The notes beneath the pieces were generated by a model, which did no database searches, had not been told where the DNA came from, and saw only the letters and a list, made by a program, of their open reading frames with translations. The position numbers were made by a program, and so were the translations under genes. Of a stretch of 64,000 nt of DNA, positions 1 through 64,000 are shown in pieces (the first letter of the stretch is position 1; every line of letters starts with the position of its first letter). This DNA comes from Enterococcus phage VRE9_4: sequence record PP680570.1, one strand, 5' to 3'.

Positions 1-3000
1 ATAAGCCAGATGGAAGCCCAGCTCCAGTTGCACAAGGCGTGCTGATTGGAGACGTTACTAATCCTGTAGCCAATAAATGGTATACATTAACAACGATGGA
101 TGGAAATCATGCTGTACCTGATTTAATTAATAACTGTAAATCTGTATGGCTTCAAGCGAACCTTTCTAATACAGAGTTTAAAGGTAAATTAAATATTCGA
201 TACACTATTAAAATCGAAGAAGGAGATAAAGCAACACCATATCAACCTAATTTAATGGATTCTCCTTACTATTTAAATAATATACCTCTTCAAGAGAATC
301 TAATAAGATCTGATGTGGGTACTAAATTACCAATAACTACTACCGAATATCAAGTTGCAAATTTTGTTCCTAAAGAACCTTATATTATAGGACAAAAATA
401 TACATTTACTATGAAAGCAACAAAACTGGGTGCACAAAACTTTGGTATCCATTTAAGAGCCGGTTCTCTAGGAGTCGGAGATATGAAACCAGTACAAGGG
501 TTAATTAATACTTGGCAAATTACTTTCACAATTACTCAGGCACATATTGATGGCAATGCTAATGCAGTAAATGTTTTTCAAATGCCTCAATCAACTAAGG
601 GTACTGTAAATATAGAATGGGCTAAACTTGAAAAAGGTGAAAATTATACTCCAAATATAGATTCATATAAATATATGGGGATTTATGTTGGAGGAGAAAG
701 CGAACAACCTCATGACCCAACTCAATATGCCTGGAGTCAAATTAAGGGTAATGATTCTACAGCTTATTCATTATTATTAAGTAGTCAAATAATGTCATTA
801 CCAAGAGGAGCAAGTAAACTAGTTCCTGAAAATATTACTATTTCTGGTATGGCTCAAACAGGTGAAAAATCTATTGAGAACATTAAATCTCGTATTGTTG
901 TAGAAGAAACTACTAATGGAACTACATGGACTACTAAGTATGATGCAGATGCATTAACCTATACTTATACTCCTTCTTCCTTAAATGTTTTATCTGCACG
1001 AGTTAAAATGTATGTTGCAGGAGATAAAAATGTACAATTAGATCAAAAGAGTATTAATATTGTCAAAGATGGTTCGAATGGTTCTAATGGTTCAAGTAGT
1101 TATACATGGGTTCGTTATTCAGAAAATGCCAATGGTAATCCAATGACTACAACCTCTAATAGCAAAACTAAATACATTGGTATTGCTATTACCCAAACTT
1201 CAACTGCACCAAGCGCTTATAGTGATTACACTTGGAGTAGAATTAAGGGAAGTGGCGGACTTGTAGCTAAAGTTTATTCTAATGGTGGAACAAACATTGA
1301 GCAATCTCCAATTCAGATTAATGTAGAAACACAATCTGATGGGGATATAGTAGAACCAGATAAAGTAACATGGTATATGTCAAAAGATTCTTCGGTAGAA
1401 TGGACAGCAATTACTGCTGGAAATGGAATTACTTTAAATAAAAAATATATAGTTGTTGAACCAGTAGTATTCTTAGAATCAAATTCAATTAGTTTTAAAG
1501 CTCAAGTAGAATATAATTCTATGGCAGCTTTTGACTATATGACTGTAAATAATAAAAGCTTCGATGCAACAAAACCGTTAATTTTAAGACAACCAACTGC
1601 TCCACTTAATCCTTATCCTGGATTATTATGGTTAGATACTTCTAGTGGTAGTGGAGATCCTCTAGATAAAACTAATCCAAGTTTAGTTTATCGTTGGGGT
1701 AAATCAGCAATTGAAAGTGTAATTGGAACTGAATATGCGCATTATGCTTATGCAAATACACCAACTGGATATCAAGAAGATGGTGTTACACCAGATCCAG
1801 GGTTTAGTGTTACTTATAATAGTAGTCAAAAACCTATGTATATTGGATATTGTGTAACTGATACAGCACCAGATCCAACCACTCCTAGTTCCTACAATTG
1901 GAAGTCAATCACTACAGAAAATGGTAGCGAAGATGTTAACGGTGCCAAAGGTATTGCACAAGAAAAAATAGAAACAACTTACGAATGGGGATGGGTTGTT
2001 CTAAGTACTTCTGATTTAGAAATGCTTCCATGGTTAAATAATGAAGACGGTTCTACAATTATTGACTGGATTTATCAAATTACTCAAAAAACTTCGGATG
2101 ATTCTATTGTTCAAACTGTAGTTGGTTCAGAAGATATGTCGAAAGTATATGCTAAAACTGATGCGGTCGATGAACTAAGTAGTGCCAACCATGAATTATC
2201 AGATAAAATAGAAGAATATAATAAGCAAATGCAAGAAGCTTTTGCTGGAATTGATACAACGTATGTAAACAAATCAGAATTTGAACAAGAAATGAATAAA
2301 TTCAATTTTGGTATTGATAAAGCTGGTGGGGTTAACTTAATTAGAAATTCAACAGGTTTCCAATGGGAAGATACAGCGCCTAGCGATGAAATGTTAACAA
2401 ATCCTAAATTTGAAGGAACAATCTCAACTACTGGATTAAATGATAATGGTTGGGTGTATAATGATACAGGAATGGGTCAGATAATAGGAGCAGAAAATGA
2501 CTTTCCAGAATATAATATTATGCGTATTGGTGGAACTAATTCAAGAACCAAATATAGTTATAGTAAAAATATTCCTGTTACTCCAGGCCAATTAATTAAT
2601 ATTTCTGGACAGACTCGTATCCCTAACACTATTGGAGATACTCAACATATTTATGTTTCTATTAGATTCTATGGGGCGGCAAGCGATCCATCTGCTAATT
2701 CTGAAGCGGATACAATAGGAGATGGACAAGGTTTTATCTATCTATTTACAGATAAAAAGCACAATGCTGGTTCCATATTTGGAACAGATTCTTACACTGT
2801 AAAAACAAATAATATAGTCCAAGATATTTGGAGTAATTATTCTGTTAATGTAACAATACCATCTGGAGCCGCTTTTATGAAGGTATGTTTGTATAATAGT
2901 TCTACAACTGTTACTGACTATTTTGATTTTAGAAAACCTAGTGTAGTTTTATATTCTGGGATGTTTGATTTTTGGTATAAAAATGATTCAGCCAATGCCC

Positions 3001-3689
3001 AAATTAGACAAATTTTAGGTGATGAATCACTAGAAGAACTTGGTTTAATTGCTGGTTTTGAATTAAAAGGTTTAAGATATAAACTAGACCAAGATATTCT
3101 TCTACCTAACCCAAATACAGAATATACTCTAAGCTGGTATGCTAATAAAATTAGTCAATCAGGGAAGAGCAAATATTATGTAAAAGTATTAAATACAAAA
3201 ACTGGAGCAGAAATAGCTGTTTCAGAAGCCTCTGCCGATACTATCGGATACCAACGAATGTCTGTTACTTTTTCAGTAACTAACACAAGTGCAGTTACTA
3301 TTAGAATTGGTTTAGAAGGAGAAGGAAGCGCGGATGCAACATTATCCGCAGCAGGATTAATGATTAATATTGGTCCCTATCCTCTCTCTTGGCAATCTCA
3401 TCACGAAGAAGTATATTCTACAAATGTTCGAATTGATAGTAGTGGCTTGAAAGTATTTAATTCTGATTACGATGGATATAATGTTATGACTCCTAGAGAA
3501 TTTGCAGGTTATTATCGTAATGGAGAAGTTTATGAAAGAGTATTTACTTTAAATAAAGATACAACGAAAGTTAAAAAATTAGAAGCGCAAGAAAGATTTA
3601 TGATGAAACCAGTACAAATTGTATCGGTTGATTCTCCAACTATTAAGGGCTGGGCCTTTGTTGGATACAATGGTGAAGATACTGACTAA
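1..3689 (+). CDS. Giant tail fiber / receptor-binding adhesin-like structural protein (5' partial; reading frame open to window start, GTG at 39 is not the real start)
   Basis: ORF open from nt 3 with no upstream stop. Over 1216 aa, Thr/Ser/Asn/Gly-rich, GSNGSNGSS linker, repetitive beta-rich segments typical of phage fibers. Hairpin terminator follows. Confidence 0.5.
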   Translation, partial: KPDGSPAPVAQGVLIGDVTNPVANKWYTLTTMDGNHAVPDLINNCKSVWLQANLSNTEFKGKLNIRYTIKIEEGDKATPYQPNLMDSPYYLNNIPLQENLIRSDVGTKLPITTTEYQVANFVPKEPYIIGQKYTFTMKATKLGAQNFGIHLRAGSLGVGDMKPVQGLINTWQITFTITQAHIDGNANAVNVFQMPQSTKGTVNIEWAKLEKGENYTPNIDSYKYMGIYVGGESEQPHDPTQYAWSQIKGNDSTAYSLLLSSQIMSLPRGASKLVPENITISGMAQTGEKSIENIKSRIVVEETTNGTTWTTKYDADALTYTYTPSSLNVLSARVKMYVAGDKNVQLDQKSINIVKDGSNGSNGSSSYTWVRYSENANGNPMTTTSNSKTKYIGIAITQTSTAPSAYSDYTWSRIKGSGGLVAKVYSNGGTNIEQSPIQINVETQSDGDIVEPDKVTWYMSKDSSVEWTAITAGNGITLNKKYIVVEPVVFLESNSISFKAQVEYNSMAAFDYMTVNNKSFDATKPLILRQPTAPLNPYPGLLWLDTSSGSGDPLDKTNPSLVYRWGKSAIESVIGTEYAHYAYANTPTGYQEDGVTPDPGFSVTYNSSQKPMYIGYCVTDTAPDPTTPSSYNWKSITTENGSEDVNGAKGIAQEKIETTYEWGWVVLSTSDLEMLPWLNNEDGSTIIDWIYQITQKTSDDSIVQTVVGSEDMSKVYAKTDAVDELSSANHELSDKIEEYNKQMQEAFAGIDTTYVNKSEFEQEMNKFNFGIDKAGGVNLIRNSTGFQWEDTAPSDEMLTNPKFEGTISTTGLNDNGWVYNDTGMGQIIGAENDFPEYNIMRIGGTNSRTKYSYSKNIPVTPGQLINISGQTRIPNTIGDTQHIYVSIRFYGAASDPSANSEADTIGDGQGFIYLFTDKKHNAGSIFGTDSYTVKTNNIVQDIWSNYSVNVTIPSGAAFMKVCLYNSSTTVTDYFDFRKPSVVLYSGMFDFWYKNDSANAQIRQILGDESLEELGLIAGFELKGLRYKLDQDILLPNPNTEYTLSWYANKISQSGKSKYYVKVLNTKTGAEIAVSEASADTIGYQRMSVTFSVTNTSAVTIRIGLEGEGSADATLSAAGLMINIGPYPLSWQSHHEEVYSTNVRIDSSGLKVFNSDYDGYNVMTPREFAGYYRNGEVYERVFTLNKDTTKVKKLEAQERFMMKPVQIVSVDSPTIKGWAFVGYNGEDTD

Positions 3690-3693
3690 AAAT

Positions 3694-3735
3694 AAATGGT
3701 CATTCCTAATTATTTGGGAGTGACCATTTCTTATT
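3694..3735 (+). terminator. Hairpin (9-bp stem AAATGGTCA/TGACCATTT, long loop) after fiber gene
   Basis: Inverted repeat seen in the sequence. T-rich 3' side. Confidence 0.4.
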
Positions 3736-3771
3736 TCCCAAGAGAGAAGAGGAAAAGGAGGAAATTTAATA

Positions 3772-6150
3772 ATGGCAACAAGTGGAGAGAAATATACTGC
3801 TTTTGCTCGACATCGTTTAAATTGTAGATGGTCGATAAACCGACAAGATATTGCTGGTAACTACACAATTGTCACCGGTTTTTTATATTTACAATCTATG
3901 GACGCCTATGGGGCTATTTCAGCTTCTGCCGTAGGTCAAGCACAAGTTACAATTAATGGACAAAAACAAACTGAAAACGCAACTTCTCAATTAAGTGCGC
4001 ATCAAAATAAATTATTATTAGCTAAAGATTATCGAGTAGGACATAATAATGACGGTTCAAAAACGACTACTGTTTCTGGAAGTTATTTTGTAAATGTTAC
4101 ATTCGCAGGAGTTTATTATGGAACGATATCTGTTGGGAATTTTAACGCAGATTTACCCAAAATTCCTAGACATAGTTCATTGAATCCAGTACCAACATTT
4201 ACAGTTCCTAATGGATGCTCTTTTTCTATTAGCAGACAATCAAATTTTACACATGGACTAAGCTTTTGGGTCCAAAATAGAGCTAACCCTACGCTATCTG
4301 ATGATAGTCATTGGACGTGGCTTGCAGATGTAAGCAATGTCGCAACGAGTGGCAAATTTAATTTTACAGATGGACAGCTATCAACTATTGCTCAAAGAAT
4401 AAAACAATTTGCTGGTAATGGTGGAAATATTTTGGGAAAGGTTAAACTATGGACGAACGGCGTGTCCGGCCTTAGTCAACAACGAACAGTCCAGATTGCT
4501 CATCCAGCACCAGCTTCTCCTAATATTAAAGATTTTTCTTTAACCTCAGGAGAAAAAATTAACATTGGACTAGATAGTTTTCAATCGGATAGTAAATTTA
4601 AATATGATGTAACATTTAGGTGTGCTGGCTGGAGTAAATCATGGTCTAATTTAACAACAAGCTCTACAGGATGGACGTTAACCCAAGAAGACGTAAATAA
4701 TATGTTGAGTAGATTTACTGGAGCAACAAAAAATGGTTACGAAGTAGAAATTGTTTCTAAACTTTGTGGTTCACAATATAGGAATAGTATAAAAAAATAT
4801 GCAAGTGCGATTGTTAATACGGAAACAGCTTCACCCTTGATAACTGAAGGTTTTTCTCATGAAGATACAAATCAAGTATCCATTGCTATAACAGGAAATA
4901 AAAAAGTACTTTTAGATAAAAATTCTACTTTGAGAGTAACGGTTCCTAGTTCAATAATAACAACTAGAGATTATGGTAAACCAGCTAGTGTTGAGGCATC
5001 ATTTGCAGGGATCAAAAAAACGGTTAATTATGCAGAAGGAAATATGGTTTTAGACTTTGGTGTTATTACAGGAACAACAGGAAATCTAACTGTAACAGCT
5101 ATTGACAGCCGAGGATTAAAAGGGAGCGCTTCTTATGAAGTTACGGTACTTCCATATAATATGCCTGTGATTAACTTTAATGTAAGAAGAAATAATAGCT
5201 TTGAGACAGATACTTTAGTTTCAGGTACTTCTATCTGGTCTCCTGTTGATGGAAAAAATAAAATTTTGTCTGTACAATACCAAATAAGTGGTTCAGATAA
5301 GGTAGATATTCCTTTTACGACAGCAGCAAATGTTTTAAGTATTACAGCCCAAACATTGCCGCTAGATAATTCTCAATCTTGGACAGTTACAATATTCATT
5401 ACAGATAAAACTGGAACATATTCTAGATCATATAATATTACGGAAGGTAAACCATTAATGTTTATCGATCCAAACCGTAAATCTGTTTCTTTTGGGGACT
5501 TCCCAACAACTGGTGAAGAAAGAGGATTGCCTGGTGTTATAGAAATAGAAGCAGATAGATATCATGATAGCGGCAAAACAGGTATTCAAATGAATAATAG
5601 TGATATTTCTGGTTTAAATGGACTATTTTTTTCTAATGATTCAATGAATAATACTGGAGAAGGACTTAATTTCATCAAATCTGGAAAAGAGATTAATTCG
5701 CCTAATCATGATGATTATGACCATATTTATATGAGAGATGGCTCTCTTTACATTAATAATGATAGCGTTCCGCTTTTTACTATGAACGCTGAAAAATCTG
5801 GATTTTTAGAAAAAAGATTATGGTCTGGAGCTTGGTATATTGGTAATACCCAAAAAACAGTTATATCTAAGAGTATTTATGCTTGCCCTAATGGTTGGGC
5901 ATTATTTTTCTCTAGATATTCTGGTGGGGCTCCATCTGATGTGGACTCTGTGTGCGTACTTCTTCATAAAGCTACACTACAATCAACGGGTACTAATCAT
6001 AAACGTGTACTAATTTCAACGTATTCTGACACAATAGCAGTTAAAGCCTTTCATATTCAAGACAATGGAACATCAATTGTAGGCTCTAACAATAATAATT
6101 CTGTAGGAGAAAATGCTAAAACAGTACTAAGGGCGGTGTACGAATGGTGA
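3772..6150 (+). CDS. Putative tail fiber / baseplate-associated structural protein (792 aa)
   Basis: Strong RBS AAAAGGAGGAAAtttaataATG. Large Ser/Thr/Asn-rich protein in the late operon next to the fiber gene. Confidence 0.4.
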   Translation: MATSGEKYTAFARHRLNCRWSINRQDIAGNYTIVTGFLYLQSMDAYGAISASAVGQAQVTINGQKQTENATSQLSAHQNKLLLAKDYRVGHNNDGSKTTTVSGSYFVNVTFAGVYYGTISVGNFNADLPKIPRHSSLNPVPTFTVPNGCSFSISRQSNFTHGLSFWVQNRANPTLSDDSHWTWLADVSNVATSGKFNFTDGQLSTIAQRIKQFAGNGGNILGKVKLWTNGVSGLSQQRTVQIAHPAPASPNIKDFSLTSGEKINIGLDSFQSDSKFKYDVTFRCAGWSKSWSNLTTSSTGWTLTQEDVNNMLSRFTGATKNGYEVEIVSKLCGSQYRNSIKKYASAIVNTETASPLITEGFSHEDTNQVSIAITGNKKVLLDKNSTLRVTVPSSIITTRDYGKPASVEASFAGIKKTVNYAEGNMVLDFGVITGTTGNLTVTAIDSRGLKGSASYEVTVLPYNMPVINFNVRRNNSFETDTLVSGTSIWSPVDGKNKILSVQYQISGSDKVDIPFTTAANVLSITAQTLPLDNSQSWTVTIFITDKTGTYSRSYNITEGKPLMFIDPNRKSVSFGDFPTTGEERGLPGVIEIEADRYHDSGKTGIQMNNSDISGLNGLFFSNDSMNNTGEGLNFIKSGKEINSPNHDDYDHIYMRDGSLYINNDSVPLFTMNAEKSGFLEKRLWSGAWYIGNTQKTVISKSIYACPNGWALFFSRYSGGAPSDVDSVCVLLHKATLQSTGTNHKRVLISTYSDTIAVKAFHIQDNGTSIVGSNNNNSVGENAKTVLRAVYEW

Positions 6151-6896
6151 TAAAAGAAAAAGAATATAAAGATATAGTCCTTGCTTTAGATGAAAACAAT
6201 TTTGTGGAACAATGGGCCGAAAATCTAAGTGGGGAAGGGAATTTCTTTCCCATAACACTCCCTTCAGACCATCCTTTTTTCTATAATAATATAGCTTCTT
6301 TTAAACTTGAAAATTCTGAATTAGTTTTTGTTGAAGACAAATATATGGAGAATACAAAAAAGATTCAAAAGGATAATTTAGAAATAGTTTGTAAAGAAAA
6401 AATTTTAGAAGGTTTTGAATATGAATTTGAAGGAGAATTTTATCATATAAGCTATTCTGAAAATAAACAAAGTAGATTTGAAGAAACAAAAACACTTTTT
6501 TCCACGAAAACAATAAATACTATTGATTGGGAATTTATTCAAAATAATGGTACTATAGTTATTAAAACATTAAATGAATTAGAATTTTTAACGTTGTATA
6601 CTTTTGCTAGTATGGTAAAAATGAATAAAATTAATAAGTTAAACAATAACCTATTCTCTCTTATTGATAATGCAAAAACAGAAGAAGAGATATCGTCAAT
6701 AAATTGGAGTTCTGTAGAGGACGTCTTACCAGAAAAACCAATTATTGATTTAAATGGAGATGGCGAAATTAGCCAAGAAGAATTTGATGCTTTGATGAAA
6801 GAAAATAAAGAACTTAAACAAAAAGTAGAGTTAAATGAAATGGCTTTGGTTGATGCTATTAATATGTTATCTAATATGATTATTGGACAATCTTAA
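6144..6896 (+). CDS. Hypothetical protein with C-terminal EF-hand-like Ca-binding loop (DLNGDGEISQEEF); possible fiber assembly or accessory protein
   Basis: ATGGTGA start/stop overlap with the upstream gene. DxNxDGxIxxxE loop seen in the translation. Confidence 0.35.
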   Translation: MVIKEKEYKDIVLALDENNFVEQWAENLSGEGNFFPITLPSDHPFFYNNIASFKLENSELVFVEDKYMENTKKIQKDNLEIVCKEKILEGFEYEFEGEFYHISYSENKQSRFEETKTLFSTKTINTIDWEFIQNNGTIVIKTLNELEFLTLYTFASMVKMNKINKLNNNLFSLIDNAKTEEEISSINWSSVEDVLPEKPIIDLNGDGEISQEEFDALMKENKELKQKVELNEMALVDAINMLSNMIIGQS

Positions 6897-6911
6897 AGGA
6901 GGTGATTATTA

Positions 6912-7064
6912 ATGTATCCATATTTAGCAATTTTTTACGCAAGCCTTATCATCAAAGACCCAGAAGGTTGGAAAGGAAAAGAAAACCAAATTCCAGCTAT
7001 GATCCGAGACGATGTTATGAAGCTTGTAAATGAAATGGCAAAAAAAGACGTTACCGCCGAGTAA
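6912..7064 (+). CDS. Small hypothetical protein (50 aa) upstream of holin
   Basis: RBS AAAGGAGGtgattattaATG. Not in the ORF track (<60 aa). Hydrophobic N-terminus. Confidence 0.3.
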   Translation: MYPYLAIFYASLIIKDPEGWKGKENQIPAMIRDDVMKLVNEMAKKDVTAE

Positions 7065-7151
7065 TATTATTTGGTTTAGGAATGTTAGTAGGTTTTTTAC
7101 TAGCTCTTCTAATCTTTTAATCTCGGCAAAAATTAAGGAGGAAATAAAATT

Positions 7152-7481
7152 ATGGCAAATATTGATATGAGTCAAATTCAAGATGTTTTCGCTGCTTTAG
7201 TAGCATTTGGTGGTATCTTGGCACCAATCGTATTTTATATTATTCAATTAATCAAACCTTTTATTCCTAGCGATTATACTAAATTAATCGCAGTAGTTCT
7301 AGGAGGGGGTATCGGAGCAGTACTAGTAGCAATTGCCCCTGCTCTTGGAATTGTAGGACTTAACTATATTGTTGGTATAATTGGTGGTTTAATCGGTGGT
7401 TATATTGCAACTAATCAATTTGATACTGCTGCTAAAAAAGGCTTTGAAAAAGGTCTAGATGAAACTAAACAAGAAAAATAA
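7152..7481 (+). CDS. Holin (3 predicted TM helices, charged C-terminus)
   Basis: RBS AAGGAGGaaataaaattATG. Three hydrophobic Gly/Ala/Ile-rich segments, then KKGFEKGLDETKQEK tail. Hairpin terminator follows. Confidence 0.6.
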   Translation: MANIDMSQIQDVFAALVAFGGILAPIVFYIIQLIKPFIPSDYTKLIAVVLGGGIGAVLVAIAPALGIVGLNYIVGIIGGLIGGYIATNQFDTAAKKGFEKGLDETKQEK

Positions 7482-7494
7482 ATAAAATAAATCA

Positions 7495-7525
7495 ATAGGC
7501 TGTCATTGCACAGCCTATTTTTTTA
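7495..7525 (+). terminator. Rho-independent terminator after holin
   Basis: ATAGGCTG-tcattgca-CAGCCTAT followed by TTTTTTT. Confidence 0.6.
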
Positions 7526-7558
7526 CATTAAAGAGAGTATTTATAAGGAGGTATATAA

Positions 7559-9991
7559 ATGGCTTTTACAGATGATTTTTTAAAAAAGATAAAAGGTGGA
7601 GCTTATGCTAGTTGGAAAAACTATAAGGTCTTACCTTCTGTTGTTGCCGCTCAGGCAGCATTAGAGTCAAACTGGGGTAGAAGTTCCCTAGCGACACAAG
7701 GGAAAAATCTGTTTGGGGTAAAAGGAAGTTATAAAGGACAGTCTATTGTCTTTCCTACCCAAGAGTGGACTGGTGGAGGATATGTAACTATTAATGACGC
7801 CTTTGCTAAGTATCCTAGTTGGGATGTTTCCATTGTGGAACATGGTAAATTAATTGCAGAAAATGCTCGTTATCGTGCTGCTATTGGGAAAACAGATCCT
7901 TTAGCCCAAATCACAGCAATTTGGAGCGCTGGTTATGCAACAGATCCTGCTTATCCAAGCAAAATTATGTCAGTTATTAATGCTAATAATTTAAGAGCAT
8001 GGGATTTAGACGCTTTTTCTGGTGGAGATGGCGGAGGATTCAGTGGAGATATAGGTGGAGGAAATGGTTATAAAAACTTTTCTGAAAATCTTATCAAGAA
8101 AAATGGTACTACAAGACCAGGGTTTAAATTAGAAGCAATGCAAGCCATTGTAGTGCATGATATTCAAAGTAGTTCTAATTTAGGTGGAATAAGGAATATT
8201 CTTAATTCTGGAAATGGTGGACAAAAAATGGGTTATCATGTTATTGTCTCAGAAAATGACGCCCAACTAGTAGTACCCTTTACAGAAGGAGTTTATCATG
8301 CGGAGAGAGGCAAAAGCTTAGTTGCTGGCATGAGTAATCCAAATAAAAAAACTATCTCTATTGGAGTAGTAACAAAACGTTCACTTTCTAATTTTTCTAC
8401 CAACCTAAATATTAAATTAGCCTTAGTTATTGCGGAAATATGTAGAACATATAAAATACCTGCAACCGCTGTATTACCAGCTTGGCAAGTAGATGGAGTA
8501 AGCGAACCTATTAGCTGGTATAATAATCCTTTCTTATATACTGCCTTTGTAGGAATGGTAAGTGATGCTATTGAAAAAGGAGAAGATGTAATTACAAATC
8601 CTGACTATGACAGTGGTGGAGGAGGAACTGGTGCTGATGGGTTAATACCAAATGGAGAAGGCGCAATTAAGAATATTATTAAAGAAGCCAATGATTTGCT
8701 TGGATCAATGACCTATTCTTGGACAAGACCTGCCCAAATAAGAAAAGGCGGTTTTGGAGACTGTTCTTCATTCTGTCAATATCTATACCAAAAACATGCT
8801 AAGGTTGATATAGGAAGTTATACTGATGCCCAATGGTTTGGAAGTTGGGGTAAAAAAGTTAACGTTAAAGATGCTAGAGCAGGGGACTTAATATTCTTTG
8901 CTGGAACCTATGCTACTAATATGACAACCACTCATATTGGAATTGTTGTTGGTGGAGGAAAAATGATTGACTTTGGTTCTACACCAGGTCCAAAATTAAA
9001 CAATTATAATGATAGTTATTGGGGACCAAAAATCTATGGTGTGAAAAGAATTTTTTCTGATGCAGATTATAACCAATCCCAATCAGGAGGAGGAAAACCT
9101 TCAAAACCTACAATTGACCCTAAAGGAACATATGTTGTTAATGTTAAAAAATCAGTTGTTGCAACTAACGCTGATGTCGGCGGAGTATCACAAAGAAGAT
9201 TATCTTCCAATGAAGTTTATAGAGTACAAGAAATTGGTAAAACTAGTTTACAATTAGCCTCTAATGAATTATGGGTGCCTAAGAGTAGTGATGCAATAAC
9301 AGTTTCACGATTATCTACACCATCTTCTCCTATTGGAGCTATTTCAACTAAATTACCTACAAAAGTATATTCTGCTCCTACTTATGTAGCAGAACCAGCA
9401 ATAGAGAAAGGAACGCCAAGAATTCTTCCTGAAAAAACAAGTATGAATATTTACGCTGTAGAGAATGGTTTTGCTCAAGTGGATTTAGAAAAAAATCATT
9501 GGGCTGTAGCTAATTCTACATATGCGACTTTGAATATTGATTTATCTGAAGAATTTGTAGAAGATATTAATTTTGAACAGGGCATTCCAACTTCAACTAC
9601 TGTAAGAGGACGGTATGAACCAGAAGACTTTATTACAGTAGAGAATAGTTTGCCAATTAAAAATGGATTAGCTGTAGTTGCTCATCCAGATTTATTGGAT
9701 ATTGGTTCAGTAATTAATATAGAAATTCCATCAGCAACTAAATATAATAGAAAAGCAGTTGTGGTATCAAATAAATTAAATGATTCAGATGGAAACGTAT
9801 TAGAATTGATATTTACAAACCAAGGAGATCAATATAATTTTGGAGGAAGAACTGGAATTATTACATTATTAGAAGTATTAGATAATGATGTAGATATTAC
9901 AAAATTTATGAATAATCCAGAAGGTTACGAACAAACTAAAGCTATCCCTCCAAAAACTCCAGAAGGAGGTATGTTAGGTGAGCCAAAGTAA
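7559..9991 (+). CDS. Multidomain peptidoglycan hydrolase (N-terminal glucosaminidase, central amidase-like domain, NlpC/P60-type Cys-His peptidase, C-terminal binding region); likely virion-associated or tail lysin
   Basis: N-terminal segment typical of mannosyl-glycoprotein endo-beta-N-acetylglucosaminidase (VAAQAALESNWGRSSLA...NLFGVKG). Gly-rich linkers. 'GFGDCSSFCQY...THIGIVVGG' Cys/His pair typical of NlpC/P60 or CHAP. Confidence 0.7.
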   Translation: MAFTDDFLKKIKGGAYASWKNYKVLPSVVAAQAALESNWGRSSLATQGKNLFGVKGSYKGQSIVFPTQEWTGGGYVTINDAFAKYPSWDVSIVEHGKLIAENARYRAAIGKTDPLAQITAIWSAGYATDPAYPSKIMSVINANNLRAWDLDAFSGGDGGGFSGDIGGGNGYKNFSENLIKKNGTTRPGFKLEAMQAIVVHDIQSSSNLGGIRNILNSGNGGQKMGYHVIVSENDAQLVVPFTEGVYHAERGKSLVAGMSNPNKKTISIGVVTKRSLSNFSTNLNIKLALVIAEICRTYKIPATAVLPAWQVDGVSEPISWYNNPFLYTAFVGMVSDAIEKGEDVITNPDYDSGGGGTGADGLIPNGEGAIKNIIKEANDLLGSMTYSWTRPAQIRKGGFGDCSSFCQYLYQKHAKVDIGSYTDAQWFGSWGKKVNVKDARAGDLIFFAGTYATNMTTTHIGIVVGGGKMIDFGSTPGPKLNNYNDSYWGPKIYGVKRIFSDADYNQSQSGGGKPSKPTIDPKGTYVVNVKKSVVATNADVGGVSQRRLSSNEVYRVQEIGKTSLQLASNELWVPKSSDAITVSRLSTPSSPIGAISTKLPTKVYSAPTYVAEPAIEKGTPRILPEKTSMNIYAVENGFAQVDLEKNHWAVANSTYATLNIDLSEEFVEDINFEQGIPTSTTVRGRYEPEDFITVENSLPIKNGLAVVAHPDLLDIGSVINIEIPSATKYNRKAVVVSNKLNDSDGNVLELIFTNQGDQYNFGGRTGIITLLEVLDNDVDITKFMNNPEGYEQTKAIPPKTPEGGMLGEPK

Positions 9992-10193
9992 ATCTTTAAT
10001 TTTAAGAGATCCAAAAGGACAGAATTGGTTGGTCCGAGTATATCATGAAGATGGTATTCGTCAATTGTATACAACAAAAACTGATGAAGAGGGAGAAAAT
10101 TCAGTAAGAATTAAAACCTATCAAGGATATTATAAACTTAAAATAAGTACTAAAGGACAGCTAATAACATTTCCAATTGATTCAATTGGGTAA
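9978..10193 (+). CDS. Small hypothetical protein (GTG start, overlaps upstream gene end)
   Basis: AGGAGG 8 nt upstream of GTG. 71 aa. Confidence 0.3.
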   Translation: MSQSKSLILRDPKGQNWLVRVYHEDGIRQLYTTKTDEEGENSVRIKTYQGYYKLKISTKGQLITFPIDSIG

Positions 10194-10285
10194 TATATAA
10201 AAAGAATTAGAGGGTATGCAATAACAATGTGCTTATCCTCTTTTTCAATACTTTTAGAGCAAAAAACAAAAGGAGGAAAAGGATA

Positions 10286-11401
10286 ATGGAAGGATTTAAA
10301 AAACACACTTTCCGTGACCATCAAGGGAATATTATACTTCCTGAAACAGTCTCAGAAATGGTAAGAGAAACACCAGATAGACGCTTTGTAGATAATTCAG
10401 AAAAACAAATTTTAACTAGATTTGGTGGTAAAATTGATATTGTTGATATGTTAATTACTAATGCAGAACCTATTCGAGCATTAGCTACACAAGAAGTTGC
10501 CTTAACTCAACTAATTGATAAAGTACCAAATAATTTCGAGGATATTGTTTTAACTACAGATGAACTATCACGTTTAGTTCCTTATATTTCACAATTAATT
10601 GAAAACTTAAGTTATCCACCAGTTGTAACTTCTACAACTTCAGGTTTATCTTATGCTTTACAAATTGATGATACAGATCCAAATAATTTAAAACTTAAAT
10701 TCGCACAACAATCTATTAATACAGGTCAACCATTAACTTATGTTAAGGGAGATAAATGGAAGGTTCAACCAGGAGTGCCAGATGTATTAGTTGAATTAGC
10801 ACCAACTCATATTGCTTTTGATAACTCCAGAAAAACTGTTTTAGTCTTTAACGAAGGCAAAAATTTGGTGGACGTACCAGAAGATGTATTTACAAATATA
10901 GTTAATGGTGTTCAAGAAGAAACTATTACTGCAGAAGATGATAATATCCCACAAGCATTTGTACGATTTGCGGTTCGTCACCAATTACAAGAATTATTTG
11001 CTACTTCTAAAAGTTTAGAAAATACTATTTCAAACTTTACTATTGAAGTATTATCTCAACCAATGGAAGGCACAACAAGTGCATTAACGCAAGCTTATAT
11101 GAACGGCAATGTAGTACAACCAGTTCGAGAAGCAAATAAAAAAGAAGATTATACTGCTAATACTTTCCAAAATATTACATGGACAAATAGTTTAGATACT
11201 AATTTTATTAGAGAATGGCTAAATGACTCTGGTGAAGCAGCATTAGTTACTTATGGGAAGACTAATAATTCTATTAGTATCGCAAAGCCAACATTAAAAG
11301 TTTATATTAAAAATCCATATATTGGAAAAACATTAGTTGCTCAAAATAATATGGATGGTAAATTTAATATCTTAGATTGGGCTATTAGTGAAGAAGAATA
11401 A
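10286..11401 (+). CDS. Virion structural protein (putative baseplate/tail component), 371 aa
   Basis: Start revised from track 10229 to ATG 10286, preceded by AAAAGGAGGAAAAGGATA. Late operon context. Confidence 0.4.
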   Translation: MEGFKKHTFRDHQGNIILPETVSEMVRETPDRRFVDNSEKQILTRFGGKIDIVDMLITNAEPIRALATQEVALTQLIDKVPNNFEDIVLTTDELSRLVPYISQLIENLSYPPVVTSTTSGLSYALQIDDTDPNNLKLKFAQQSINTGQPLTYVKGDKWKVQPGVPDVLVELAPTHIAFDNSRKTVLVFNEGKNLVDVPEDVFTNIVNGVQEETITAEDDNIPQAFVRFAVRHQLQELFATSKSLENTISNFTIEVLSQPMEGTTSALTQAYMNGNVVQPVREANKKEDYTANTFQNITWTNSLDTNFIREWLNDSGEAALVTYGKTNNSISIAKPTLKVYIKNPYIGKTLVAQNNMDGKFNILDWAISEEE

Positions 11402-11426
11402 AAGAGAAAAAGGAGGAAAGAACTAA

Positions 11427-13625
11427 ATGGCTATTTATTATAATATTTTATACCCACCATTAGTTCCTATTACGCATCCTGCCTTTGAATTAGGAAAACC
11501 AACTGACACGTTTAGACTTTTTTTTGAACCAGCAGTTGGTAATAAAATTTCTGATTTTAAAGGAGGATTTATTAGAATCAGAAATGCTGAGACAGAAAAA
11601 AGTGCGCTATTACCAGTTGGAGAAGGATACCTAGATGATTTTATTCCTTTTAGAAATCCATTTGCTGAATATATTGATTTAAAAGATCCTTCAAAAAATA
11701 TAATTCAGCCAACTGGATATAATACTACAATGCCTTATGTACAAAAAAATACTAATGGAGAATATTTTATTGATATAAAGCAAGAAGCTTTTACTATGTC
11801 TGGCGCAGAAAAAGATGTTAGATATAAAATGCAAATTATGTTAACAACAGACTGGCTTTCCTCTACTAAGCCAAATGGAAGAGGAAATATTCAAACTTAC
11901 TCTAGTGATGTACAACAGTATGTAAATATTGATAAAACCACATACTTTGGAGGAAATTTAATTTCTAAGGGATTGTCTGAGTGGTCTACTATTTCTTTAA
12001 TTTCTCCTGTGAGTGAAGCAATTTATGAACTGCAATTTGATGGGAATAATATTTTTTCACCAATATTTGAATTTGTTGGTTCTAATATACAAGAAAATAT
12101 TAGAAATAACACAATGGCTAATTATCTTAAAGCTTATAGAATTGATATTTATAGAGCTAATGGAGATGAAAAAGAACTTTTTATTGATTCAAGTGATTGG
12201 ATTATCGGTCAAGAACCTTCAAATATTGAAATTAGATGGCAAAATGTAGTAGAATTAGAAGATAAGAATAAGTATATAGTTGAATTATCAATACAAACTG
12301 CCTGGGACCTAAGAAAAACATTTACTTATCATGTTACAACACAATTTGAAGGAAGCTTATTTAGGGGCTCAGTTAGTGTTGAAAACGATCATGATAATGC
12401 TCGTTCTAAAATCAAACTAAATATAAAAACACCTCTACAATGGGGACCAAAGGAAAACTTTGAAATTTCTCTTAACGACAGAGAATTTGCTGATGCAACT
12501 GGAGAAGTATCTGTACTTGAAGGAATCGACTTCTTTAATAAACAAGCTGCTATAGCAGGGGAAATGATAGTTTCTGGAATTAAACCAATAAAAACTTGGG
12601 AAGCAAAAGAAGACCGATGGTTCTTCAGATTAAAAGGACCAGAGATTTCTACAATTAATCCCTACCAAGAAGAATATCTAATGTATGCCCATACTGCTCC
12701 TCTTGGGAAAGATAAAGCTTCTGAAGGTCCTTACGAAGATGATATTATTATTAATCCTGTTATTGAAAGTCCATCAGGAGATATATATCTAACTTACCTA
12801 GATAGTTCTAAAACTCCTACAACAGAAGGAGGAATTATTGGAGGTATGGGAGGTATTGTTACTATTCCGAGCGAAGATTTACCAAGTTCGCATACCTTCT
12901 TCTATTTGGAAGATGAAAATCAACAACTATGGAAAACAACTGTTACAATTAATGGAGAATTCGTCACAGAACAATCTCATGAAAAAGATCCAACAGAATT
13001 TTTAAAACCTGTTTGTTTCTTTGATTCATATCATAATATTTTAGTAGTACCAAGAGTAGAGACAAATGGAACTATTGTTCTTGATACAGTTTACGAAAAT
13101 TATGTATTGGGCGAAAACGTCCGTCCAATGTATCTTAATGAATTTAGATTTGTTAAAAGAGTTTATGCTCTTGAACTTGGAAGAAAAACTCTATTAACTA
13201 CACAAACTTATAAAGCTTACATGAATGATTTTAATAAGAAGTTAAATAAGTGGGTTAAAATACAACCGACAAGAAAATATTATATGTACTTTTCTTGTAT
13301 TGATGGACAGATAAGATTAATAGTACGAGATTTATCCGCTGATGATAGCCAAAACAGTTTAGATAGATTTACATTAACTTATTCTGAAGGATTCATGAAC
13401 AGTGTTGGAATAAGTTCTGATATGTTTTTAACAACAACTGGTTTAGGTTCAGATTTCCTACCAAAAGTTGATTTAAGTGGCAAGGAAGTTCCTTATACAA
13501 TTACAGCAGATGAACGAGGAGTCTTAGGAACGGATGTTGGAAACATCTCTGCTGCAACAACACGTTCGAGAGACTTATTAACCAGTGACATTGAAGAATT
13601 AAAGAGTAAAGGAGAAATAGAATAA
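11427..13625 (+). CDS. Virion structural protein (putative baseplate/tail), 732 aa
   Basis: RBS AAAAGGAGGAAAGAACTAAATG. Late operon. Confidence 0.4.
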   Translation: MAIYYNILYPPLVPITHPAFELGKPTDTFRLFFEPAVGNKISDFKGGFIRIRNAETEKSALLPVGEGYLDDFIPFRNPFAEYIDLKDPSKNIIQPTGYNTTMPYVQKNTNGEYFIDIKQEAFTMSGAEKDVRYKMQIMLTTDWLSSTKPNGRGNIQTYSSDVQQYVNIDKTTYFGGNLISKGLSEWSTISLISPVSEAIYELQFDGNNIFSPIFEFVGSNIQENIRNNTMANYLKAYRIDIYRANGDEKELFIDSSDWIIGQEPSNIEIRWQNVVELEDKNKYIVELSIQTAWDLRKTFTYHVTTQFEGSLFRGSVSVENDHDNARSKIKLNIKTPLQWGPKENFEISLNDREFADATGEVSVLEGIDFFNKQAAIAGEMIVSGIKPIKTWEAKEDRWFFRLKGPEISTINPYQEEYLMYAHTAPLGKDKASEGPYEDDIIINPVIESPSGDIYLTYLDSSKTPTTEGGIIGGMGGIVTIPSEDLPSSHTFFYLEDENQQLWKTTVTINGEFVTEQSHEKDPTEFLKPVCFFDSYHNILVVPRVETNGTIVLDTVYENYVLGENVRPMYLNEFRFVKRVYALELGRKTLLTTQTYKAYMNDFNKKLNKWVKIQPTRKYYMYFSCIDGQIRLIVRDLSADDSQNSLDRFTLTYSEGFMNSVGISSDMFLTTTGLGSDFLPKVDLSGKEVPYTITADERGVLGTDVGNISAATTRSRDLLTSDIEELKSKGEIE

Positions 13626-14218
13626 TGGATAAAGTAGACTTAAAAATACAAGTACCCAGACGATTAGAAATTGATCCTCCAGCTAATGTGGGACCTTCTA
13701 AATTCCCTAGTGTTGTAGATCAATTAAAAGTAATTGAATATTCAAGTGTTCCTTCTGGGGGACAACTAGAAAAAGACTTACATGATTATTATGCTATCTT
13801 AGCGAACGTATCAAACAATACAGCGTCAGAGCAAGACTTTGTAAAACTTAAAGAGTTGATGTTGAGAGTTCGTAATTATGTTTTGACGGAAGATGATTTT
13901 AATCTAATGGCTGATGCTATTAGAACTACACAGTCTTATTTAAAAGCATCAATTGAAGCTGCAGATGGCAACTATGAACTAATTTCAATTGTTGCTCAAC
14001 AATTGGTAGATCAAATCAATGAATGGAGTCTATGGCTTCAAGATGAACTAGCAAAAGTAGCAGCCAATAAAAATTGGGGTGCGCCAGTAATTTATAGCGA
14101 AAATAGCCCAGGACCTTCTGCTCTTGGATATTTGTGGGCCCAACCACAAGACGATACCTACATTGCTCCGGCAATTACTTTTAACCCTGACGAAGACTTA
14201 AATGATTATCCACAATAA
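13625..14218 (+). CDS. Structural or assembly protein, 197 aa
   Basis: ATG overlaps the upstream stop (TAATG). Late operon. Confidence 0.4.
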   Translation: MDKVDLKIQVPRRLEIDPPANVGPSKFPSVVDQLKVIEYSSVPSGGQLEKDLHDYYAILANVSNNTASEQDFVKLKELMLRVRNYVLTEDDFNLMADAIRTTQSYLKASIEAADGNYELISIVAQQLVDQINEWSLWLQDELAKVAANKNWGAPVIYSENSPGPSALGYLWAQPQDDTYIAPAITFNPDEDLNDYPQ

Positions 14219-14232
14219 GGAGGTAGATATAA

Positions 14233-16086
14233 ATGGCAGTACCATTTGCTTCATTTAAAGAATATGGTAATGACGACTTACAACTATACTATCCCTTATT
14301 AATGACTTCTCCAGCTATTCCACAGGCTGGAGATAGTTATCTTTCTGATATAGCTTTAAGAGATATTTCAATTAAATCTATATATATGGAAGGTGGTCAT
14401 ATGGAGCCTAATTTAGATTGGGATGGTAGTCGTTACGATTGGGCTTCTGGAGTTACAGAAATACAATCAGACTTTGTTGACGCAGGAGGAGAATCTCCAA
14501 CAGGTAATTTTAACCTATTAAAGAATACAGCTTTGTCAACTTTTCAAAGTACTCATTGGACTTCAGTTTTTGAAAAACCTTATGTAGAGGGTTCTGATGA
14601 TATTGAACAACCTTATAATTGGGTTTATTCTAAATCTGAACCTTCTGACCATAGTAAAATTTGGGTAGATACAAGAGAAGAAACTATAGAACCTAAATAT
14701 TATCAAAATGGCTGGAAAAATTATTATGATTTTAAACAAAAAGAGTTTAAAGGTGAGGTTGGATTAGTAGAAAATAAAAGAAATGGAAACGCCTTTAGAA
14801 TTTATAAAGCTCCTAAAATTAATGCTAACATAGGAATCGCTCAATTTGTACCATTAAAAATAGTTCTGTGGCAAGGAGATGCTATTACAGTTGGCTTTAA
14901 CCTTAGTGAGAAAACTGATTCAGGTGGAGCAGTAATTCGTATAGAATTCTATGATAATAATAGACAGTTAATTCAAACAAAATATTCTCCTAGATTCTTT
15001 AATAAAACTGAAGAAAGTAAACATTTTGGACATCCTTTTATTTTTACAGACCGAACAAAAGCAGCTGCTTTTATTAGGGTTTCTATTCTTGGAGTAGAAG
15101 ATCGAAAAAGTGAATTACAAGTAAATAGAATTAAAGCAGAAATAGGTATGGAAGATACAGGATGGAATTTGCATGAAGAAGAATTATTGTTAAATCTTAA
15201 TGCAGGAGAAATAGACGTTCCAATGCTGAATGGAGAGGTTGATAAATCTAAATTAATTTCTGAAATTGCAATCTTGCGTTCTGTTTTGGGAGAAGGATTG
15301 CTGAAATGGGAAGAAGTAACTAGACTAAAATCTAGTTCAGTACAAGAAGCAATCTTATATGATTATTTTATAGAAAATGGTAATTACTATCGATATGCTT
15401 TACAACCTATATTAGCCAACGGAATGAAAGGTGCTATTACTTCATTCTACGATACTGTGACTACTTTTGATGGTTTCTGGTTGCTAGGAGAAAAAGATGA
15501 ACAGTTTTCATTTATTTATAATGGTAAAATTGGAGAAATCTCCTATGTAAAACCTAGAGATGTTATTCAAACTATTGCAGGGCAATATCCATATTTTGTA
15601 ACCTCTTCTGAATTAGATTATAGAACATATCAATTTTCTGGTACATTAACTTATCATCAAGATGTTCACAAATTACTTACTTCTGATAGTTATTCTGTCG
15701 CAATATCTCCAGATCCAACTATTCCTATTAGTTATGTAGAACTAAAATATGGAGATGAAATGTTGCTTAATATGAAGAACGATTTAGAAGAAGTACAAGA
15801 TGGTATGGTAATGCAAAGAATTTGGAGAAACAAAATTTTAGCATGGTTAAATGATGGAAAACCTAAAATTCTTAAATCAGAAGCTCAAGGGAATATGTTA
15901 GTAATGTTGACAAATATTAAGGTTACCCCAAATGAACCAACGTTTGGTTTAATTTCTGATTTTGAATGTACTGTTACTGAAATTGGAAAACTTGATGAAA
16001 AAGCATTACAAAAATATAAACTTCGTAAATCTTCTATTATGAAGGATGAGCTTGTAAAAGAAGCTATGAAAAATACTTCATTCTAA
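14233..16086 (+). CDS. Virion structural protein, 617 aa
   Basis: RBS AAGGAGGtagatataaATG. Confidence 0.4.
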   Translation: MAVPFASFKEYGNDDLQLYYPLLMTSPAIPQAGDSYLSDIALRDISIKSIYMEGGHMEPNLDWDGSRYDWASGVTEIQSDFVDAGGESPTGNFNLLKNTALSTFQSTHWTSVFEKPYVEGSDDIEQPYNWVYSKSEPSDHSKIWVDTREETIEPKYYQNGWKNYYDFKQKEFKGEVGLVENKRNGNAFRIYKAPKINANIGIAQFVPLKIVLWQGDAITVGFNLSEKTDSGGAVIRIEFYDNNRQLIQTKYSPRFFNKTEESKHFGHPFIFTDRTKAAAFIRVSILGVEDRKSELQVNRIKAEIGMEDTGWNLHEEELLLNLNAGEIDVPMLNGEVDKSKLISEIAILRSVLGEGLLKWEEVTRLKSSSVQEAILYDYFIENGNYYRYALQPILANGMKGAITSFYDTVTTFDGFWLLGEKDEQFSFIYNGKIGEISYVKPRDVIQTIAGQYPYFVTSSELDYRTYQFSGTLTYHQDVHKLLTSDSYSVAISPDPTIPISYVELKYGDEMLLNMKNDLEEVQDGMVMQRIWRNKILAWLNDGKPKILKSEAQGNMLVMLTNIKVTPNEPTFGLISDFECTVTEIGKLDEKALQKYKLRKSSIMKDELVKEAMKNTSF

Positions 16087-16097
16087 TAAATAAAATT

Positions 16098-16137
16098 AAA
16101 CTGGGGAACTTGTGATAGTACCCAGTTTAATTTTTTT
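16098..16137 (+). terminator. Hairpin AAACTGGG...CCCAGTTT + T-run after 617-aa gene
   Basis: 8-bp stem, T7 run. Confidence 0.45.
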
Positions 16138-16183
16138 ATATAAAAGAGAAACTTTACATACCAAGAGCAAAGGAGAGAAAGTA

Positions 16184-18949
16184 ATGAATGAAAATATTAA
16201 CGTTAAGCAGTACCCTACTTCTTTTTTAGAAGAACTTTTTGAACATAATATTAGAGTAGTGCATACTAAGATACAGCTACTTAATTGGGACGAACAAGTT
16301 TTAAAAGAAATACAAGGTATTGTAAAAAGTGGAAGTTATAATGCTGATGGAACAAGTCGAGTAAGAAGAAATTTATCTCTAACTTTTAGTGTAAAAGATA
16401 GAGACGATGAATTGGTTTATAAATATCTAACCCCAGATAAAAAAATAAAATTATATATAGGATTAGAAAACCAAACTTCTCGTTATCAAGAAGATGAAAT
16501 TATATGGTTTAATATGGGGATCTTTATTTTAACCGAACCATCTTATTCTCATTCTGTTGATACAGCAACTATATCAATTAATGCGCAAGATAAAATGACT
16601 ATGCTAAATGGTACATTAGGAGGCCGCCTTCCAGCCCCAGTAAGTTTTGTAGAAAAAAGAAATGGTAAGAATTATTCCTTCTCTTGGAGAGATATTTTCT
16701 TAAGTGCAGCAGTGAACTTTGGGAATGAGAATCCAGCAAAGGTTATTATTGATTCTGTTCCAGATTATATAAATGAATATACGCAAGTAAAAAATGTGGC
16801 TGGATTAAAAGATAAATTTATTCATATTAATGCTCCTGGAGATGTAGATGGGGAAAGAATTATTACTAGAGCGTGGAGCCCAACTGTTCCAGAAACAGAA
16901 ATTAATTTTTCAAAGGGAGATAGAATCTATAAATTGCGCAGATTTGGTCCACCTGACCCTTCAGCAGGAACGGTAAGTACTCAAGAATCTTATCAAAAGA
17001 ATGTAAACGAACCATTAACTTCTATTTTTGAAGATATTGTAGAAGCTATGAGTAATACTCATGAATTTTTTTATACTCGTGATGGGGATTTAATGTTTCA
17101 GCCTATTAAGAACTATGTTAACGAAGTATTTGATCCTGAAAAAGATACAGATTTAGGATATTTTGCTTATGAATTAGATATGGATGATTTTATTCCTAAT
17201 TATTTAGGTCTTCCTTTTACCTATAATTTTGCCGATAAAAAGACTATTATTAGATATAATAACAATCCTAGTTATACAAATATCAAAAATGATTTTATAG
17301 CAACTAGAGAAACAGGAGAAATTTTAGAAATAGCAATAGACCATAAACCAACAATTAGAGAGATTAAGGAATGGTTTGTTGGAGTTGCAGAAGATTTTAA
17401 TATGGATTCTCCAGAAATGGATTTTTTAGCAAAAGATGGAAGAAGAAGGGAGCCATATAACCCTCAAACTAATACAGTTCCTTTTGAATTTAAAGAAGCC
17501 ACAGCAGGAAAACCAACACAATATATTGAAGTTCCTTTAGATAAAATTCCATGGCAAATTGGTTTAGGGCTTAAAAATTATTTTATTAGAAATATCTATG
17601 GCGCTTCTACTGCAAGAGTTCTTCCTAGATGGGGAAAAGAATGCGAATCAATGATTTTTAAATGGATTGCATCTGAAGATAAAAAAACTTTGTTGCCAAA
17701 TACTGGAATTTTTAATCCATCTTTTATTTCTGTCGGAACTCCATGGTTGGCAGGTTATCCTATGGCTGCAAGCGCAAACACAGAAAATGATGTTGAGTCT
17801 TTAGATAAACAGAATCCTATTTTTACCGATAAGGGTGATTCGGCTTATTGGACTTACTTTCTTGATATTATACCAACAGAATCTAAATTGGGCAAATATT
17901 CTATTGAATTAATTGGTAAACGTTCTATTGGAGTTTCTAATAAACAGGCGACTACCATTTTTAGAACAAACCCTAAAGAATTAATTGTTATTACAGAAAC
18001 AGAATTACAAGATTTAGGCGGAGATATGATATTAGATAATTTAAAAGCACAAGGAGAAGCTTATGCAGTAATTAGAGATATACAAGATCAATTCTTTATG
18101 CCAACAGCAATAACAAAAAATAAAAATGTTATGCCTTATAGTGCTATGGTTGGAGACCCAGGGCGGTTTGAACAATTACGGTATATGTTTGCAGAAGGTA
18201 ATGGAACAGTTCACGAATATCTAGCTGGTGGTAAACATACTGGTACTATTGGGGTAAATAAGAATATGCAAGATCAAGATAAACCTGGATATGTTACAAT
18301 TTCTGCTGGGGTATACACCAATCCAGTTACAAAAAGACAGTTTACTCAAACAGATTTTGCAACCATAAATACTCCTTTTGGTAGTGAAAAAGATTTAACG
18401 GAATATGGTTTTATTGCTTATCTATTGAATAAAAACAGTCGTTGCCCTGATAGTGGGAATCATAATTATTTTGCTGTAGTTAAAAATATAGGTACTCAAT
18501 GGTACTATGCTAAACAAAATAATGGAAAACCCACATGGACTAAATTTAATTGGGATAAAACTAATGACTTTTTGGTAGCAGTATTAAGTAAAACTGTTTA
18601 TAAAGGAAGTGCAGATTTCCCTGATTGGTCCAGTGGTAGAATTGATGATTTTCAAGAATTATTTAATATTAGAGATTCTAAAATGGACAATTTATTTACT
18701 ATTGATGGAGCGGTTGATTTATTTTCTTCTGTTAGAAATTTAATCTATCAACATACTAATACTTCAGATGTAGTAACAATAGATGTATTACCAGTCTATC
18801 ATTTAGAACCAAATACATTAATTTATGCAGAAGATGAAATTTCAAATATATCAGGAATGTTTATGATAACAGGATATTCTATACAATTAAATACAGAAGG
18901 AAGTCCAACAATGAATATTTCTGCAATACAAACAAATCCAGCTATATAA
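16184..18949 (+). CDS. Virion structural protein, about 921 aa
   Basis: Start revised from track 16112, which lies inside the upstream terminator hairpin, to ATG 16184 after AAGGAGAGAAAGTA. Last gene of the + late block, followed by a bidirectional terminator. Confidence 0.4.
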   Translation: MNENINVKQYPTSFLEELFEHNIRVVHTKIQLLNWDEQVLKEIQGIVKSGSYNADGTSRVRRNLSLTFSVKDRDDELVYKYLTPDKKIKLYIGLENQTSRYQEDEIIWFNMGIFILTEPSYSHSVDTATISINAQDKMTMLNGTLGGRLPAPVSFVEKRNGKNYSFSWRDIFLSAAVNFGNENPAKVIIDSVPDYINEYTQVKNVAGLKDKFIHINAPGDVDGERIITRAWSPTVPETEINFSKGDRIYKLRRFGPPDPSAGTVSTQESYQKNVNEPLTSIFEDIVEAMSNTHEFFYTRDGDLMFQPIKNYVNEVFDPEKDTDLGYFAYELDMDDFIPNYLGLPFTYNFADKKTIIRYNNNPSYTNIKNDFIATRETGEILEIAIDHKPTIREIKEWFVGVAEDFNMDSPEMDFLAKDGRRREPYNPQTNTVPFEFKEATAGKPTQYIEVPLDKIPWQIGLGLKNYFIRNIYGASTARVLPRWGKECESMIFKWIASEDKKTLLPNTGIFNPSFISVGTPWLAGYPMAASANTENDVESLDKQNPIFTDKGDSAYWTYFLDIIPTESKLGKYSIELIGKRSIGVSNKQATTIFRTNPKELIVITETELQDLGGDMILDNLKAQGEAYAVIRDIQDQFFMPTAITKNKNVMPYSAMVGDPGRFEQLRYMFAEGNGTVHEYLAGGKHTGTIGVNKNMQDQDKPGYVTISAGVYTNPVTKRQFTQTDFATINTPFGSEKDLTEYGFIAYLLNKNSRCPDSGNHNYFAVVKNIGTQWYYAKQNNGKPTWTKFNWDKTNDFLVAVLSKTVYKGSADFPDWSSGRIDDFQELFNIRDSKMDNLFTIDGAVDLFSSVRNLIYQHTNTSDVVTIDVLPVYHLEPNTLIYAEDEISNISGMFMITGYSIQLNTEGSPTMNISAIQTNPAI

Positions 18950-18978
18950 AAAAAGAGACCGTATAGGTCTCTTTTTTA
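18947..18978. terminator. Bidirectional terminator between convergent late (+) and early (-) blocks
   Basis: AAAAAAGAGACC-gtata-GGTCTCTTTTTT. Confidence 0.7.
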
Positions 18979-19461
18979 GTTCCAATTAATTTCTTGGTGT
19001 GAAGCATAATAACCAATCATAATTGCATCTGCTTCGTCTTGTGTTGCAGTAATATCAAATATTTCTAACACTTTAGCTTGAGCATTTCTTTTTTGTTCTA
19101 TTCTATTTTTACCTTTAATCTTAGCAAACCCTTTCCATTGAGAAGCATAGATAAAATCAAAATGAATTTCTGGATGAGCTTCTAAAACCCCAACAGCAAG
19201 AGCGCCTTGTAGTTGAGCTAATTGTTTAAAAGTAGTTTTATTTTGTTGCATTTGAATATCTTCAAACATTATTTTTATTTCTTCTTTAGGATATTTTTCT
19301 TTGGTATATTCAATTAATGCTAATACATTTGCTTTCTGTTTTGAATATCTTGAGAAATCATCTCCTTCAGCAGAAAATTTTCCATAGGCAATTAATTCTT
19401 GATTCTTATAAACAGAATAACCTGTTACAACTGTTGCTTGGTCTAAACCTATAAAAATCAT
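18976..19461 (-). CDS. RuvC-like Holliday junction resolvase
   Basis: N-terminus IGLDQATVVTGYSV and C-terminal 'DEADAIMIGYYASH', as in RuvC-family phage resolvases. Confidence 0.7.
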   Translation of the reverse strand: MIFIGLDQATVVTGYSVYKNQELIAYGKFSAEGDDFSRYSKQKANVLALIEYTKEKYPKEEIKIMFEDIQMQQNKTTFKQLAQLQGALAVGVLEAHPEIHFDFIYASQWKGFAKIKGKNRIEQKRNAQAKVLEIFDITATQDEADAIMIGYYASHQEINWN

Positions 19462-19544
19462 ATTAAAACACCTCCCTACTAATAAATAGTAAAGAGGTGA
19501 GACATGTTGTCTTTTTTTGTCCTATATAAGAATATAAAAATTAA

Positions 19545-20342
19545 TTATTTTACTCCCGTACTTCCGTGCCCACCAAGACGTTCTCCTTGGGCATTATCGT
19601 CGTCTACCAACAAGAATTTTGAAAATACTCCTTGTCCAATACGCTCTCCTTTTTTAATATAGATAGTTTCAGGTCCAAAATTTAGAAATTGGAACATGAT
19701 ATGACCGTCATTATCAGGATTGCTATAGTAATCACCATCAATAACTCCCACGCCATTTGTTAAAACTAAGAAACGTTTCAATGGATTTGAAGAACGATTG
19801 AATAAAGCTAAATATTCATCTGGCTCCATATAAGCTTTTACTCCTGTTGGAACTAAAACTGGTTTAAATTGCTTACTTAAAGTTTTAATTTCTGAAACAG
19901 CTTCATCACTTAATAACTCTTTTAGAATTTCATTGTTTTGATTTTCTAAATTTAGAGTATTAAATAATGCTGTATAAGAGGCAGGGTCCGAAGCTAATTC
20001 TTCTAAATCAATACCCTTATCTTTTAAAAGCTGAGTAATCTTGCTAAGGAAATCTGTAACTTTAGAAAATAGTTCTAAAGATTCAACTTCTGTTAAATGT
20101 TCCATAACTTGACTAATTGAATCTGGGTCTTGTAAATCAATATTAAATCCAAATAAATCTTTAGAAAGAATACTTGAAATTGACTTTTTATGAATTTCTT
20201 TGACATCCCAAATCGAAGGAATTACAATATCATCTGATGCTTCAAAATCATATCCTGCTGCACGAGCAGTTGCTCGAACAGGCAGGTTAATATTTTTATC
20301 TTCAAAACCTTTTGCTACTTCAAATCCACGTACTTTTGTCAT
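19545..20342 (-). CDS. dut: dUTPase (trimeric type) carrying a ~100-aa helical insertion between motifs I and II
   Basis: Motifs AAGYDF (I), PTG...RSS (II), GVIDGDYY (III), ERIGQG (IV), RLGGHGSTG (V). 265 aa versus about 150-170 aa typical. Confidence 0.7.
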   Translation of the reverse strand: MTKVRGFEVAKGFEDKNINLPVRATARAAGYDFEASDDIVIPSIWDVKEIHKKSISSILSKDLFGFNIDLQDPDSISQVMEHLTEVESLELFSKVTDFLSKITQLLKDKGIDLEELASDPASYTALFNTLNLENQNNEILKELLSDEAVSEIKTLSKQFKPVLVPTGVKAYMEPDEYLALFNRSSNPLKRFLVLTNGVGVIDGDYYSNPDNDGHIMFQFLNFGPETIYIKKGERIGQGVFSKFLLVDDDNAQGERLGGHGSTGVK

Positions 20343-20344
20343 AA

Positions 20345-20812
20345 TTATTTAGTCTCCTTTTTATCTTTTTGTGTAAAATCTTTAATTGATTCAACAATCC
20401 AATCATTGCTAACTAACTTAAAATAAGTAAGTCCAATATAAAGTCCAAGCTCTCCATGAGAAGTCTTATCCATATCAATATCTCGTACATCCATCATATC
20501 GATCATATCAGCTTCTACAATATCATTTTCATTTTTATCTTTAATATTTTCTTTTGGTTGGCAAAAACTAGAATCTTTTAAATAACCTAAGATATGTTGA
20601 GCCACTTCCTTATCTGTAGACTCAGTTCGATCAAAAATCACATTATAGTTAATATCTCGTGAATTAAGCCAAAAATATTTTCCAAAAGATTTTCTAACAA
20701 AGGTTAGAATAGCTTGATAAATATCTTCTTCCGATAATTTCGGTGCCTCCTTTAAAGCTTGTGTAATTAAATCCGATTTTTTCATTGTTTGTCCATCATT
20801 TTTCTTTTTCAT
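20345..20812 (-). CDS. Hypothetical protein
   Basis: ORF packed tightly between the dUTPase and kinase genes. Confidence 0.4.
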   Translation of the reverse strand: MKKKNDGQTMKKSDLITQALKEAPKLSEEDIYQAILTFVRKSFGKYFWLNSRDINYNVIFDRTESTDKEVAQHILGYLKDSSFCQPKENIKDKNENDIVEADMIDMMDVRDIDMDKTSHGELGLYIGLTYFKLVSNDWIVESIKDFTQKDKKETK

Positions 20813-20817
20813 ATTAA

Positions 20818-21396
20818 TTATTCTCCTTTTAATTTTTCCATAATTTTATCTTGTAAAGCACTTAATGCCATCCATACAAAGGGTGTATCTGAAAAATAGT
20901 AAGCATCTGGTTTTCTATCAATTTCAGCATAATCTTTTTTATCTGCTTCAATTCGCCGTTTGATTTCATTTACATCAGGGTTCTTTTGTCTACCCTTTGC
21001 TCGTTCCATTCTAATTTTTTCGTCTGCTACAATTTCTATTAACATAACATTTGTATCATCTGACTTACCTACCCAATCAGCTACTTCAAATGCAGTTTCT
21101 TTTTCGCAAGTCATTAAATAAATAGATTCTTTATCTCTAGCTTGAGCAGTAATACCAAAGTAAACACCATAATTCCAATTATTAAATACCTTAGGAAATA
21201 GAATTTCTTTTTTTTCTACTCCTTTTTGAAAAACCTCATCAGTTAAAAATTGATAATAAGATTCTTCTTTGTCAGAACGCTTAGGTCTTGTTGTTGGTCG
21301 TTTGGCTAAATAAGCATCTACGCCAAGAGAGCCAAGTAATTTCCTTGCAATATAATCTTTACCAGCTCCTGTTTGTCCATATAAGATTACTAACAT
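20818..21396 (-). CDS. P-loop nucleotide kinase (dNMP kinase / guanylate-kinase-like)
   Basis: Walker A 'YGQTGAGKDY' resembles T4 gp1 'SGKDT'. 'TTRPKR' motif. Consensus promoter immediately upstream. Confidence 0.5.
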   Translation of the reverse strand: MLVILYGQTGAGKDYIARKLLGSLGVDAYLAKRPTTRPKRSDKEESYYQFLTDEVFQKGVEKKEILFPKVFNNWNYGVYFGITAQARDKESIYLMTCEKETAFEVADWVGKSDDTNVMLIEIVADEKIRMERAKGRQKNPDVNEIKRRIEADKKDYAEIDRKPDAYYFSDTPFVWMALSALQDKIMEKLKGE

Positions 21397-21427
21397 TTTA
21401 TCTCTCCTTGTTTTAACTTTATAATTA

Positions 21428-21456
21428 ATTATAACATATTATATATTATTTGTCAA
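21428..21456 (-). promoter_or_regulatory. Sigma-A-type promoter TTGACA-17-TGtTATAAT (kinase gene)
   Basis: Read on the - strand: TTGACAaataatatataatatgtTATAAT, followed by the conserved TAATTATAAAGTTAAA leader. Confidence 0.55.
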
Positions 21457-21521
21457 TCTTTCGTCAAGATCCCAGTTTTAAGCACTGAGACCTTTAACAT
21501 AAGATAATTAACCTCGTCGGA

Positions 21522-24500
21522 TTAAGCTGCTCGTTCTGTTTTCAGAACAATACTTCCATCATCACGAGTTTCAGTAATTAATCCAATTTTTGGAGTTGCT
21601 GTATCATTATATGCTCTAGGAATAAATTGATCGTCACGTCTAAAACCAGTAATAAATAGTTTGTTTCCTCTTTCAAAGAAAGATTTTTCTACAACAGTTT
21701 TCTTCCCTGTTGATGTTCTTTCTGAAATTTGTTTATCCCAGTAAGAAAAATCTCCTTTGTACATTTTAACTAAAACAACAGTTCCTTCTGGAGTTAAAAC
21801 ATCGATACTTGCTTTAACCTTATTTTTACCAATAATAGTTCCAACAATTCTATTTAATTTTAACTTAGAAAAACTTGCGTAAGGATTGATTTTTTGTGCC
21901 TCTCTTGGAAGAAGTTCAAAATTATCAATTCCATATCTATCTACATCCACACAATTTAATTCATGTTCTGTATAATAGAAGTTCATAGATTCCATTTCCC
22001 ATCTTGCATATGAATCGTGACCACCATATGAATCAAATAATTCTAACATTTCATCAAAAAATATTTCTTCTAATAAAGACTCTTTATTCTCTCTTAACCA
22101 ATTTCTAACAGTATCCATTTTTTTATCATAGAACTTACTCCATCTATCTCGACTCATCACAGTCCAATAACGATCCTCATCACTAAACGTTTCAATAAAT
22201 TCATCTAAACCAATCGAAGATAAAAAGTTTTGCGCCCGATCATCAAGTCTAATAATTTGTCCGCTCTTGGTTAGAACTTCATTTACATAGCGATTAAACT
22301 CATAAATTCGTTTTTCTTCTTGTAATGATTCAGGGAATCTATTAATTTTCATAACCAATGGGACTTGCGTCATTGTAAGATTTTTTCTAAGTCCTGTCAT
22401 CATTTTAGCATATTTTGCTAAAGTAATTTTTCTATCAGAGCTATCTATTTCTCTAAAAGCTCCTGCCTTAATTAATGTTAACATTTGCATTTTATTTGGG
22501 TTTGTCTTTCTGACAAAATCCGCTAAAGAACTAAATGGTCTTCCCTCGAAAATTTTCTGGATAAATTCATAACCAATCCCAGTTAATGGTCTTAAACCAT
22601 AAGAAATAAAATTACCTTCTACATTAGGAGAAAAGTTTGATTCTGATTTATTTATATCTACCATTTCTACTTTAATCCCATGTTTAATAGTATTTCCTAA
22701 CGCTACTGCCATTTTAGAATAGTCTGTTGAAGTTCCTGTTTCATCTCCTGAGTTGACAATCAAACAGCCACAGTTCCAATAAATAGATGGATAATGATTA
22801 AATAAGTTTAATTCTTGTAGTGCAATAATTGTATATCCAATTGTATGCAAAATTGAGAAACTATATCCCATTTGAACACTAACTGCTGAATCCCAAATAT
22901 AATGAACTGTTTCATTTGAGCATACTGCTTGTTCAAAAATTTTGGCTCTAAGTTCTGGAATTTTATCCATTAGTTTTTTACCAATAATTTTACGTGCTGC
23001 ATTAGCTTCTGTTTCTGTAAAATTACAAATGTTTTCATCCATTAAAATCAACATTAATTCTTCCTGTGTATTTGGAACTCCATAAGAAGATAAGAAATGT
23101 TTCTCTAAGATAGGAATTTCATCTGCTGGAATATTATATTTTTCTAATTCTTCGTACCAAAGTTGGATATTTTCTTTAAATCTTGCATACTTCTCTAGTG
23201 GCATTTCACCATTTTCAGTTGCCATAAGTCTCATTAATGAATTCAATGCTGCTGCATCTTTTACATCTTCTGGTTTACCCTTCCTTACAGCTTCTTTTCC
23301 TACAGGTGTATCAAGCTGAAAAATATCCAGAACTTTATTATCCCATGTTGGTTCCCACAATTCTTTACTATAATCTAATACATCAGGATGCAATGTATTA
23401 AAATATGTTTCTTTTAAAGAACCCTTCCATTCCATTCTATTGTCTTTAATCAATAAATCCATTGTTTGACGAATTTTATCTAAAGCTTCGATGGATAACA
23501 TATCCATTTTTAATGCTCCCATATCATCACTGTCATGATAATCCCATTGAGTTACTTCTAAGTCGTTAGGAGTTTTCATCATAGCATTAATATCTGTATA
23601 AGGATGATTAAAAATATAAACTCCTGAAGCATGAGAACCTCTACTTTTTACCATTCCTTCAATTGCTAAAGCTGTTTCTAAATAATTTTCGTATTTATTA
23701 ATTTCATTAATAAACTCAGAAACTGGTTTACGACCTTTTTCTGGATTCCCATAAACCATATCTTTTAAATTCCAATCAAAACCACGTTCATTTGGAATCA
23801 AACCACTTAAATAACTTGAAACATCATCACTTATACCAAGTCCTCGTGCAGCAGTAGCTAATGCTGATTTTGCTTTTTCGGTTCCAAAGGTTGCGATATT
23901 TAAAACTCTATCATGACCAAAAAAGTTTTTTAACGCCAATAAAATTTGTTCTCGTTTAGAACCTTGTGAATCTATATCAACGTCAGGTAATTCTGGACGA
24001 CTTTCAGCTAGATGTCTCCAACTCATATCTCCCACATATGGAATAGGATCTACTTGGGTAACGTCTAACAACCAGTTTGACATAAATCCCATAGCTGAAC
24101 CACGAGATACTCCAACTAATGAATCTCCTTCATCCCAAATTAATTCAATAATTTTTTGAGCTGTATTATAATAAGACGTCATAGGTTGTTTTAAACGTTC
24201 AGAAATTTTTACCAGTGTAGTAGCTTCAATTTCCAATTGTTCTAAATATCTTTCATTTAATACATTTCTAATTTCTAATTGGTTTAGACAAGTTCTACTC
24301 CAATATAAATCTTGGTCTTCGTCAGAATTTAGCAACATTGTTAAATATTTATATTTACTTAAATCAATATTATTATATGTTTTGCTTAATTCTGGTACAT
24401 CAACAGGAACATATGGAATTTCTTGTTCCTTAAACAAAGAATAATGTTTGATCCCACTTCTAATTTTTTCTAAGTTATCTAACATTTCCTGAAATTCTTC

Positions 24501-25376
24501 TTCTGAAAAATCTAATAAAAAGTATTCCTTAACTTGTTCAGGTGGCATCATATAAGCAGTATAATAGAAATCGTCAACTTCTCGCTCTGCTTGCTTACTA
24601 TTCAAATAAGCTTTATGAATTTCTCTATCTGCTTCAGTAAGATAATGACTGTCTGTACTAAATACAACTGGAACATTCATTGCCTTTCCAAGTTTCCAAA
24701 CTCTTCTATTTACATATCTTTGCTCTTCTGAAGTATTTGGAGCAATTTCTAAATAAAAATCTTCTTCGCCAAAAACTTCTTGATTCCATAAAACAAAATC
24801 AACAATTTTTTGTTTTTCTTCTAAGATTTTTTCTTGATTAATTTTTTCTCCAAATGGAACTTCTTCTGCCGCTTTAATTTTCAAAAAAGCTTGAGCTTCG
24901 AAACTTCCAAGACAAGCTGTAGAAGATACAATATGTCCTTTTCCATTTTCCTGTTCCATAATTTCTTTTACTTGTTCACGAGTAATTGGAGTTCGTTGTA
25001 AGCCTCTATCCCAATAACTATTTTCCCAAGCTTTAGAAGACAACATTCTTAAAATTTTATGTCCTTTTTTGTCTTTTGCAATCAATAAATGATGATAATA
25101 TTTTTGTCCCATTTCTAAATCTTCGACTAAATAAATTTCATCTCCAAAACCAATTGTAAAAGATTCATGGTCTATACGACCTTCTTTTTCTAATTTATCT
25201 CTATAATGCATTAATTGAGCGTGACCAGATAATCCTTCGTGGTCTGTTAAAACATAACCGCTTAAACCTAAATCTAAAGCATAATCAACTGATTGTTTAA
25301 TATCATTAATTGAATCAGCGAATCCTAATAATGCATTACTAAAACTACTATGATTATGAATTGAATAGTATCCCAA
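21522..25376 (-). CDS. DNA polymerase III alpha subunit (PHP domain + DnaE-type polymerase core)
   Basis: N-terminal PHP motifs (YSIHNHSSFS, LTDHEG), 1284 aa, uninterrupted. Confidence 0.85.
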   Translation of the reverse strand: MGYYSIHNHSSFSNALLGFADSINDIKQSVDYALDLGLSGYVLTDHEGLSGHAQLMHYRDKLEKEGRIDHESFTIGFGDEIYLVEDLEMGQKYYHHLLIAKDKKGHKILRMLSSKAWENSYWDRGLQRTPITREQVKEIMEQENGKGHIVSSTACLGSFEAQAFLKIKAAEEVPFGEKINQEKILEEKQKIVDFVLWNQEVFGEEDFYLEIAPNTSEEQRYVNRRVWKLGKAMNVPVVFSTDSHYLTEADREIHKAYLNSKQAEREVDDFYYTAYMMPPEQVKEYFLLDFSEEEFQEMLDNLEKIRSGIKHYSLFKEQEIPYVPVDVPELSKTYNNIDLSKYKYLTMLLNSDEDQDLYWSRTCLNQLEIRNVLNERYLEQLEIEATTLVKISERLKQPMTSYYNTAQKIIELIWDEGDSLVGVSRGSAMGFMSNWLLDVTQVDPIPYVGDMSWRHLAESRPELPDVDIDSQGSKREQILLALKNFFGHDRVLNIATFGTEKAKSALATAARGLGISDDVSSYLSGLIPNERGFDWNLKDMVYGNPEKGRKPVSEFINEINKYENYLETALAIEGMVKSRGSHASGVYIFNHPYTDINAMMKTPNDLEVTQWDYHDSDDMGALKMDMLSIEALDKIRQTMDLLIKDNRMEWKGSLKETYFNTLHPDVLDYSKELWEPTWDNKVLDIFQLDTPVGKEAVRKGKPEDVKDAAALNSLMRLMATENGEMPLEKYARFKENIQLWYEELEKYNIPADEIPILEKHFLSSYGVPNTQEELMLILMDENICNFTETEANAARKIIGKKLMDKIPELRAKIFEQAVCSNETVHYIWDSAVSVQMGYSFSILHTIGYTIIALQELNLFNHYPSIYWNCGCLIVNSGDETGTSTDYSKMAVALGNTIKHGIKVEMVDINKSESNFSPNVEGNFISYGLRPLTGIGYEFIQKIFEGRPFSSLADFVRKTNPNKMQMLTLIKAGAFREIDSSDRKITLAKYAKMMTGLRKNLTMTQVPLVMKINRFPESLQEEKRIYEFNRYVNEVLTKSGQIIRLDDRAQNFLSSIGLDEFIETFSDEDRYWTVMSRDRWSKFYDKKMDTVRNWLRENKESLLEEIFFDEMLELFDSYGGHDSYARWEMESMNFYYTEHELNCVDVDRYGIDNFELLPREAQKINPYASFSKLKLNRIVGTIIGKNKVKASIDVLTPEGTVVLVKMYKGDFSYWDKQISERTSTGKKTVVEKSFFERGNKLFITGFRRDDQFIPRAYNDTATPKIGLITETRDDGSIVLKTERAA

Positions 25377-25411
25377 TAAATATAACTCCTTTCATAATTC
25401 CTTATATATTA

Positions 25412-25440
25412 ATTATATCATTTAAAATATAAAAAGTCAA
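25412..25440 (-). promoter_or_regulatory. Promoter TTGACT-17-TGaTATAAT (DNA polymerase gene); -35 overlaps tdk terminator stem
   Basis: TTGACTttttatattttaaatgaTATAAT on the - strand. Confidence 0.6.
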
Positions 25441-25458
25441 GTAAAATAATTACTTGAC
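25431..25458 (-). terminator. tdk terminator: GTCAAGTAA-aataa-TTACTTGAC + U-run; stop codon inside arm; 3' arm doubles as -35 of pol promoter
   Basis: Perfect 9-bp palindrome flanked by A5. Confidence 0.65.
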
Positions 25459-26022
25459 CAATTCATTATAGTTAAAATAACATTTTCTACATACAGGAAC
25501 ATATTCGTTATCTCCAATTAAAATTTGTTCACCTCTATAAACAGCTTCTCCATTAATTGTACGTAAATTCATAGTTGCTTTTTTATCGCATAATGTACAT
25601 ACAGTTTTTAACTCTTCTAATTTATCTGCAAATTCTAATAATGCCTTAGAACCTTCAAATAAATTATTTTGAAAATCATTTTTTAATCCCCAACAGAGAA
25701 CAGGAATATTGCCCTCATCTACTACTCCAGCTAAGGTAATTACCTGTTCTCTTGATAAAAACTGGGATTCATCCACTAAGATAGCATGAACCTTTTCTTT
25801 TTTAGCTTTTTCTAAAATTTCTTCTCTGCTATCATTTAAGTATTCTGCCTCAATATTAAAGCCAGTTCTAGAAACGATCTTTTTAAAACCGCTTCTAGTA
25901 TCTAAATCAGAAGTATAAATTAATACATTTTTGCCTTGTTGAGCATAATTATAAGCAGTTGTAATTAAAGATAAACTTTTTCCTGAGTTCATAACTCCAT
26001 ATTTAAAATATAATTTTGCCAT
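25450..26022 (-). CDS. tdk: Thymidine kinase
   Basis: MAKLYFKYGVMNSGKS P-loop start, C-terminal CxxC...CxxC zinc ribbon. ATG 26022 with GGGAGAA RBS preferred over the track TTG 26037. Confidence 0.8.
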   Translation of the reverse strand: MAKLYFKYGVMNSGKSLSLITTAYNYAQQGKNVLIYTSDLDTRSGFKKIVSRTGFNIEAEYLNDSREEILEKAKKEKVHAILVDESQFLSREQVITLAGVVDEGNIPVLCWGLKNDFQNNLFEGSKALLEFADKLEELKTVCTLCDKKATMNLRTINGEAVYRGEQILIGDNEYVPVCRKCYFNYNELVK

Positions 26023-26024
26023 TT

Positions 26025-27206
26025 CTATTTCTCCCAAATTCCACTATTTTTATCATAAGCTAATACTAATTTTTCCGAAGCCCTAGTAACCATTGTATAT
26101 AACCATTTTCTATGATTTTTTCCATTTAATCGTTCTTCAATTCCTAAAACTTTAGAGTATTCACTACCTTGAGATTTATGTGTAGTAATACAATATCCAT
26201 AATCAATATAATTAACTCTAGCATCACCTTTTGCAAACTGATTTACAATATAAGATTTTTGGTTTTCTTTAATAAAAGGAAGCATATCATACTTGATAGA
26301 AAACTCTCCACCACCAAATTCTGGAATAAAACGAACTCGAGCGATCTCAATATCTTTTCCCATTGCGTTCCCCATTAATTTTTCACTTTTAAATACGCCA
26401 CTAGAAAAATTAACTTCACCTAACATACCATTAATAAGAGGAAATCCTTCTTCATTTAAAATATCCCAATTATTATTAGTTACAATAATTTTATCTCCCT
26501 CTTGAGGAGTAGGTGAAACAAAACCCTTGGCTAAACGGATTTCATCGTTGTAAAGTTTTCTGGTTGCGTTTCTTCCACACAAAACTTGGTCTGCCCATAA
26601 AAGCATACCTACAGAAATCTCTTCTTTTGGAACCATCTTAACAAAATCATCAGAAAAAGGTTTTATAACCTCCCCTTCTCGAATCATTTTAGATAGTTGA
26701 ATAATACTATTCCCTTCCTCTTGGCGCATGATTTCATCTAAGAAAATGTGAGGATTTTTTAACATACCATTATCTGCTCCTACAGGAGGTAGCTGCCCTG
26801 GATCTCCAAGCATTATAATATGAATACCTAAATCTGCTATATCTTTTAATAGGTCTTCTGGAACCATTGAAATCTCATCTATTAAAATTAATTTAATTCC
26901 TTGATAGTTTTCAATAGGAAGCTTTTGATGAATAAAGTTATTATTAATTTTGATAGATTTGTATCGCAATTTGTGTAAGGTTTGTGCTGCTGGAAATCCT
27001 GTTTGTTGAAGACGATAAGCTGCCTTACCTGTAAAAGCTCCAACCATATATTGTAATGGTGATAGCTCTAGTGCATTAATAATTTTTTTTGCTAAAAAAG
27101 TTTTACCTGTTCCAGCAAAACCAGCGATTGTAGTATAACGTTCTCCACTTTTATATCGTTCTACAGCAATTTCTAAACCTTGTTTTTGTTTACTTGTTAA
27201 TGACAT
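26025..27206 (-). CDS. RecD/Dda-like SF1B DNA helicase
   Basis: Walker A GFAGTGKTF, Walker B LILIDEISM, motif 'TTHKSQGSEY'. Confidence 0.7.
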   Translation of the reverse strand: MSLTSKQKQGLEIAVERYKSGERYTTIAGFAGTGKTFLAKKIINALELSPLQYMVGAFTGKAAYRLQQTGFPAAQTLHKLRYKSIKINNNFIHQKLPIENYQGIKLILIDEISMVPEDLLKDIADLGIHIIMLGDPGQLPPVGADNGMLKNPHIFLDEIMRQEEGNSIIQLSKMIREGEVIKPFSDDFVKMVPKEEISVGMLLWADQVLCGRNATRKLYNDEIRLAKGFVSPTPQEGDKIIVTNNNWDILNEEGFPLINGMLGEVNFSSGVFKSEKLMGNAMGKDIEIARVRFIPEFGGGEFSIKYDMLPFIKENQKSYIVNQFAKGDARVNYIDYGYCITTHKSQGSEYSKVLGIEERLNGKNHRKWLYTMVTRASEKLVLAYDKNSGIWEK

Positions 27207-27238
27207 TTAATCATTCCTTTTTTATTCATTATATTTAT

Positions 27239-27267
27239 ATTATATCATTATAAAAATAAAAAGTCAA
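27239..27267 (-). promoter_or_regulatory. Promoter TTGACT-17-TGaTATAAT (RecD-like helicase gene); -35 in terminator palindrome
   Basis: TTGACTttttatttttataatgaTATAAT. Confidence 0.6.
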
Positions 27268-27290
27268 GTTATTTACTTGACTTTTTATTT
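27259..27290. terminator. Palindromic terminator AAGTCAAGT-tattt-ACTTGACTT flanked by A/T runs (bidirectional); contains -35 of helicase promoter
   Basis: 9-bp stem, T-runs on both sides. Confidence 0.6.
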
Positions 27291-27397
27291 CGTTTAGTTT
27301 TAATTTGTTCCCAAGCAATTAAAGCGTTTTTCATTTGACCTGGGTTACGAGCTAAATATTCTGAAACAAATTCTTTTTTTGTTACTTTGCGTTTCAT
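27269..27397 (-). CDS. Small basic ORF (42 aa); stop codon lies in the loop of a terminator hairpin, so it may not be a real gene
   Basis: RBS AAGGAGTGATAGATATG. Not in the ORF track. Confidence 0.2.
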   Translation of the reverse strand: MKRKVTKKEFVSEYLARNPGQMKNALIAWEQIKTKRNKKSSK

Positions 27398-27546
27398 ATC
27401 TATCACTCCTTAAATTTATATGTAGGGGGGGGTGGTTTTAGGAAAAAGAAAATAGGCAGAAGGTAAATATGGCTCAATTCAAAAAATAGCATGAACCATA
27501 TTTTTCTCCTAGATTAGCGTCCGTAGACGATAAAAATCCTTTAATA

Positions 27547-29286
27547 TTAGAAAATGTATTTTTGCGCTGATTTCAATTCTAAATCTGCAACAAACATTTG
27601 TAGGAACGTACGACCTCTAAAAGTACTCATCTTAATAGTTCCAACTACATCAATTTTTGATTGCTGGTTTTTCATAAGTTTTTGTGCTGTTTCAGTGCTA
27701 ACACCCTTAAACTTAATAAACTCCAGTCCTCCAGCAGAAAATGTTATCTTATGATTATCAAATTCTCCACCCACAACTATATCATCTTTTTTAACAGGAA
27801 TATCTCTTAAAACAAAAGTAGGCTCTTCCAAACCTTTTCCCCAAAATGTAGCATAACGAGTAATTTCTGTTAAATTTTCTTTAGACATTTGTTGCCAAGA
27901 AATATCAAAATCTACAGAATATATTGGTTCAAAGACAATTTCTGATAATTGTTTATTGAAATATTCTACAATTTCATCCTTTTTGTCAGCAGCAAAGGCA
28001 AATCCGTGAGCTCCTTCGTGACCTTCTGCAAATTCAAATAATCCACTTTCTTGCTCAAATCGTTTTAATTCTGGTAAGTCAGATTTATCATCTCCACGAG
28101 CCGACCCACCAAAAAAAGTTTTTCCATCTTTTTCAAAATACGTTCCTACTAAAGTTGGCTTTTTATATTTTGAAACAAATTGATTGGCAATTAATCCTGT
28201 AAAGGTTTTTGGAAATTCATTTTTAGTATCTAAAATTAGAATCTGGTTGTCAGTTAATTTATTTTCTTCAATTTGAGCTTCTAATGAATTAAAGGCATTA
28301 TCTCTCAATCTATCTTGTCGAGCTTTAATATTATTCATTTTCCGAACAACTGCTTCATGGAATACTTCTGTATCTCCCTCTTTAGCTCCACGTTTTGTCG
28401 AGGGTACATCATAAGGTTTATCACTAACCATAGCTTTTGTAACTTCTTTTTTCTCGTCCATTGTTCCTACTCGTGTTACTGCATTAATCATTGGGACAAT
28501 AGAAAAAGATAAACCAATTGGTGTTACCTGTCCTCCAAGATTAAATGACTTAGCCTTATATAATGCTTTTAAAAAAGTATTATGAATATTTCTCATTCCT
28601 TGCTGAACAATATAAATTGTTTCTAAAGTATTAATTTCGATCATATCTCCTACAATCCCAATAGCAGCAAGATCATAATATTTTTCTGAGTGGTCGAAGC
28701 CATACATTTTATCATACAACGCAGCAAACTTTAAACAAACTCCTGCACCTGATAATTTCTTATTAGGATAATCATCTAAAGAAATATTTACCATTGTAGC
28801 ATATTCTGAAAATTTAGGTGCATCGTGGTGATCCAAAATTACAATAGGTATATTCAACTTTTCTACAATATACTTATGAACATCATATTCATTCGAAGAA
28901 CAGTCAGGGGCTATAATTAAATCTACATTATGTTCCCCCATAATATCTTCCACTGTTTTTACAGGAATTCCATGTTCTTTGTTCTCTTGGAAAACAATTA
29001 TTATTCTATTTGTTATTTCTTCTTTATAACAATCTTTTAAATAATTGTAGACAATAGCTGTAGATGTATAACCATCTGCATCAGGGTCCTGAACTAATAA
29101 TATTTTATCTTTTGAATTTACGATCTTGTCGTGAATAATTTCAGCAACCTCTTTCAAATTTTTTATTAAAAGAGGATCGTGTAACGCTGAATCATTTAAT
29201 CTAAAAATCTTATCTGGGTTTATTCCTCTATTTATGAAAATGTTAATAATGTTGTCATCATTTTTTCCAATTAGTTGCGTTCTCAA
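27547..29286 (-). CDS. DHH-family phosphoesterase (RecJ-like exonuclease / NrnA-like)
   Basis: Motifs 'VQDPDADG', 'IAPDCSS', 'ILDHHD' (DHH), and a C-terminal DHHA1-like GG...G segment. Confidence 0.6.
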   Translation of the reverse strand: MRTQLIGKNDDNIINIFINRGINPDKIFRLNDSALHDPLLIKNLKEVAEIIHDKIVNSKDKILLVQDPDADGYTSTAIVYNYLKDCYKEEITNRIIIVFQENKEHGIPVKTVEDIMGEHNVDLIIAPDCSSNEYDVHKYIVEKLNIPIVILDHHDAPKFSEYATMVNISLDDYPNKKLSGAGVCLKFAALYDKMYGFDHSEKYYDLAAIGIVGDMIEINTLETIYIVQQGMRNIHNTFLKALYKAKSFNLGGQVTPIGLSFSIVPMINAVTRVGTMDEKKEVTKAMVSDKPYDVPSTKRGAKEGDTEVFHEAVVRKMNNIKARQDRLRDNAFNSLEAQIEENKLTDNQILILDTKNEFPKTFTGLIANQFVSKYKKPTLVGTYFEKDGKTFFGGSARGDDKSDLPELKRFEQESGLFEFAEGHEGAHGFAFAADKKDEIVEYFNKQLSEIVFEPIYSVDFDISWQQMSKENLTEITRYATFWGKGLEEPTFVLRDIPVKKDDIVVGGEFDNHKITFSAGGLEFIKFKGVSTETAQKLMKNQQSKIDVVGTIKMSTFRGRTFLQMFVADLELKSAQKYIF

Positions 29287-30440
29287 TATATATCATACTC
29301 CTCTTCATCTGTTCCTATGGAATCCCATAGCTCTAATTTTTCTACAAAATTTTCATCTATCTCTTTGTATGTTTTTCGTTCTCTATATAATTCTGCAAAA
29401 ACTTCAAAACCACAATCTACTGGAGAATCTTTATATCCTGAAATCATATTAGTATCTAAAATAAAACTTATTTTAATACCATCTTCATTAGTTCCAAAAC
29501 GTTCTTGTATTGTTTTAAAAATTCCTATTAAGTTATCATATTCTCTATCATACTTCATAGATTGAAATTGTCTATCAAAAGCAAAAATAATTTCTTCTAC
29601 ACCTAATTTTTTTAATGCTTCATATTGATGCCGTGAAAAGTGCATACCAAATGCTGCTACACCAATATTTTTCTTTGGAGATAATAAATCATCCATTTTC
29701 ATGACCGATTTCTCTCCCTCAAAAACAATGGCTTTTCTTTCTCTTCTAATATTATTAGCATTAAAAAATAAACCGAATAAATAAAATGATAGTGGCGAAG
29801 AATACAGTATCCCTTCACGTTCAACGGGTCTATATTTTCCATATCGTTCTATCATTTCGCTATTAGCTATTCTTTGTCGTATACCTAATAGATTTCCTTC
29901 TTCATCTAAATGAGGAAACATTAAACCCGTTGTTGCATAATTATATCTGATATTATATTTATGTTGAGTTTCTGCTGATATACCTTCTCGTTCCCAATCA
30001 TTTACAATAATTCTAGGATAACGTAAATAAGGTTTTTTGTCATAAAACATAAAGCTTGGTTCTTGATATTCAATATCTAAATCATCATTATGCAACATAT
30101 CATTATCGCCTAAAGTCATAAACTCTTGTGATTGAATATAAATATCAATAGCCTCTTCTAATAAAAGTTCTTCATGATATTCATTCATATACATTTTAGA
30201 TAATAATTCAAAAATATCAAATCTACCACAACCAGTGTAACAATTAAATAATTTTGTATTATCATAATAATAAAGTTTATGACTGCCCTCACCTTTATGA
30301 TTATGACAGACAGTTTCAAAGACTAATTGGTGTTCATCAACCCAATTACCTTGAATACCTTGTCCTACCAAAAAATCATATACTTGTTGGATAGACATTC
30401 CAGCTTTTATAGCATTCTTATCACGTCCATATTCTGCCAT
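29283..30440 (-). CDS. DnaG-like DNA primase (zinc-binding domain + TOPRIM)
   Basis: 'CHNHKGEGSHKLYYY...NCYTGCG' zinc ribbon. 'IVFEGEKSVMKMDD' TOPRIM glutamate motif. Confidence 0.7.
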   Translation of the reverse strand: MAEYGRDKNAIKAGMSIQQVYDFLVGQGIQGNWVDEHQLVFETVCHNHKGEGSHKLYYYDNTKLFNCYTGCGRFDIFELLSKMYMNEYHEELLLEEAIDIYIQSQEFMTLGDNDMLHNDDLDIEYQEPSFMFYDKKPYLRYPRIIVNDWEREGISAETQHKYNIRYNYATTGLMFPHLDEEGNLLGIRQRIANSEMIERYGKYRPVEREGILYSSPLSFYLFGLFFNANNIRRERKAIVFEGEKSVMKMDDLLSPKKNIGVAAFGMHFSRHQYEALKKLGVEEIIFAFDRQFQSMKYDREYDNLIGIFKTIQERFGTNEDGIKISFILDTNMISGYKDSPVDCGFEVFAELYRERKTYKEIDENFVEKLELWDSIGTDEEEYDIY

Positions 30441-30482
30441 ATACCTACAACCTACTTTTTTAATTATTTTTTATACATTTAT

Positions 30483-30511
30483 ATTATATCATAATAAAAA
30501 TAAAAAGTCAA
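30483..30511 (-). promoter_or_regulatory. Promoter TTGACT-17-TGaTATAAT (primase gene); -35 in terminator palindrome
   Basis: TTGACTttttatttttattatgaTATAAT. Confidence 0.6.
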
Positions 30512-30533
30512 GCTAATTGCTTGACTTTAAAAA
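30499..30533 (-). terminator. Helicase-gene terminator AAAGTCAAGC-taatt-GCTTGACTTT; stop codon in arm; -35 of primase promoter inside
   Basis: 10-bp palindrome. Confidence 0.6.
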
Positions 30534-32122
30534 GCACTTTTTCGATCATCTACCGTTTGGTTACGACGCTTAACATTTTTTTCTGCTGCTTTTTGAACCT
30601 TAATAGAAGTAGCATCAATTCCAATAGGAATATTATTACTATCTGTAATAAACAAACCTTTACATCTACAAGTTCCCAAATCTACGTCGCACCACAATTT
30701 AACACCAGCATATTTACCTCGTCGTACTTTATAAAAGCTAATAATATAGTTTGGACGAAAATATCCTTGACTTACAAATGTTTCTACAGCTTGTTCATCA
30801 ATAGGTCTAATTTTAACTGCAATCATTCCTACATCAATACGATCCGCAATAGCTTTAGATCCTCGAAGCAAATTTTGATTAAGTTCTCCTTCAAGATAAT
30901 CTCCATTCACCTGAGTTCCTGACTCAATAAAAATTCCTAGTTGGTTTGCTAAATCTTTTAATTTAGTTGACAACATAAATAATACTTGGTCTTCACGTAA
31001 TTTCATACCATTTGAAATGGAAGCAATCTCTGCTAAAAATTTCATAGATGTATGAATATAATCAAAACGGAAATATTTAACATCATGTTCTCGATAATAT
31101 TTTCTAATAGTAGCTTCAATTTCTGTAACAGAGAAATCTGAAATAATTTCAAAATATAACGGAGCCTCAGACATAATTCTGGCTCCTTCTCTTAATACTT
31201 TTTCTTGGTCTTCATCAAATTTACCATCTAAAATGATATCTTCAGGAATTCCTGTAAGAAATGCTAATGCCATTGTTTGGCACTCTTCTGAATCTAACTC
31301 TGTAGAAATAAATAAAGAACCTTCTGCTTCTCCGTTGTCAACCCAAGCTTGTTTATGTTGGTCATAAATTACAGGAAAGGCAGAATAACAAGCTCGAGAC
31401 ATCATAATACGAGACTTCCCATTTCCTGTTGGAGCTGAGTACAAATAGAATTTACCTAACCGATCTCCACGAGTTATCGTATCCATCATTGTAATTGGAG
31501 AAGGTGAACCAAAATCTGGGGCTTCTTTAAAAGAATCAATTAAATTTAATAATCCTTCACCAGCTTGAATACTTTCAGAAGCTACATTACTTGCAGAAGT
31601 ATCCATAATATGTTGAATATTATCTGAAATTTCATTTGCCATATCCTTTAAAGAAGTATGTTCAAACCAATTTTGTTGGTAAGCAATTAATTCTTGATTT
31701 TCTGTATCCCAATCATAAAACTGTTTTACAGATACGCCATTTTTCTCAAGAGAGCGAAGTAGAGTTAATTTTTTAATTGTATCTAGGGCTGGCTCAAAAG
31801 CTGTTGGATCTCCTACTTGTGATAGTTTATCAAAGTAATATTCACCTTGTCGAGCATATTTCCCTTCAGCAATTTCTATCTCTTCATCAAATAAAGTATT
31901 AATTTGCGGACGACCTTGAATATAGCTTTCTATTACACCTAAGCTAAATTTTGGATGTCCCATTGAATATAAATTGTACATAATTGCATAAGAGACTTTT
32001 TGTAAACTATCAACAAAATCAGCTTCATTTACCGCAGCCATCTTAGGATGATCGAATAATGTTGGTTGTACATATAAAGCTCCTAATAACATATTAGCAA
32101 TGTCTTTACGATAATACTTCAT
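30527..32122 (-). CDS. Replicative DNA helicase (DnaB/gp41-like, RecA-fold)
   Basis: Walker A 'YSAPTGNGKSRIMMS'. Adjacent to primase. Confidence 0.7.
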   Translation of the reverse strand: MKYYRKDIANMLLGALYVQPTLFDHPKMAAVNEADFVDSLQKVSYAIMYNLYSMGHPKFSLGVIESYIQGRPQINTLFDEEIEIAEGKYARQGEYYFDKLSQVGDPTAFEPALDTIKKLTLLRSLEKNGVSVKQFYDWDTENQELIAYQQNWFEHTSLKDMANEISDNIQHIMDTSASNVASESIQAGEGLLNLIDSFKEAPDFGSPSPITMMDTITRGDRLGKFYLYSAPTGNGKSRIMMSRACYSAFPVIYDQHKQAWVDNGEAEGSLFISTELDSEECQTMALAFLTGIPEDIILDGKFDEDQEKVLREGARIMSEAPLYFEIISDFSVTEIEATIRKYYREHDVKYFRFDYIHTSMKFLAEIASISNGMKLREDQVLFMLSTKLKDLANQLGIFIESGTQVNGDYLEGELNQNLLRGSKAIADRIDVGMIAVKIRPIDEQAVETFVSQGYFRPNYIISFYKVRRGKYAGVKLWCDVDLGTCRCKGLFITDSNNIPIGIDATSIKVQKAAEKNVKRRNQTVDDRKSAF

Positions 32123-32126
32123 TTTT

Positions 32127-32309
32127 TTACTTCACTCCACTCATATCAATAGTAATTCTTTTAGTTTTATCTTCTTGTAAATCAGAAATAATTGTATCAA
32201 ACAATTTTTCTAAATCATCTTTTTCTTTTCCCTTAATAAAAATTAATTCTGTCTGATTTGTGTCTGCACTGATATCTTTTACATAAATCCGAAAACATTG
32301 CTTAAACAT
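32127..32309 (-). CDS. Hypothetical protein (60 aa)
   Basis: ORF tightly packed in the operon. Confidence 0.35.
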   Translation of the reverse strand: MFKQCFRIYVKDISADTNQTELIFIKGKEKDDLEKLFDTIISDLQEDKTKRITIDMSGVK

Positions 32310-32802
32310 TTTTATTTTCCTCCTCTGATAATAAAGAATCTAAATCAATTAATTTTTCTAGTCGTTTAGTTTTTTGTGGAGGAACAACAACCTCTTTTGT
32401 CTTATATTCTATTTTAGTAACCTGTTCTAAATGTTTTAGCCCTTTATAATAATCTCTTGCCTCATTATAAAAATAAGGAAGTAAAGCTATACCGCTTTCA
32501 GGGGTTAATCGTTTCTTTTTAATATCAATTAAATAATAAAGTGTTCCCAAGAGACCAGATTCAGTGTAATTAAATTTTTCAGTAAATTCTTTAATCTGTT
32601 TTTGAACGAGAGGATAATTAACCTTACCAGGCGTTAACTGTTCTAATAAATCAGTTATACCCGCTCTCTTGGCTCTTTCTTCCTGCATTGTATCATAACA
32701 AGTTTTATGATAATATCCTTTGGAAGTATGTTCAAACAGTTCTTCTTCCCTGCTAAAATGTTGTCTACAATATTGACAAATAACTTTTCTTTGTTTAGCC
32801 AT
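32302..32802 (-). CDS. Zinc-finger protein (CxxC...H...C), possible replication accessory factor
   Basis: N-terminus 'CQYCRQHFSREEELFEHTSKGYYHKTC'. Confidence 0.4.
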   Translation of the reverse strand: MAKQRKVICQYCRQHFSREEELFEHTSKGYYHKTCYDTMQEERAKRAGITDLLEQLTPGKVNYPLVQKQIKEFTEKFNYTESGLLGTLYYLIDIKKKRLTPESGIALLPYFYNEARDYYKGLKHLEQVTKIEYKTKEVVVPPQKTKRLEKLIDLDSLLSEEENKNV

Positions 32803-32810
32803 TATATGTA

Positions 32811-32852
32811 TCCTCCTTAAAAAAGAAAAGCGAGGAAGTTATTCCTCCTCGC
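32811..32852 (-). terminator. Hairpin GCGAGGAA...TCCTCGC + U-rich tract after Sak4-like gene
   Basis: 7-8-bp stem. Confidence 0.45.
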
Positions 32853-32866
32853 TCATCAAATTAATC

Positions 32867-33874
32867 TTATTGTTGTGAAGCAGCCAAATCTTTCAAGTTC
32901 GTAATTGCTAGATCTACTAATTCAGCTTGTTCAGGTGTAGCATCTGCTACTTTATTATCATGACCTAAAGCTTCATTTACAATTGTACGAATACGAGGAC
33001 CATAGAAATCAGCATTAGCTTCCATTAATTCTCCAGCAAGATTATTGAACGTTTCAATTAATTCTTCGATAGGAGTATCAATTTTATTGTATTTATGAAC
33101 TGTAGAAGAATTATCTGTTACAGAATCAACTCCAAATTGTTGCTCTAGGTGAGAAACTGCATCACTAATTGCTCCTACCAAATTATCATAATTAAATACA
33201 ATATAATCAGGAGTACTATCAAAACGAGAACCAGCGACAAAACGAGGTGTTCCTCGCATATATAGACGAGTTTCCAAACCTTCTTCTGTATTTACTGCTC
33301 GTGAATAACCAATAATATCAGCCATACGAGTGATAATTTTATTACCACGTTTATCTAATGTTGGAATAATTTGGTTATATTCTTCACCAGATTCATCTTT
33401 AAAGACTTTATCTTGAGAATGAGAAATCATAACTAATCCATAATCTTCAGCCATGATAGAACGTAATTGTTCATCAAATTCTTTTTCTACTAATTGATAT
33501 CCTTTACCATAAGGTAATTTCTTTTGATCTGCAATATCTGACGCACCATGTTGATTAACAATAAATTTTTCACATAGTCCGTATGCAATATCTACAGTAT
33601 CAATAATAATATTATCATACATTTCTTTGGCTTGATCTGTTTTTAACTGCCGTAGAACTTTTTTAAATTCAGACCAGCTGTTAATTGGCAAAGCTCTTAC
33701 ACCAGGAATTGCAGAATAACCTTTTTCAAAAGCCAATAGCAAAGACTTAGGAAATCGTGTTGCTGTAGTAGTTTTACCTGATTTAGGTTCTCCGTAAAAC
33801 ATTACTGCATATCCTTTTAAATCTTTAGAAACTTTATGAGGCTCAACATTAAAAATGTCAATTGTGTTTGCCAT
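32867..33874 (-). CDS. Sak4-like RecA-fold ATPase (phage recombination/annealing ATPase)
   Basis: Walker A 'FYGEPKSGKTTTA', Walker B 'IIIDTVD'. Sits next to a putative SSB. Confidence 0.55.
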   Translation of the reverse strand: MANTIDIFNVEPHKVSKDLKGYAVMFYGEPKSGKTTTATRFPKSLLLAFEKGYSAIPGVRALPINSWSEFKKVLRQLKTDQAKEMYDNIIIDTVDIAYGLCEKFIVNQHGASDIADQKKLPYGKGYQLVEKEFDEQLRSIMAEDYGLVMISHSQDKVFKDESGEEYNQIIPTLDKRGNKIITRMADIIGYSRAVNTEEGLETRLYMRGTPRFVAGSRFDSTPDYIVFNYDNLVGAISDAVSHLEQQFGVDSVTDNSSTVHKYNKIDTPIEELIETFNNLAGELMEANADFYGPRIRTIVNEALGHDNKVADATPEQAELVDLAITNLKDLAASQQ

Positions 33875-33970
33875 TGTATCACTATCCTTTTCTCTTTTTT
33901 TTATTTTATTTTATTAATGTTTCCAACTAGGAAGAGAAACCGAAGCTTCTCTTCCTAAGTAGAGCATTAA

Positions 33971-34849
33971 TTAGAATTCAAAAGTTTTTGCTCTATCAAC
34001 TTTTGGTGCTGTATCTTTTTTAGATGTGTCAGCTGCAAATCCACTTTTACGTTGTTGATTGTCTAAAGCTGCAATTGAAACTTCATAAGCTTTACGTCCA
34101 TCTTGAATTGTTTTAAATAATTCATCTGTGATTTCTTTTGGTTCAATAGCTGCACCAGTAATTACATTTTCTCGTTTTGTACTTTCAAAGATTTCAATAC
34201 GAGTATCACCAAACGCTGATTCTGTTTCACGTTCTTCGTGAATTAGATTATTAATCACTTTACCCCATACTTCAATCAAAACTGGGTTTGTTTGACTTGC
34301 GTCAAGCTGAACAAAATAGTCGTAAGCAGCTTCAGTTTCAATAATAAATTTAGCTGGGAAACAAACGTCACGATAATCAAAGATATTTGCATTCAATACA
34401 TATCGTCCAGTAGGCTCATCTTTATAAATTTCTTCTACAGGTTGAGCTGTTAACAACAAGTCTGTTGTAAATTCTGCTCGAGGAACGCCTGTGTTTCGAT
34501 CATTTAAGAAGCTTGCTCGAATTTGAGTTGCTTCAATTAAATCACCAGCTTGATTTTTAAAAGCACTTGAACTAATAGAAGTTGTCGTCATATAATTTTT
34601 CCCAATAAATGCTTCTGGATTTTGTAACCAATTGCTGATAGTTGCGAACTGTTGATTTGTAGAACCATCTTTGTTCAATTCACGATAAAAACCTTGAAGA
34701 TTTACAGATTGGTCTCCAGTATTCAAAGTTAATGATCCAACCATTGCATTGTAAGGTTCACCAGAGCTTTTATCTTTATACTCTTTAACTGCGAAATCGA
34801 AATCCTCTAATGTACCTGAAATTTTTACTTGATTTTTAAAAGTTGCCAT
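33971..34849 (-). CDS. Putative single-stranded DNA-binding / annealing protein (gp2.5-like C-terminal aromatic tail 'KTFEF')
   Basis: Recombination-module position and C-terminal tail only. No clear motif. Confidence 0.3.
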   Translation of the reverse strand: MATFKNQVKISGTLEDFDFAVKEYKDKSSGEPYNAMVGSLTLNTGDQSVNLQGFYRELNKDGSTNQQFATISNWLQNPEAFIGKNYMTTTSISSSAFKNQAGDLIEATQIRASFLNDRNTGVPRAEFTTDLLLTAQPVEEIYKDEPTGRYVLNANIFDYRDVCFPAKFIIETEAAYDYFVQLDASQTNPVLIEVWGKVINNLIHEERETESAFGDTRIEIFESTKRENVITGAAIEPKEITDELFKTIQDGRKAYEVSIAALDNQQRKSGFAADTSKKDTAPKVDRAKTFEF

Positions 34850-34895
34850 AATTTAATTTCCTCCAATATTTGTTTATCTTTTATATTATATTAAT

Positions 34896-34924
34896 ATTAT
34901 AACCTATTTAACTAAAAAAGTCAA
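34896..34924 (-). promoter_or_regulatory. Promoter TTGACT-17-TATAAT (putative SSB gene)
   Basis: TTGACTttttttagttaaataggtTATAAT. Confidence 0.5.
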
Positions 34925-34927
34925 ATT

Positions 34928-35329
34928 TTATTTTTTTGGACCAGACTCTTTCCATCGTTTTAAAGCTACTTGTAAACGATCATTAATTTCATATTCTTGA
35001 TAATATCTAACTCGTTTACAAACCATAATATCATTTCCTTTATATTCTGCTCCAAAAACTGGTGAACTATGTTTAAAAGATTCTTTGACTAAACCTTCTA
35101 AATCTTCACGACTAAATACTTTATAATATTTATCTAAAGCTTGCACAATACTTGTGTAGTCTTCCCAAGTCATCCCACCATCTGGACTAATTTGAACTCC
35201 TGTGGTATGAACACCTTTCTTGATTGGGAAAATTCCTTCCTTTTTAAGGAACGCATTTAAGTTTCGAGAAAAACTTTTAAAAATTTTCTTTTCTTGCTTT
35301 TCATTTTTTGTCATAATAAAATCCTCCAT
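34928..35329 (-). CDS. Hypothetical protein (133 aa)
   Basis: Own consensus promoter upstream. Confidence 0.4.
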   Translation of the reverse strand: MEDFIMTKNEKQEKKIFKSFSRNLNAFLKKEGIFPIKKGVHTTGVQISPDGGMTWEDYTSIVQALDKYYKVFSREDLEGLVKESFKHSSPVFGAEYKGNDIMVCKRVRYYQEYEINDRLQVALKRWKESGPKK

Positions 35330-35367
35330 AAATACTTTTTAATATTTCTTATTTAACTTTATAATTA

Positions 35368-35396
35368 ATTATATCATGTTGAACATAAAAAATCAA
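35368..35396 (-). promoter_or_regulatory. Promoter TTGATT-17-TGaTATAAT + TAATTATAAAGTTAAA leader (133-aa gene)
   Basis: TTGATTttttatgttcaacatgaTATAAT. Confidence 0.55.
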
Positions 35397-35400
35397 ATTT

Positions 35401-35655
35401 TTAATTAGGAATAACAGCTTTACCTACAATGGCTTTTCCAACCACTGCGTTTGTTGTATCCTCTGGAGCTCCATCATCAATTGTTCGTTCAACATATCTT
35501 GTTAAATCAATATCTTCACTCATTATTAAACCATGTTTTGGACAATATAGGTCTCCTGATTTATCGTCTAATTTGCGATATACATTTCTCATAATTCTTT
35601 CTTCATCATAACAAATTGGACAAAAATTGTCAAGATTCAAATTTACTTTCATCAT
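35401..35655 (-). CDS. Zinc-ribbon protein with C-terminal VGKAIVGKA tandem repeat (paralog of 50975..51190)
   Basis: 'CPICYDEE...CPKHG' ribbon. C-terminus 'NAVVGKAIVGKAVIPN'. Confidence 0.45.
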   Translation of the reverse strand: MMKVNLNLDNFCPICYDEERIMRNVYRKLDDKSGDLYCPKHGLIMSEDIDLTRYVERTIDDGAPEDTTNAVVGKAIVGKAVIPN

Positions 35656-35710
35656 AAAAGATTCCTCCTTTTCTTATCTTTATAATTTAAAAAGGAGAAA
35701 TCATCCATTA

Positions 35711-35911
35711 TTATTCATCGTCCTCAATAACTAATTCCAATTCACTAGGACTACAATTACAATATTGTTGGAAACCATGATATTTACAATTTAAAGTTTT
35801 TTCTCCATGCTCATTTTTTTCAGAATATAAACGAACTAATTTATCCTTTTCCTGCTTACATACTGGACAAAAATATTTTCTAGAATAATATCTAATCATA
35901 TTACTCACCAA
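35711..35911 (-). CDS. Small zinc-ribbon protein
   Basis: 'CPVCKQEKD...CKYHG...CNC'. Confidence 0.4.
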   Translation of the reverse strand: MVSNMIRYYSRKYFCPVCKQEKDKLVRLYSEKNEHGEKTLNCKYHGFQQYCNCSPSELELVIEDDE

Positions 35912-36161
35912 ATTCTCGTTTTAACATTAAATTAATTTGTTGAATATTAAAACCAGTTGTTAAAACTGTTCCATCTTCTCTCATTAGCACTGGTAATGAT
36001 AATACATTGCCTTTTTCTACTAATTCATTATATTTTTCTGGATCTTTTTCTTTATGAACACTTACGATATGCTTATTGTATTTTTGCATATTTTTAGTTT
36101 TTAAATAACCTTCCAATTGATTACAATATGGACAATTATCTTTTGATAGTTTATAAATCAA
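35901..36161 (-). CDS. nrdH: NrdH glutaredoxin-like protein
   Basis: 'CPYC' redox motif near the N-terminus. Adjacent to nrdI. Confidence 0.65.
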   Translation of the reverse strand: MIYKLSKDNCPYCNQLEGYLKTKNMQKYNKHIVSVHKEKDPEKYNELVEKGNVLSLPVLMREDGTVLTTGFNIQQINLMLKREFGE

Positions 36162-36170
36162 ATTATCTCA

Positions 36171-36671
36171 CTACTCCTTAATAAAATTATTAAACATTTC
36201 TAAATCTTCTTTATGCTCTTCTGGAATAAAAGTTAATTCAAACTTAATCTTAGGAATATCTTTCTCTAAAATAATTTGAATATTATCTAATGCTCCACAG
36301 AAATGAGTATAAATTGTAATTCCACTACCAAATAATAAAACTGGTTTGTTTATTAATACATCTCTATTAGAAATTACAAAAGATTTAATATTTTTAGGAA
36401 TCTTTCCATTACTCCATGTGTAAGTTCCTATAATTATTTTATCATATTCTTCTAAATTTGTCAAGTTATCTTTTGTATTTTTTATAATAAAATTAACATT
36501 TGGATAAGCCTTTACTATAAAATCAACAAAAGTTTTTGTATTCCCAGATAGACTCTCATAAACTACAAGCACTTTAGACCCAAGAGAGAGAGATTCTATA
36601 TGGGAAGGAATTGCTTTGGGAGGAGCTAATTTTACTCCACCCGTGCAAAATGTTTTTTCGTTATTATCCAT
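36171..36671 (-). CDS. nrdI: NrdI flavodoxin-like RNR stimulatory protein
   Basis: Flavodoxin-like 'VVYESLSGNT' FMN loop. nrdI-nrdF TAATG overlap. Confidence 0.7.
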   Translation of the reverse strand: MDNNEKTFCTGGVKLAPPKAIPSHIESLSLGSKVLVVYESLSGNTKTFVDFIVKAYPNVNFIIKNTKDNLTNLEEYDKIIIGTYTWSNGKIPKNIKSFVISNRDVLINKPVLLFGSGITIYTHFCGALDNIQIILEKDIPKIKFELTFIPEEHKEDLEMFNNFIKE

Positions 36672-37762
36672 TATAAATCATCCCAATTATTTTTGTCGTC
36701 TGTTGCTTTAGAATAATTTACTACACGATTTTCAAAGAAATCTGTTTTTGTATTATTGATATTATCTGAATCGTAAGTCTTAATCCAAATCATTGGATTA
36801 GTTAAAGCTTCAGTATAAACTTTGGTTAAGCCCAAGTTTTGCAACAGAATATTAGCACGCCACTCAATATAGTGTTCTAATTCTTCCATATCTAAAACAG
36901 CATAATCTTTATATAAATCTCGAGCTAATTCCTGTTCAGATTTAACTACCTTATCAAAGAACGCATAAACCCAATTACTAAAATCTTCACTCTCTTGGGG
37001 TGAAAGATGTAATTCAGACATAATTTGTCGTACAACTAACGTTTGGAAATAACTATGTTGTACTTCATCACGTTGGATCAACTGAATAATTTGTCCTGTC
37101 CCCAACATTTTTTTGTTTCGGTTTAATAAATAGAATGGAGTAAATCCATTTGTAAACCTAATACCTTCAAGTGCTGCCATAGCTGCTAAGGCTTTAGCCA
37201 TATTTAGCTTTGTTGGAGTTTCTAGAAAAGTTTCAAATGTATCCAAAATCATTTCACTTGAGCCAAGAATATATTTATCTGTTTTAGGGATTTCAAATAC
37301 TTCTTTCGCTTCTTCTTTCGTCATAAAAGTAGTAGCAATATAAGTATAACTTTCATTATGAATTGATTCTTGAGAAGCGATATAAGCCATAATAGCTTTG
37401 ATAGCAGGATTTTTAATATATGCTGCCAATTGACCGTCAATAACAGTAGAAATAGAATCTAGTAATACTAATTGAGAAATAGCTCGTTTATAGAAAGTTT
37501 TTTCAATGTCGCTCATATTATCTCGCCAATCTCTACTATCAGTATTTAACCCTACTTCTTGAGGAATCCAAAAATTTTGTTTTAGTTCTGAATATACATC
37601 ATACCATACAGGATTTTGTTCGTCCCAATATAATAATCCAGAGTGTTCTCCAAAAATTGATTCATTTGTATTTTCTGCATCTTTATTAAATAGTCTAATA
37701 TGTTTTTCTAACATTAAAATCTTCTCCTTTATGTTACTATGAATGATTTGTCCATTCATCAA
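36671..37762 (-). CDS. nrdF: Ribonucleotide reductase class Ib beta subunit (NrdF)
   Basis: 'NFWIPQEV', iron ligands 'QESIHNESY', 'ALEGIRF', 'RDEVQHSYF'. Real start may be a downstream Met. Confidence 0.8.
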   Translation of the reverse strand: MMNGQIIHSNIKEKILMLEKHIRLFNKDAENTNESIFGEHSGLLYWDEQNPVWYDVYSELKQNFWIPQEVGLNTDSRDWRDNMSDIEKTFYKRAISQLVLLDSISTVIDGQLAAYIKNPAIKAIMAYIASQESIHNESYTYIATTFMTKEEAKEVFEIPKTDKYILGSSEMILDTFETFLETPTKLNMAKALAAMAALEGIRFTNGFTPFYLLNRNKKMLGTGQIIQLIQRDEVQHSYFQTLVVRQIMSELHLSPQESEDFSNWVYAFFDKVVKSEQELARDLYKDYAVLDMEELEHYIEWRANILLQNLGLTKVYTEALTNPMIWIKTYDSDNINNTKTDFFENRVVNYSKATDDKNNWDDL

Positions 37763-37940
37763 TTGAATCTAACCATTCAGAAAAATCATTTGTCATTCGA
37801 TTTTCATCAGCAATAAAACAATCATGAAGATAGCTAATAACTTCATCTTCAGTTTTGTACCCTTTACTTTCAGCTTCCTCAGTAAGGTCATATAAATTTT
37901 GATATAAGACCTTACCATTTTCTGTAAATTTTGCTTTCAT
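37737..37940 (-). CDS. Hypothetical small protein
   Basis: ORF between nrdE and nrdF. Confidence 0.35.
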   Translation of the reverse strand: MKAKFTENGKVLYQNLYDLTEEAESKGYKTEDEVISYLHDCFIADENRMTNDFSEWLDSIDEWTNHS

Positions 37941-37943
37941 TTT

Positions 37944-38204
37944 TTACAAATCCTTTACATTAAAATGAATGTTCTTTTGCTTCTTATAAGCATCTAAATA
38001 AATTTCTTTTTTATCTCCATTTAAGGTTACTTCATAGTACATACCATCAGAAATTGCTGTAGACAAAAGTAATTTACTATTTTGTAATACCTTTGTACTC
38101 CAGACAATATACACATCTTCTAAGGTATAGTCTCCTTCTAAATTTTCATTAGAATAATCTAAGACCAATTTTTTAGCTGCCTCTACAAATAATTCATGTT
38201 TCAT
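37944..38204 (-). CDS. Hypothetical small protein
   Basis: ORF with consensus promoter upstream. Confidence 0.35.
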   Translation of the reverse strand: MKHELFVEAAKKLVLDYSNENLEGDYTLEDVYIVWSTKVLQNSKLLLSTAISDGMYYEVTLNGDKKEIYLDAYKKQKNIHFNVKDL

Positions 38205-38237
38205 TTTATTTCCTCTTTTCTTTAACCTTATATATTT

Positions 38238-38266
38238 ATTATATCATAATAAATAAGGAATTTCAA
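38238..38266 (-). promoter_or_regulatory. Promoter TTGAAA-17-TGaTATAAT overlapping nrdE terminator loop
   Basis: TTGAAAttccttatttattatgaTATAAT. Confidence 0.5.
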
Positions 38267-38280
38267 ATAAGAAATTCCTT
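38245..38280 (-). terminator. nrdE terminator AAGGAATTTC-aaataa-GAAATTCCTT
   Basis: 10-bp stem. Confidence 0.5.
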
Positions 38281-38294
38281 ATTTTAATTTTATA

Positions 38295-40724
38295 TTAAGC
38301 TGAGCAAGCAACACAATCATCTACACGAGAAGCGTCATGAGAACGAGTATAGTAAGAAGATTTAATTCCTCTAGACCAAACTTCCATATGAAGACGAAGT
38401 AAGTTTTTAACCTTAATATCATCTAAGATATATAAATTAAATGAAGTAGATTGATCTACCCATTTTTGACGTTCTGCGTTGTGGAGAATAGCCCACATAT
38501 GACCCAAATCTCTCTCTCCTTCAAACTCCATTAACATAGTTGGTTTATAATAGAACCATGTTTCTAAACTTAATTCTGGAGCAATAACAGGTGTACGAGA
38601 ATCTTTCTTACCATCAAAAAAGATAGTGTCGTAAACTGTGTCTGCCGCTGCAGTAGAACCAGCTAACAAGGAAGTAGAACCTGTTGGAGCAACTGCTCTT
38701 AAATATCCATTTCGCATACCTTTTTTAGCTTTGTAATAAACCTCTGCTCGATAAGCATCCTCAATACGATCTTGACAAACTCCTCGACGATCCAACCATT
38801 CTCCTGTATTCCATTGACTTCCCTCAAATAAAGGATAACTTCCTTTTTCTTGAGCTAAATCTGCCGACGCCTCAATGATATTTAGCATGATTCTTTCTTC
38901 TAGCCGAGCAATTAATTTAGTTGCTTCAACTGAATCAAAATGAATTCCTTGTTTAGCCAAAACTGCTGCAATACCTTGTTCACCAATCCCAATAGCACGA
39001 TAACGATTATTTGTATATTGGGCTTGTAAAACAGGTAAATTATTAACAGTGATAACTGCATCAGTAGCACGAACTTGAGTACGTAAAACCTGTCTTAATT
39101 TTTCAAATGCTTTAACATCATCGCTGGTTTGTGGTCCTTCGACAGAAAGGGTAAAATCTTTCAAAACATTGTTAAGAACAATAGAAGATAAATTACATGT
39201 TACAAAATCTCCACTTTGTTTATGGACAATAATTTCTCCTAGTTCATTAATAGTTTCTTTAGTCATAATTGTAGGAGATTGATTTTGTACAATCTCAGAA
39301 CACAAATTAGAGCAGTATACCATTCCTGCATGATTATTAGGATTATCTCTATTTGCAGTATCCCGATAGAACATATAAGGCAAACCAGTTTCTAGTTGAG
39401 AACGCATAATTTTTTTCATAATTTCAATAGCTGGCAAACGTTTCTTTAAATGTAAATCGTTATTATCTACAGCCTTAAAATAGTGATAAGAGAAAGCGTG
39501 ACGATCAGGATCTAGTGGTGATTTCCCATCCCATTTTTCTTTATCGTAGAAATCTTCCAGAGAAAAACCTAATACTTTTTTCACTTCGTGAGGGTCAAAT
39601 AAATACCAGTCTCCTCGTTTTTCTACTTGTTGCATAAATAAATCAGGAATAGAAGCACCTAAAAATAGTTCATGCGCTCGTTTAGATAGATCTCCTGTAT
39701 TTAAACGTAACTCTAAGAAATCTTCTATATCATAATGCCAAACATCCAAATATGCTGCAATAGCACCACTGCGAACTCCTAGTTGGTCTACCGAAACAGC
39801 AGTATTATTTAATTGTTTAAGCCAACCAACAATACCTCCTGCAGCACCGACATTTCCTCTAATATCTGAACCAGCAGCACGAATTTTACCTACATAAATA
39901 CCAATTCCTCCACCAGCCTTGCTTAGGCGAGCAGCATCTGTATTGTCATCATAGATCCCTTGTAAGCTATCATCTGTTGTTAAAATAAAGCAACTAGAAA
40001 ATTGTGCATCTGGTCGTCCAGCATTTGCAAATGTTGGAGTAGCCATAGTAACTTCTTGTTTAGATAGTACATCATATAATTCTTTTACATGTTGTAGTCT
40101 ATCTTGTGTTTCTTCTCTTAATAAAGAAATCGCAATTGTCATATAACGTTCTTGTGGTAATTCAAATACTGAACGTCCTTTGTCTTTAGCTCGAATAAGA
40201 TATCTTTCAGACATATTATATAAACCAGCATAAGTCAAAAGTAAATCTCGTTCTGGCTTAATATATTTACCTAATTCTTGAATTTCTTCTTTAGTATATT
40301 TTACAAAAATTTCTGGTTCAATAAGACCTTGTTCACCAAGAGAAGAAAGAAGACCAAAATAGTCGCCATATTTTGAATCAACATCATAGCTTCTATTTTT
40401 TGAAGCTCGTTTATACAACGAATTTAATAATGCTCTAGCTGCAACAAATTCAAATTGGGTATTGCCTAATTTATCAAAATCCATCATTTCCCCATCTTTA
40501 AAGTCCATGATTCTATCAATTGCATTTTGAATAATAACATCATTGATATCTCGGAAATCAATCTCTTGTCTACCCTGAATTTGTTTAATAACGCCCTTCT
40601 TATATGCTTCAAACGTATCTGGATGAACATCCAGTCCTTCCTTAAAGCTATCTAATTTATTAATTAATCGTTGTGGATCAAATTCCAATTTTCTCAATCC
40701 ATTATCTTTTACTACTACTGTCAA
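38295..40724 (-). CDS. nrdE: Ribonucleotide reductase class I alpha subunit (NrdE-type) with N-terminal ATP-cone-like extension
   Basis: Active-site 'NLCSEI', C-terminal 'DDCVACSA' CxxC tail. N-terminus 'VVKDNGLRKLEFDPQRLINKL' matches the ATP-cone consensus. Confidence 0.85.
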   Translation of the reverse strand: MTVVVKDNGLRKLEFDPQRLINKLDSFKEGLDVHPDTFEAYKKGVIKQIQGRQEIDFRDINDVIIQNAIDRIMDFKDGEMMDFDKLGNTQFEFVAARALLNSLYKRASKNRSYDVDSKYGDYFGLLSSLGEQGLIEPEIFVKYTKEEIQELGKYIKPERDLLLTYAGLYNMSERYLIRAKDKGRSVFELPQERYMTIAISLLREETQDRLQHVKELYDVLSKQEVTMATPTFANAGRPDAQFSSCFILTTDDSLQGIYDDNTDAARLSKAGGGIGIYVGKIRAAGSDIRGNVGAAGGIVGWLKQLNNTAVSVDQLGVRSGAIAAYLDVWHYDIEDFLELRLNTGDLSKRAHELFLGASIPDLFMQQVEKRGDWYLFDPHEVKKVLGFSLEDFYDKEKWDGKSPLDPDRHAFSYHYFKAVDNNDLHLKKRLPAIEIMKKIMRSQLETGLPYMFYRDTANRDNPNNHAGMVYCSNLCSEIVQNQSPTIMTKETINELGEIIVHKQSGDFVTCNLSSIVLNNVLKDFTLSVEGPQTSDDVKAFEKLRQVLRTQVRATDAVITVNNLPVLQAQYTNNRYRAIGIGEQGIAAVLAKQGIHFDSVEATKLIARLEERIMLNIIEASADLAQEKGSYPLFEGSQWNTGEWLDRRGVCQDRIEDAYRAEVYYKAKKGMRNGYLRAVAPTGSTSLLAGSTAAADTVYDTIFFDGKKDSRTPVIAPELSLETWFYYKPTMLMEFEGERDLGHMWAILHNAERQKWVDQSTSFNLYILDDIKVKNLLRLHMEVWSRGIKSSYYTRSHDASRVDDCVACSA

Positions 40725-40798
40725 ATAAATCTCTCCTTTTTTAATCCTGTAATCTTTATAAAACCCAATATATAGATATTTATACGAAATAAACCACC

Positions 40799-41281
40799 TT
40801 ATATAGAAGCATATTTAATCAAGGCAAGTAAGACATCTACCAGTCCATTATTACAATCAATAAATACTGATTCAGCTTTTCCTTCTCGTCCTATTACAGA
40901 AACCTCTTTTTTGTCTATATCTACAATCATAGCTGTATATTTTCCTGTGGTAGAATATAAAATAAAACCACTAGATTTTCCGTCCTTATCATGTTTAATG
41001 TATATTTCATCTTCACTATATCCTAAAGCATCTATAATATAAAAAACTATAGTTCTCATATTTGTTCCTGTTGTTTCCTTATCAAAATATAAACTCATAG
41101 ATGAAATAAAGTCTTTCTCATAAGAATGACAATCATAAAACATTAAATTTAAAGAATCTTTAGTTATTATAGGACTTACTTCTATTCTTCCTTTTGGAGA
41201 ATATATTTTGCCCTCTACCCTTAAAACTTTAGAGCGGCTAATTTCTTTTACAATTGCACTTACCTCTTCTAATGGTCTCAT
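40799..41281 (-). CDS. Hypothetical protein (160 aa)
   Basis: Consensus promoter inside the upstream terminator. Confidence 0.4.
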   Translation of the reverse strand: MRPLEEVSAIVKEISRSKVLRVEGKIYSPKGRIEVSPIITKDSLNLMFYDCHSYEKDFISSMSLYFDKETTGTNMRTIVFYIIDALGYSEDEIYIKHDKDGKSSGFILYSTTGKYTAMIVDIDKKEVSVIGREGKAESVFIDCNNGLVDVLLALIKYASI

Positions 41282-41300
41282 ATTTTTTCTCCTTTTAAAA

Positions 41301-41353
41301 TCATTATAAAATAAAAATCCTTACTATATAAATTATAACATAGTAAGGATTTT
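41301..41353 (-). terminator. Apf-gene terminator, 14-bp stem AAAATCCTTACTAT/ATAGTAAGGATTTT
   Basis: Long perfect stem with a U-rich 3' side on the - strand. Confidence 0.6.
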
Positions 41354-41360
41354 TTGTCAA
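41332..41360 (-). promoter_or_regulatory. Promoter TTGACA-17-TATAAT embedded in the Apf-gene terminator hairpin
   Basis: TTGACAaaaaatccttactatgtTATAAT. Confidence 0.55.
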
Positions 41361-41371
41361 ATTATTTATTT

Positions 41372-41956
41372 TTAGTACCAGCCATTAGCCATCCAAAAAG
41401 CTTGCGCTGCTTCCCATGAACCATAACGTTGAGCTACATAATTTTCTGCAACACGTTCCTGGTTTGCTGGAGAATGATCTCCATTTAGATAAGCTGAATC
41501 TAGTTGATAACGTCCGATGTAACGACCATTTGTTGCTGAGTATGAACCACCTGATTCACGTTGAGCAATCCATTCTTTTGCTGAACTTGTCCCTACTGAA
41601 GGAGCCTGTTCAACAACTGGTGATTGTTCTACTACTGGAGCTTGTTCCACAACATTTTCTTGCACAACTGGAGCTTCAACTACCGCCGCTGTTGCTGGAG
41701 CCTGAACCTCTCCATTGGTTGGAATCAATAATAAATCTCCAACAAAAATCATATTAGCATCACTAACTGTATCAAGGTTAGATTGATGGATCAAACTATG
41801 ATCTAATCCATATTTGTTACCGATAGCAGATAAAGTATCTCCTGCTTCTACTTCGTAATAAGTTTGTCCATCTTTTTGAATTTCTGCTGCGTGAACACCT
41901 GTTCCACCAATAAATAAAGCTCCTGCCAATAGTCCTGCGATAATAATTTTCTTCAA
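41372..41956 (-). CDS. Secreted LysM-domain protein with C-terminal Apf-like (aggregation-promoting-factor) domain
   Basis: Signal peptide 'MKKIIIAGLLAGALFIGGTGVHA', LysM 'DTLSAIGNKYGLDHSLIHQSN', C-terminus 'WIAQRESGGSYSATNGRYIGRYQLDSAYLNGD...WMANGWY', as in Lactobacillus Apf proteins. Confidence 0.6.
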   Translation of the reverse strand: MKKIIIAGLLAGALFIGGTGVHAAEIQKDGQTYYEVEAGDTLSAIGNKYGLDHSLIHQSNLDTVSDANMIFVGDLLLIPTNGEVQAPATAAVVEAPVVQENVVEQAPVVEQSPVVEQAPSVGTSSAKEWIAQRESGGSYSATNGRYIGRYQLDSAYLNGDHSPANQERVAENYVAQRYGSWEAAQAFWMANGWY

Positions 41957-41960
41957 ATTG

Positions 41961-42290
41961 TTATTCTCCTTTTTCTTTTAGTTTTTCGTTAAGCAATGAA
42001 GCATATCCATTTGCTTCATTAAATTCTAAAAACTTAATTTTGGCAACACTTAAGCCAGTAAAACAATTTCGTTGAGAATCTACTAAAGCTTCTCGTTCAA
42101 ATTGTGCTGAATTAAAGTTGTCTTTTACGAAATCGAAAAATGGAAATACAATATCTCCATCTTCTGAAAAAGGAATGTCTAATAGAAAAGCCTCATAAAC
42201 CCAATCATCTAATGATTCCAATTTCTTATTTACAACTTTATACGCCTCTTTACCAAAAATAGTTTTTGTTGCTTCAACGATGTATTCCAT
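41961..42290 (-). CDS. Hypothetical protein
   Basis: ORF only. Confidence 0.4.
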   Translation of the reverse strand: MEYIVEATKTIFGKEAYKVVNKKLESLDDWVYEAFLLDIPFSEDGDIVFPFFDFVKDNFNSAQFEREALVDSQRNCFTGLSVAKIKFLEFNEANGYASLLNEKLKEKGE

Positions 42291-42357
42291 ATGAAATTCC
42301 CCTTTTCTTGTTTTAATAAAAAAGACCCTATTACAAAATTATTACAGTTAAATTACA

Positions 42358-42915
42358 TTAAAATAACCGTGATTTTTTCTTTGTAATTTTTACTGAAGTA
42401 TGAACTTTATTATCATCTTCCACAGTAATTTGATTATTTTTAACTACAACAACAGGGTATTGTTCTTCAAGTTTTTCTGCTAATTTTTCTACAAAAGGAT
42501 TTAGTTTTTTAGCCACAATAACTTCTCCTTCTGCAACTTGAGGACTTTTATGTCGAGTTACTTTTACCTCATAAAATGTGTCGCCATCTTTAATACCAGC
42601 AATACGTTTTTGAGAATCCAAAAGTTTAAATTCAATATCTTCATCCTCTTGGAGAAATCCAAATGCCATATTTGCTAATCCCCACTTATCTGCAGTCATT
42701 TGTTTTGTTGGAGTAGCACGACCTGCTTCGATTAAATAATCGTCCCAATTTTTCAGAATTTCATATTCAAACTCTTGATGTCTAGGATCTGGTTTCTTTA
42801 TGCCATTTTTCAAATTCTCTTTAAATTTTCTACTTGCGACAATAGAATTATAATACATAGACATAAATTTTCTATCCTCTGTAGTTTGTTGGAATGCACC
42901 GTATTTGTTTTCCAT
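42358..42915 (-). CDS. Hypothetical protein (185 aa)
   Basis: ORF plus consensus promoter. Confidence 0.4.
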   Translation of the reverse strand: MENKYGAFQQTTEDRKFMSMYYNSIVASRKFKENLKNGIKKPDPRHQEFEYEILKNWDDYLIEAGRATPTKQMTADKWGLANMAFGFLQEDEDIEFKLLDSQKRIAGIKDGDTFYEVKVTRHKSPQVAEGEVIVAKKLNPFVEKLAEKLEEQYPVVVVKNNQITVEDDNKVHTSVKITKKKSRLF

Positions 42916-42963
42916 AAAATAAAAACTCCTTTTAAAATTCTTTTATTTCTTAACTATATATAT

Positions 42964-42992
42964 ATTATATCATTTTTAAATAAGTTTTTCAA
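42964..42992 (-). promoter_or_regulatory. Promoter TTGAAA-17-TGaTATAAT (185-aa gene)
   Basis: TTGAAAaacttatttaaaaatgaTATAAT. Confidence 0.5.
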
Positions 42993-42999
42993 ATTAAAT

Positions 43000-43030
43000 T
43001 AAAAAAGGCTGAGAAAAACTCAGTCTTTTT
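43000..43030 (-). terminator. Short hairpin (CTGAG-aaaaa-CTCAG) + U6 after the coiled-coil gene
   Basis: 5-6-bp stem, T6. Confidence 0.4.
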
Positions 43031-43040
43031 TAATTAGAAA

Positions 43041-43295
43041 TTATTCTTCAACTTTTTCTTCGATCTCTTTTTCTTCAGTTGTTGCAGGAGATTGTAGTTG
43101 CTGAATAGCTTCAAGCAATTGTTTATTTACAGTTTCTGACTTAGCCAATAAAACTTCTTGCCTTGCTATTTCACCCATTGCTTGGGTAAGTAATTCTTGT
43201 GTCCCAGTTAATTGTTGTCGAGCAACAGCTAATTCAAATTCTGCTTGTTCTAATAGCTGTTCAACCGTTGGATGTTGACCTGTTTTATTTTCCAT
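43041..43295 (-). CDS. Coiled-coil protein (84 aa, Gln/Leu/Glu-rich)
   Basis: Heptad-like LLEQAEFELAVARQQL. Confidence 0.4.
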   Translation of the reverse strand: MENKTGQHPTVEQLLEQAEFELAVARQQLTGTQELLTQAMGEIARQEVLLAKSETVNKQLLEAIQQLQSPATTEEKEIEEKVEE

Positions 43296-43744
43296 TATTG
43301 TGTTACCTCCACTGATGTCTTTCCATCTTCTGAAATTGCAAAATGTCGAACTTTATTAGTCATATCTCCAGTACGATTTGCTCTAATACGTTCATACATA
43401 GCTGTTTTTCGGTCAATGAATGCTTGGATTTCATTTTGTAGTTCAGACTTCATTTGTTCTAAGGTTTCAAAAGTTTCATAATCCATTTTGAGATCTCCTA
43501 AATTATTGAGAATATCAATATAAGAACGTAATAAAGCAATACGAGTACCTACTTTTTCTGTTGCCATATCTAAATCATCTGGATGAGTCTGACTAATTCC
43601 GGTGCCTTTGACTATGTTACCATCAATCAGTTCTGCTGTAGTAATAACAGTCACTTTAGATACGACATTAATACCATCTACTTCTACAAACTCTGGAAAA
43701 GAATCAGATGTTATAATTCGTTCTAATACATTTTTAACTTCCAC
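43295..43744 (-). CDS. Hypothetical protein (149 aa)
   Basis: ORF plus consensus promoter. Confidence 0.4.
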   Translation of the reverse strand: MEVKNVLERIITSDSFPEFVEVDGINVVSKVTVITTAELIDGNIVKGTGISQTHPDDLDMATEKVGTRIALLRSYIDILNNLGDLKMDYETFETLEQMKSELQNEIQAFIDRKTAMYERIRANRTGDMTNKVRHFAISEDGKTSVEVTQ

Positions 43745-43776
43745 TAAAATTTCCTCCTTATTTAACTTTATAATTA

Positions 43777-43805
43777 ATTATATCATCTTTAATAAAAAAA
43801 GTCAA
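43777..43805 (-). promoter_or_regulatory. Promoter TTGACT-17-TGaTATAAT + TAATTATAAAGTTAAATAAGGAGG leader (149-aa gene)
   Basis: TTGACTttttttattaaagatgaTATAAT. Confidence 0.6.
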
Positions 43806-43948
43806 TAATTGTCTCGCCAAACACCTTTTATTTTTTTTCGTGCTTTTTGTCTAGTTAATGGATACCATTGTTCACTCTTAGCTTTTTTTAAAATTTGAGC
43901 TTCAATTGGAATCCATCTACCATCACTATCTTTTCTATATATTAACAT
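43802..43948 (-). CDS. Small basic hypothetical ORF (48 aa)
   Basis: GGGAGAGAG RBS. Not in the ORF track. Confidence 0.2.
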   Translation of the reverse strand: MLIYRKDSDGRWIPIEAQILKKAKSEQWYPLTRQKARKKIKGVWRDNY

Positions 43949-43972
43949 ATTACTCTCTCCCTGTCAAGTAAA

Positions 43973-45274
43973 TTAAATTTTAATCCAAATATCTCCTTCT
44001 CTACCTGCTTTACCTGGATCAGTAACACTAAAGAAAATTCTAACTCCTTTAAATGATATATATGATTGTTCAGAAGATAATGCAGTATCTGTTAATAATT
44101 CACCATCACTCATTCTCAAATAGTGATAATATCCGCTTTCTGTTGGTTGTCCACTACCAGCATAATTTCTTGGGAATAAAATAGCTGCATCACGACTGCT
44201 AGAATAATTTCTAAAAACAAGCTGTCCAATACCATTCATTGCTCCACCATTAATATCAATGGCTGGTTTACGATTTAAATTACCTACATAAGTTAAGTTA
44301 GGCTCAGAAATTTTTAACGCTGGCATACCTAAATATCGTTTAGTATCTCCAATAGTCATTTGACCTGCAGGAATATGAATTCGTCCAAAATTCAATGTTA
44401 AAGAGCCACCAGTATTTCCGTCGACCCCACCAAAAATAATATCATTCAATTCTGTTCCGCCATTACCACTTGTCGCTATAACTAACGAATCTGTTGGGCT
44501 TGTTGGAAATTGAAAATCTAATCTTCCAAAACTATTTCTAATACTTAATGGGAGTCCGGAACGATCTGTATCTAATACAAGACTTCCTGTCATGGTTTGG
44601 TTTATAGTTTTATCTAAATAATTTTCATGTTTATGATTTACTGGGGCTAAATTTGTATGGGTGTGATTGATAGGTGAATATTTTGATTTCATTGTTTCTA
44701 ACAAAGTTTTACCAGCAGATGCTGCTAATGCTCTATCAGAAGCTGAACTATCTAATGTAGAAACTAGTTCATCTTTACGAACATATTGACTGAAATCAAT
44801 TCCACCTTCACTTGGAGATGCACCAGTCACTTCATAAGGAACAAAAGTACTACCATTCCAACCAAGCAATGTATTAACTTTTAAATTTTCTCCCAGTGTA
44901 ACATCTTTAAGTTCTCCAATAGAAGAGTTGGTTGATAATACTGATGCTCCTCCTACTCGCAATGCCCCAGTAAAATTGTTCCAATCTCCTTCCCATATAT
45001 TGTTTCCACCCTTAAGAGCTATTAAGGCTGCTTCTATACCTTGATCTTGAACAATTTTTGTAATCTCTGGCACCAAATCAGAAAAATCTGATACTGTATG
45101 TTTGTGACCTTTTTGAGAAACCTCTTTCCATGATTCGTTATTTTGTCCTGTAGCTACCCAAATAGCTCTAGGATTTGAACCTGTATCAATATAAGTTTGT
45201 CCATAATATTCAGCACTAATAGTTGGTTTACCTGTGCCGTATAACATATTTCCTCTAGTAATATGAATTGACAT
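43973..45274 (-). CDS. Fiber-like protein with His-x-His motifs (433 aa), embedded in the early region
   Basis: 'GHKHTVSDF', 'NHTHTNL', 'NHKHENY'. Gly/Thr/Ser/Asn-rich. Flanked by terminators, with no consensus promoter upstream. Confidence 0.4.
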   Translation of the reverse strand: MSIHITRGNMLYGTGKPTISAEYYGQTYIDTGSNPRAIWVATGQNNESWKEVSQKGHKHTVSDFSDLVPEITKIVQDQGIEAALIALKGGNNIWEGDWNNFTGALRVGGASVLSTNSSIGELKDVTLGENLKVNTLLGWNGSTFVPYEVTGASPSEGGIDFSQYVRKDELVSTLDSSASDRALAASAGKTLLETMKSKYSPINHTHTNLAPVNHKHENYLDKTINQTMTGSLVLDTDRSGLPLSIRNSFGRLDFQFPTSPTDSLVIATSGNGGTELNDIIFGGVDGNTGGSLTLNFGRIHIPAGQMTIGDTKRYLGMPALKISEPNLTYVGNLNRKPAIDINGGAMNGIGQLVFRNYSSSRDAAILFPRNYAGSGQPTESGYYHYLRMSDGELLTDTALSSEQSYISFKGVRIFFSVTDPGKAGREGDIWIKI

Positions 45275-45330
45275 TTATTTGTCCTCCTTTATAATCTTTC
45301 TCTTATGTATATTAAAAAGCTTTTAAACCT

Positions 45331-45366
45331 AATATAAAAAAAGAACCCTAAAAGATTAAAGGGTTC
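45331..45366 (-). terminator. Hairpin GAACCCT-aaaagattaa-AGGGTTC + U7 after the 170-aa gene
   Basis: 7-bp stem. Confidence 0.55.
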
Positions 45367-45877
45367 AAAAACTTTCTGACGTTTTTAGAAAAATAATACC
45401 ATTGGAAATAAATTTTTGTCCCCAATAAGTATCTTCTATTTCTTTATACTCATCTTGATTTACAGGAATTGGCAATGTACTTCTTACAATAGTTTGCTGT
45501 TTCATAATCTCTTTTTTTAAACGTTCCCTTTTTGTATATTTGGTTACCATATAAGGTAATATAAATATAGCAGGGAAAACTAAAAGCATTGAAAGCAAAA
45601 TTATAAGAAAAGAACGGAAAGTAAAAATAGAAGCTACTCTATCTTCTTGCTCCCATCTTTTGGCTGGAAGTAAAATTGATTGCTCATCAAAATTCCAGCG
45701 TTCAATTAATAAATCTCTTTTTTCGATTGCATTTCGAGCTTTTTCTAGTTCTACTTGATGCCGAACTAAAACTCTACTATTGAATAGCTCCACTTTTAAC
45801 CCTCCTAACCAATCAGGAATCCTGTGTTTTTCTATAAAATTCTTTAACATGCGAAAAACAAGCTCGTCCTCCTTCAT
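45365..45877 (-). CDS. Predicted membrane protein (one strong TM)
   Basis: 'FRSFLIILLSMLLVFPAIFILPYMV'. Confidence 0.4.
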   Translation of the reverse strand: MKEDELVFRMLKNFIEKHRIPDWLGGLKVELFNSRVLVRHQVELEKARNAIEKRDLLIERWNFDEQSILLPAKRWEQEDRVASIFTFRSFLIILLSMLLVFPAIFILPYMVTKYTKRERLKKEIMKQQTIVRSTLPIPVNQDEYKEIEDTYWGQKFISNGIIFLKTSESF

Positions 45878-45889
45878 CTATCTGGTTTT

Positions 45890-46510
45890 TTAAAACAATT
45901 TAATTTGGTGTGAAGAACCTTTCACATAATTTACTACTAACATAGCTAATTTACCAGGATCTACATAAATAGAATTTAATCTATTATAAATGAAATTTAT
46001 TTCGGTTAGATTTGAATCTTTTGGCTCGTTTAATAAAAGATTATAATTTTCTGACAAGTGGTGTCCTAATCCAGAAATGTTTTCAATAAAGACTGAGGTG
46101 CCATCATAAGTATAATCAAAATACTTATTAGCAACTTTATCAAACCATAATACATCTTTCTCTGCTAGTAAATACATGTCTGGATCTTCTAACAATTCCA
46201 TGAAGAAAATAATAGAATCTCTCGCCACCTTATTTCCTGCTTCTCTTGGAAGAATATTGCCATATATACTATAAAAAACTAGATATAAATCTTCTTTAGT
46301 TTTTATAGAACAAGCTTCTTTGTCTTTTGCAGTATATTCTATTATATTATAGTTTATAAATGAATTTAGAATAGGTCCAATAGGTTTATCAGCCACAAAA
46401 AATTTAATATCTTCCATTGAACGATTTTCTAAATATTGATTAAAATATTCTGTATAGACCAAAGGCCCGCTACCAAAGATAGCAGGCTGTCCAGTAAAAT
46501 CTAACATCAT
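45890..46510 (-). CDS. Hypothetical protein (206 aa)
   Basis: ORF only. Confidence 0.4.
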   Translation of the reverse strand: MMLDFTGQPAIFGSGPLVYTEYFNQYLENRSMEDIKFFVADKPIGPILNSFINYNIIEYTAKDKEACSIKTKEDLYLVFYSIYGNILPREAGNKVARDSIIFFMELLEDPDMYLLAEKDVLWFDKVANKYFDYTYDGTSVFIENISGLGHHLSENYNLLLNEPKDSNLTEINFIYNRLNSIYVDPGKLAMLVVNYVKGSSHQIKLF

Positions 46511-46809
46511 AAAATCCCATCTCCTTCAGATTCTACATAGGCTTTAATAGCTGTATAGAACTCTGATGGTGCCTCAAAACCAGCATAATTTGCTACAACT
46601 AAACATTGTTGTACATAATCAATAAATCTATCAAAAATCTCTGGATTGTCCTTGAAATATTCATCAGTATCCTTTTCCATAGTAAAGGCAAGCTTTGCTT
46701 CGCCATCTTCTTCTAAGTATTGAATACCAACTTTTTCATCAACAATTAATTCAAAGAAAAATTTCTCATATTGTATATTGTCCAATTTTATCACTCCAAT
46801 TTCCTTCAT
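46507..46809 (-). CDS. Acidic hypothetical protein (100 aa)
   Basis: ORF, overlaps neighbours. Confidence 0.4.
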   Translation of the reverse strand: MKEIGVIKLDNIQYEKFFFELIVDEKVGIQYLEEDGEAKLAFTMEKDTDEYFKDNPEIFDRFIDYVQQCLVVANYAGFEAPSEFYTAIKAYVESEGDGIL

Positions 46810-47785
46810 AGGTTTTTAACTCACAATCTCCGCATATAGGCATATCAGAAAAAGCGTTTGTTTTATCACAAGATAAACATTTTACTACAGATCCATATTT
46901 TAATATCTCAGATTCCTTTGGCTCTCCTATATATAAATTCTCTCTTTTCGATTTTATACCTAAAGTAAAATCATTATATACTTGACTTAAATTTGTTTTA
47001 TAAGTCTTTATATTATCATCATGGACTGAGACAAAATTCTCTCCAAGAGAAGAGAAGAAGGTGCCTTGTAGAGTATTTATTGTAAATTCTTCAATTCCAT
47101 TATTTTTATATGGATATTGCGTAGATAACATTGCTCCCTTATAGTCTTTTGAAAAAACTCCTAGACGTCTATAAATTTTTTTATCTACATATTCAACATC
47201 ATTAAAGTTAGGTTTTTCTGTCATAACATAAGTTAAAAATGTATAATTATCTAACGCTGCAGAATATCCTCCAGTATAATGTTCTCCCATCGGTTTATAA
47301 CATGTCGTCCATCCTCTGCCGACACCCATCATTATGAAATCATAAGGATGAACAGATATAACCAAATAACTGGATGGAAGTATATATGAATTCTTTATTT
47401 GAGAATACATTAATACGATTTCTTCTCCTAATTCTGGAGTTTGATTAATAACCTTAGATAATTTTTTGCCAGAAGAATGTTTATTCTCTATTAAATCTGA
47501 ATCATTTAATAGTCCTGCTAATTTAAAGAAGCCAGCATCTATTTTCCTGGTTTCTTTATATCGTTCCTTAAACTCTTTTTTAAAGTCTCTTTCTGCTTGT
47601 GTTTTTATAGCCTTTATGTTATCTATCTTAAAAACTAATCTTAGATTATTATCCATCATAGCAATTATTTCTTTTTTCTTTTCAGTAACTTGACTGAAAA
47701 AATTTTCATAATTATTATACGAAAAGAGACTAACCCCTTGAGAGAGGTTAATCTTTTCGTACTGACTTTTCATATTTTCTGTCAA
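46766..47785 (-). CDS. Paralog A of an uncharacterised Cys-motif family (339 aa) with C-terminal CxxC...CxxC zinc ribbon
   Basis: 'LVISVHPYDFIMMGVGRGWTTCYKP...DNYTFL...IYRRLGVF...LSTQYPYKNNG', shared with 48892..50091 and 51288..53159. Confidence 0.5.
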   Translation of the reverse strand: MTENMKSQYEKINLSQGVSLFSYNNYENFFSQVTEKKKEIIAMMDNNLRLVFKIDNIKAIKTQAERDFKKEFKERYKETRKIDAGFFKLAGLLNDSDLIENKHSSGKKLSKVINQTPELGEEIVLMYSQIKNSYILPSSYLVISVHPYDFIMMGVGRGWTTCYKPMGEHYTGGYSAALDNYTFLTYVMTEKPNFNDVEYVDKKIYRRLGVFSKDYKGAMLSTQYPYKNNGIEEFTINTLQGTFFSSLGENFVSVHDDNIKTYKTNLSQVYNDFTLGIKSKRENLYIGEPKESEILKYGSVVKCLSCDKTNAFSDMPICGDCELKTYEGNWSDKIGQYTI

Positions 47786-47797
47786 ATTTCCACCATC

Positions 47798-48922
47798 TTA
47801 CTTTCCGTCGTTATTTATAGCTTCAGTATAACGTTCTTTTTGTGATACGTCTTCTAAGTATTTTTCTCGACATTCATCGCACAAATGCGACAATACTTCA
47901 TTATCTGTATCAGACCAAGGAACGGTCCCTTTGTCTAAAAAGCAAAATTCGCATTGTTCAACTTCTTTTTTTTTATTACGACTTTTATAGGGAATAAAAC
48001 TCGTTTCATCATCGTTATAATTTAGATAATCCGATTCATCATAAACGTCTTCATCTCCCCAGTAACAATAAGAACCATTTTGGTAATAGTTAGAATATCC
48101 ATAATTACCATATCCAGCATAAGAATCTTCTTTATACTCATAAAATTTAGGATTTTGATATTGATCTTCTAAAATTTCCTTTACTTTTCTCTGAGTCTTA
48201 TACATTTCGTTAATATAAATACGTTCATAACATGTATGTTCATCCATATAGCCTGCAGATAAATTTACTCCTGCGAAACCAAATTCAGGACAAACTTGAC
48301 AAATATCTGTATAAGATCCATTGTGAGTTTTGAAACCAAAGCTGTTAATATATTCTTCAAAATCTATATTATCTAAATAATAATAGACAGACTCTCCAAA
48401 GCCTTTACGATCCAATTGAATAGCGAAATTAATCTCTGTCAAGGCTGTTTGCACATCTTCTCCAAAATAATTTTCTACATTTTTTGTAAAGAAACTAGAC
48501 CCAATAGTTCCAATTTCCTCATCCCAACAAAATAATACATGAGGACGATAACCTTGTGTTAGCATATCTAAAATGCTAAAAACCCCACAACGGTCATCCC
48601 CACCAATGCCATCGGGACACCATAAAACATTTTTTTCTTTATCATGGAAAATAGTTTCCTCTGTTGGAGCTACTGTATGGACTGTATCTAAATGAGCCAA
48701 CATAAGAACAGGAATATCTCCTTTAGCATAAATAAAACTACCATCAACACGATAAATATCTCTAGAATCATACATTGATTCTATTTGACCTAATAAATAA
48801 AAATGAAGTCCCTCTTGTGTCATTTGTAAAATGTTTTTGAAGGTTTGTAAACCTAATTCTTTCTTTTGCATTTTATAAAATTCCCCCTTTTTTAATAATC
48901 CCAACCATCTTCGTCGTCCCAA
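47798..48922 (-). CDS. M42/M28-like dinuclear-zinc aminopeptidase homolog with Tyr/Asn/acidic-rich tail and C-terminal zinc ribbon
   Basis: 'LMLAHLDTVH', 'GIGGDDRCGV', 'WDEEIGTIGS', 'IQLDRKG', then 'CEFCF...CDEC'. Confidence 0.5.
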   Translation of the reverse strand: MGRRRWLGLLKKGEFYKMQKKELGLQTFKNILQMTQEGLHFYLLGQIESMYDSRDIYRVDGSFIYAKGDIPVLMLAHLDTVHTVAPTEETIFHDKEKNVLWCPDGIGGDDRCGVFSILDMLTQGYRPHVLFCWDEEIGTIGSSFFTKNVENYFGEDVQTALTEINFAIQLDRKGFGESVYYYLDNIDFEEYINSFGFKTHNGSYTDICQVCPEFGFAGVNLSAGYMDEHTCYERIYINEMYKTQRKVKEILEDQYQNPKFYEYKEDSYAGYGNYGYSNYYQNGSYCYWGDEDVYDESDYLNYNDDETSFIPYKSRNKKKEVEQCEFCFLDKGTVPWSDTDNEVLSHLCDECREKYLEDVSQKERYTEAINNDGK

Positions 48923-50091
48923 TATTCATCTTCGTCATAGTAAGCCTCTTCGTCAAAAAGACCTCCAGCTTCAATTGATCCATCAATAAAGAAATTACAA
49001 GTTGGACTTATAACTGAATCAACGCCTACTTCGAAACGAACATTGCATAATTCAGTTTCATCAGTTTCGTCATAAAAATCCTTATTGAAATGTTTTCTTA
49101 AAATATTTTCAGAATTATTTTCTCCTTCAACATTGTATTTTTGTTTGTCTAAAATAATCATTGGAACTTTACTCATAGCTCCATGTGTAATATCATTATA
49201 GTGAATTTCACTACTTTCTCTAATAGTATCTTCTGCATCAGAAGAATCAATAAATCCATAGGCAACATTATCTTCTCCAAAAGTATCTACAAATAATTTA
49301 CGTAAAGCTTTAGTATTATTTTTATTAACTCCTGGATATGAGCGAGATAAAAAGATAGCATCTAACTCTGTATTGAACATGCCCATTCTACGCCAAATTT
49401 TATCTGGGATACTATCTTGACTTCCTAAAATGATTTGACAAATAAAACTTGAACCATCTAGTAAATAAGAAACTGGTCCAGCCCCATAACAACCATCAAT
49501 AATAGAATGACAAGAAGACCATTCTCTGGTTTTGTTTACAGACATCATTAAAATATCAAGGGGATCAATAGAAACTTCTAAAACTCCACGAGCCAATAAT
49601 GATTCATTAAAAGCTGATAGATAAATTTGTATTTGGTTAACTAGTTTTTTATTTTTTAAAACACGCTTAAGAGATTTAGAAATTTTTGCTCCAGCTTGAA
49701 ATGATTCACCTAAAATTTCTTTATTTGTCATAAAACGGTTTTTTTGTAACTCTTCTAAAGAAAAACTACTAAAATAAAGTGCTATAATTTTCCCTTCGTT
49801 TTCTTCCATAGTCATTGATTTAACTTTAGACAAAAATGAAGAATAAAAAGCATCTTTAATTTCTGAATTTGACAATGCGTTTTCAACGCTTCCTTCTAGT
49901 CTTAGTTTGTTTCCAAATTTCTGAAAAATAGGAAATTTTGCTTGAGCCCAATCTCTTGCCCATGCTCGTCTAGTATCTGTATCGAAACCACCATTGATGC
50001 TATATAAAATATTATCAATTTCTTCCCAAGATTTTTTCATCATTGGTTCCATCAATTTTAATTTTTCTTCGATAGTATATGTTTTTTTCAT
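48892..50091 (-). CDS. Paralog B of the Cys-motif family (399 aa) with poly-acidic/aromatic C-terminus
   Basis: 'LEVSIDPLDILMMSVNKTREWSSCHS...DGSSFI...IWRRMGMF...LSRSYPGVNKNN'. C-terminus DEEAYYDEDEYWDDEDGWDY. Confidence 0.5.
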   Translation of the reverse strand: MKKTYTIEEKLKLMEPMMKKSWEEIDNILYSINGGFDTDTRRAWARDWAQAKFPIFQKFGNKLRLEGSVENALSNSEIKDAFYSSFLSKVKSMTMEENEGKIIALYFSSFSLEELQKNRFMTNKEILGESFQAGAKISKSLKRVLKNKKLVNQIQIYLSAFNESLLARGVLEVSIDPLDILMMSVNKTREWSSCHSIIDGCYGAGPVSYLLDGSSFICQIILGSQDSIPDKIWRRMGMFNTELDAIFLSRSYPGVNKNNTKALRKLFVDTFGEDNVAYGFIDSSDAEDTIRESSEIHYNDITHGAMSKVPMIILDKQKYNVEGENNSENILRKHFNKDFYDETDETELCNVRFEVGVDSVISPTCNFFIDGSIEAGGLFDEEAYYDEDEYWDDEDGWDY

Positions 50092-50118
50092 TGCAAAATC
50101 TCCCTTTTTTTTATTTTA

Positions 50119-50361
50119 TTATTGTAAATTAAAATTTACTCCTTGCTCTGTTAAAAAATATTTTCGAGGAGTATCTGAAGTTTTGTCTACCAACCCTTTT
50201 TTATTCAATGAAGTCAATACACCTGGAACACCATTAGGCATCATAAATGCTAATTCTGCCACACGTTTAGAAAACACTGCATCTTCTTCTTTGTCAATAT
50301 GAGCTTCTTGTAAAGCTTTTAAAACTTGCGTACCTTTTTCTGTTAATTTAATTTCTTCCAT
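50119..50361 (-). CDS. Small MarR/PadR-like winged-helix protein (80 aa), first gene after a strong promoter
   Basis: 'VLTSLNKKGLVDKTSDTPRKYFLTEQG' wing-like segment. Paralogous to the C-terminus of 53608..53976. Confidence 0.45.
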   Translation of the reverse strand: MEEIKLTEKGTQVLKALQEAHIDKEEDAVFSKRVAELAFMMPNGVPGVLTSLNKKGLVDKTSDTPRKYFLTEQGVNFNLQ

Positions 50362-50497
50362 TTAAAATCCGCTCCTATTTTTTATTTATTAACTCATTTT
50401 CTATAATATAATTATAACAAATTGAACTAACTTTTTCAAATTGTTATTTCTCATAAGCTATTTTATCTTTTTGTTTCTTTCATTTAACTTATAATTA

Positions 50498-50526
50498 ATT
50501 ATATCATCTAATATATAAAAATTCAA
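50498..50526 (-). promoter_or_regulatory. Promoter TTGAAT-17-TGaTATAAT + TAATTATAAGTTAAA leader (80-aa winged-helix gene); -35 overlaps upstream terminator
   Basis: TTGAATttttatatattagatgaTATAAT. Confidence 0.55.
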
Positions 50527-50557
50527 ATAAAAAATCCCAATCGTCTAGATTGGGATT
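50523..50557 (-). terminator. Collagen-like-gene terminator AATCCCAATC-gtcta-GATTGGGATT
   Basis: 10-bp stem with a U-rich tract. Confidence 0.6.
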
Positions 50558-50570
50558 AATTTTAAATAAT

Positions 50571-50912
50571 TTATGCGCCAGCTTGACTAACTGTAATTTC
50601 AATTGTAGATTGATCAGAAAGAGTAGCTGTTCCTCCAGTTACTTGACCACCTTCATTTGTTCTTAAAGCAATAGCTGTAATAGATTTTCCATCTTCCCCT
50701 TTTGCTCCAGGAACTCCTTGGTCTCCTTTAGGTCCTGCAGGTCCGACAGGTCCAGTTTCCCCAGCAGGTCCAGCAGGTCCAGTTTCACCTGGTTCCCCTT
50801 TATCTCCCTTAGGTCCTTTTTGCTCTTGTAAGAAATCTACTAAAGAAGCAAATGATTCCTGTGTCATAGTTTTCCCAGCGGCAAATAATGCTTTAATTTG
50901 TTCTGCGCTCAT
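50571..50912 (-). CDS. Short collagen-like repeat protein (113 aa)
   Basis: 15 consecutive G-X-Y triplets ([43 protein letters not shown]). Confidence 0.6.
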
Positions 50913-50974
50913 TTTATTTCCTCCTATTTTTTAAATATATTTGAGAGTTTATCTCTTTTTATTATGAAAAAGTC

Positions 50975-51190
50975 TTATTCTGCTTTTCCAACTTTTGCCT
51001 TACCTACTATAGCTTTTCCCACAATAGGTTCCTCACCTGAGTCCTCTTCTTTTTTATAAGCAATAGCTTTATCAGTGGGACAAATCATATAATAGAAATC
51101 TTCCATCTTGTTTTTACGATAATTGACAACCATATAATTTTCTTCATATTCTCGTCCGCAATGAGAACATACATAAATATCTTTTTTCAT
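50975..51190 (-). CDS. Zinc-ribbon protein with C-terminal VGKAIVGKAKVGKA repeat (paralog of 35401..35655)
   Basis: 'CSHCGREYE...CPTDKA'. C-terminus 'IVGKAIVGKAKVGKAE'. DNA-level similarity to the other copy. Confidence 0.45.
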   Translation of the reverse strand: MKKDIYVCSHCGREYEENYMVVNYRKNKMEDFYYMICPTDKAIAYKKEEDSGEEPIVGKAIVGKAKVGKAE

Positions 51191-51287
51191 TCTCTTTCCT
51201 CCTTTTGGTAATCGCTAATATTATTAAAAAGACCTAATTTGAAACAATAAAATAAAGCCCTATTATAAAATAGGGCTTTAAATCATA

Positions 51288-53159
51288 TTATTCTTTTACT
51301 TCGTCAGTTAATAAGAAATCAATAAATTCTTTATTAATAGGATTGTCTCCAGTCAAACGAAATTCAAAGGAACTATCTTCAAGAGGCTCCCATGAAAAAC
51401 CTAAAGAATCTAAAATAATTTTAGTTTTTAATTGAAATTCTTCTTCCCGATTTTCACATTTGAAAATATAATCCTTTAAAATTTTAAAGCAATCTTTTTT
51501 AGATGCACCTAATTCTTGATACTGTCTGAAAGTTTCATTCATTTTCCAAGCTTCATCAAGAATGTTTGGCAATTCCTGAGAAAAGATTTCTTTCCATTCA
51601 TCAGAATTAATATCTTCTTCATCCTCATGATATTTTCCATCAACTCTCCAAATAAAGCAGTCATGGATACAAGCAGTTGCTCCATCTGACAATTCTACAA
51701 CATCTTCTTGAAGAATATAACTATCAAGAGTTTCACACCATGCAGCATCAGAATTCAAGATATATTCCTCTAAATAATCTGAGTAAGTAGCATCTTTTGC
51801 ATAAACCCAAGAGTCTTCTTTAGATCCAATGGCATGAACAGCTTCTTCACTCCAAATATTTTGTCCTTCTTTAGTAGACCAAACGGTTTCTTCTCCACAA
51901 TATTCGCAAACATAGACGATATCTCCAAAAATATCTAATACTCGAATACCATAATCTTCATCAAAACGTTCTTCACAACATGGACAGATTGATCTTGAAC
52001 CATAGTAGCATTCTTCACAAAGACCTGAGGAACTTGCAGGATCATCTTTAGAGCCACATTCGAGACAAACAAAAGTACTTTGTGCATTAATTGGGATAGT
52101 TTTACCTTCTTCAGCTTGGAAAATAACCGGAGATCGTAAACCTCGAATTGCATCATTCCAGTTGAAAGCATCTACATAACCATATTCATTACAATCTGAA
52201 CCATTTCTCCAACGAAAACGAGTTAAATTTTCTTCAATTTGGTTAATTTTCGCATTACCTTCCCAACCTAATAAAGATAAAGTTGCATTACTAATCATAT
52301 TTTGCAACCCATTATTCAAACGAGGATATCCTTTTTGAGATAAAAGAACTGGAACAGTTTCTTCTTCATAGTCAACTTCAGAAACGAACATCATTTGACG
52401 CCATACTTTTGGAGCTAAATAACCAAATTCTTCTAAATCTTTTTCCATTACAGTAAAACCAACAAAAGCGTCTGGTCCAACCATATAACCTAGTGTACCA
52501 TTGTTGTATTCACCTTCGTCAGGATGCATACATGAACGCCAACTATTACCATAACTAATTAAGAATAAATCTTCTGGTCTGATAGATAGAACAATTTTTC
52601 GTCCATCAAAATTTGCTCCCGAAGCAAAACTAGCCATCTCCCCACCAATAATTTTATTTTTAATATCAGAAACAGCTTCTTTTACTCCTTTAACTGAAGA
52701 AATGTTCTGAGCAGTTAATACCGACATATCAACTAAAGAGTTTAAAACTTTAGTTAAACGTTGTCCATGGAAAGGTAACATTTTAAATTCATCTTTCATA
52801 ATTACCTTTTTATTTTCAACTCTAATTTTGTCTAAAGTATTACAAACCGATGTTTTAAAAACGTCAATGAAATTATAAGAAATATTCAAACCACGTAAAT
52901 CAGAATATAATTCATCTTCTACATAATTTTTCATTTCTTCAAATGAAAATTCTTCCATAAAATCTTTGAAATCTTTAGGATCTAAAACAATTCTTCCATT
53001 TGTTCCATCAAAGATTTTTTGTAGATAAGAGTTTTTCATTTCCATTCCTTTTGCGTAATAATCTAAATATTGTGAGTCAGATAATGAACCCCACTCATAA
53101 AATTCATTAAAGATTTCTTTTAAATTTGCTTTAACCTCTTCAACGTTATAATTTAGCAT
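51288..53159 (-). CDS. Paralog C of the Cys-motif family (623 aa) with multiple internal CxxC zinc ribbons
   Basis: 'IVLSIRPEDLFLISYGNSWRSCMHP...PDAFVGF...VWRQMMFV...LLSQKGYPRLNNG'. 'CLECGS...CEECYYGSRSICPCCEE...CEYCGEE'. Confidence 0.5.
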   Translation of the reverse strand: MLNYNVEEVKANLKEIFNEFYEWGSLSDSQYLDYYAKGMEMKNSYLQKIFDGTNGRIVLDPKDFKDFMEEFSFEEMKNYVEDELYSDLRGLNISYNFIDVFKTSVCNTLDKIRVENKKVIMKDEFKMLPFHGQRLTKVLNSLVDMSVLTAQNISSVKGVKEAVSDIKNKIIGGEMASFASGANFDGRKIVLSIRPEDLFLISYGNSWRSCMHPDEGEYNNGTLGYMVGPDAFVGFTVMEKDLEEFGYLAPKVWRQMMFVSEVDYEEETVPVLLSQKGYPRLNNGLQNMISNATLSLLGWEGNAKINQIEENLTRFRWRNGSDCNEYGYVDAFNWNDAIRGLRSPVIFQAEEGKTIPINAQSTFVCLECGSKDDPASSSGLCEECYYGSRSICPCCEERFDEDYGIRVLDIFGDIVYVCEYCGEETVWSTKEGQNIWSEEAVHAIGSKEDSWVYAKDATYSDYLEEYILNSDAAWCETLDSYILQEDVVELSDGATACIHDCFIWRVDGKYHEDEEDINSDEWKEIFSQELPNILDEAWKMNETFRQYQELGASKKDCFKILKDYIFKCENREEEFQLKTKIILDSLGFSWEPLEDSSFEFRLTGDNPINKEFIDFLLTDEVKE

Positions 53160-53194
53160 AAATGAAAAACTCCCTTTCTTTAACTTATATAAAT

Positions 53195-53223
53195 ATTATA
53201 TCATTTTAAAAATTACTTTTCAA
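53195..53223 (-). promoter_or_regulatory. Promoter TTGAAA-17-TGaTATAAT (623-aa gene) in the divergent hub
   Basis: TTGAAAagtaatttttaaaatgaTATAAT. Confidence 0.5.
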
Positions 53224-53461
53224 ATAATGTTTTTAAAATCTAAACTTTATTTGAAGTTTCGTTTCTAAAACTTGATTACAAAACTATTATATAATTTTAA
53301 AAAAAGTTTTTCAACCAAGAGCAACGAAAGGTTTAGCCTCTAGTCAAAAACATATTTGATTTTTTTTGTTTAATATATATTTTTATAAATATTTTTTTAT
53401 TTAAAAAGGAAGTTTTTTGTTCATGTATTACAAATCCGCTCCCCATTATCGCTCTCTTGGG

Positions 53462-53490
53462 TTGACTTTATTATATTTAATATATATAAT
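53462..53490 (+). promoter_or_regulatory. Promoter TTGACT-17-TATAAT (distal of two tandem + strand promoters)
   Basis: TTGACTttattatatttaatataTATAAT. Confidence 0.55.
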
Positions 53491-53528
53491 TAATATAGAG
53501 TTTTGAGTAATCTTAAGAGTAAAAATTC

Positions 53529-53557
53529 TTGACTTTTTGATTATTATATGTTATAAT
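53529..53557 (+). promoter_or_regulatory. Promoter TTGACT-17-TGtTATAAT + TAATTATAAAGATAAA leader (proximal; 53608 gene)
   Basis: TTGACTttttgattattatatgtTATAAT. Confidence 0.6.
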
Positions 53558-53607
53558 TAATTATAAAGATAAATAAAGAACTAAAATTTGAAGGAGTGTA
53601 TTTTTAA

Positions 53608-53976
53608 ATGAAAGAAGAAATTATTAAAAAATTTATGAACGCCTTAAACATTTCAAGAGAAGCAGCTTTGGAGTTATACGACTATGATGAACGAGTAGAA
53701 AAAAGTAATAAGCCTGTAGAAGGAGAAATTATAGTTAAAAAGACTCCTAAAACTTCAAAGAAAAAAGGTATTCAAAAAGAAGAATTAGATGCAATGAAAG
53801 ATTTGTTGTCTAAAATGTTCCCTAATGGAGAAGAGTTTAAAAATAATCAATTATCTCCATTATGCGAAGAATTAAATTTAACCAACAGACAAACTCCTTC
53901 AAGATTAAAAGCATTAAAAGAAGAAGGTTTCTTAGAAGACTTAGGTGGTTCACCTAAAAAATATAAGATTAAATAA
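53608..53976 (+). CDS. Winged-helix (MarR/PadR-like) DNA-binding protein, first gene of the + strand early operon
   Basis: C-terminus 'LSPLCEELNLTNRQTPSRLKALKEEGFLEDLGGSPKKYKI'. Two tandem consensus promoters upstream. Confidence 0.45.
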   Translation: MKEEIIKKFMNALNISREAALELYDYDERVEKSNKPVEGEIIVKKTPKTSKKKGIQKEELDAMKDLLSKMFPNGEEFKNNQLSPLCEELNLTNRQTPSRLKALKEEGFLEDLGGSPKKYKIK

Positions 53977-54060
53977 GACAGAATGTCTTGGTTTTTTCAG
54001 AGAAACTTTCTTATATTGAGTTTTAAATAAACTACCGATATAGGAGAGGATGAAAGTTTT

Positions 54061-56193
54061 ATGTTAAATGTAATGAAAAAAGATGGTCATATTGAAGTTT
54101 TTGATACGAAGAAAATTCAGGAGGCAATTTTAGCTTCTGCAAGGAAAATTCTTTCTAACGAAGAAGAATATGATATGCAGCAAAAAGCTTTAATTATTGC
54201 GAATGAGGTAACTCGTTTCTTAAATTCAACTGAAGATGAAAATGCAGTTATTATGACATCTAAAATTCATAATGTTGTTCTTGAGATTCTGTCTAAGGAA
54301 TGGGAAGTTGTTGGAGCTTCTTATGGGATGTATAGAAATTATAGAAAACAAATGGCTAAAACATTTTTAAAAAGTTATGAGGAATCCGAAACTGTTCTTC
54401 ATGATGGAGATAAAGAAAATGCTAACAAAGACAGTGATTTGAATAGTACAAAACAAGCCTTAATTGCAAACAATAATATGCGTGGTTATATGGAAACATT
54501 TGAAATGGATAAAGATTGGATTGAAGCTCATAAACAAGGTTGGATACACATCCATGACTTGGCAGAGCGTTATTTACGCCAGCAAAATTGTTGTTTGTTT
54601 AACATGGCAGGTTTATTAGATGGTGGTTTTCAATTAAATGGAACAGTTTATGCAGAACCTAAACATTTTGATTCTGCTATTAATGTAGTAGGAGATGTTA
54701 CTTTATTTGCTTCTGCACAGCAATATGGTGGTTTTACTATTCCTGAGATAGATACTGTTTTAGCTAAATATGCTGAAAAAAGTTATCAATCGAACTTAAA
54801 ATTTATTTTAGATAAATTTGGGAGTATTACCAATGAAAATATTATGGAAACGCTAGAACAAACAGCTTATGACATGACTGTTAGAGAGCTAGAACAAGGA
54901 TTCCAAGGCTTTGAAACAAAATTAAATACAATTAGTAATTCTTTAGGACAAATCCCTTTTGTAACAATTACTTTTGGCTTGGATACGACCCAATGGGGGA
55001 GAGAAATTTCTAAAGCTATTTTGAATGTACGAATTAAAGGAATTGGAGAAAATAAATCAACAGCCGTATTTCCTAAATTATCTTTTTTACATAGAGAGGA
55101 AATTAATGGAAGTCCAGAATCTCCTAACTATGACATTAAACAATTAGGAATTCAATGTTCTCGATTAAGACTATACCCTGATTGGTTATCACTAGATAGT
55201 GGAAACCTTGCAGAAGTATATGAAAGATCTAATCAAGTTGTATCTGGGATGGGTTGTAGGGCATATTTAAGTCCATTCTGGGATGAACAAGGAAACGAAA
55301 TTTATACTGGACGATCTAATATTGGAGCTGTTACGTTGAACCTTCCTAAAATTGGCTTAGAGTCAAAAGGAGATTGGAATAAATTTTTTGATCTAATAGA
55401 TAAATATTCTGATATTGTTTTTGCTATTCATGAAGATTACTATACTAAAATTAGTAAAACAAAAGGCTCTTCTAATCCTCTATATTTTTGTGAAGGTGGA
55501 GCTTGGACAAAAGTAGGCTATGATGAAGAAGTTGGAAAAATATATGAAGCTTCAACTGCTTCATTAGGATATATTGGAATTTATGAAACATTAAAAGCAA
55601 TGGATGTTCCAAAAGAGGAATATCTTAAATACGGAACTAAAATTGTTGCATATTTGAAAAAATTAACAGAAAAAGCTACAATTAATTATAATCATTTATA
55701 TGCACTTTATTCAACCCCAGCAGAAAGTTTGTGCTATAGATTCCAGAAAATTAATCGTAAAGACTATGGGGTAATTGAAGATGTAACTGATAGAGAATAC
55801 ATTACAAATTCTTTCCATGTTCCTGTATGGGAAGATGTTAGCGTTCCTGAAAAAATTGCTTTTGAAGCACCTTTCCATAAACTTGCAACAGGTGGGCGAA
55901 TTTCTTATAATGAATTTGTTTATGGAGTAGATAATTCTGTACTAGAACAAGCAATTAATTTTGCTATGGAAAAAGGAATGTATTATGGAGTTAACGTTGT
56001 TGCAGGAACTTGTAATCAATGTGGCTATAGTGGAGATTTTCATGATAACTGTCCTAAATGTGGAACTCATGATATTACCGTAGTAACGAGAGTTTGCGGC
56101 TATCTTTCCTTTGATCAGATTCATGGTGACTCACGTTATAATCCTGGTAAACAAAAAGAAGTTAAAGAAAGAGTTAAACATAATTTCAAATAA
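54061..56193 (+). CDS. nrdD: Anaerobic ribonucleoside-triphosphate reductase (class III, NrdD)
   Basis: Glycyl-radical motif 'TRVCGYL'. Zn ribbon 'CNQCGYSGDFHDNCPKCG'. Confidence 0.85.
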   Translation: MLNVMKKDGHIEVFDTKKIQEAILASARKILSNEEEYDMQQKALIIANEVTRFLNSTEDENAVIMTSKIHNVVLEILSKEWEVVGASYGMYRNYRKQMAKTFLKSYEESETVLHDGDKENANKDSDLNSTKQALIANNNMRGYMETFEMDKDWIEAHKQGWIHIHDLAERYLRQQNCCLFNMAGLLDGGFQLNGTVYAEPKHFDSAINVVGDVTLFASAQQYGGFTIPEIDTVLAKYAEKSYQSNLKFILDKFGSITNENIMETLEQTAYDMTVRELEQGFQGFETKLNTISNSLGQIPFVTITFGLDTTQWGREISKAILNVRIKGIGENKSTAVFPKLSFLHREEINGSPESPNYDIKQLGIQCSRLRLYPDWLSLDSGNLAEVYERSNQVVSGMGCRAYLSPFWDEQGNEIYTGRSNIGAVTLNLPKIGLESKGDWNKFFDLIDKYSDIVFAIHEDYYTKISKTKGSSNPLYFCEGGAWTKVGYDEEVGKIYEASTASLGYIGIYETLKAMDVPKEEYLKYGTKIVAYLKKLTEKATINYNHLYALYSTPAESLCYRFQKINRKDYGVIEDVTDREYITNSFHVPVWEDVSVPEKIAFEAPFHKLATGGRISYNEFVYGVDNSVLEQAINFAMEKGMYYGVNVVAGTCNQCGYSGDFHDNCPKCGTHDITVVTRVCGYLSFDQIHGDSRYNPGKQKEVKERVKHNFK

Positions 56194-56205
56194 AAGGAGA
56201 AATGT

Positions 56206-56499
56206 ATGAAAGAAAAGGAACAAGAGGTTATTGAAAAGTTATATGCTTATGTATCAGAAATGGATATTGTTTTAGCAGAAAAGAAACTACAAACAATTTC
56301 TTTAATACTTTTTATTCTTATAGGAGGATATTGTTTAATCTTTTCTTGCCCTGTATTTATTAATATTGTTTCTTTATCTGGCTTAGCTTATTTTGCTTTT
56401 ACTTTATTTGCAAATTTAATGCTTGAACGACTTTTGGATAAAGAAATTTCAAAAAATGAAGTTTTATTAGAACAAATTCTTAAAAATAAAGAAAAATAA
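56206..56499 (+). CDS. Small membrane protein (2 TM)
   Basis: 'ISLILFILIGGYCLIFSCPVFINIVSLSGLAYFAFTLFANLML'. Confidence 0.4.
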   Translation: MKEKEQEVIEKLYAYVSEMDIVLAEKKLQTISLILFILIGGYCLIFSCPVFINIVSLSGLAYFAFTLFANLMLERLLDKEISKNEVLLEQILKNKEK

Positions 56500-56520
56500 A
56501 AAGGAAGGAAGTTTTTTAAA

Positions 56521-56685
56521 ATGATGTTTATTGCAGTTTTTTGTGGGATTTGCGTCCTATTATTAATTGGTTCTGGAATGAAAGCAAATATAGGAAGAGA
56601 TACTACGAGATTAGAGAATATGGCTTACTTAATGTTTGCCATATTCTTAATTTTGTTTATCCTAATTTTAATTGGGGGAGCATAA
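56521..56685 (+). CDS. Small membrane protein (54 aa, 2 TM)
   Basis: RBS AAAGGAAGGAAG. Not in the ORF track. Confidence 0.25.
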   Translation: MMFIAVFCGICVLLLIGSGMKANIGRDTTRLENMAYLMFAIFLILFILILIGGA

Positions 56686-56686
56686 T

Positions 56687-57208
56687 ATGGCTTATTTACA
56701 CAATATAAAAAAATATGATATGGAAAACAGTGGTTTAAAAGGAGCCTCGGTTTCTTTATGGTTTAACCATTGTCCACATCATTGCCCAGGATGCTGGAAT
56801 TCAGAAACTTGGAAAAGAAATGAAAACTTATATGAGGACAACCAAGAGGTAATAGAAGAGGTGCTCGATGGTCTTGATGGCGGACCGATGAGATTAAATA
56901 CTCTTGCTCTTTTGGGAGGAGACCCTCTTAGCCCTAAAAATATAAAAGATACATTAGAGATTTTATCAGCAGTTAAAGCAAAAAGACCAGAGACAGAAGT
57001 TATTTGTTGGACTGGTTTTACTTGGGAACAGGTAACTAAAAGTAAGCTACTTAAACCAGTATTAGAATATTTAGACGTATTGATTGATGGTCGTTTTATG
57101 ATAGACCGTAGAATCGAAGGCAAAAAATATGGCTCTGACAATCAAAGATGTATTGATGTGAAAAAATCTCTTCAATGTGATAAAATATATTTAATGGAGG
57201 GATTTTAA
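56687..57208 (+). CDS. nrdG: Anaerobic RNR activating enzyme (NrdG, radical SAM)
   Basis: 'CPHHCPGCWN' cysteine cluster. Start moved to ATG 56687 after GGGGGAGCATAAT. Confidence 0.75.
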   Translation: MAYLHNIKKYDMENSGLKGASVSLWFNHCPHHCPGCWNSETWKRNENLYEDNQEVIEEVLDGLDGGPMRLNTLALLGGDPLSPKNIKDTLEILSAVKAKRPETEVICWTGFTWEQVTKSKLLKPVLEYLDVLIDGRFMIDRRIEGKKYGSDNQRCIDVKKSLQCDKIYLMEGF

Positions 57209-57516
57209 TGTTTAATTTTAATAAAAAAACAGAAAAAAGCTCTGTAAAAAAATATCGTAAAAAACCTGTTGAGGTAGAGGTATGGCTTTTTAACAGAGAA
57301 AATTTAGAAACAGCAGAAAGTTGGGTACGTAAGTATTCAGATAAAATGGCTTTATTTTCTCAATATGGTGGGGAAAAAATTTGGATAGAAATAAAAACTT
57401 TAGAAGGTGTAATGAAAGCTTCTGAAGGAGATTATATTATAAAAGGGGTTAATGGGGAATTATATCCTTGTAAACCAGATATTTTTATTAAAACTTATGA
57501 AGAGGTGACAAATTAA
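57208..57516 (+). CDS. Hypothetical protein (102 aa)
   Basis: Overlapping start/stop with its neighbours. Confidence 0.4.
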   Translation: MFNFNKKTEKSSVKKYRKKPVEVEVWLFNRENLETAESWVRKYSDKMALFSQYGGEKIWIEIKTLEGVMKASEGDYIIKGVNGELYPCKPDIFIKTYEEVTN

Positions 57517-58439
57517 TGTATGAAACAATAGTTATAGGTGGCGGACCAGGAGCGATGTCTGCCATTCTTTATTTATCTCGGCTTGGTTTAAAAACTGCGT
57601 GGATCTATGGTTATGGTTTTGGAGGACAAATTCAAAATACAGAAGTTGTAGATAATTATCTGGGGAAGGGGAAAATTTATGCCCCAATCTTAGTAAAAGA
57701 TATGTACTCTCATGTAGAAGACTTAGAACATATTACACAAATTTTTGGTATGGCTGAAGATGTTAATAAAATTGATGATTCAACCTTTGTAGTTACTACT
57801 GATATGGGAGAAAAAATTAGTGGTAATACTGTATTGGTTGCAACTGGAGCTTCTCCTAGAAAACTTGGAGTTAAAGGAGAAGAAGATTTTGCTGGTTTTG
57901 GCGTCTCTTATTGTGCTATTTGTGATGCTCCTTTGTTTAAAGATAAAGAAGTAGCAATTGTTGGTGGTGGACAAACTGCTTTAGAAGACGCACAAATCCT
58001 ATCTCGTCATGCAAAAAATGTATATTTAATTCATAGACGACAAGAATTTAGAGCAACAAATGCTGAAGTAAAACAAGCAAAAAATACTCCAAATATCCAT
58101 TTTCTCTTGGATACACAAGTTACTTCCATTATGGGAAAAGACGATGTTGATTTTATTGTTATTAATGAAAAGGGAATTGGTCATAGAACTTTATCAGTGG
58201 ATGGTATTTTTATAGCTATAGGACAAGTTCCTCAAACTGATTTTTTAACTGAAAACTTTGATTATATTTTACGAGATGGTTATGTAGAAACGATGAGGAA
58301 TAATAAGGTAGAAGATTTAGGCATTTTTGCCATTGGGGATGTAGTTTATGGGAATAATAAACAAATTGCTATTGCTGTAGGAGAAGGTGCAAATGCCGCA
58401 ATAGAAATTAATAAATATTTATCAGACCCTAATTTTTGA
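57516..58439 (+). CDS. trxB: Thioredoxin reductase
   Basis: FAD motif 'VIGGGPGAMSA', redox 'CAICDA', NAD(P) motif 'AIVGGGQTALEDA'. Confidence 0.8.
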   Translation: MYETIVIGGGPGAMSAILYLSRLGLKTAWIYGYGFGGQIQNTEVVDNYLGKGKIYAPILVKDMYSHVEDLEHITQIFGMAEDVNKIDDSTFVVTTDMGEKISGNTVLVATGASPRKLGVKGEEDFAGFGVSYCAICDAPLFKDKEVAIVGGGQTALEDAQILSRHAKNVYLIHRRQEFRATNAEVKQAKNTPNIHFLLDTQVTSIMGKDDVDFIVINEKGIGHRTLSVDGIFIAIGQVPQTDFLTENFDYILRDGYVETMRNNKVEDLGIFAIGDVVYGNNKQIAIAVGEGANAAIEINKYLSDPNF

Positions 58440-58494
58440 TTTTTTATGTATAAAATGTTAATATAAATATATAATAAAATAGGAGGACAAAATT

Positions 58495-59307
58495 ATGACT
58501 GTATATGCTATGTCAGATATCCATGGAAATTTTCAAGCCTTAGAAAAAGCTTTAGATTTCTTATTTAATAAAACAAAAATTTCTATTGGTGAGGATAAAC
58601 TTATTTTTCTTGGAGATTATGTTGATCGTTCTCCTGATGGATATTCTGTTTTAAAAACTATTTATGACTTACAGCAAAAATATGGAAAAGAAAACATTAT
58701 TGTTTTAATGGGGAATCATGATGAAATGTTTTTGGAGTGGTTAAAAGAGCCCTCTAATACTCTTCATTTAATTAATGATAAGCAATTAACGACTGTCAAA
58801 AGTTTTATAAAGCCTCTTAATAAGGGGTGGAACTTAATTTTTGATGGAGTAAATGCCATTTATGACATAAGTGATCCTAATAATCAAATTAAAGTTACAC
58901 AAGAAGTTATTGATACAATTAAAACAGAATATAAAGAATTATTAGATTGGTATCAAAACTTAGATTATTTTTATGAATATGGAAATGCCTTGTTTGTTCA
59001 TGCGGGTTTTGAAGAAGTGCCAAGTGGGCTCTGGACAGATTCCTCCAAAGACGAAATGACTTGGAAATACCCAGCTTCTCTTGGTTATACTCCGTGGAAT
59101 AGAGAAATTGTAGCAGGTCATATAATGACAAGAGAATTGCATCCAGAAGGAGTTCCCCAAGAGAAGAAAGATTCAATTTATAGAGATAAGGATCATATTT
59201 TTATTGACGGGGCTGCGCCGATTACAAATCATATTAATATTTTGGCTTATGATGAAAATGGTTATTTATACTATGATGCTGAGACAGGAGAAATTTTACC
59301 AGAATAA
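58495..59307 (+). CDS. Calcineurin-like metallophosphatase (Ser/Thr phosphatase / ApaH-like)
   Basis: 'MSDIHGN', 'FLGDYVDRSPDG', 'LMGNHDEM'. Confidence 0.7.
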   Translation: MTVYAMSDIHGNFQALEKALDFLFNKTKISIGEDKLIFLGDYVDRSPDGYSVLKTIYDLQQKYGKENIIVLMGNHDEMFLEWLKEPSNTLHLINDKQLTTVKSFIKPLNKGWNLIFDGVNAIYDISDPNNQIKVTQEVIDTIKTEYKELLDWYQNLDYFYEYGNALFVHAGFEEVPSGLWTDSSKDEMTWKYPASLGYTPWNREIVAGHIMTRELHPEGVPQEKKDSIYRDKDHIFIDGAAPITNHINILAYDENGYLYYDAETGEILPE

Positions 59308-59385
59308 CCTAACCTTTTTATTGTCATTATTAATTTTCCCTTTTTATTATCTTTAGCAGAGATAAATAAGGAGAGGAGAATTAAT

Positions 59386-59616
59386 ATGAGAATCAATGCA
59401 GATAAAATAAGAGAATATAGAGAAGAACATGGAATTAGCATCGATGAGATGGCTGAAATTCTTAATATAGATGGAGAAGCACTTTATGAATACGAAAGTG
59501 GAGTTCCATGGTTTGAAGAAGATGCCTTAACTATTTTTACGATTAATAATATTTGTGATAATTTAGATTTTATTGCTATAGATGTTGATGAATTATTTGA
59601 AGAATATAATATTTAA
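59386..59616 (+). CDS. XRE-family helix-turn-helix protein (76 aa)
   Basis: 'IREYREEHGISIDEMAEILNIDGEALYEYESG'. Confidence 0.5.
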   Translation: MRINADKIREYREEHGISIDEMAEILNIDGEALYEYESGVPWFEEDALTIFTINNICDNLDFIAIDVDELFEEYNI

Positions 59617-59623
59617 TTTTATA

Positions 59624-59662
59624 AAATTCAACTATTGGATTTCCTTTAGTTGAATTTTTTTA
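59624..59662 (+). terminator. Terminator AAATTCAACTA-...-TAGTTGAATTT + T-run after XRE gene
   Basis: 11-bp stem. Confidence 0.6.
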
Positions 59663-59678
59663 TTTAAAATTATATAAT
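59650..59678 (+). promoter_or_regulatory. Promoter TTGAAT-17-TATAAT for the RNase H locus; -35 is 3' arm of the upstream terminator
   Basis: TTGAATttttttatttaaaattaTATAAT. Confidence 0.5.
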
Positions 59679-59713
59679 ATATATATAAGTTAATTAAGGA
59701 AGGAAGTTGTTTA

Positions 59714-59800
59714 ATGAAAGAAGAAATTTTGAACATCCTATTAGTTGATTTAAAAGAAGATTTAGATAGAGAATTAATTGTAGCAGTAGACTTACTTTAG
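59714..59800 (+). CDS. 28-aa upstream ORF in frame with the RNase H gene, separated from it only by TAG (leader peptide or read-through N-terminus?)
   Basis: RBS AAGGAAGGAAGttgtttaATG. Ends with TAG at 59798-59800, in the same frame as 59801-60259. Confidence 0.2.
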   Translation: MKEEILNILLVDLKEDLDRELIVAVDLL

Positions 59801-59812
59801 GAGGCGAAAAGT

Positions 59813-60259
59813 ATAAAAAAGACTATTAAGATTCATGTAGATGGAAGTTACAAACAGAAAGTTAATCCTAATGTAGCTGGTTGGGGCTTCTGCGTTGAAG
59901 CAGAAGAGCAAGAAGTTTTGTATACTGCTTCTGGTATCGTAAGCAATCCAGTCTCTAGACAGATTGACGGAGAAATTCAAGCCGCTAAGGAAGCTATTAA
60001 TTGGTGCCTTGAAAATATTATAGATAAAGTAAATACAAAAATTGAAATATATCACGATTATGAAGGCTTAGGAAAATGGGCTGATAATCTTTGGAAGACA
60101 AATAAACCCTTAACTACAGAATATAAACTTTTTGTTTCTAATGCTCGATTCTCAGGACTTAAGGTTTATTTCATATGGGAAAAAGGTCATAATAATAATT
60201 TTTTTAATGAAATTGCAGATGAATTAGCAACTTCTGCCGTTGAAAATTCTGTTGGTTGA
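59813..60259 (+). CDS. rnhA: Ribonuclease H (RNase HI fold) without canonical start codon; AGGAGG-8nt-ATA candidate initiation
   Basis: 'IKIHVDGSY' (first catalytic Asp), 'EIYHDYEG', 'WEKGHNNNFFNEIADELA'. Frame open from 59801. No ATG/GTG/TTG before the DGS motif. Confidence 0.55.
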   Translation: MKKTIKIHVDGSYKQKVNPNVAGWGFCVEAEEQEVLYTASGIVSNPVSRQIDGEIQAAKEAINWCLENIIDKVNTKIEIYHDYEGLGKWADNLWKTNKPLTTEYKLFVSNARFSGLKVYFIWEKGHNNNFFNEIADELATSAVENSVG

Positions 60260-60291
60260 AATATCCAATATAAAAAATAGGAGGTTTTAAA

Positions 60292-61017
60292 ATGAATAAA
60301 GATTTATTAGTAAAAGGTGTAAAAAGTACAGTAAAAACAGTAGAAACAAAATTAAATAGAAAAGTTCATTCTGTATATTTGACAGGTAGTGTTCTTTATG
60401 GGGTTTCTACTCCCGAAAGTGATTTTGATTTTAAGGTCTATGTATACCCCACTTTTTCAGATTTATGCTTTAACGAAAAGCTCTCTAAAGAGGTGGCTGT
60501 CAATGAAAACAATGTAGAACATGTCTCTGTAAGAGATGTTCGATTCCAGTATGATGAGCTCAATAAATTGTCCCTCAATAGTGCCCACTTACTTCATCCT
60601 CCTCTTTTGGGGAAAAGATTATTTACAAAAGAACAATTAACACAAGTTTTAGAAGAGAGAAAAGATAATTTTCTTTTTAGTCTTGCTGGTGTCTCTTTAT
60701 CAGAGTCTAAAAATGAAGATTCAGGGAAAAAACTTTCAAGAATGTTATTGTTAGAAAATATGTTTACTACTGTTTTAGAGGATAAATTTACTCTAAATTA
60801 TTTCTTTGATAAAGATTCCTATAAAGAAGTATTGGTTAGAGAAAATCTTCATAGATATACAGACTTTGCTAAATTGACTCCTGAAGAATTGATGTTGACA
60901 GCCAAAGACTTTAAAAAACAATATAAGGTTGACTATAAAAAATTGGAGAATGTTTTAAAAAATCAATTATTAGAAACAGTAAAAACATTTTACAATGTAG
61001 GAAAGGAAGTATATTAA
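60292..61017 (+). CDS. Pol-beta-superfamily nucleotidyltransferase (MNT/KNTase-like)
   Basis: 'LTGSVLYGVSTPESDFDFKVYV' = GS-x10-DxD signature. Confidence 0.5.
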   Translation: MNKDLLVKGVKSTVKTVETKLNRKVHSVYLTGSVLYGVSTPESDFDFKVYVYPTFSDLCFNEKLSKEVAVNENNVEHVSVRDVRFQYDELNKLSLNSAHLLHPPLLGKRLFTKEQLTQVLEERKDNFLFSLAGVSLSESKNEDSGKKLSRMLLLENMFTTVLEDKFTLNYFFDKDSYKEVLVRENLHRYTDFAKLTPEELMLTAKDFKKQYKVDYKKLENVLKNQLLETVKTFYNVGKEVY

Positions 61018-61214
61018 TGTTTAACATATTAATTACAAAAGATATGGTAATGAATGGAATTACAATCAAAAATGTTCCTGTTAAACAATTAGAAGGTAAG
61101 GATGCTCCTGGAATTACAAAAGGGGTTGCTAGTAAAATTCAAGATTTGGTTTGGAAAGCTAATGCTCTTAAAATTGATGTAATAGATTTTAGCTATAATT
61201 TAGGAAAAGAATAG
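61017..61214 (+). CDS. Hypothetical protein (65 aa), ATG overlaps upstream stop
   Basis: ORF. Confidence 0.35.
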   Translation: MFNILITKDMVMNGITIKNVPVKQLEGKDAPGITKGVASKIQDLVWKANALKIDVIDFSYNLGKE

Positions 61215-61226
61215 GAGAGTTTTTTT

Positions 61227-61598
61227 ATGATTATTTATTATGATGAAGGTTTAGTGGAAGATTATATAGACAAAAATATCGTTAAACCTGTATTAAAATT
61301 AATTGAACAGACAATAGAAGATGCTGGTAAAGATCCTTCAGAATGGGAATTTTTGAATTTATCTATTTCTTTAAATGATACTGAATTAAAGTATATTGAG
61401 GCTTTTGGAGAAAACAAATTTTATTTTCGGTTCATGGAAGAAAATATTCATGTGTATATTCGCAATAAAGAATTGTATATCACAAAAAAGAGAAGATCTG
61501 GAATTCAGCTTTCTGATTACTTAAACGAAGAAAATATGGAGCTAACAGCAAATCAAATTAGTGATTTTTTAGAACAATATTTTAAGGAGGAAGAATAA
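61227..61598 (+). CDS. Hypothetical protein (123 aa)
   Basis: ORF. Confidence 0.4.
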   Translation: MIIYYDEGLVEDYIDKNIVKPVLKLIEQTIEDAGKDPSEWEFLNLSISLNDTELKYIEAFGENKFYFRFMEENIHVYIRNKELYITKKRRSGIQLSDYLNEENMELTANQISDFLEQYFKEEE

Positions 61599-62459
61599 TT
61601 GAACACATTAAAAATGGATCATTTTGTTGCATCTAGTATTTCTGAAATCCTAGACAATGGAGTTAATTCTTTAGGAGCTCGTCCTAAATACGCCTCTGAT
61701 GGAAAAACCGCTAATAGTAAATATATAACAGATGTATTTATCAAATTTTATTTAGATAAAGGAGAGTTACCCATTAGTAGATTGCGTCCTGTATATACGG
61801 GATTAGCTAGACAAGAGCTTTTTTGGATATACCAAGATCAAACATCTGATTTACAGCCATTAAGAGATAGAGGGGTTCATTGGTGGGAAGATTGGGCTCT
61901 AGAGGATGGAACTATTGGACAACGTTACGGAGCAACAGTTAATCGCTATAATCTAATTGATAGATTAATAGAAGGGTTAGAAAAAAATCCATATAATCGT
62001 AGAAATATTATTAATTTATGGCAATATAAAGACTTAGATGAAACAGAAGGTTTAATGCCATGCGCTTTTCAAACTATTTGGGATGTTAGAGAAGTCAATG
62101 GAGAAACGTTTTTGGATATGAGTTTAATTCAACGCAGTTCAGACTTTCTTGTAGCTGGTATGGGTATTAATCAAATCCAATATGTAGCATTACAAATGAT
62201 GGTAGCTAAACATTTTGGGTGGAAAGTAGGAACTTTTTCTTGGCACGTAATGAACTTGCATATTTATGATAGATATTTTGCTCAAGCTCAAGAATTAGTT
62301 ACTAGATTTAAAAAGATGAACCAAGAGAAGCAAAAAGAAATTGAGTTTTATTTAGACGTTCCTGACAAAACTAATTTTTATGATATAAAACCAAGCGATT
62401 TTGTACTAAATGGCTATTCCTCTGTAGGAGATCAGATGAAATTTGATATGGCAATTTAA
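61599..62459 (+). CDS. thyA: Thymidylate synthase (ThyA)
   Basis: 'NRRNIINLWQ', catalytic 'LMPCAFQ', 'RSSDFLVAGMGINQ'. TTG start after AGGAGG (alternative ATG at 61614). Confidence 0.8.
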   Translation: MNTLKMDHFVASSISEILDNGVNSLGARPKYASDGKTANSKYITDVFIKFYLDKGELPISRLRPVYTGLARQELFWIYQDQTSDLQPLRDRGVHWWEDWALEDGTIGQRYGATVNRYNLIDRLIEGLEKNPYNRRNIINLWQYKDLDETEGLMPCAFQTIWDVREVNGETFLDMSLIQRSSDFLVAGMGINQIQYVALQMMVAKHFGWKVGTFSWHVMNLHIYDRYFAQAQELVTRFKKMNQEKQKEIEFYLDVPDKTNFYDIKPSDFVLNGYSSVGDQMKFDMAI

Positions 62460-62469
62460 TAATAAATTA

Positions 62470-62497
62470 AGACACCTTAAATGGTGTCTTTTTTTTG
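62470..62497 (+). terminator. thyA terminator AGACACC-ttaaat-GGTGTCT + T8
   Basis: Inverted repeat followed by a T-run. Confidence 0.65.
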
Positions 62498-62569
62498 TAC
62501 TTTTTGGCTATAGGATTTTAACGTATTTGAGCTAGGGAAGTCTCAAAAAATAAAAGGAAGGTGTAAAAT

Positions 62570-62884
62570 ATGTTTAAAGAAAAAGATTTACTTATTCCAA
62601 TTGGCGTATTTACAGTCGGGGAGTCTAAAGAAGATTATATCGAAATGGACCCGTATGAAAAAGGTACTGTTGACAAGTTAAAAGAATATAATGAAAATGG
62701 CGTAGTAGAAATGACTGCAGAAGGCGAAAAGAAAGATTTTGATGGATATTCAAAAGGAGATTTCTTCTCTTTTGGAGATAAGGGATTCCCAGTAGTTCGA
62801 AGCAATGAAATTTTTACTAAACTAAATGTTGATGGACAATTACTATCATTCCCTAATCATAAACTTATGGAAGGTGATAAATAA
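62570..62884 (+). CDS. Hypothetical protein (104 aa)
   Basis: RBS AAAGGAAGGTGTAAAATATG. Confidence 0.4.
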   Translation: MFKEKDLLIPIGVFTVGESKEDYIEMDPYEKGTVDKLKEYNENGVVEMTAEGEKKDFDGYSKGDFFSFGDKGFPVVRSNEIFTKLNVDGQLLSFPNHKLMEGDK

Positions 62885-64000
62885 TGACTCGTTTTTATAA
62901 AGGAATCGCTGGTCGTCGAGGAGCTAATCCATCAGGAGTAGTTATTCACAATGATGCAGGCTCTGTTTATGCTAATGCTGCATTTTATCGTGGATGGTTA
63001 CCTTCTCATGATGCAGAAAATGGTTTTGCTCATTATTATGTAGCTAGCGATGGAACATTCCAAGCAGAAGATGAAATGAATATGGCATGGCATACTGCAA
63101 ATTCAACTGGTAATGCGTATTATATCGGTATTGAAGCATGTCAGTCAATGGGACCAGAAAATATTTTTCGACAAAATGAAGAAAATTCTATTAAATTAGC
63201 AGCCCAAATCTTAAAGAGATATGGTTTACAACCTAATAGAAATACTGTAAAATTGCACAAGCAATTTTCACCAACTTCTTGTCCTCACCGTTCTGTTGCT
63301 TTACATGGTGATGGATACGTAATGCAAGATTATTTTATTGCTCGTATTAAATCTTATATGGGTTCTAATCCAACTCCAGCCCCAACCCCAGCACCAAGTA
63401 CTGGAACTAGAAAATATAATATTGACCTAGTTAATATCAATTCAAAAGCTTTCCAAATCAAAGGTTGGTTTACCCCAGCTAAAGCTACGAAAGGTCAAGA
63501 TATTTGGGTTTATATTATGAAAAAAGGTGGACCAGAAATTGCCCGCTTTAAAGCGAAAAAAATTCAACGTCCAGACGTTCAAAAAGCAGTTTCAAATCCT
63601 AACGGAGCAGATGTTGGTTTCCAAGTAGATGCTCCTACACCAGAAGGCGTTCTAGGGAAAGATTTTGATTTGTTGCTTCGTTACAATAACGATAACAAAG
63701 AAGAAATTCGCACTAAAGAGCATTGGAAAGCTCCTGCATTAATTAACGAAGGATATCTAGACAAAGTTGCTGGAGATGCTAAAGGTGTTACATTTGCTGG
63801 ATGGCATCTAAATACACGTCAAAAAGATGGATTTAGACATTATCTATTTGTAACTGATGCAAAAACTGGAAAAGAATATGTACGATTCGATATTACAGGA
63901 GGGTCTTACTTAGCTTCTCCAGATATCGCTAAGAAATATGGTCCAGAAATCGCTCAACGTGGTAACTGCCGCTTCCATAATTGGTGCGCATTACCAGCAA
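62885..64000 (+). CDS. Endolysin: N-acetylmuramoyl-L-alanine amidase (amidase_2/PGRP type) with Pro/Thr linker and C-terminal cell-wall-binding region (3' partial, runs off window)
   Basis: 'VVIHNDAGS', 'MAWHTANS', 'SPTSCPHRS' zinc-amidase signatures, linker NPTPAPTPAPS. Open frame to nt 64000. Confidence 0.75.

Follow-up and report, generated by a model that had tools for sequence, protein, structure and literature searches.

We analysed 64,000 nt of the Enterococcus phage VRE9_4 genome (PP680570.1; hereafter the window), whose only matches are six Enterococcus phages of ~140 kb that are ~97% identical to it. The replication cluster of this phage runs along the minus strand in the order DnaB-like helicase, a primase-like 385-aa protein, RecJ-like exonuclease, a 42-aa ORF, RecD/Dda-like helicase, tdk and a Pol III alpha-type polymerase. 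Both helicases, tdk and the polymerase are recognized by Pfam, and the 385-aa ORF matches PHROG 47, DNA primase (E 7e-37), thus confirming the gene context that had been proposed from the sequence; the small 42-aa ORF corresponds to PHROG 36796. The replication proteins are closest to those of SPbeta-like and other Firmicutes phages, with about 30% identity.

Three modules that join an apparent terminator to a promoter, here called m1, m2 and m3, are present in this cluster as predicted, all on the minus strand (25412-25459, 27239-27290 and 30483-30528). The m1 hairpin (25435..25459), GGTCAAGTAA-ttatt-TTACTTGACT, has a folding energy of -13.5 kcal/mol (z -5.8) and is followed directly by the T-run TTTTATATTTT (25434-25424). 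In m2, the hairpin (27254..27290) has the core AAAAAGTCAAGT-aaata-ACTTGACTTTTT (27286-27258), which can lengthen to 17 pairs, and is the most stable of the three (-18 kcal/mol, z -8.8), with its T-run at about 27250-27258. Since A- and T-tracts flank it on both sides and the plus strand also scored as terminator-like, the m2 terminator looks bidirectional. The m3 hairpin (30504..30528), AAAGTCAAGC-aatta-GCTTGACTTT, folds with -12.8 kcal/mol (z -3.0), and the T-run TTATTTTTAT comes after its stem (about 30494-30503). The promoters span 25412..25440 in m1, with the -35 hexamer at 25440-25435, 27239..27267 in m2 and 30483..30511 in m3. All three consist of TTGACT provided by the hairpin 3' arm, a 17-nt spacer and TGaTATAAT, a match to 11/12 consensus positions with the TG in place, as anticipated.

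The cassettes fill the intergenic gaps, which measure 73, 62 and 86 nt from stop to next start at m1, m2 and m3; the promoters are 36-80 nt upstream of the next start codon, and each is accompanied by a ribosome-binding site. The original prediction placed the upstream stop codon within the hairpin arm. This holds for m1, whose 5' arm contains the tdk stop (25452-25450), but the other two differ slightly. At m3, the stop of the DnaB-like helicase gene (30529-30527) shares two bases with the start of the 5' arm. As m2 comes after the RecJ-like exonuclease gene and the 42-aa ORF, with the RecD/Dda-like helicase gene next, its stop codon (27271-27269) belongs to the 42-aa ORF and not to the helicase, and it straddles the loop and the 3' arm. 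Judging from this arrangement, the m1 promoter is predicted to drive the polymerase gene (TTG start at 25376), the m2 promoter the RecD/Dda-like helicase gene (ATG at 27206) together with tdk, and the m3 promoter the primase-like gene (ATG at 30440) together with the RecJ-like exonuclease gene.

The palindrome shared by the three modules had been described as GTCAAG-N5-CTTGAC, a pattern for which we found no match in that literal form, even allowing 3 mismatches. The half-sites are instead separated by 11, 7 and 7 nt. The loop nevertheless measures 5 nt in all three modules: each stem reaches further in by 1-3 compensating pairs (TAA/TTA, T/A and C/G), so that the inner pairs vary while loop length is kept. 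With 3-4 G-C pairs, a 5-nt loop, a T-rich tail and a position at the end of a gene, m1-m3 have the sequence features of intrinsic terminators. Termination may nevertheless be partial because the stems are AT-rich with only those 3-4 G-C pairs.

Further cassettes were found elsewhere in the window. Four additional sites had been suggested to follow the same logic; all of them exist (promoters 38266, 41360, 50526 and 59650), but the logic does not carry over in detail, as the hairpin is positioned differently among them. After the ribonucleotide reductase large subunit gene (38238..38284, minus strand), a 14-bp hairpin, AAATAAGGAATTTC-ttattt-GAAATTCCTTATTT (-16.3 kcal/mol, z -5.1), has the -35 TTGAAA straddling its loop and 3' arm, and the 3' arm occupies the spacer before TGaTATAAT; this cassette is kept in phage VRE9_1. 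At 41314..41360 (minus strand), a promoter with 12/12 matches, TTGACA-17-TGtTATAAT, lies within the hairpin AAAAATCCTTACTAT...ATAGTAAGGATTTTT (-15.2 kcal/mol, z -4.9), its -10 being in the loop and the T-run downstream. At 50498..50557 (minus strand), the hairpin AATCCCAATC-tagac-GATTGGGATT (-13.8 kcal/mol, z -4.2) and its T-run lead into TTGAAT-17-TGaTATAAT, stopping 6 nt short of the -35. The plus-strand example (59623..59678) follows a gene for a 76-aa HTH regulator-like protein. Its hairpin, AAAATTCAACTA-(12 nt)-TAGTTGAATTTT (-14.8 kcal/mol, z -5.9), has TTGAAT, the -35, within its 3' arm, and a TATAAT box comes after a spacer of 17 nt.

Two more cassettes lie in the window, both on the minus strand. 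The one at 42964..43035 has a separate terminator, GACTGAG-ttttt-CTCAGCC plus T6 (-14.5 kcal/mol, z -6.1), that ends 9 nt upstream of TTGAAA-17-TGaTATAAT (promoter 42992). The other, after the polymerase gene (21428..21494), holds two overlapping promoters, 21467 and 21456, the second being TTGACA-17-TGtTATAAT (12/12), and its hairpin, AAGGTCTCAG...CTGGGATCTT (-16 kcal/mol, z -4.8), ends on the first bases of TTGACG. A T-run after the stem is absent from this cassette, which indicates that not every hairpin placed on a -35 is a canonical terminator. Three promoters that have no hairpin (43805, 35396 and 53529) are also T-rich after the -35. Almost no consensus promoters precede the plus-strand structural genes of the window, and the annotation of VRE9_1 includes a sigma factor gene of its own; together these fit a use of sigma-A promoters for early and replication genes.

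The pattern seen in m1-m3 exceeds chance. The 43-nt pattern of m2 and m3 has two exact matches, compared to none in 100 shuffles, and the window contains 11 copies of TTGACA (≥5/6)-17-TGnTATAAT where 0.05 would be expected. Pairing between the -35 and the sequence upstream of it beat 300 out of 300 shuffles of the upstream sequence at m1, m2, m3, 38266, 59650 and 21467, and the fold z-scores of the cassette hairpins relative to shuffles range from -3.0 to -8.8. Between 19 and 39 kb, the part scanned for terminator-like sites, there are 16 such sites, m1, m2 and m3 included, against 5.7 +/- 2.4 expected.

The region of m1-m3 is covered to 98-100% in related phages at 96-97% identity, and the modules are conserved in 8/8 related genomes or contigs examined, apart from the m3 spacer of the metagenomic relative L004. 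That contig retains the hairpin of m3, but with a spacer of 11 nt, which points either to a promoter that is dispensable there or to an error in the contig. Among VRE9_1, EF5, H1 and two IMG/VR contigs, only two stem changes were observed and both are G.U wobbles (A-U to G.U in m3, U-A to U.G in m2), while all five have an m3 loop that reads as the reverse complement of the one in the window. In distant relatives, whose DnaB proteins are 30-41% identical, the DnaB gene is coupled directly to the next gene with no cassette, which means that the gene order does not need one. A census of the complete VRE9_1 genome revealed composite cassettes genome-wide, in other geometries of the same principle. 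Its early region contains at least 11 cassettes in ~7 kb, and 11 of its 21 promoter-like sites have the -35 in a hairpin loop. Such cassettes with the -35 in the loop number 30 in three phages and have 22 distinct stems; a control with shuffled flanks gives 0.5%. Only 46-51% of this early region is shared with EF1, EF5 and H1, and its cassettes flank ORFans that are swapped between relatives.

All the sequence tests available, from hairpins, T-runs and promoters to enrichment and conservation, agree with the proposal that a terminator is fused to the next promoter, and from them we infer that transcription would indeed end and start at these elements. The cassettes are likely compact, insulated elements with both functions, read by the sigma-A RNA polymerase of the host. 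Polymerase arriving from the upstream gene would reach an intrinsic terminator whose stem starts within the stop codon or right at it. As DNA, the 3' arm of this stem would double as the -35 hexamer TTGACT of the next promoter, and the T-run of the terminator would form the upstream half of the promoter's spacer, which is 17 nt long and AT-rich. Downstream come an extended -10 (TGnTATAAT), a short leader and a ribosome-binding site, and the next transcript would therefore begin some 20-30 nt beyond the expected end of the upstream one. In this way the cluster would be divided into separately driven, insulated units, namely DnaB, primase-RecJ-small ORF, helicase-tdk, polymerase and the downstream genes. 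The overlap of the two signals probably arose cheaply, since promoters in this phage tend to have TTGAC and then T-runs even where there is no hairpin, and only a complementary 5' arm would have been needed. The two functions could also interfere, as a polymerase sitting on a strong downstream promoter would cover the terminator DNA.

The overlap might also couple the two functions, with polymerase staying on the DNA after termination and being recaptured by the promoter beneath it, so that flux is passed from one unit to the next. A 2026 preprint reportedly bears the title 'Widespread coupling of promoters and terminators of transcription in bacteria'. In vitro, E. coli RNA polymerase is known to undergo recycling termination with reinitiation at the nearest promoter, and the authors of that work argue that proximity of terminator and promoter favours it (PMC11347151). 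The predicted release point at m1-m3 indeed falls inside the next promoter. But the position of the hairpin varies among cassettes (upstream of the -35, on it, in the spacer or around the -10), which argues against a single finely tuned geometry, and compaction plus insulation accounts for the data with recycling superfluous. We therefore consider coupling of this kind unlikely.

The swapped ORFans raise the question of whether the cassettes are mainly recombination modules, repeats of ~50-100 bp that act as crossover points, like the promoter-early stem-loop (PeSL) cassettes of T4-like phages (Arbiol et al. 2010, PMC2839356; Comeau et al. 2014, PMC4122927), with the GTCAAG copies as products. 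In the early region, the low sharing among phages whose replication regions are 97% identical, the location of most homology breakpoints within ~50 nt of a cassette, and the replacement of a VRE9_1 ORFan between two cassettes by an unrelated ORFan in H1 are all consistent with this, as is a promoter consensus that reaches well beyond the -10. However, with a cassette in nearly every early intergenic gap, breakpoints near cassettes and breakpoints between genes are inseparable. Moreover, m1-m3 are in the conserved core, with 0 indels at the modules in eight genomes or contigs, and an exchange between modules would remove replication genes such as those for the helicase, tdk, the primase or the RecJ-like nuclease. 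The indels in the window are homing-endonuclease insertions and not exchanges of cassettes; the insertion beside 38266 in VRE9_1, for instance, consists of a free-standing HNH gene, and the cassette is not duplicated there. As an account of these cassettes, recombination thus appears improbable.

Equally improbable, in our assessment, is that the hairpins serve mostly as 3'-end protection or processing structures, or as attenuators blocked by ribosomes, with transcription largely reading through. Stop codons in or at the 5' arm would let a terminating ribosome cover that arm, the stems are AT-rich, and the hairpin after the polymerase gene has no T-run. On the other hand, a canonical T-run directly follows the stem in m1-m3 and in most other cassettes, and the full consensus promoter after each hairpin would be largely redundant under read-through.

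The original prediction also raised the possibility of a shared operator, in which a dimeric phage or host protein would bind GTCAAG...CTTGAC over the -35 of the three replication-gene promoters and co-regulate them. In the window the palindrome occurs at these three sites only, and a complete relative of 140 kb has it at the homologous sites and nowhere else; all three copies fall in a 5-kb stretch of the replication cluster, m2 and m3 share 75% identity over the 20 nt that precede the -35, far more than other pairs of promoters do, and the window has HTH regulator-like genes, e.g., at 59386-59616. Yet the idea is highly improbable and finds no support in half-sites that are 11, 7 and 7 nt apart while compensating inner pairs hold the 5-nt hairpin loop, or in VRE9_1, where GTCAGG in m3 and GCTTGAC replacing ACTTGAC in m2 abolish the DNA symmetry but keep RNA pairing through G.U; GTCAAG is moreover the mere complement of the -35 plus one base (CTTGAC), and cassettes of the same design elsewhere carry unrelated stems.

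The compact terminator/promoter element that we favour is real, but its kind has already been described, in the PeSLs of T4-like phages. A broader possibility, which we regard as doubtful, is that large virulent phages dependent on the host polymerase have converged on composite cassettes as a general device, which in this phage would act both as the ends of ORFan swaps and as hand-over points for polymerase, and that the GTCAAG trio is a recently copied sub-family that rewired an ancestral DnaB-primase operon into separate units. Both of these roles resemble those proposed for PeSLs in T4-like phages. If transcripts were to map as predicted, the cassettes would provide a ready map of early and replication units in poorly studied Enterococcus phages that are therapeutic candidates, would carry the PeSL concept beyond T4-like coliphages to an unrelated phage of a Gram-positive host, and would suggest convergent evolution of one-piece terminator/promoter parts. 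With 50-60 nt, they could also serve as compact insulating parts for the engineering of phages or Firmicutes, a modest practical gain given that the principle is already described.

PeSLs are the closest known counterpart, and their promoter and terminator activities have been demonstrated experimentally, with stem-loops that may overlap the -35 (PMC2839356, PMC4122927). Their stem-loops are found upstream of the -35, over it, in the spacer, over the -10 or downstream (PMC2839356); the first four positions occur in the window and all five in VRE9_1. Like PeSLs, the cassettes are intergenic: beginning in AT-rich DNA at the upstream stop codon, they comprise a stem-loop terminator, a sigma-70-type promoter and a Shine-Dalgarno sequence, and they end at the start codon. 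In this phage group they likewise have many copies per genome and are dense in the ORFan-rich variable early region, where they also lie close to gene replacements, a position that they may owe to being intergenic. At m1-m3, the sigma-70-type promoter, the stem-loop on the -35 and the full stop-to-start span all agree with PeSLs as a match of sequence. Unlike PeSLs, m1-m3 separate conserved replication genes outside any hyperplastic region and have no associated indels, the stems are GTCAAG/CTTGAC and GGGTT/AACCC rather than polyG/polyC, and mini-circles as well as promoter and terminator activity are known for PeSLs, whereas here promoter and terminator activity is predicted from sequence. 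The phage itself is not a T4-like myovirus but an Enterococcus phage of ~140 kb with SPbeta-like replication genes and a Gram-positive host, and the window matches Enterococcus phages only. Given the unrelated lineage and the different stems, the likeness is one of analogy or convergence and not of homology.

Two other arrangements are similar in part. Ordinary Rho-independent terminators close to a sigma-A promoter, as found in Firmicutes phages, also combine a gene-end hairpin and U-run with a consensus promoter, and in distant IMG/VR relatives the T-run leads straight into the -35. Here, in contrast, the -35 itself is in the stem (3' arm) or the loop, so that one sequence is used for both signals, an arrangement seen at only 1/11 loci sampled among those distant relatives. 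Phage morons are also autonomous units with their own promoter and terminator (PMC2839356), but they are single inserted genes whose regulatory sequences are neither repeated nor shared, whereas the cassettes in this phage are repeated members of one family and also stand between core replication genes.

The genes around the three modules m1, m2 and m3 all lie on the minus strand, in a region (25000-31000) that aligns end to end, at 96-97% identity, with six Enterococcus phages whose genomes measure about 138-142 kb (H1, EF1, EF5 and VRE9_1 to VRE9_3). In transcription order they encode a DnaB-like helicase (30527-32122), a 385-aa protein (29283-30440) that matches PHROG 47, DNA primase (E 7e-37) and has no Pfam match, a RecJ-like exonuclease (27547-29286), a 42-aa ORF (27269-27397), a RecD/Dda-like helicase (26025-27206), thymidine kinase (tdk, 25450-26037) and a Pol III alpha-type polymerase (21522-25376). 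Rfam returned no family at gathering threshold over the whole window, so the hairpins described here and the odd gap at 27.3-27.5 kb are not explained by a known RNA element. This gap, 150 nt long and flanked by the RecJ-like gene and the 42-aa ORF, also contains a C8 homopolymer (about 27424-27431, minus strand accaCCCCCCCCtaca), at which relatives differ by having one C less, T in place of a C, or an additional base.

Three palindromic modules are indeed present on the minus strand: m1 (25412-25459) reads GGTCAAGTAA-ttatt-TTACTTGACT, then TTTTATATTTT; m2 (27239-27290) reads AAAAAGTCAAGT-aaata-ACTTGACTTTTT; and m3 (30483-30528) reads AAAGTCAAGC-aatta-GCTTGACTTT. All three carry TTGACT, a 17-nt spacer and TGaTATAAT, as predicted. 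The N5 spacing proposed for the half-sites was wrong, however, since 11, 7 and 7 nt separate the hexamers, and the literal GTCAAG-N5-CTTGAC has no match in the window. The 5-nt loop, not the half-site spacing, is the constant feature, because the stems extend inward with different complementary bases (TAA/TTA, T/A and C/G). Likewise, the upstream stop codon was said to lie in a hairpin arm, which is true of the tdk stop in the 5' arm of m1, but in m2 the stop of the 42-aa ORF spans the loop and the 3' arm, and in m3 the opening bases of the stem fall within the DnaB stop.

The observation of m1-m3 is genuine, with solid statistics behind it. Two exact matches were found for a 43-nt pattern spanning m2 and m3, versus none in 100 shuffles, and TTGACA (at least 5/6) with a 17-nt spacer and TGnTATAAT occurs at 11 sites versus 0.05 expected under a first-order Markov model. 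When the 32 nt 5' of each strong promoter-like site were compared with shuffled versions for pairing with the -35, the native sequence was better than 300 of 300 shuffles at m1, m2, m3, 38266, 59650 (plus strand) and 21467; at most other strong promoter-like sites such pairing was absent. This test and the 43-nt pattern were used because GTCAAG-N7-CTTGAC with two mismatches was uninformative (2 found versus 1.37 expected in shuffles). Hairpin folding energies range from -12.8 to -18 kcal/mol (z-scores -3.0 to -8.8); this energy-based test superseded a first hairpin scan which allowed many G.U pairs and returned AT-rich noise. A terminator scan picks up all three modules; its total for 19-39 kb is 16 terminator-like sites, versus 5.7 +/- 2.4 expected.

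The most economical reading of these features has two parts. Host sigma-A polymerase would terminate at the hairpin and U-run, with release predicted some 20-30 nt before the following start site, and polymerase would initiate independently at the overlapping promoter, giving short, insulated units within the replication cluster. This terminator-promoter reading is well supported in silico. T-runs after TTGAC are present also at hairpin-free promoters, and the overlap may therefore be cheap to evolve, only a complementary 5' arm being needed. VRE9_1 has an annotated sigma factor gene of its own (134768-135787; 41268-42287 in L027, a piece of that genome) and the plus-strand structural genes have almost no consensus promoters, which together fit consensus promoters serving the early and replication genes. 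The VRE9_1 sigma factor would fit a reading of the late genes (plus-strand structural block, 39-18949) from non-sigma-A promoters.

All further sites that had been proposed to follow the same logic exist, but their geometry is not uniform. At 59650 (plus strand) TTGAAT lies within the 3' arm of the hairpin; at 38266 (minus) the -35 runs from the loop into the 3' arm, which takes up the spacer; at 41360 (minus) the hairpin encloses the -10; and at 50526, as at 42992 (both minus), a hairpin and T-run end 6-9 nt 5' of the -35. A minus-strand cassette 3' of the polymerase gene (21428-21494) has its hairpin on the -35 and no T-run. At the promoters 43805, 35396, 21456 and 50526 (minus) and 53529 (plus) the consensus continues beyond the -10 as TATAAT-TAATTATAAAGTTAA, which suggests a conserved initial transcribed sequence or a leader common to many units. 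The similarity of the m2 and m3 promoters was considered as proof of recent duplication and rejected, since palindrome-free promoter pairs are equally similar in spacer and leader; only the upstream 20 nt of m2 and m3 exceed the similarity of other pairs.

VRE9_1, EF5, H1 and two IMG/VR contigs all have the three modules in conserved form. The m3 loop with its closing pair (30513-30519) is CAATTAG in the window and the exact reverse complement, CTAATTG, in all five of these relatives; the difference reads as a small inversion between the hairpin arms, showing past activity of the palindrome as DNA. In VRE9_1 there is an A-to-G change in the 5' arm of m3 and another in the 3' arm of m2, both giving G.U pairs and leaving the -35 unchanged. 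One IMG/VR contig (L004, IMGVR_UViG_3300045988_171352, about 4852-4880, homologous to 30483-30511) is missing one TTTTTA unit from the m3 spacer, leaving TTGACT-11 nt-TATAAT beside an intact hairpin; either this promoter should be dead or the deletion is an assembly error.

The original prediction had also suggested that the GTCAAG palindrome could be a shared operator for a regulator of the replication genes. The palindrome is restricted to the three replication-gene promoters, and in the complete VRE9_1 genome, which we assembled from three pieces for a census, it occurs only at the homologous replication-cluster sites; this restriction keeps a small residual probability for an operator. The case is nonetheless weak, as the half-site spacing is variable, the inner stem pairs compensate each other, the changes in relatives preserve wobble pairing, and sister cassettes have unrelated stems.

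Orthologues at intermediate distance are missing among GenBank phages and in IMG/VR. DnaB of GenBank phage relatives is either at least 95% or less than 60% identical with none in between (SPbeta-like Bacillus phages being the best of the latter, about 32%), and IMG/VR yielded two near-identical contigs and others at 30-59%. Where DnaB is 30-41% identical, the phages couple it straight to the following gene and the cassette is absent, so the m3 cassette is specific to this lineage. In four distant relatives with DnaB about 34-38% identical, a terminator T-run leads straight into a -35 (CCACACTTTT-TTGATA) about 600 nt upstream of DnaB (L016 about 5340-5410; L019, L022 and L023 about 5350-5420); tight terminator-promoter juxtaposition is thus not confined to this lineage.

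With intermediate orthologues missing and distant ones lacking a cassette after DnaB, the covariation evidence comes from paralogous cassettes. Composite cassettes are common across the VRE9_1 genome. In its early region, which lies outside the window (124-131 kb, minus strand; L027 about 30600-37100), the -35 sits in a hairpin loop at 11 of 21 promoter-like sites. This hairpin type, AAAGGGTT-gaca-AACCCTTT (GGGTT-gaca-AACCC type) with -35 TTGACA and a T-rich spacer, forms a family of at least 11. In VRE9_1, H1 and VRE9_3 together, 30 cassettes with the -35 in the loop use 22 distinct stems; with shuffled flanks, 0.5% of trials formed a hairpin of this kind. That so many different stems surround an unchanging -35 is the best covariation-type evidence for selection of the hairpins as structures.

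The early region of the relatives is hyperplastic. That of VRE9_1 has only 46-51% in common with EF1, EF5 and H1, broken into 8-11 pieces, while the replication region is 97% identical. Most breaks in homology within the early region fall no more than about 50 nt away from a cassette. In one clean case, a VRE9_1 ORFan between two cassettes is replaced by an unrelated ORFan in H1; of the two cassettes, the upstream one is conserved, with a stem that has one more G-C pair, and the downstream one is exchanged along with the gene. The window at 31-56 kb is essentially fully shared among relatives, and no cassette-bounded indels were found inside the window, the indels there being homing-endonuclease insertions. 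VRE9_1 has a 535-bp insertion at 38291-38304 encoding a free-standing HNH endonuclease, placed between the stop of the ribonucleotide reductase large subunit and the cassette hairpin, with the cassette not duplicated. A second VRE9_1 insertion of about 1 kb with a homing endonuclease gene, at 56099-56107 inside nrdD (anaerobic ribonucleotide reductase, 54061-56193), resembles an intron or mobile insertion. In EF1 and EF5 the annotation splits the class Ia reductase alpha gene into three, with HNH genes lying under the same match; in addition, the primase-like gene region has about 960 bp extra, with the gene annotated as several shorter ORFs.

The closest known system is that of the promoter-early stem-loop (PeSL) cassettes of T4-like phages, in which strong sigma-70-like promoters are combined with stem-loops acting as terminators that lie upstream, over the -35, in the spacer, over the -10 or downstream, and which cluster in hyperplastic regions and have been linked to the shuffling of ORFans (PMC2839356, PMC4122927). 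The anatomy of the window cassettes matches; however, VRE9_4 is unrelated to T4 and the stems are not those of PeSLs, so the cassettes would work like PeSLs without being homologous members, and, unlike PeSLs, m1-m3 have no association with variable regions. Recycling termination and facilitated reinitiation, described in vitro (PMC11347151), are a possible, if speculative, functional reason for the overlap. An ONT-cappable-seq paper on a Pseudomonas phage has nothing on terminator-promoter overlap, and a 2026 preprint deals with widespread promoter-terminator coupling in bacteria. The significance of the m1-m3 cassettes is modest: judged by their anatomy, they add a Gram-positive phage case to an already known kind of composite regulatory cassette.

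Follow-up and report, generated by a model that had tools for sequence, protein, structure and literature searches.

The window analysed in this study is the whole stretch of 64,000 nt from Enterococcus phage VRE9_4 (PP680570.1), and all of the features described here are located on its plus (+) strand. An HTH-type gene encoding 76 aa (59386-59616) is the upstream neighbour of a unit in which a promoter-like site and a small upstream ORF (uORF) precede a gene for RNase H. Reading the sequence directly after the HTH gene revealed a terminator-like hairpin at 59627..59661, in which TTCAACTA and TAGTTGAA enclose a loop of 12 nt and behind which seven consecutive T are found. The terminator scan returned none; this hairpin is too poor in G-C pairs to be picked up by it. 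L043, the 51% relative, has a homologous counterpart of both the hairpin and the T-run. A sigma-70/SigA-type promoter-like site, TTGAAT-17-TATAAT, lies at 59650..59678. A preliminary description of the locus had called it a consensus promoter. It does match at 10 of 12 positions and is conserved in distant relatives, but such sites were not above shuffle expectation (5 found against 7.3 expected in shuffled AT-rich sequence), so that its support comes from conservation and not from the match score.

The uORF comprises 28 codons (MKEEILNILLVDLKEDLDRELIVAVDLL) and extends from the ATG at 59714 to the TAG at 59798-59800 (59714..59800). Its purine-rich ribosome binding site (RBS), AAGGAAGGAAG, is located at 59696..59706, 7 nt 5' of the ATG. 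This RBS had been regarded as strong; its duplex energy of -10.6 kcal/mol is ordinary, about the median for the genes of the window. A perfect Shine-Dalgarno (SD) sequence, AGGAGG, is found at 59799..59804, and its first two bases (AG) are shared with the uORF TAG. An 8-nt spacer, CGAAAAGT (59805-59812, read from the sequence), separates it from an in-frame ATA at 59813..59815, which is the proposed initiation codon of the RNase H gene. The RNase H coding sequence would then consist of 148 codons and a TGA at 60257-60259 (59813..60259). The codons following the ATA are AAA AAG ACT ATT AAG ATT CAT GTA GAT GGA AGT TAC, in which the GAT at 59840 encodes the catalytic Asp, and the N-terminal peptide predicted for an ATA start is (f)M-KKTIKIHVDGSYK ((f)Met-Lys-Lys-Thr-Ile). 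The uORF and the RNase H gene are in a common reading frame, with a gap of 12 nt between the uORF stop and the ATA. Between the TAG and the catalytic Asp the in-frame codons are GAG GCG AAA AGT ATA AAA AAG ACT ATT AAG ATT CAT GTA; reading them confirmed the earlier statement that no ATG, GTG or TTG occurs in this interval, and the same was true of 26 and a further 4 loci of the clade described below. The uORF, the in-frame TAG, the AGGAGG, the 8-nt spacer and the ATA at 59813 were likewise located just where they had been reported.

The product read from the ATA matched Pfam RNase_H (PF00075) over model positions 2-140/141 (E 3e-10, 40.8 bits, cutoff 25.8), PHROG 531 'Rnase H' (E 4.5e-23) and PDB 2kq2 (E 1e-29), and E. 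coli RNase HI was matched at about 1e-8. Residues D10, E54, D82, H126 and D136, invariant in the alignment of homologues, are the catalytic carboxylates and the His; in E. coli RNase H the catalytic residues are numbered D10, E48, D70 and D134, with His124. The gene encodes an intact predicted type 1 RNase H with a full-length domain. An AF2 model was obtained for the hypothetical 181-aa fusion of the uORF to the RNase H, in which the RNase H domain was confident (mean pLDDT 88) and the modelled order of five strands and four helices fits the RNase H fold. Strand beta1 of the model begins about 2-4 residues past the ATA start, and the catalytic Asp is residue 10 counted from it. The alignments with E. 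coli RNase HI and PDB 2kq2 open at residues 3 and 6 of these proteins, respectively, which likewise begin shortly before beta1.

Since ATG, GTG and TTG are the only starts that gene callers allow, the RNase H gene is missing or truncated in the annotations we looked at. Among the records of VRE9_3, H1, VRE9_1 and EF1, two leave the stretch empty and the PHANOTATE ones place tiny reverse-strand ORFs there. The protein deposited as 'Rnase H [Enterococcus phage VRE9_4]' has 113 aa, is identical to the window ORF that starts at TTG 59918 (59918-60259) and lacks Asp10. An NCBI PGAP protein of 142 aa, WP_362876604.1 (MHVDGSY…), starts at the ATT equivalent to 59831. Prodigal-type callers gave 128-aa fragments where the GTA had become GTG, and on short metagenome contigs callers reported false 'fusions' of 181-195 aa with Q at the TAG (alternative code).

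These annotations raise the question of whether translation might begin elsewhere, at ATT 59831 as in PGAP, at ATT 59825, or at TTG 59918 as in the VRE9_4 annotation. Both PGAP and Pharokka annotations with such starts exist, and ATT 59831 is invariant in the clade. None of the three codons, however, is preceded by an SD sequence; the duplex energies were -2.0 kcal/mol for ATT 59825, -1.5 kcal/mol for ATT 59831 and -3.0 kcal/mol for TTG 59918. Conservation of ATT 59831 is explained by the protein, since ATT is found at this place in the 68% homologue too and encodes a conserved Ile of beta1, and a start there would be expected from the model to remove four beta1 residues. ATT 59825 is GTT in many members of the clade. 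TTG 59918 occurs only in the window lineage, being TTA in the other four aligned phages, and a start at this codon deletes catalytic Asp10. Initiation at any of these codons is therefore unlikely.

The SD-antiSD duplex energy in front of the ATA at 59813 was -12.2 kcal/mol, which falls within the top 15% of the ORFs in the window and was reached at 0.13% of random positions. We scanned the 64-kb window for ATA, ATT, ATC or CTG codons lying behind a strong SD sequence and followed by at least 60 open codons, with no canonical start within 15 codons, and ATA 59813 was the sole site returned. The arrangement of SD and ATA exceeds chance. AGGAGG hexamers occur 38 times in the window, and 21 of the 38 sit 4-12 nt before the canonical start of an ORF of at least 40 aa. 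Three start-less AGGAGG sites that were inspected as possible further cases (11561, 20751 and 56322) each fell within an ordinary ORF.

The 61 nt around the SD had a minimum free energy of -3.7 kcal/mol and were less structured than shuffled sequences (z +1.19), and the 177-nt leader was not significantly structured (z -1.46). An RNA structure that hides the SD and is opened by translation of the uORF is unsupported by these values, and coupling of the 'melt the hairpin' type is therefore not indicated. A search of the leader for Rfam families gave none; the sole match, DUF2815, was sub-threshold (E 0.29) and lay inside coding sequence.

We compared the locus with its relatives. The window region is about 94-95% identical to those of VRE9_1, VRE9_2, VRE9_3, H1, EF1 and EF5, six related Enterococcus phages of about 138-142 kb that are listed as unclassified Caudoviricetes. 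The clade set comprised 32 loci with 18 distinct sequences, from isolates and metagenomes; its sources were isolates from Japan and Ireland, EF1, an IMG/VR contig, ENA, NCBI and Logan assemblies (locus L158 is a duplicate of L009, both being the same IMG/VR contig). The uORF ATG, the TAG, the AGGAGG, the 8-nt spacing and the ATA were identical in 32 of 32 loci. From the TAG to the ATA, variation was confined to two positions, 59805 (C to G, two loci) and 59812 (T to C, L009 and its duplicate). The four codons directly after the ATA vary freely, encoding KKTI, EKIV, KNTV, KKII or KKTV. That the ATA is invariant although the codons just after it vary supports its role as a start, as far as can be judged from the alignment.

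A sequencing or assembly error, by which an ATG would have become ATA or a sense codon TAG, had been among the explanations put forward. It would have been plausible beforehand for a single sequence, but TAG and ATA are identical in 32 loci from separate projects, which refutes it and leaves it next to no probability.

The RNase H reading frame also bears the marks of a protein-coding gene. Across the 18 distinct sequences, all of which carry the ATA, pN/pS was 0.092 with pS 0.165, and 48 of the 65 variable sites were at codon position 3. The comparison covered the first 145 codons, and in this part none of the 32 loci had a frameshift or an internal stop. By this measure the RNase H is under strong purifying selection while the ATA arrangement is in place, which argues that the protein is made. 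One may still suppose that the gene is an untranslated, start-less remnant preserved by hitch-hiking or by the youth of the clade, since no canonical start is present and RNase H is annotated here in 0 of the 4 GenBank relatives read (VRE9_3, H1, VRE9_1 and EF1). Against this stand the low pN/pS of 0.09 at a pS of 0.165 among the 18 sequences, the open frame over 145 codons, the invariance of the catalytic residues, and the invariance of SD and ATA while neighbouring codons vary. We consider such a remnant very unlikely.

More distant homologues carry ordinary start codons. In the 68% homologue (P0004; loci L010-L014) the upstream neighbours are as in the window, in the order Metallophos, HTH, RNase H, and no functional-looking uORF was found upstream of its RNase H. 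Its start reads AAAGGTGG (AAGGTGG)-10nt-ATG AAA AAC ATT AAA ATT CAT GTA GAT, and the ATA of the window aligns with this ATG, codon by codon. The 51% homologue L043, in which no uORF was found, starts GGGGG-8nt-TTG AAA ATT TAT GTA GAT, and the 48% homologues L044 and L078 start AGGAGG-8nt-TTG AAA ATT TAT GTA GAT. The ATA aligns with the TTG of all three, at an equal SD spacing of 8 nt. Because the ATG or TTG of the homologues stands at the corresponding position, the ATA appears to be a start codon that has changed from ATG or TTG. Related phages had been suggested as the place to look for an ATG at this position or for a fused ORF; the clade has ATA throughout, ATG was found in the 68% homologue, and no homologue has a fused ORF. 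Intermediates of 68-94% identity were found in none of IMG/VR, the JGI/ENA metagenomes, the GTDB genomes and a set of 5.8 billion proteins.

The 139-kb contig represented by L078/L044 is Carnobacterium-associated. Its RNase H start lies 5 nt past the TAA of an acidic ORF, read in a different frame, of 64 aa (65 codons including the stop). The promoter and leader (TTTAAAAT[G/T]ATA.AAT … TATAAAGTTAATT … purine-rich RBS) are nearly invariant within the clade and homologous between the window and L044/L078, at about 75% identity, and L043 also carries the hairpin, the T-run and the promoter. Because of this homology, the module formed by promoter, an optional small ORF, a strong SD and an RNase H gene with a weak or ordinary start is, on sequence comparison, old. 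The window clade has the version with a 28-codon uORF and ATA. A similar organization is seen in Twortvirinae infecting Staphylococcus and Mammaliicoccus (PMS2, Fi4S2 and phiIBB-SEP1), which have a homologous RNase H of 30-36% identity and a small same-strand ORF abutting its start. Their RNase H differs in starting with ATG and in overlapping the upstream ORF of about 62 aa, which is in another frame. Homology of the upstream peptides was considered. The idea that the uORF encodes a homologous but shortened form of the Twortvirinae peptide was unsupported (hhalign probability 0.2%), as was homology of the uORF peptide to the 64-aa ORF of L044/L078, for which BLASTP gave no match; only the promoter and leader DNA are homologous there.

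The common frame of uORF and RNase H raises the further possibility that the UAG at 59798 is decoded, giving a 181-aa protein in which the 28-aa leader and EAKS are fused to RNase H, either as the sole product or as a second isoform. Several observations are in keeping with it besides the frame. Substitution in the uORF is coding-like (pN/pS 0.12), the substitution just before the ATA in L009 (AGT to AGC) is synonymous in the fused frame, and in the AF2 model residues 2-32 form one long helix with pLDDT of about 67-82. This is, however, a generic single helix that says nothing on docking, a common frame is expected in one third of cases by chance, and a substitution in the spacer of L026 and L031 (GCG to GGG) would not be synonymous in the fused frame. 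Proteins P0001 and P0002 have Q at the TAG, but the underlying DNA reads TAG and the Q is thus an artefact of the gene caller. Bacterial ribosomes generally read through UAG spontaneously at a very low rate. The complete genome of VRE9_3 has 15 tRNAs, none with a CUA anticodon and none an initiator, and the window has no tRNA gene. The window fits translation table 11, with TAA as stop 50 times, TGA 7 times and TAG twice, and its ORFs tile with only 4 gaps of more than 300 nt. An N-terminal extension was found in none of the homologues, which start 3-4 residues before beta1, and an upstream ORF is absent in the 68% and 51% relatives and lies in another frame in L044/L078 and Twortvirinae. With no CUA tRNA, a standard code and no fused homologue, amber read-through or suppression, which had also been put forward, is improbable. 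The locus resembles Qbeta A1 read-through and TAG-recoded phages (genetic code 15) in having an in-frame stop between coding segments; it differs in the lack of a suppressor tRNA, of genome-wide in-frame TAGs and of an extended homologue, and in that its stop is UAG and not the leaky UGA.

Other means of joining or starting the frame were considered as well. Ribosome hopping, frameshifting and transcriptional slippage were unsupported when the sequence was read by eye; neither a hopping landing codon nor an alternative-frame start was seen, and TTG 59778 has a TAG as its very next codon. The A6 run that follows the ATA differs in position between loci. The phage tRNA-Ile(UAU) was rejected as an initiator at AUA because of its elongator features, namely an A1:U72 pair and an anticodon stem without the three G-C pairs.

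We conclude that the RNase H gene probably starts by SD-directed initiation at the AUA of 59813, with a probability of roughly 75% on the evidence of the sequences compared. The preliminary description had listed ATA initiation, amber suppression, sequencing error and a regulatory uORF without ranking them. The first is strongly supported by the invariant ATA, by an SD spacing like that of homologues and by purifying selection; the second is unlikely and the third has been refuted, and a role for the uORF is plausible. The locus would be a two-cistron unit with its own promoter, in which the 28-codon uORF is followed by the RNase H gene. The perfect AGGAGG, 8 nt upstream in unstructured RNA, would position the 30S subunit with AUA in the P-site, where the initiator tRNA would pair with it with a mismatch at the third codon base. 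Yield would be reduced, probably to about 1/10 to 1/3 of that of AUG, and the product would be the 148-aa enzyme. A low, fixed dose of RNase H may be a plausible selective reason for such a start. The sequences show the layout of the locus, its constancy in the clade, selection on the protein, the alignment of the ATA with canonical starts of relatives and the lack of a suppressor tRNA or of recoding; from these we infer the use of AUA, its yield and any contribution of the uORF.

Published measurements on AUA starts point in both directions. In S. aureus, AUA starts of infC, ccpN (conserved in B. subtilis) and citZ were identified by Ribo-RET and reporters, with strong extended SDs and about 10-30% of the efficiency of AUG (PMC13009471). 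In T4 rIIB, translation fell to about 15% when AUG was mutated to AUA, and in vitro AUA mRNA is effective when the initiation region is optimised (PMC5499595). In E. coli reporters, AUA gave 1-2% of AUG (bioRxiv 10.1101/063800), and this weakness counts against an AUA start.

The proposed AUA start is most like the AUN starts of Firmicutes, namely the S. aureus AUA starts of infC, ccpN and citZ and the AUU start of cvfC1 (PMC13009471). It shares with them a near-cognate codon behind a strong, well-spaced SD, conservation of this codon across relatives, and an attenuated translation that would be expected at about 10-30% of AUG. It differs in that the gene is a phage RNase H and not a host regulator or initiation factor, with no sign of IF3 autoregulation, and that the SD is a 6-bp core on which a translated-looking uORF ends. 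The SD here lacks the start-proximal extension, reading GGAGG-C-G against the S. aureus consensus GGAGG-U-G. With the AUU starts of E. coli infC and pcnB and the T4 rIIB AUA mutant (PMC5499595, PMC13009471) it would have in common a start discriminated against by IF3, and with rIIB also a phage gene that still works from AUA at lower yield. The rIIB codon is a laboratory mutation, whereas the state described here is natural and conserved; E. coli infC is part of a defined feedback loop, and none is implied here.

The locus adds a natural, well-conserved example to the known class of AUN starts supported by a strong SD. The finding is only moderately surprising and leaves the present view of translation initiation as it is. 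It would be a naturally conserved case of AUA initiation in a phage with a Gram-positive host, and an evolutionary series can be proposed from ATG or TTG in relatives to ATA here, with a stronger SD and an abutting uORF. The locus may serve as a test case of how a weak start may be offset by a strong SD and by termination upstream of it, and for better start-codon models for phages. Its main practical value is correct annotation for the whole group of Enterococcus phages of about 140 kb, in whose public records, as far as looked at, a predicted replication-related enzyme is absent or shortened.

The uORF may add to initiation at the AUA. Six of its codons vary in the clade, four synonymously and two conservatively (I/V and A/S), giving the pN/pS of 0.12 mentioned above; with these six sites, the binomial p of the coding-like pattern under a neutral model that leaves transition bias out of account is about 0.03. 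The peptide, which includes the stretch MKEEILNILLVDLK, is acidic and conserved, and no match to it was found in Pfam or PHROG. A conserved ATG and RBS, an SD of median strength and a low pN/pS at the six sites make it probable that the uORF is translated, and its sequence may matter. A role for it in starting RNase H is plausible. Ribosomes terminating on the uORF would briefly cover the SD and AUA, and those that finish it may also re-initiate at the AUA, 12 nt past the stop.

Re-initiation by terminating ribosomes has been reviewed (PMC12548453). Measurements show a steep loss of such coupling as the distance grows, with little left at about 20 nt (PMC10666635), so that the contribution of the uORF at 12 nt may be small. 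As in translationally coupled genes (PMC6728339, PMC10666635, PMC12548453), the two ORFs are co-directional and the upstream stop adjoins the downstream SD, and the 12-nt gap is inside the '+10 nt' class seen in E. coli. Typical pairs, in contrast, overlap by 4 nt or 1 nt; here the downstream start is also non-canonical and there is no inhibitory structure to melt. A joint reading of the two ORFs, in which ribosomes terminating at the UAG are handed to the AUA, or the peptide has a role of its own, or a minor read-through isoform is made, is tentative and doubtful as it stands. Were the hand-over true, translation of the uORF would set RNase H output, and the usual proofreading by IF3 would be evaded by the poor codon.

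An origin of the uORF by duplication or mobile insertion was considered and set aside; the window and the VRE9_3 genome hold no second copy of it, only short RBS-like matches. The RBS motif of the uORF, AAGGAAGGAAGTT, also precedes another ATG of the window, at 56501-56519.

Two relatives with 48% RNase H homologues, L044 and L078, carry a 64-aa acidic ORF (65 codons including the stop; MKLSEYIKVLQEVESVAVDFD…) that precedes the RNase H gene at about positions 360-600 of the respective loci. Their sources are a 139-kb contig associated with Carnobacterium and a contig from a gut metagenome. The promoter and leader of this ORF are homologous to those of the window, and the RNase H start, located 3' of the ORF, is AGGAGG-8nt-TTG. 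The combination of a small upstream ORF with a weak RNase H start is thus recurrent in the lineage. Minimal ATG-opened frames persist in the RNase H leaders of the 68% homologue (L010) and the 51% relative (L043), neither of which has a real uORF. An ATG-TAA within positions 2440-2500 of L010 and a 7-codon frame, ATGAATAGGGGGAAAATATCTTGA, at about 560-600 of L043 were each located just 5' of the RNase H SD or start. No convincing RBS was found for either frame. These frames may be remnants of the small upstream ORF.

The RNase H gene at 59813-60259 has received at least five mutually incompatible annotations across public records (P0003, P0007, P0001/P0002 and L001-L004). It is not annotated in the records of the related Enterococcus phages H1 and EF1, and tiny reverse-strand PHANOTATE ORFs stand in its place in those of VRE9_1 and VRE9_3. 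The VRE9_4 record gives a 113-aa TTG-start fragment (P0003), NCBI PGAP a 142-aa protein with an ATT start (WP_362876604.1, P0007) and other records 128-aa GTG-start fragments. In short Logan and ENA contigs, the gene appears as 181-195-aa 'TAG = Q' fusions. As a stop codon TAG is rare in the window, where G+C content is 31%: of the 59 ORFs that encode 80 aa or more, 2 end in TAG, 50 in TAA and 7 in TGA.

About 15 tRNAs are clustered in this phage group, approximately 9-18 kb 3' of the RNase H locus and outside the window. Among them is a tRNA-Ile whose anticodon is UAU (104510-104585 of the VRE9_3 genome; 4510-4585 of L019, a stretch of that genome), a direct decoder of AUA of a kind unusual in bacteria. 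Its features are those of an elongator, not an initiator.

Among the bacterial and metagenome loci L045-L157, most distant bacterial homologues (Lachnospiraceae, Mogibacterium and Anaerovoracaceae) are probably two-domain RNase H proteins, because about 65-200 in-frame codons precede the DGS motif. In contrast, the phage form is single-domain.

The RNase H gene is flanked by genes for a 76-aa HTH protein (59386-59616; weak match to PHROG 3, 'transcriptional repressor') and a 241-aa protein whose N-terminus resembles a nucleotidyltransferase (60292-61017; PHROG 33308, and PHROG 388 with an E value of 5e-11). The order HTH to RNase H is also kept in the 68% relative. The HTH gene's terminator-like hairpin and the promoter that follows it lie within 59627-59678, and the 3' arm of the former overlaps the -35 hexamer of the latter (TAGTTGAAT). 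The 51% relative L043 shows this arrangement too.
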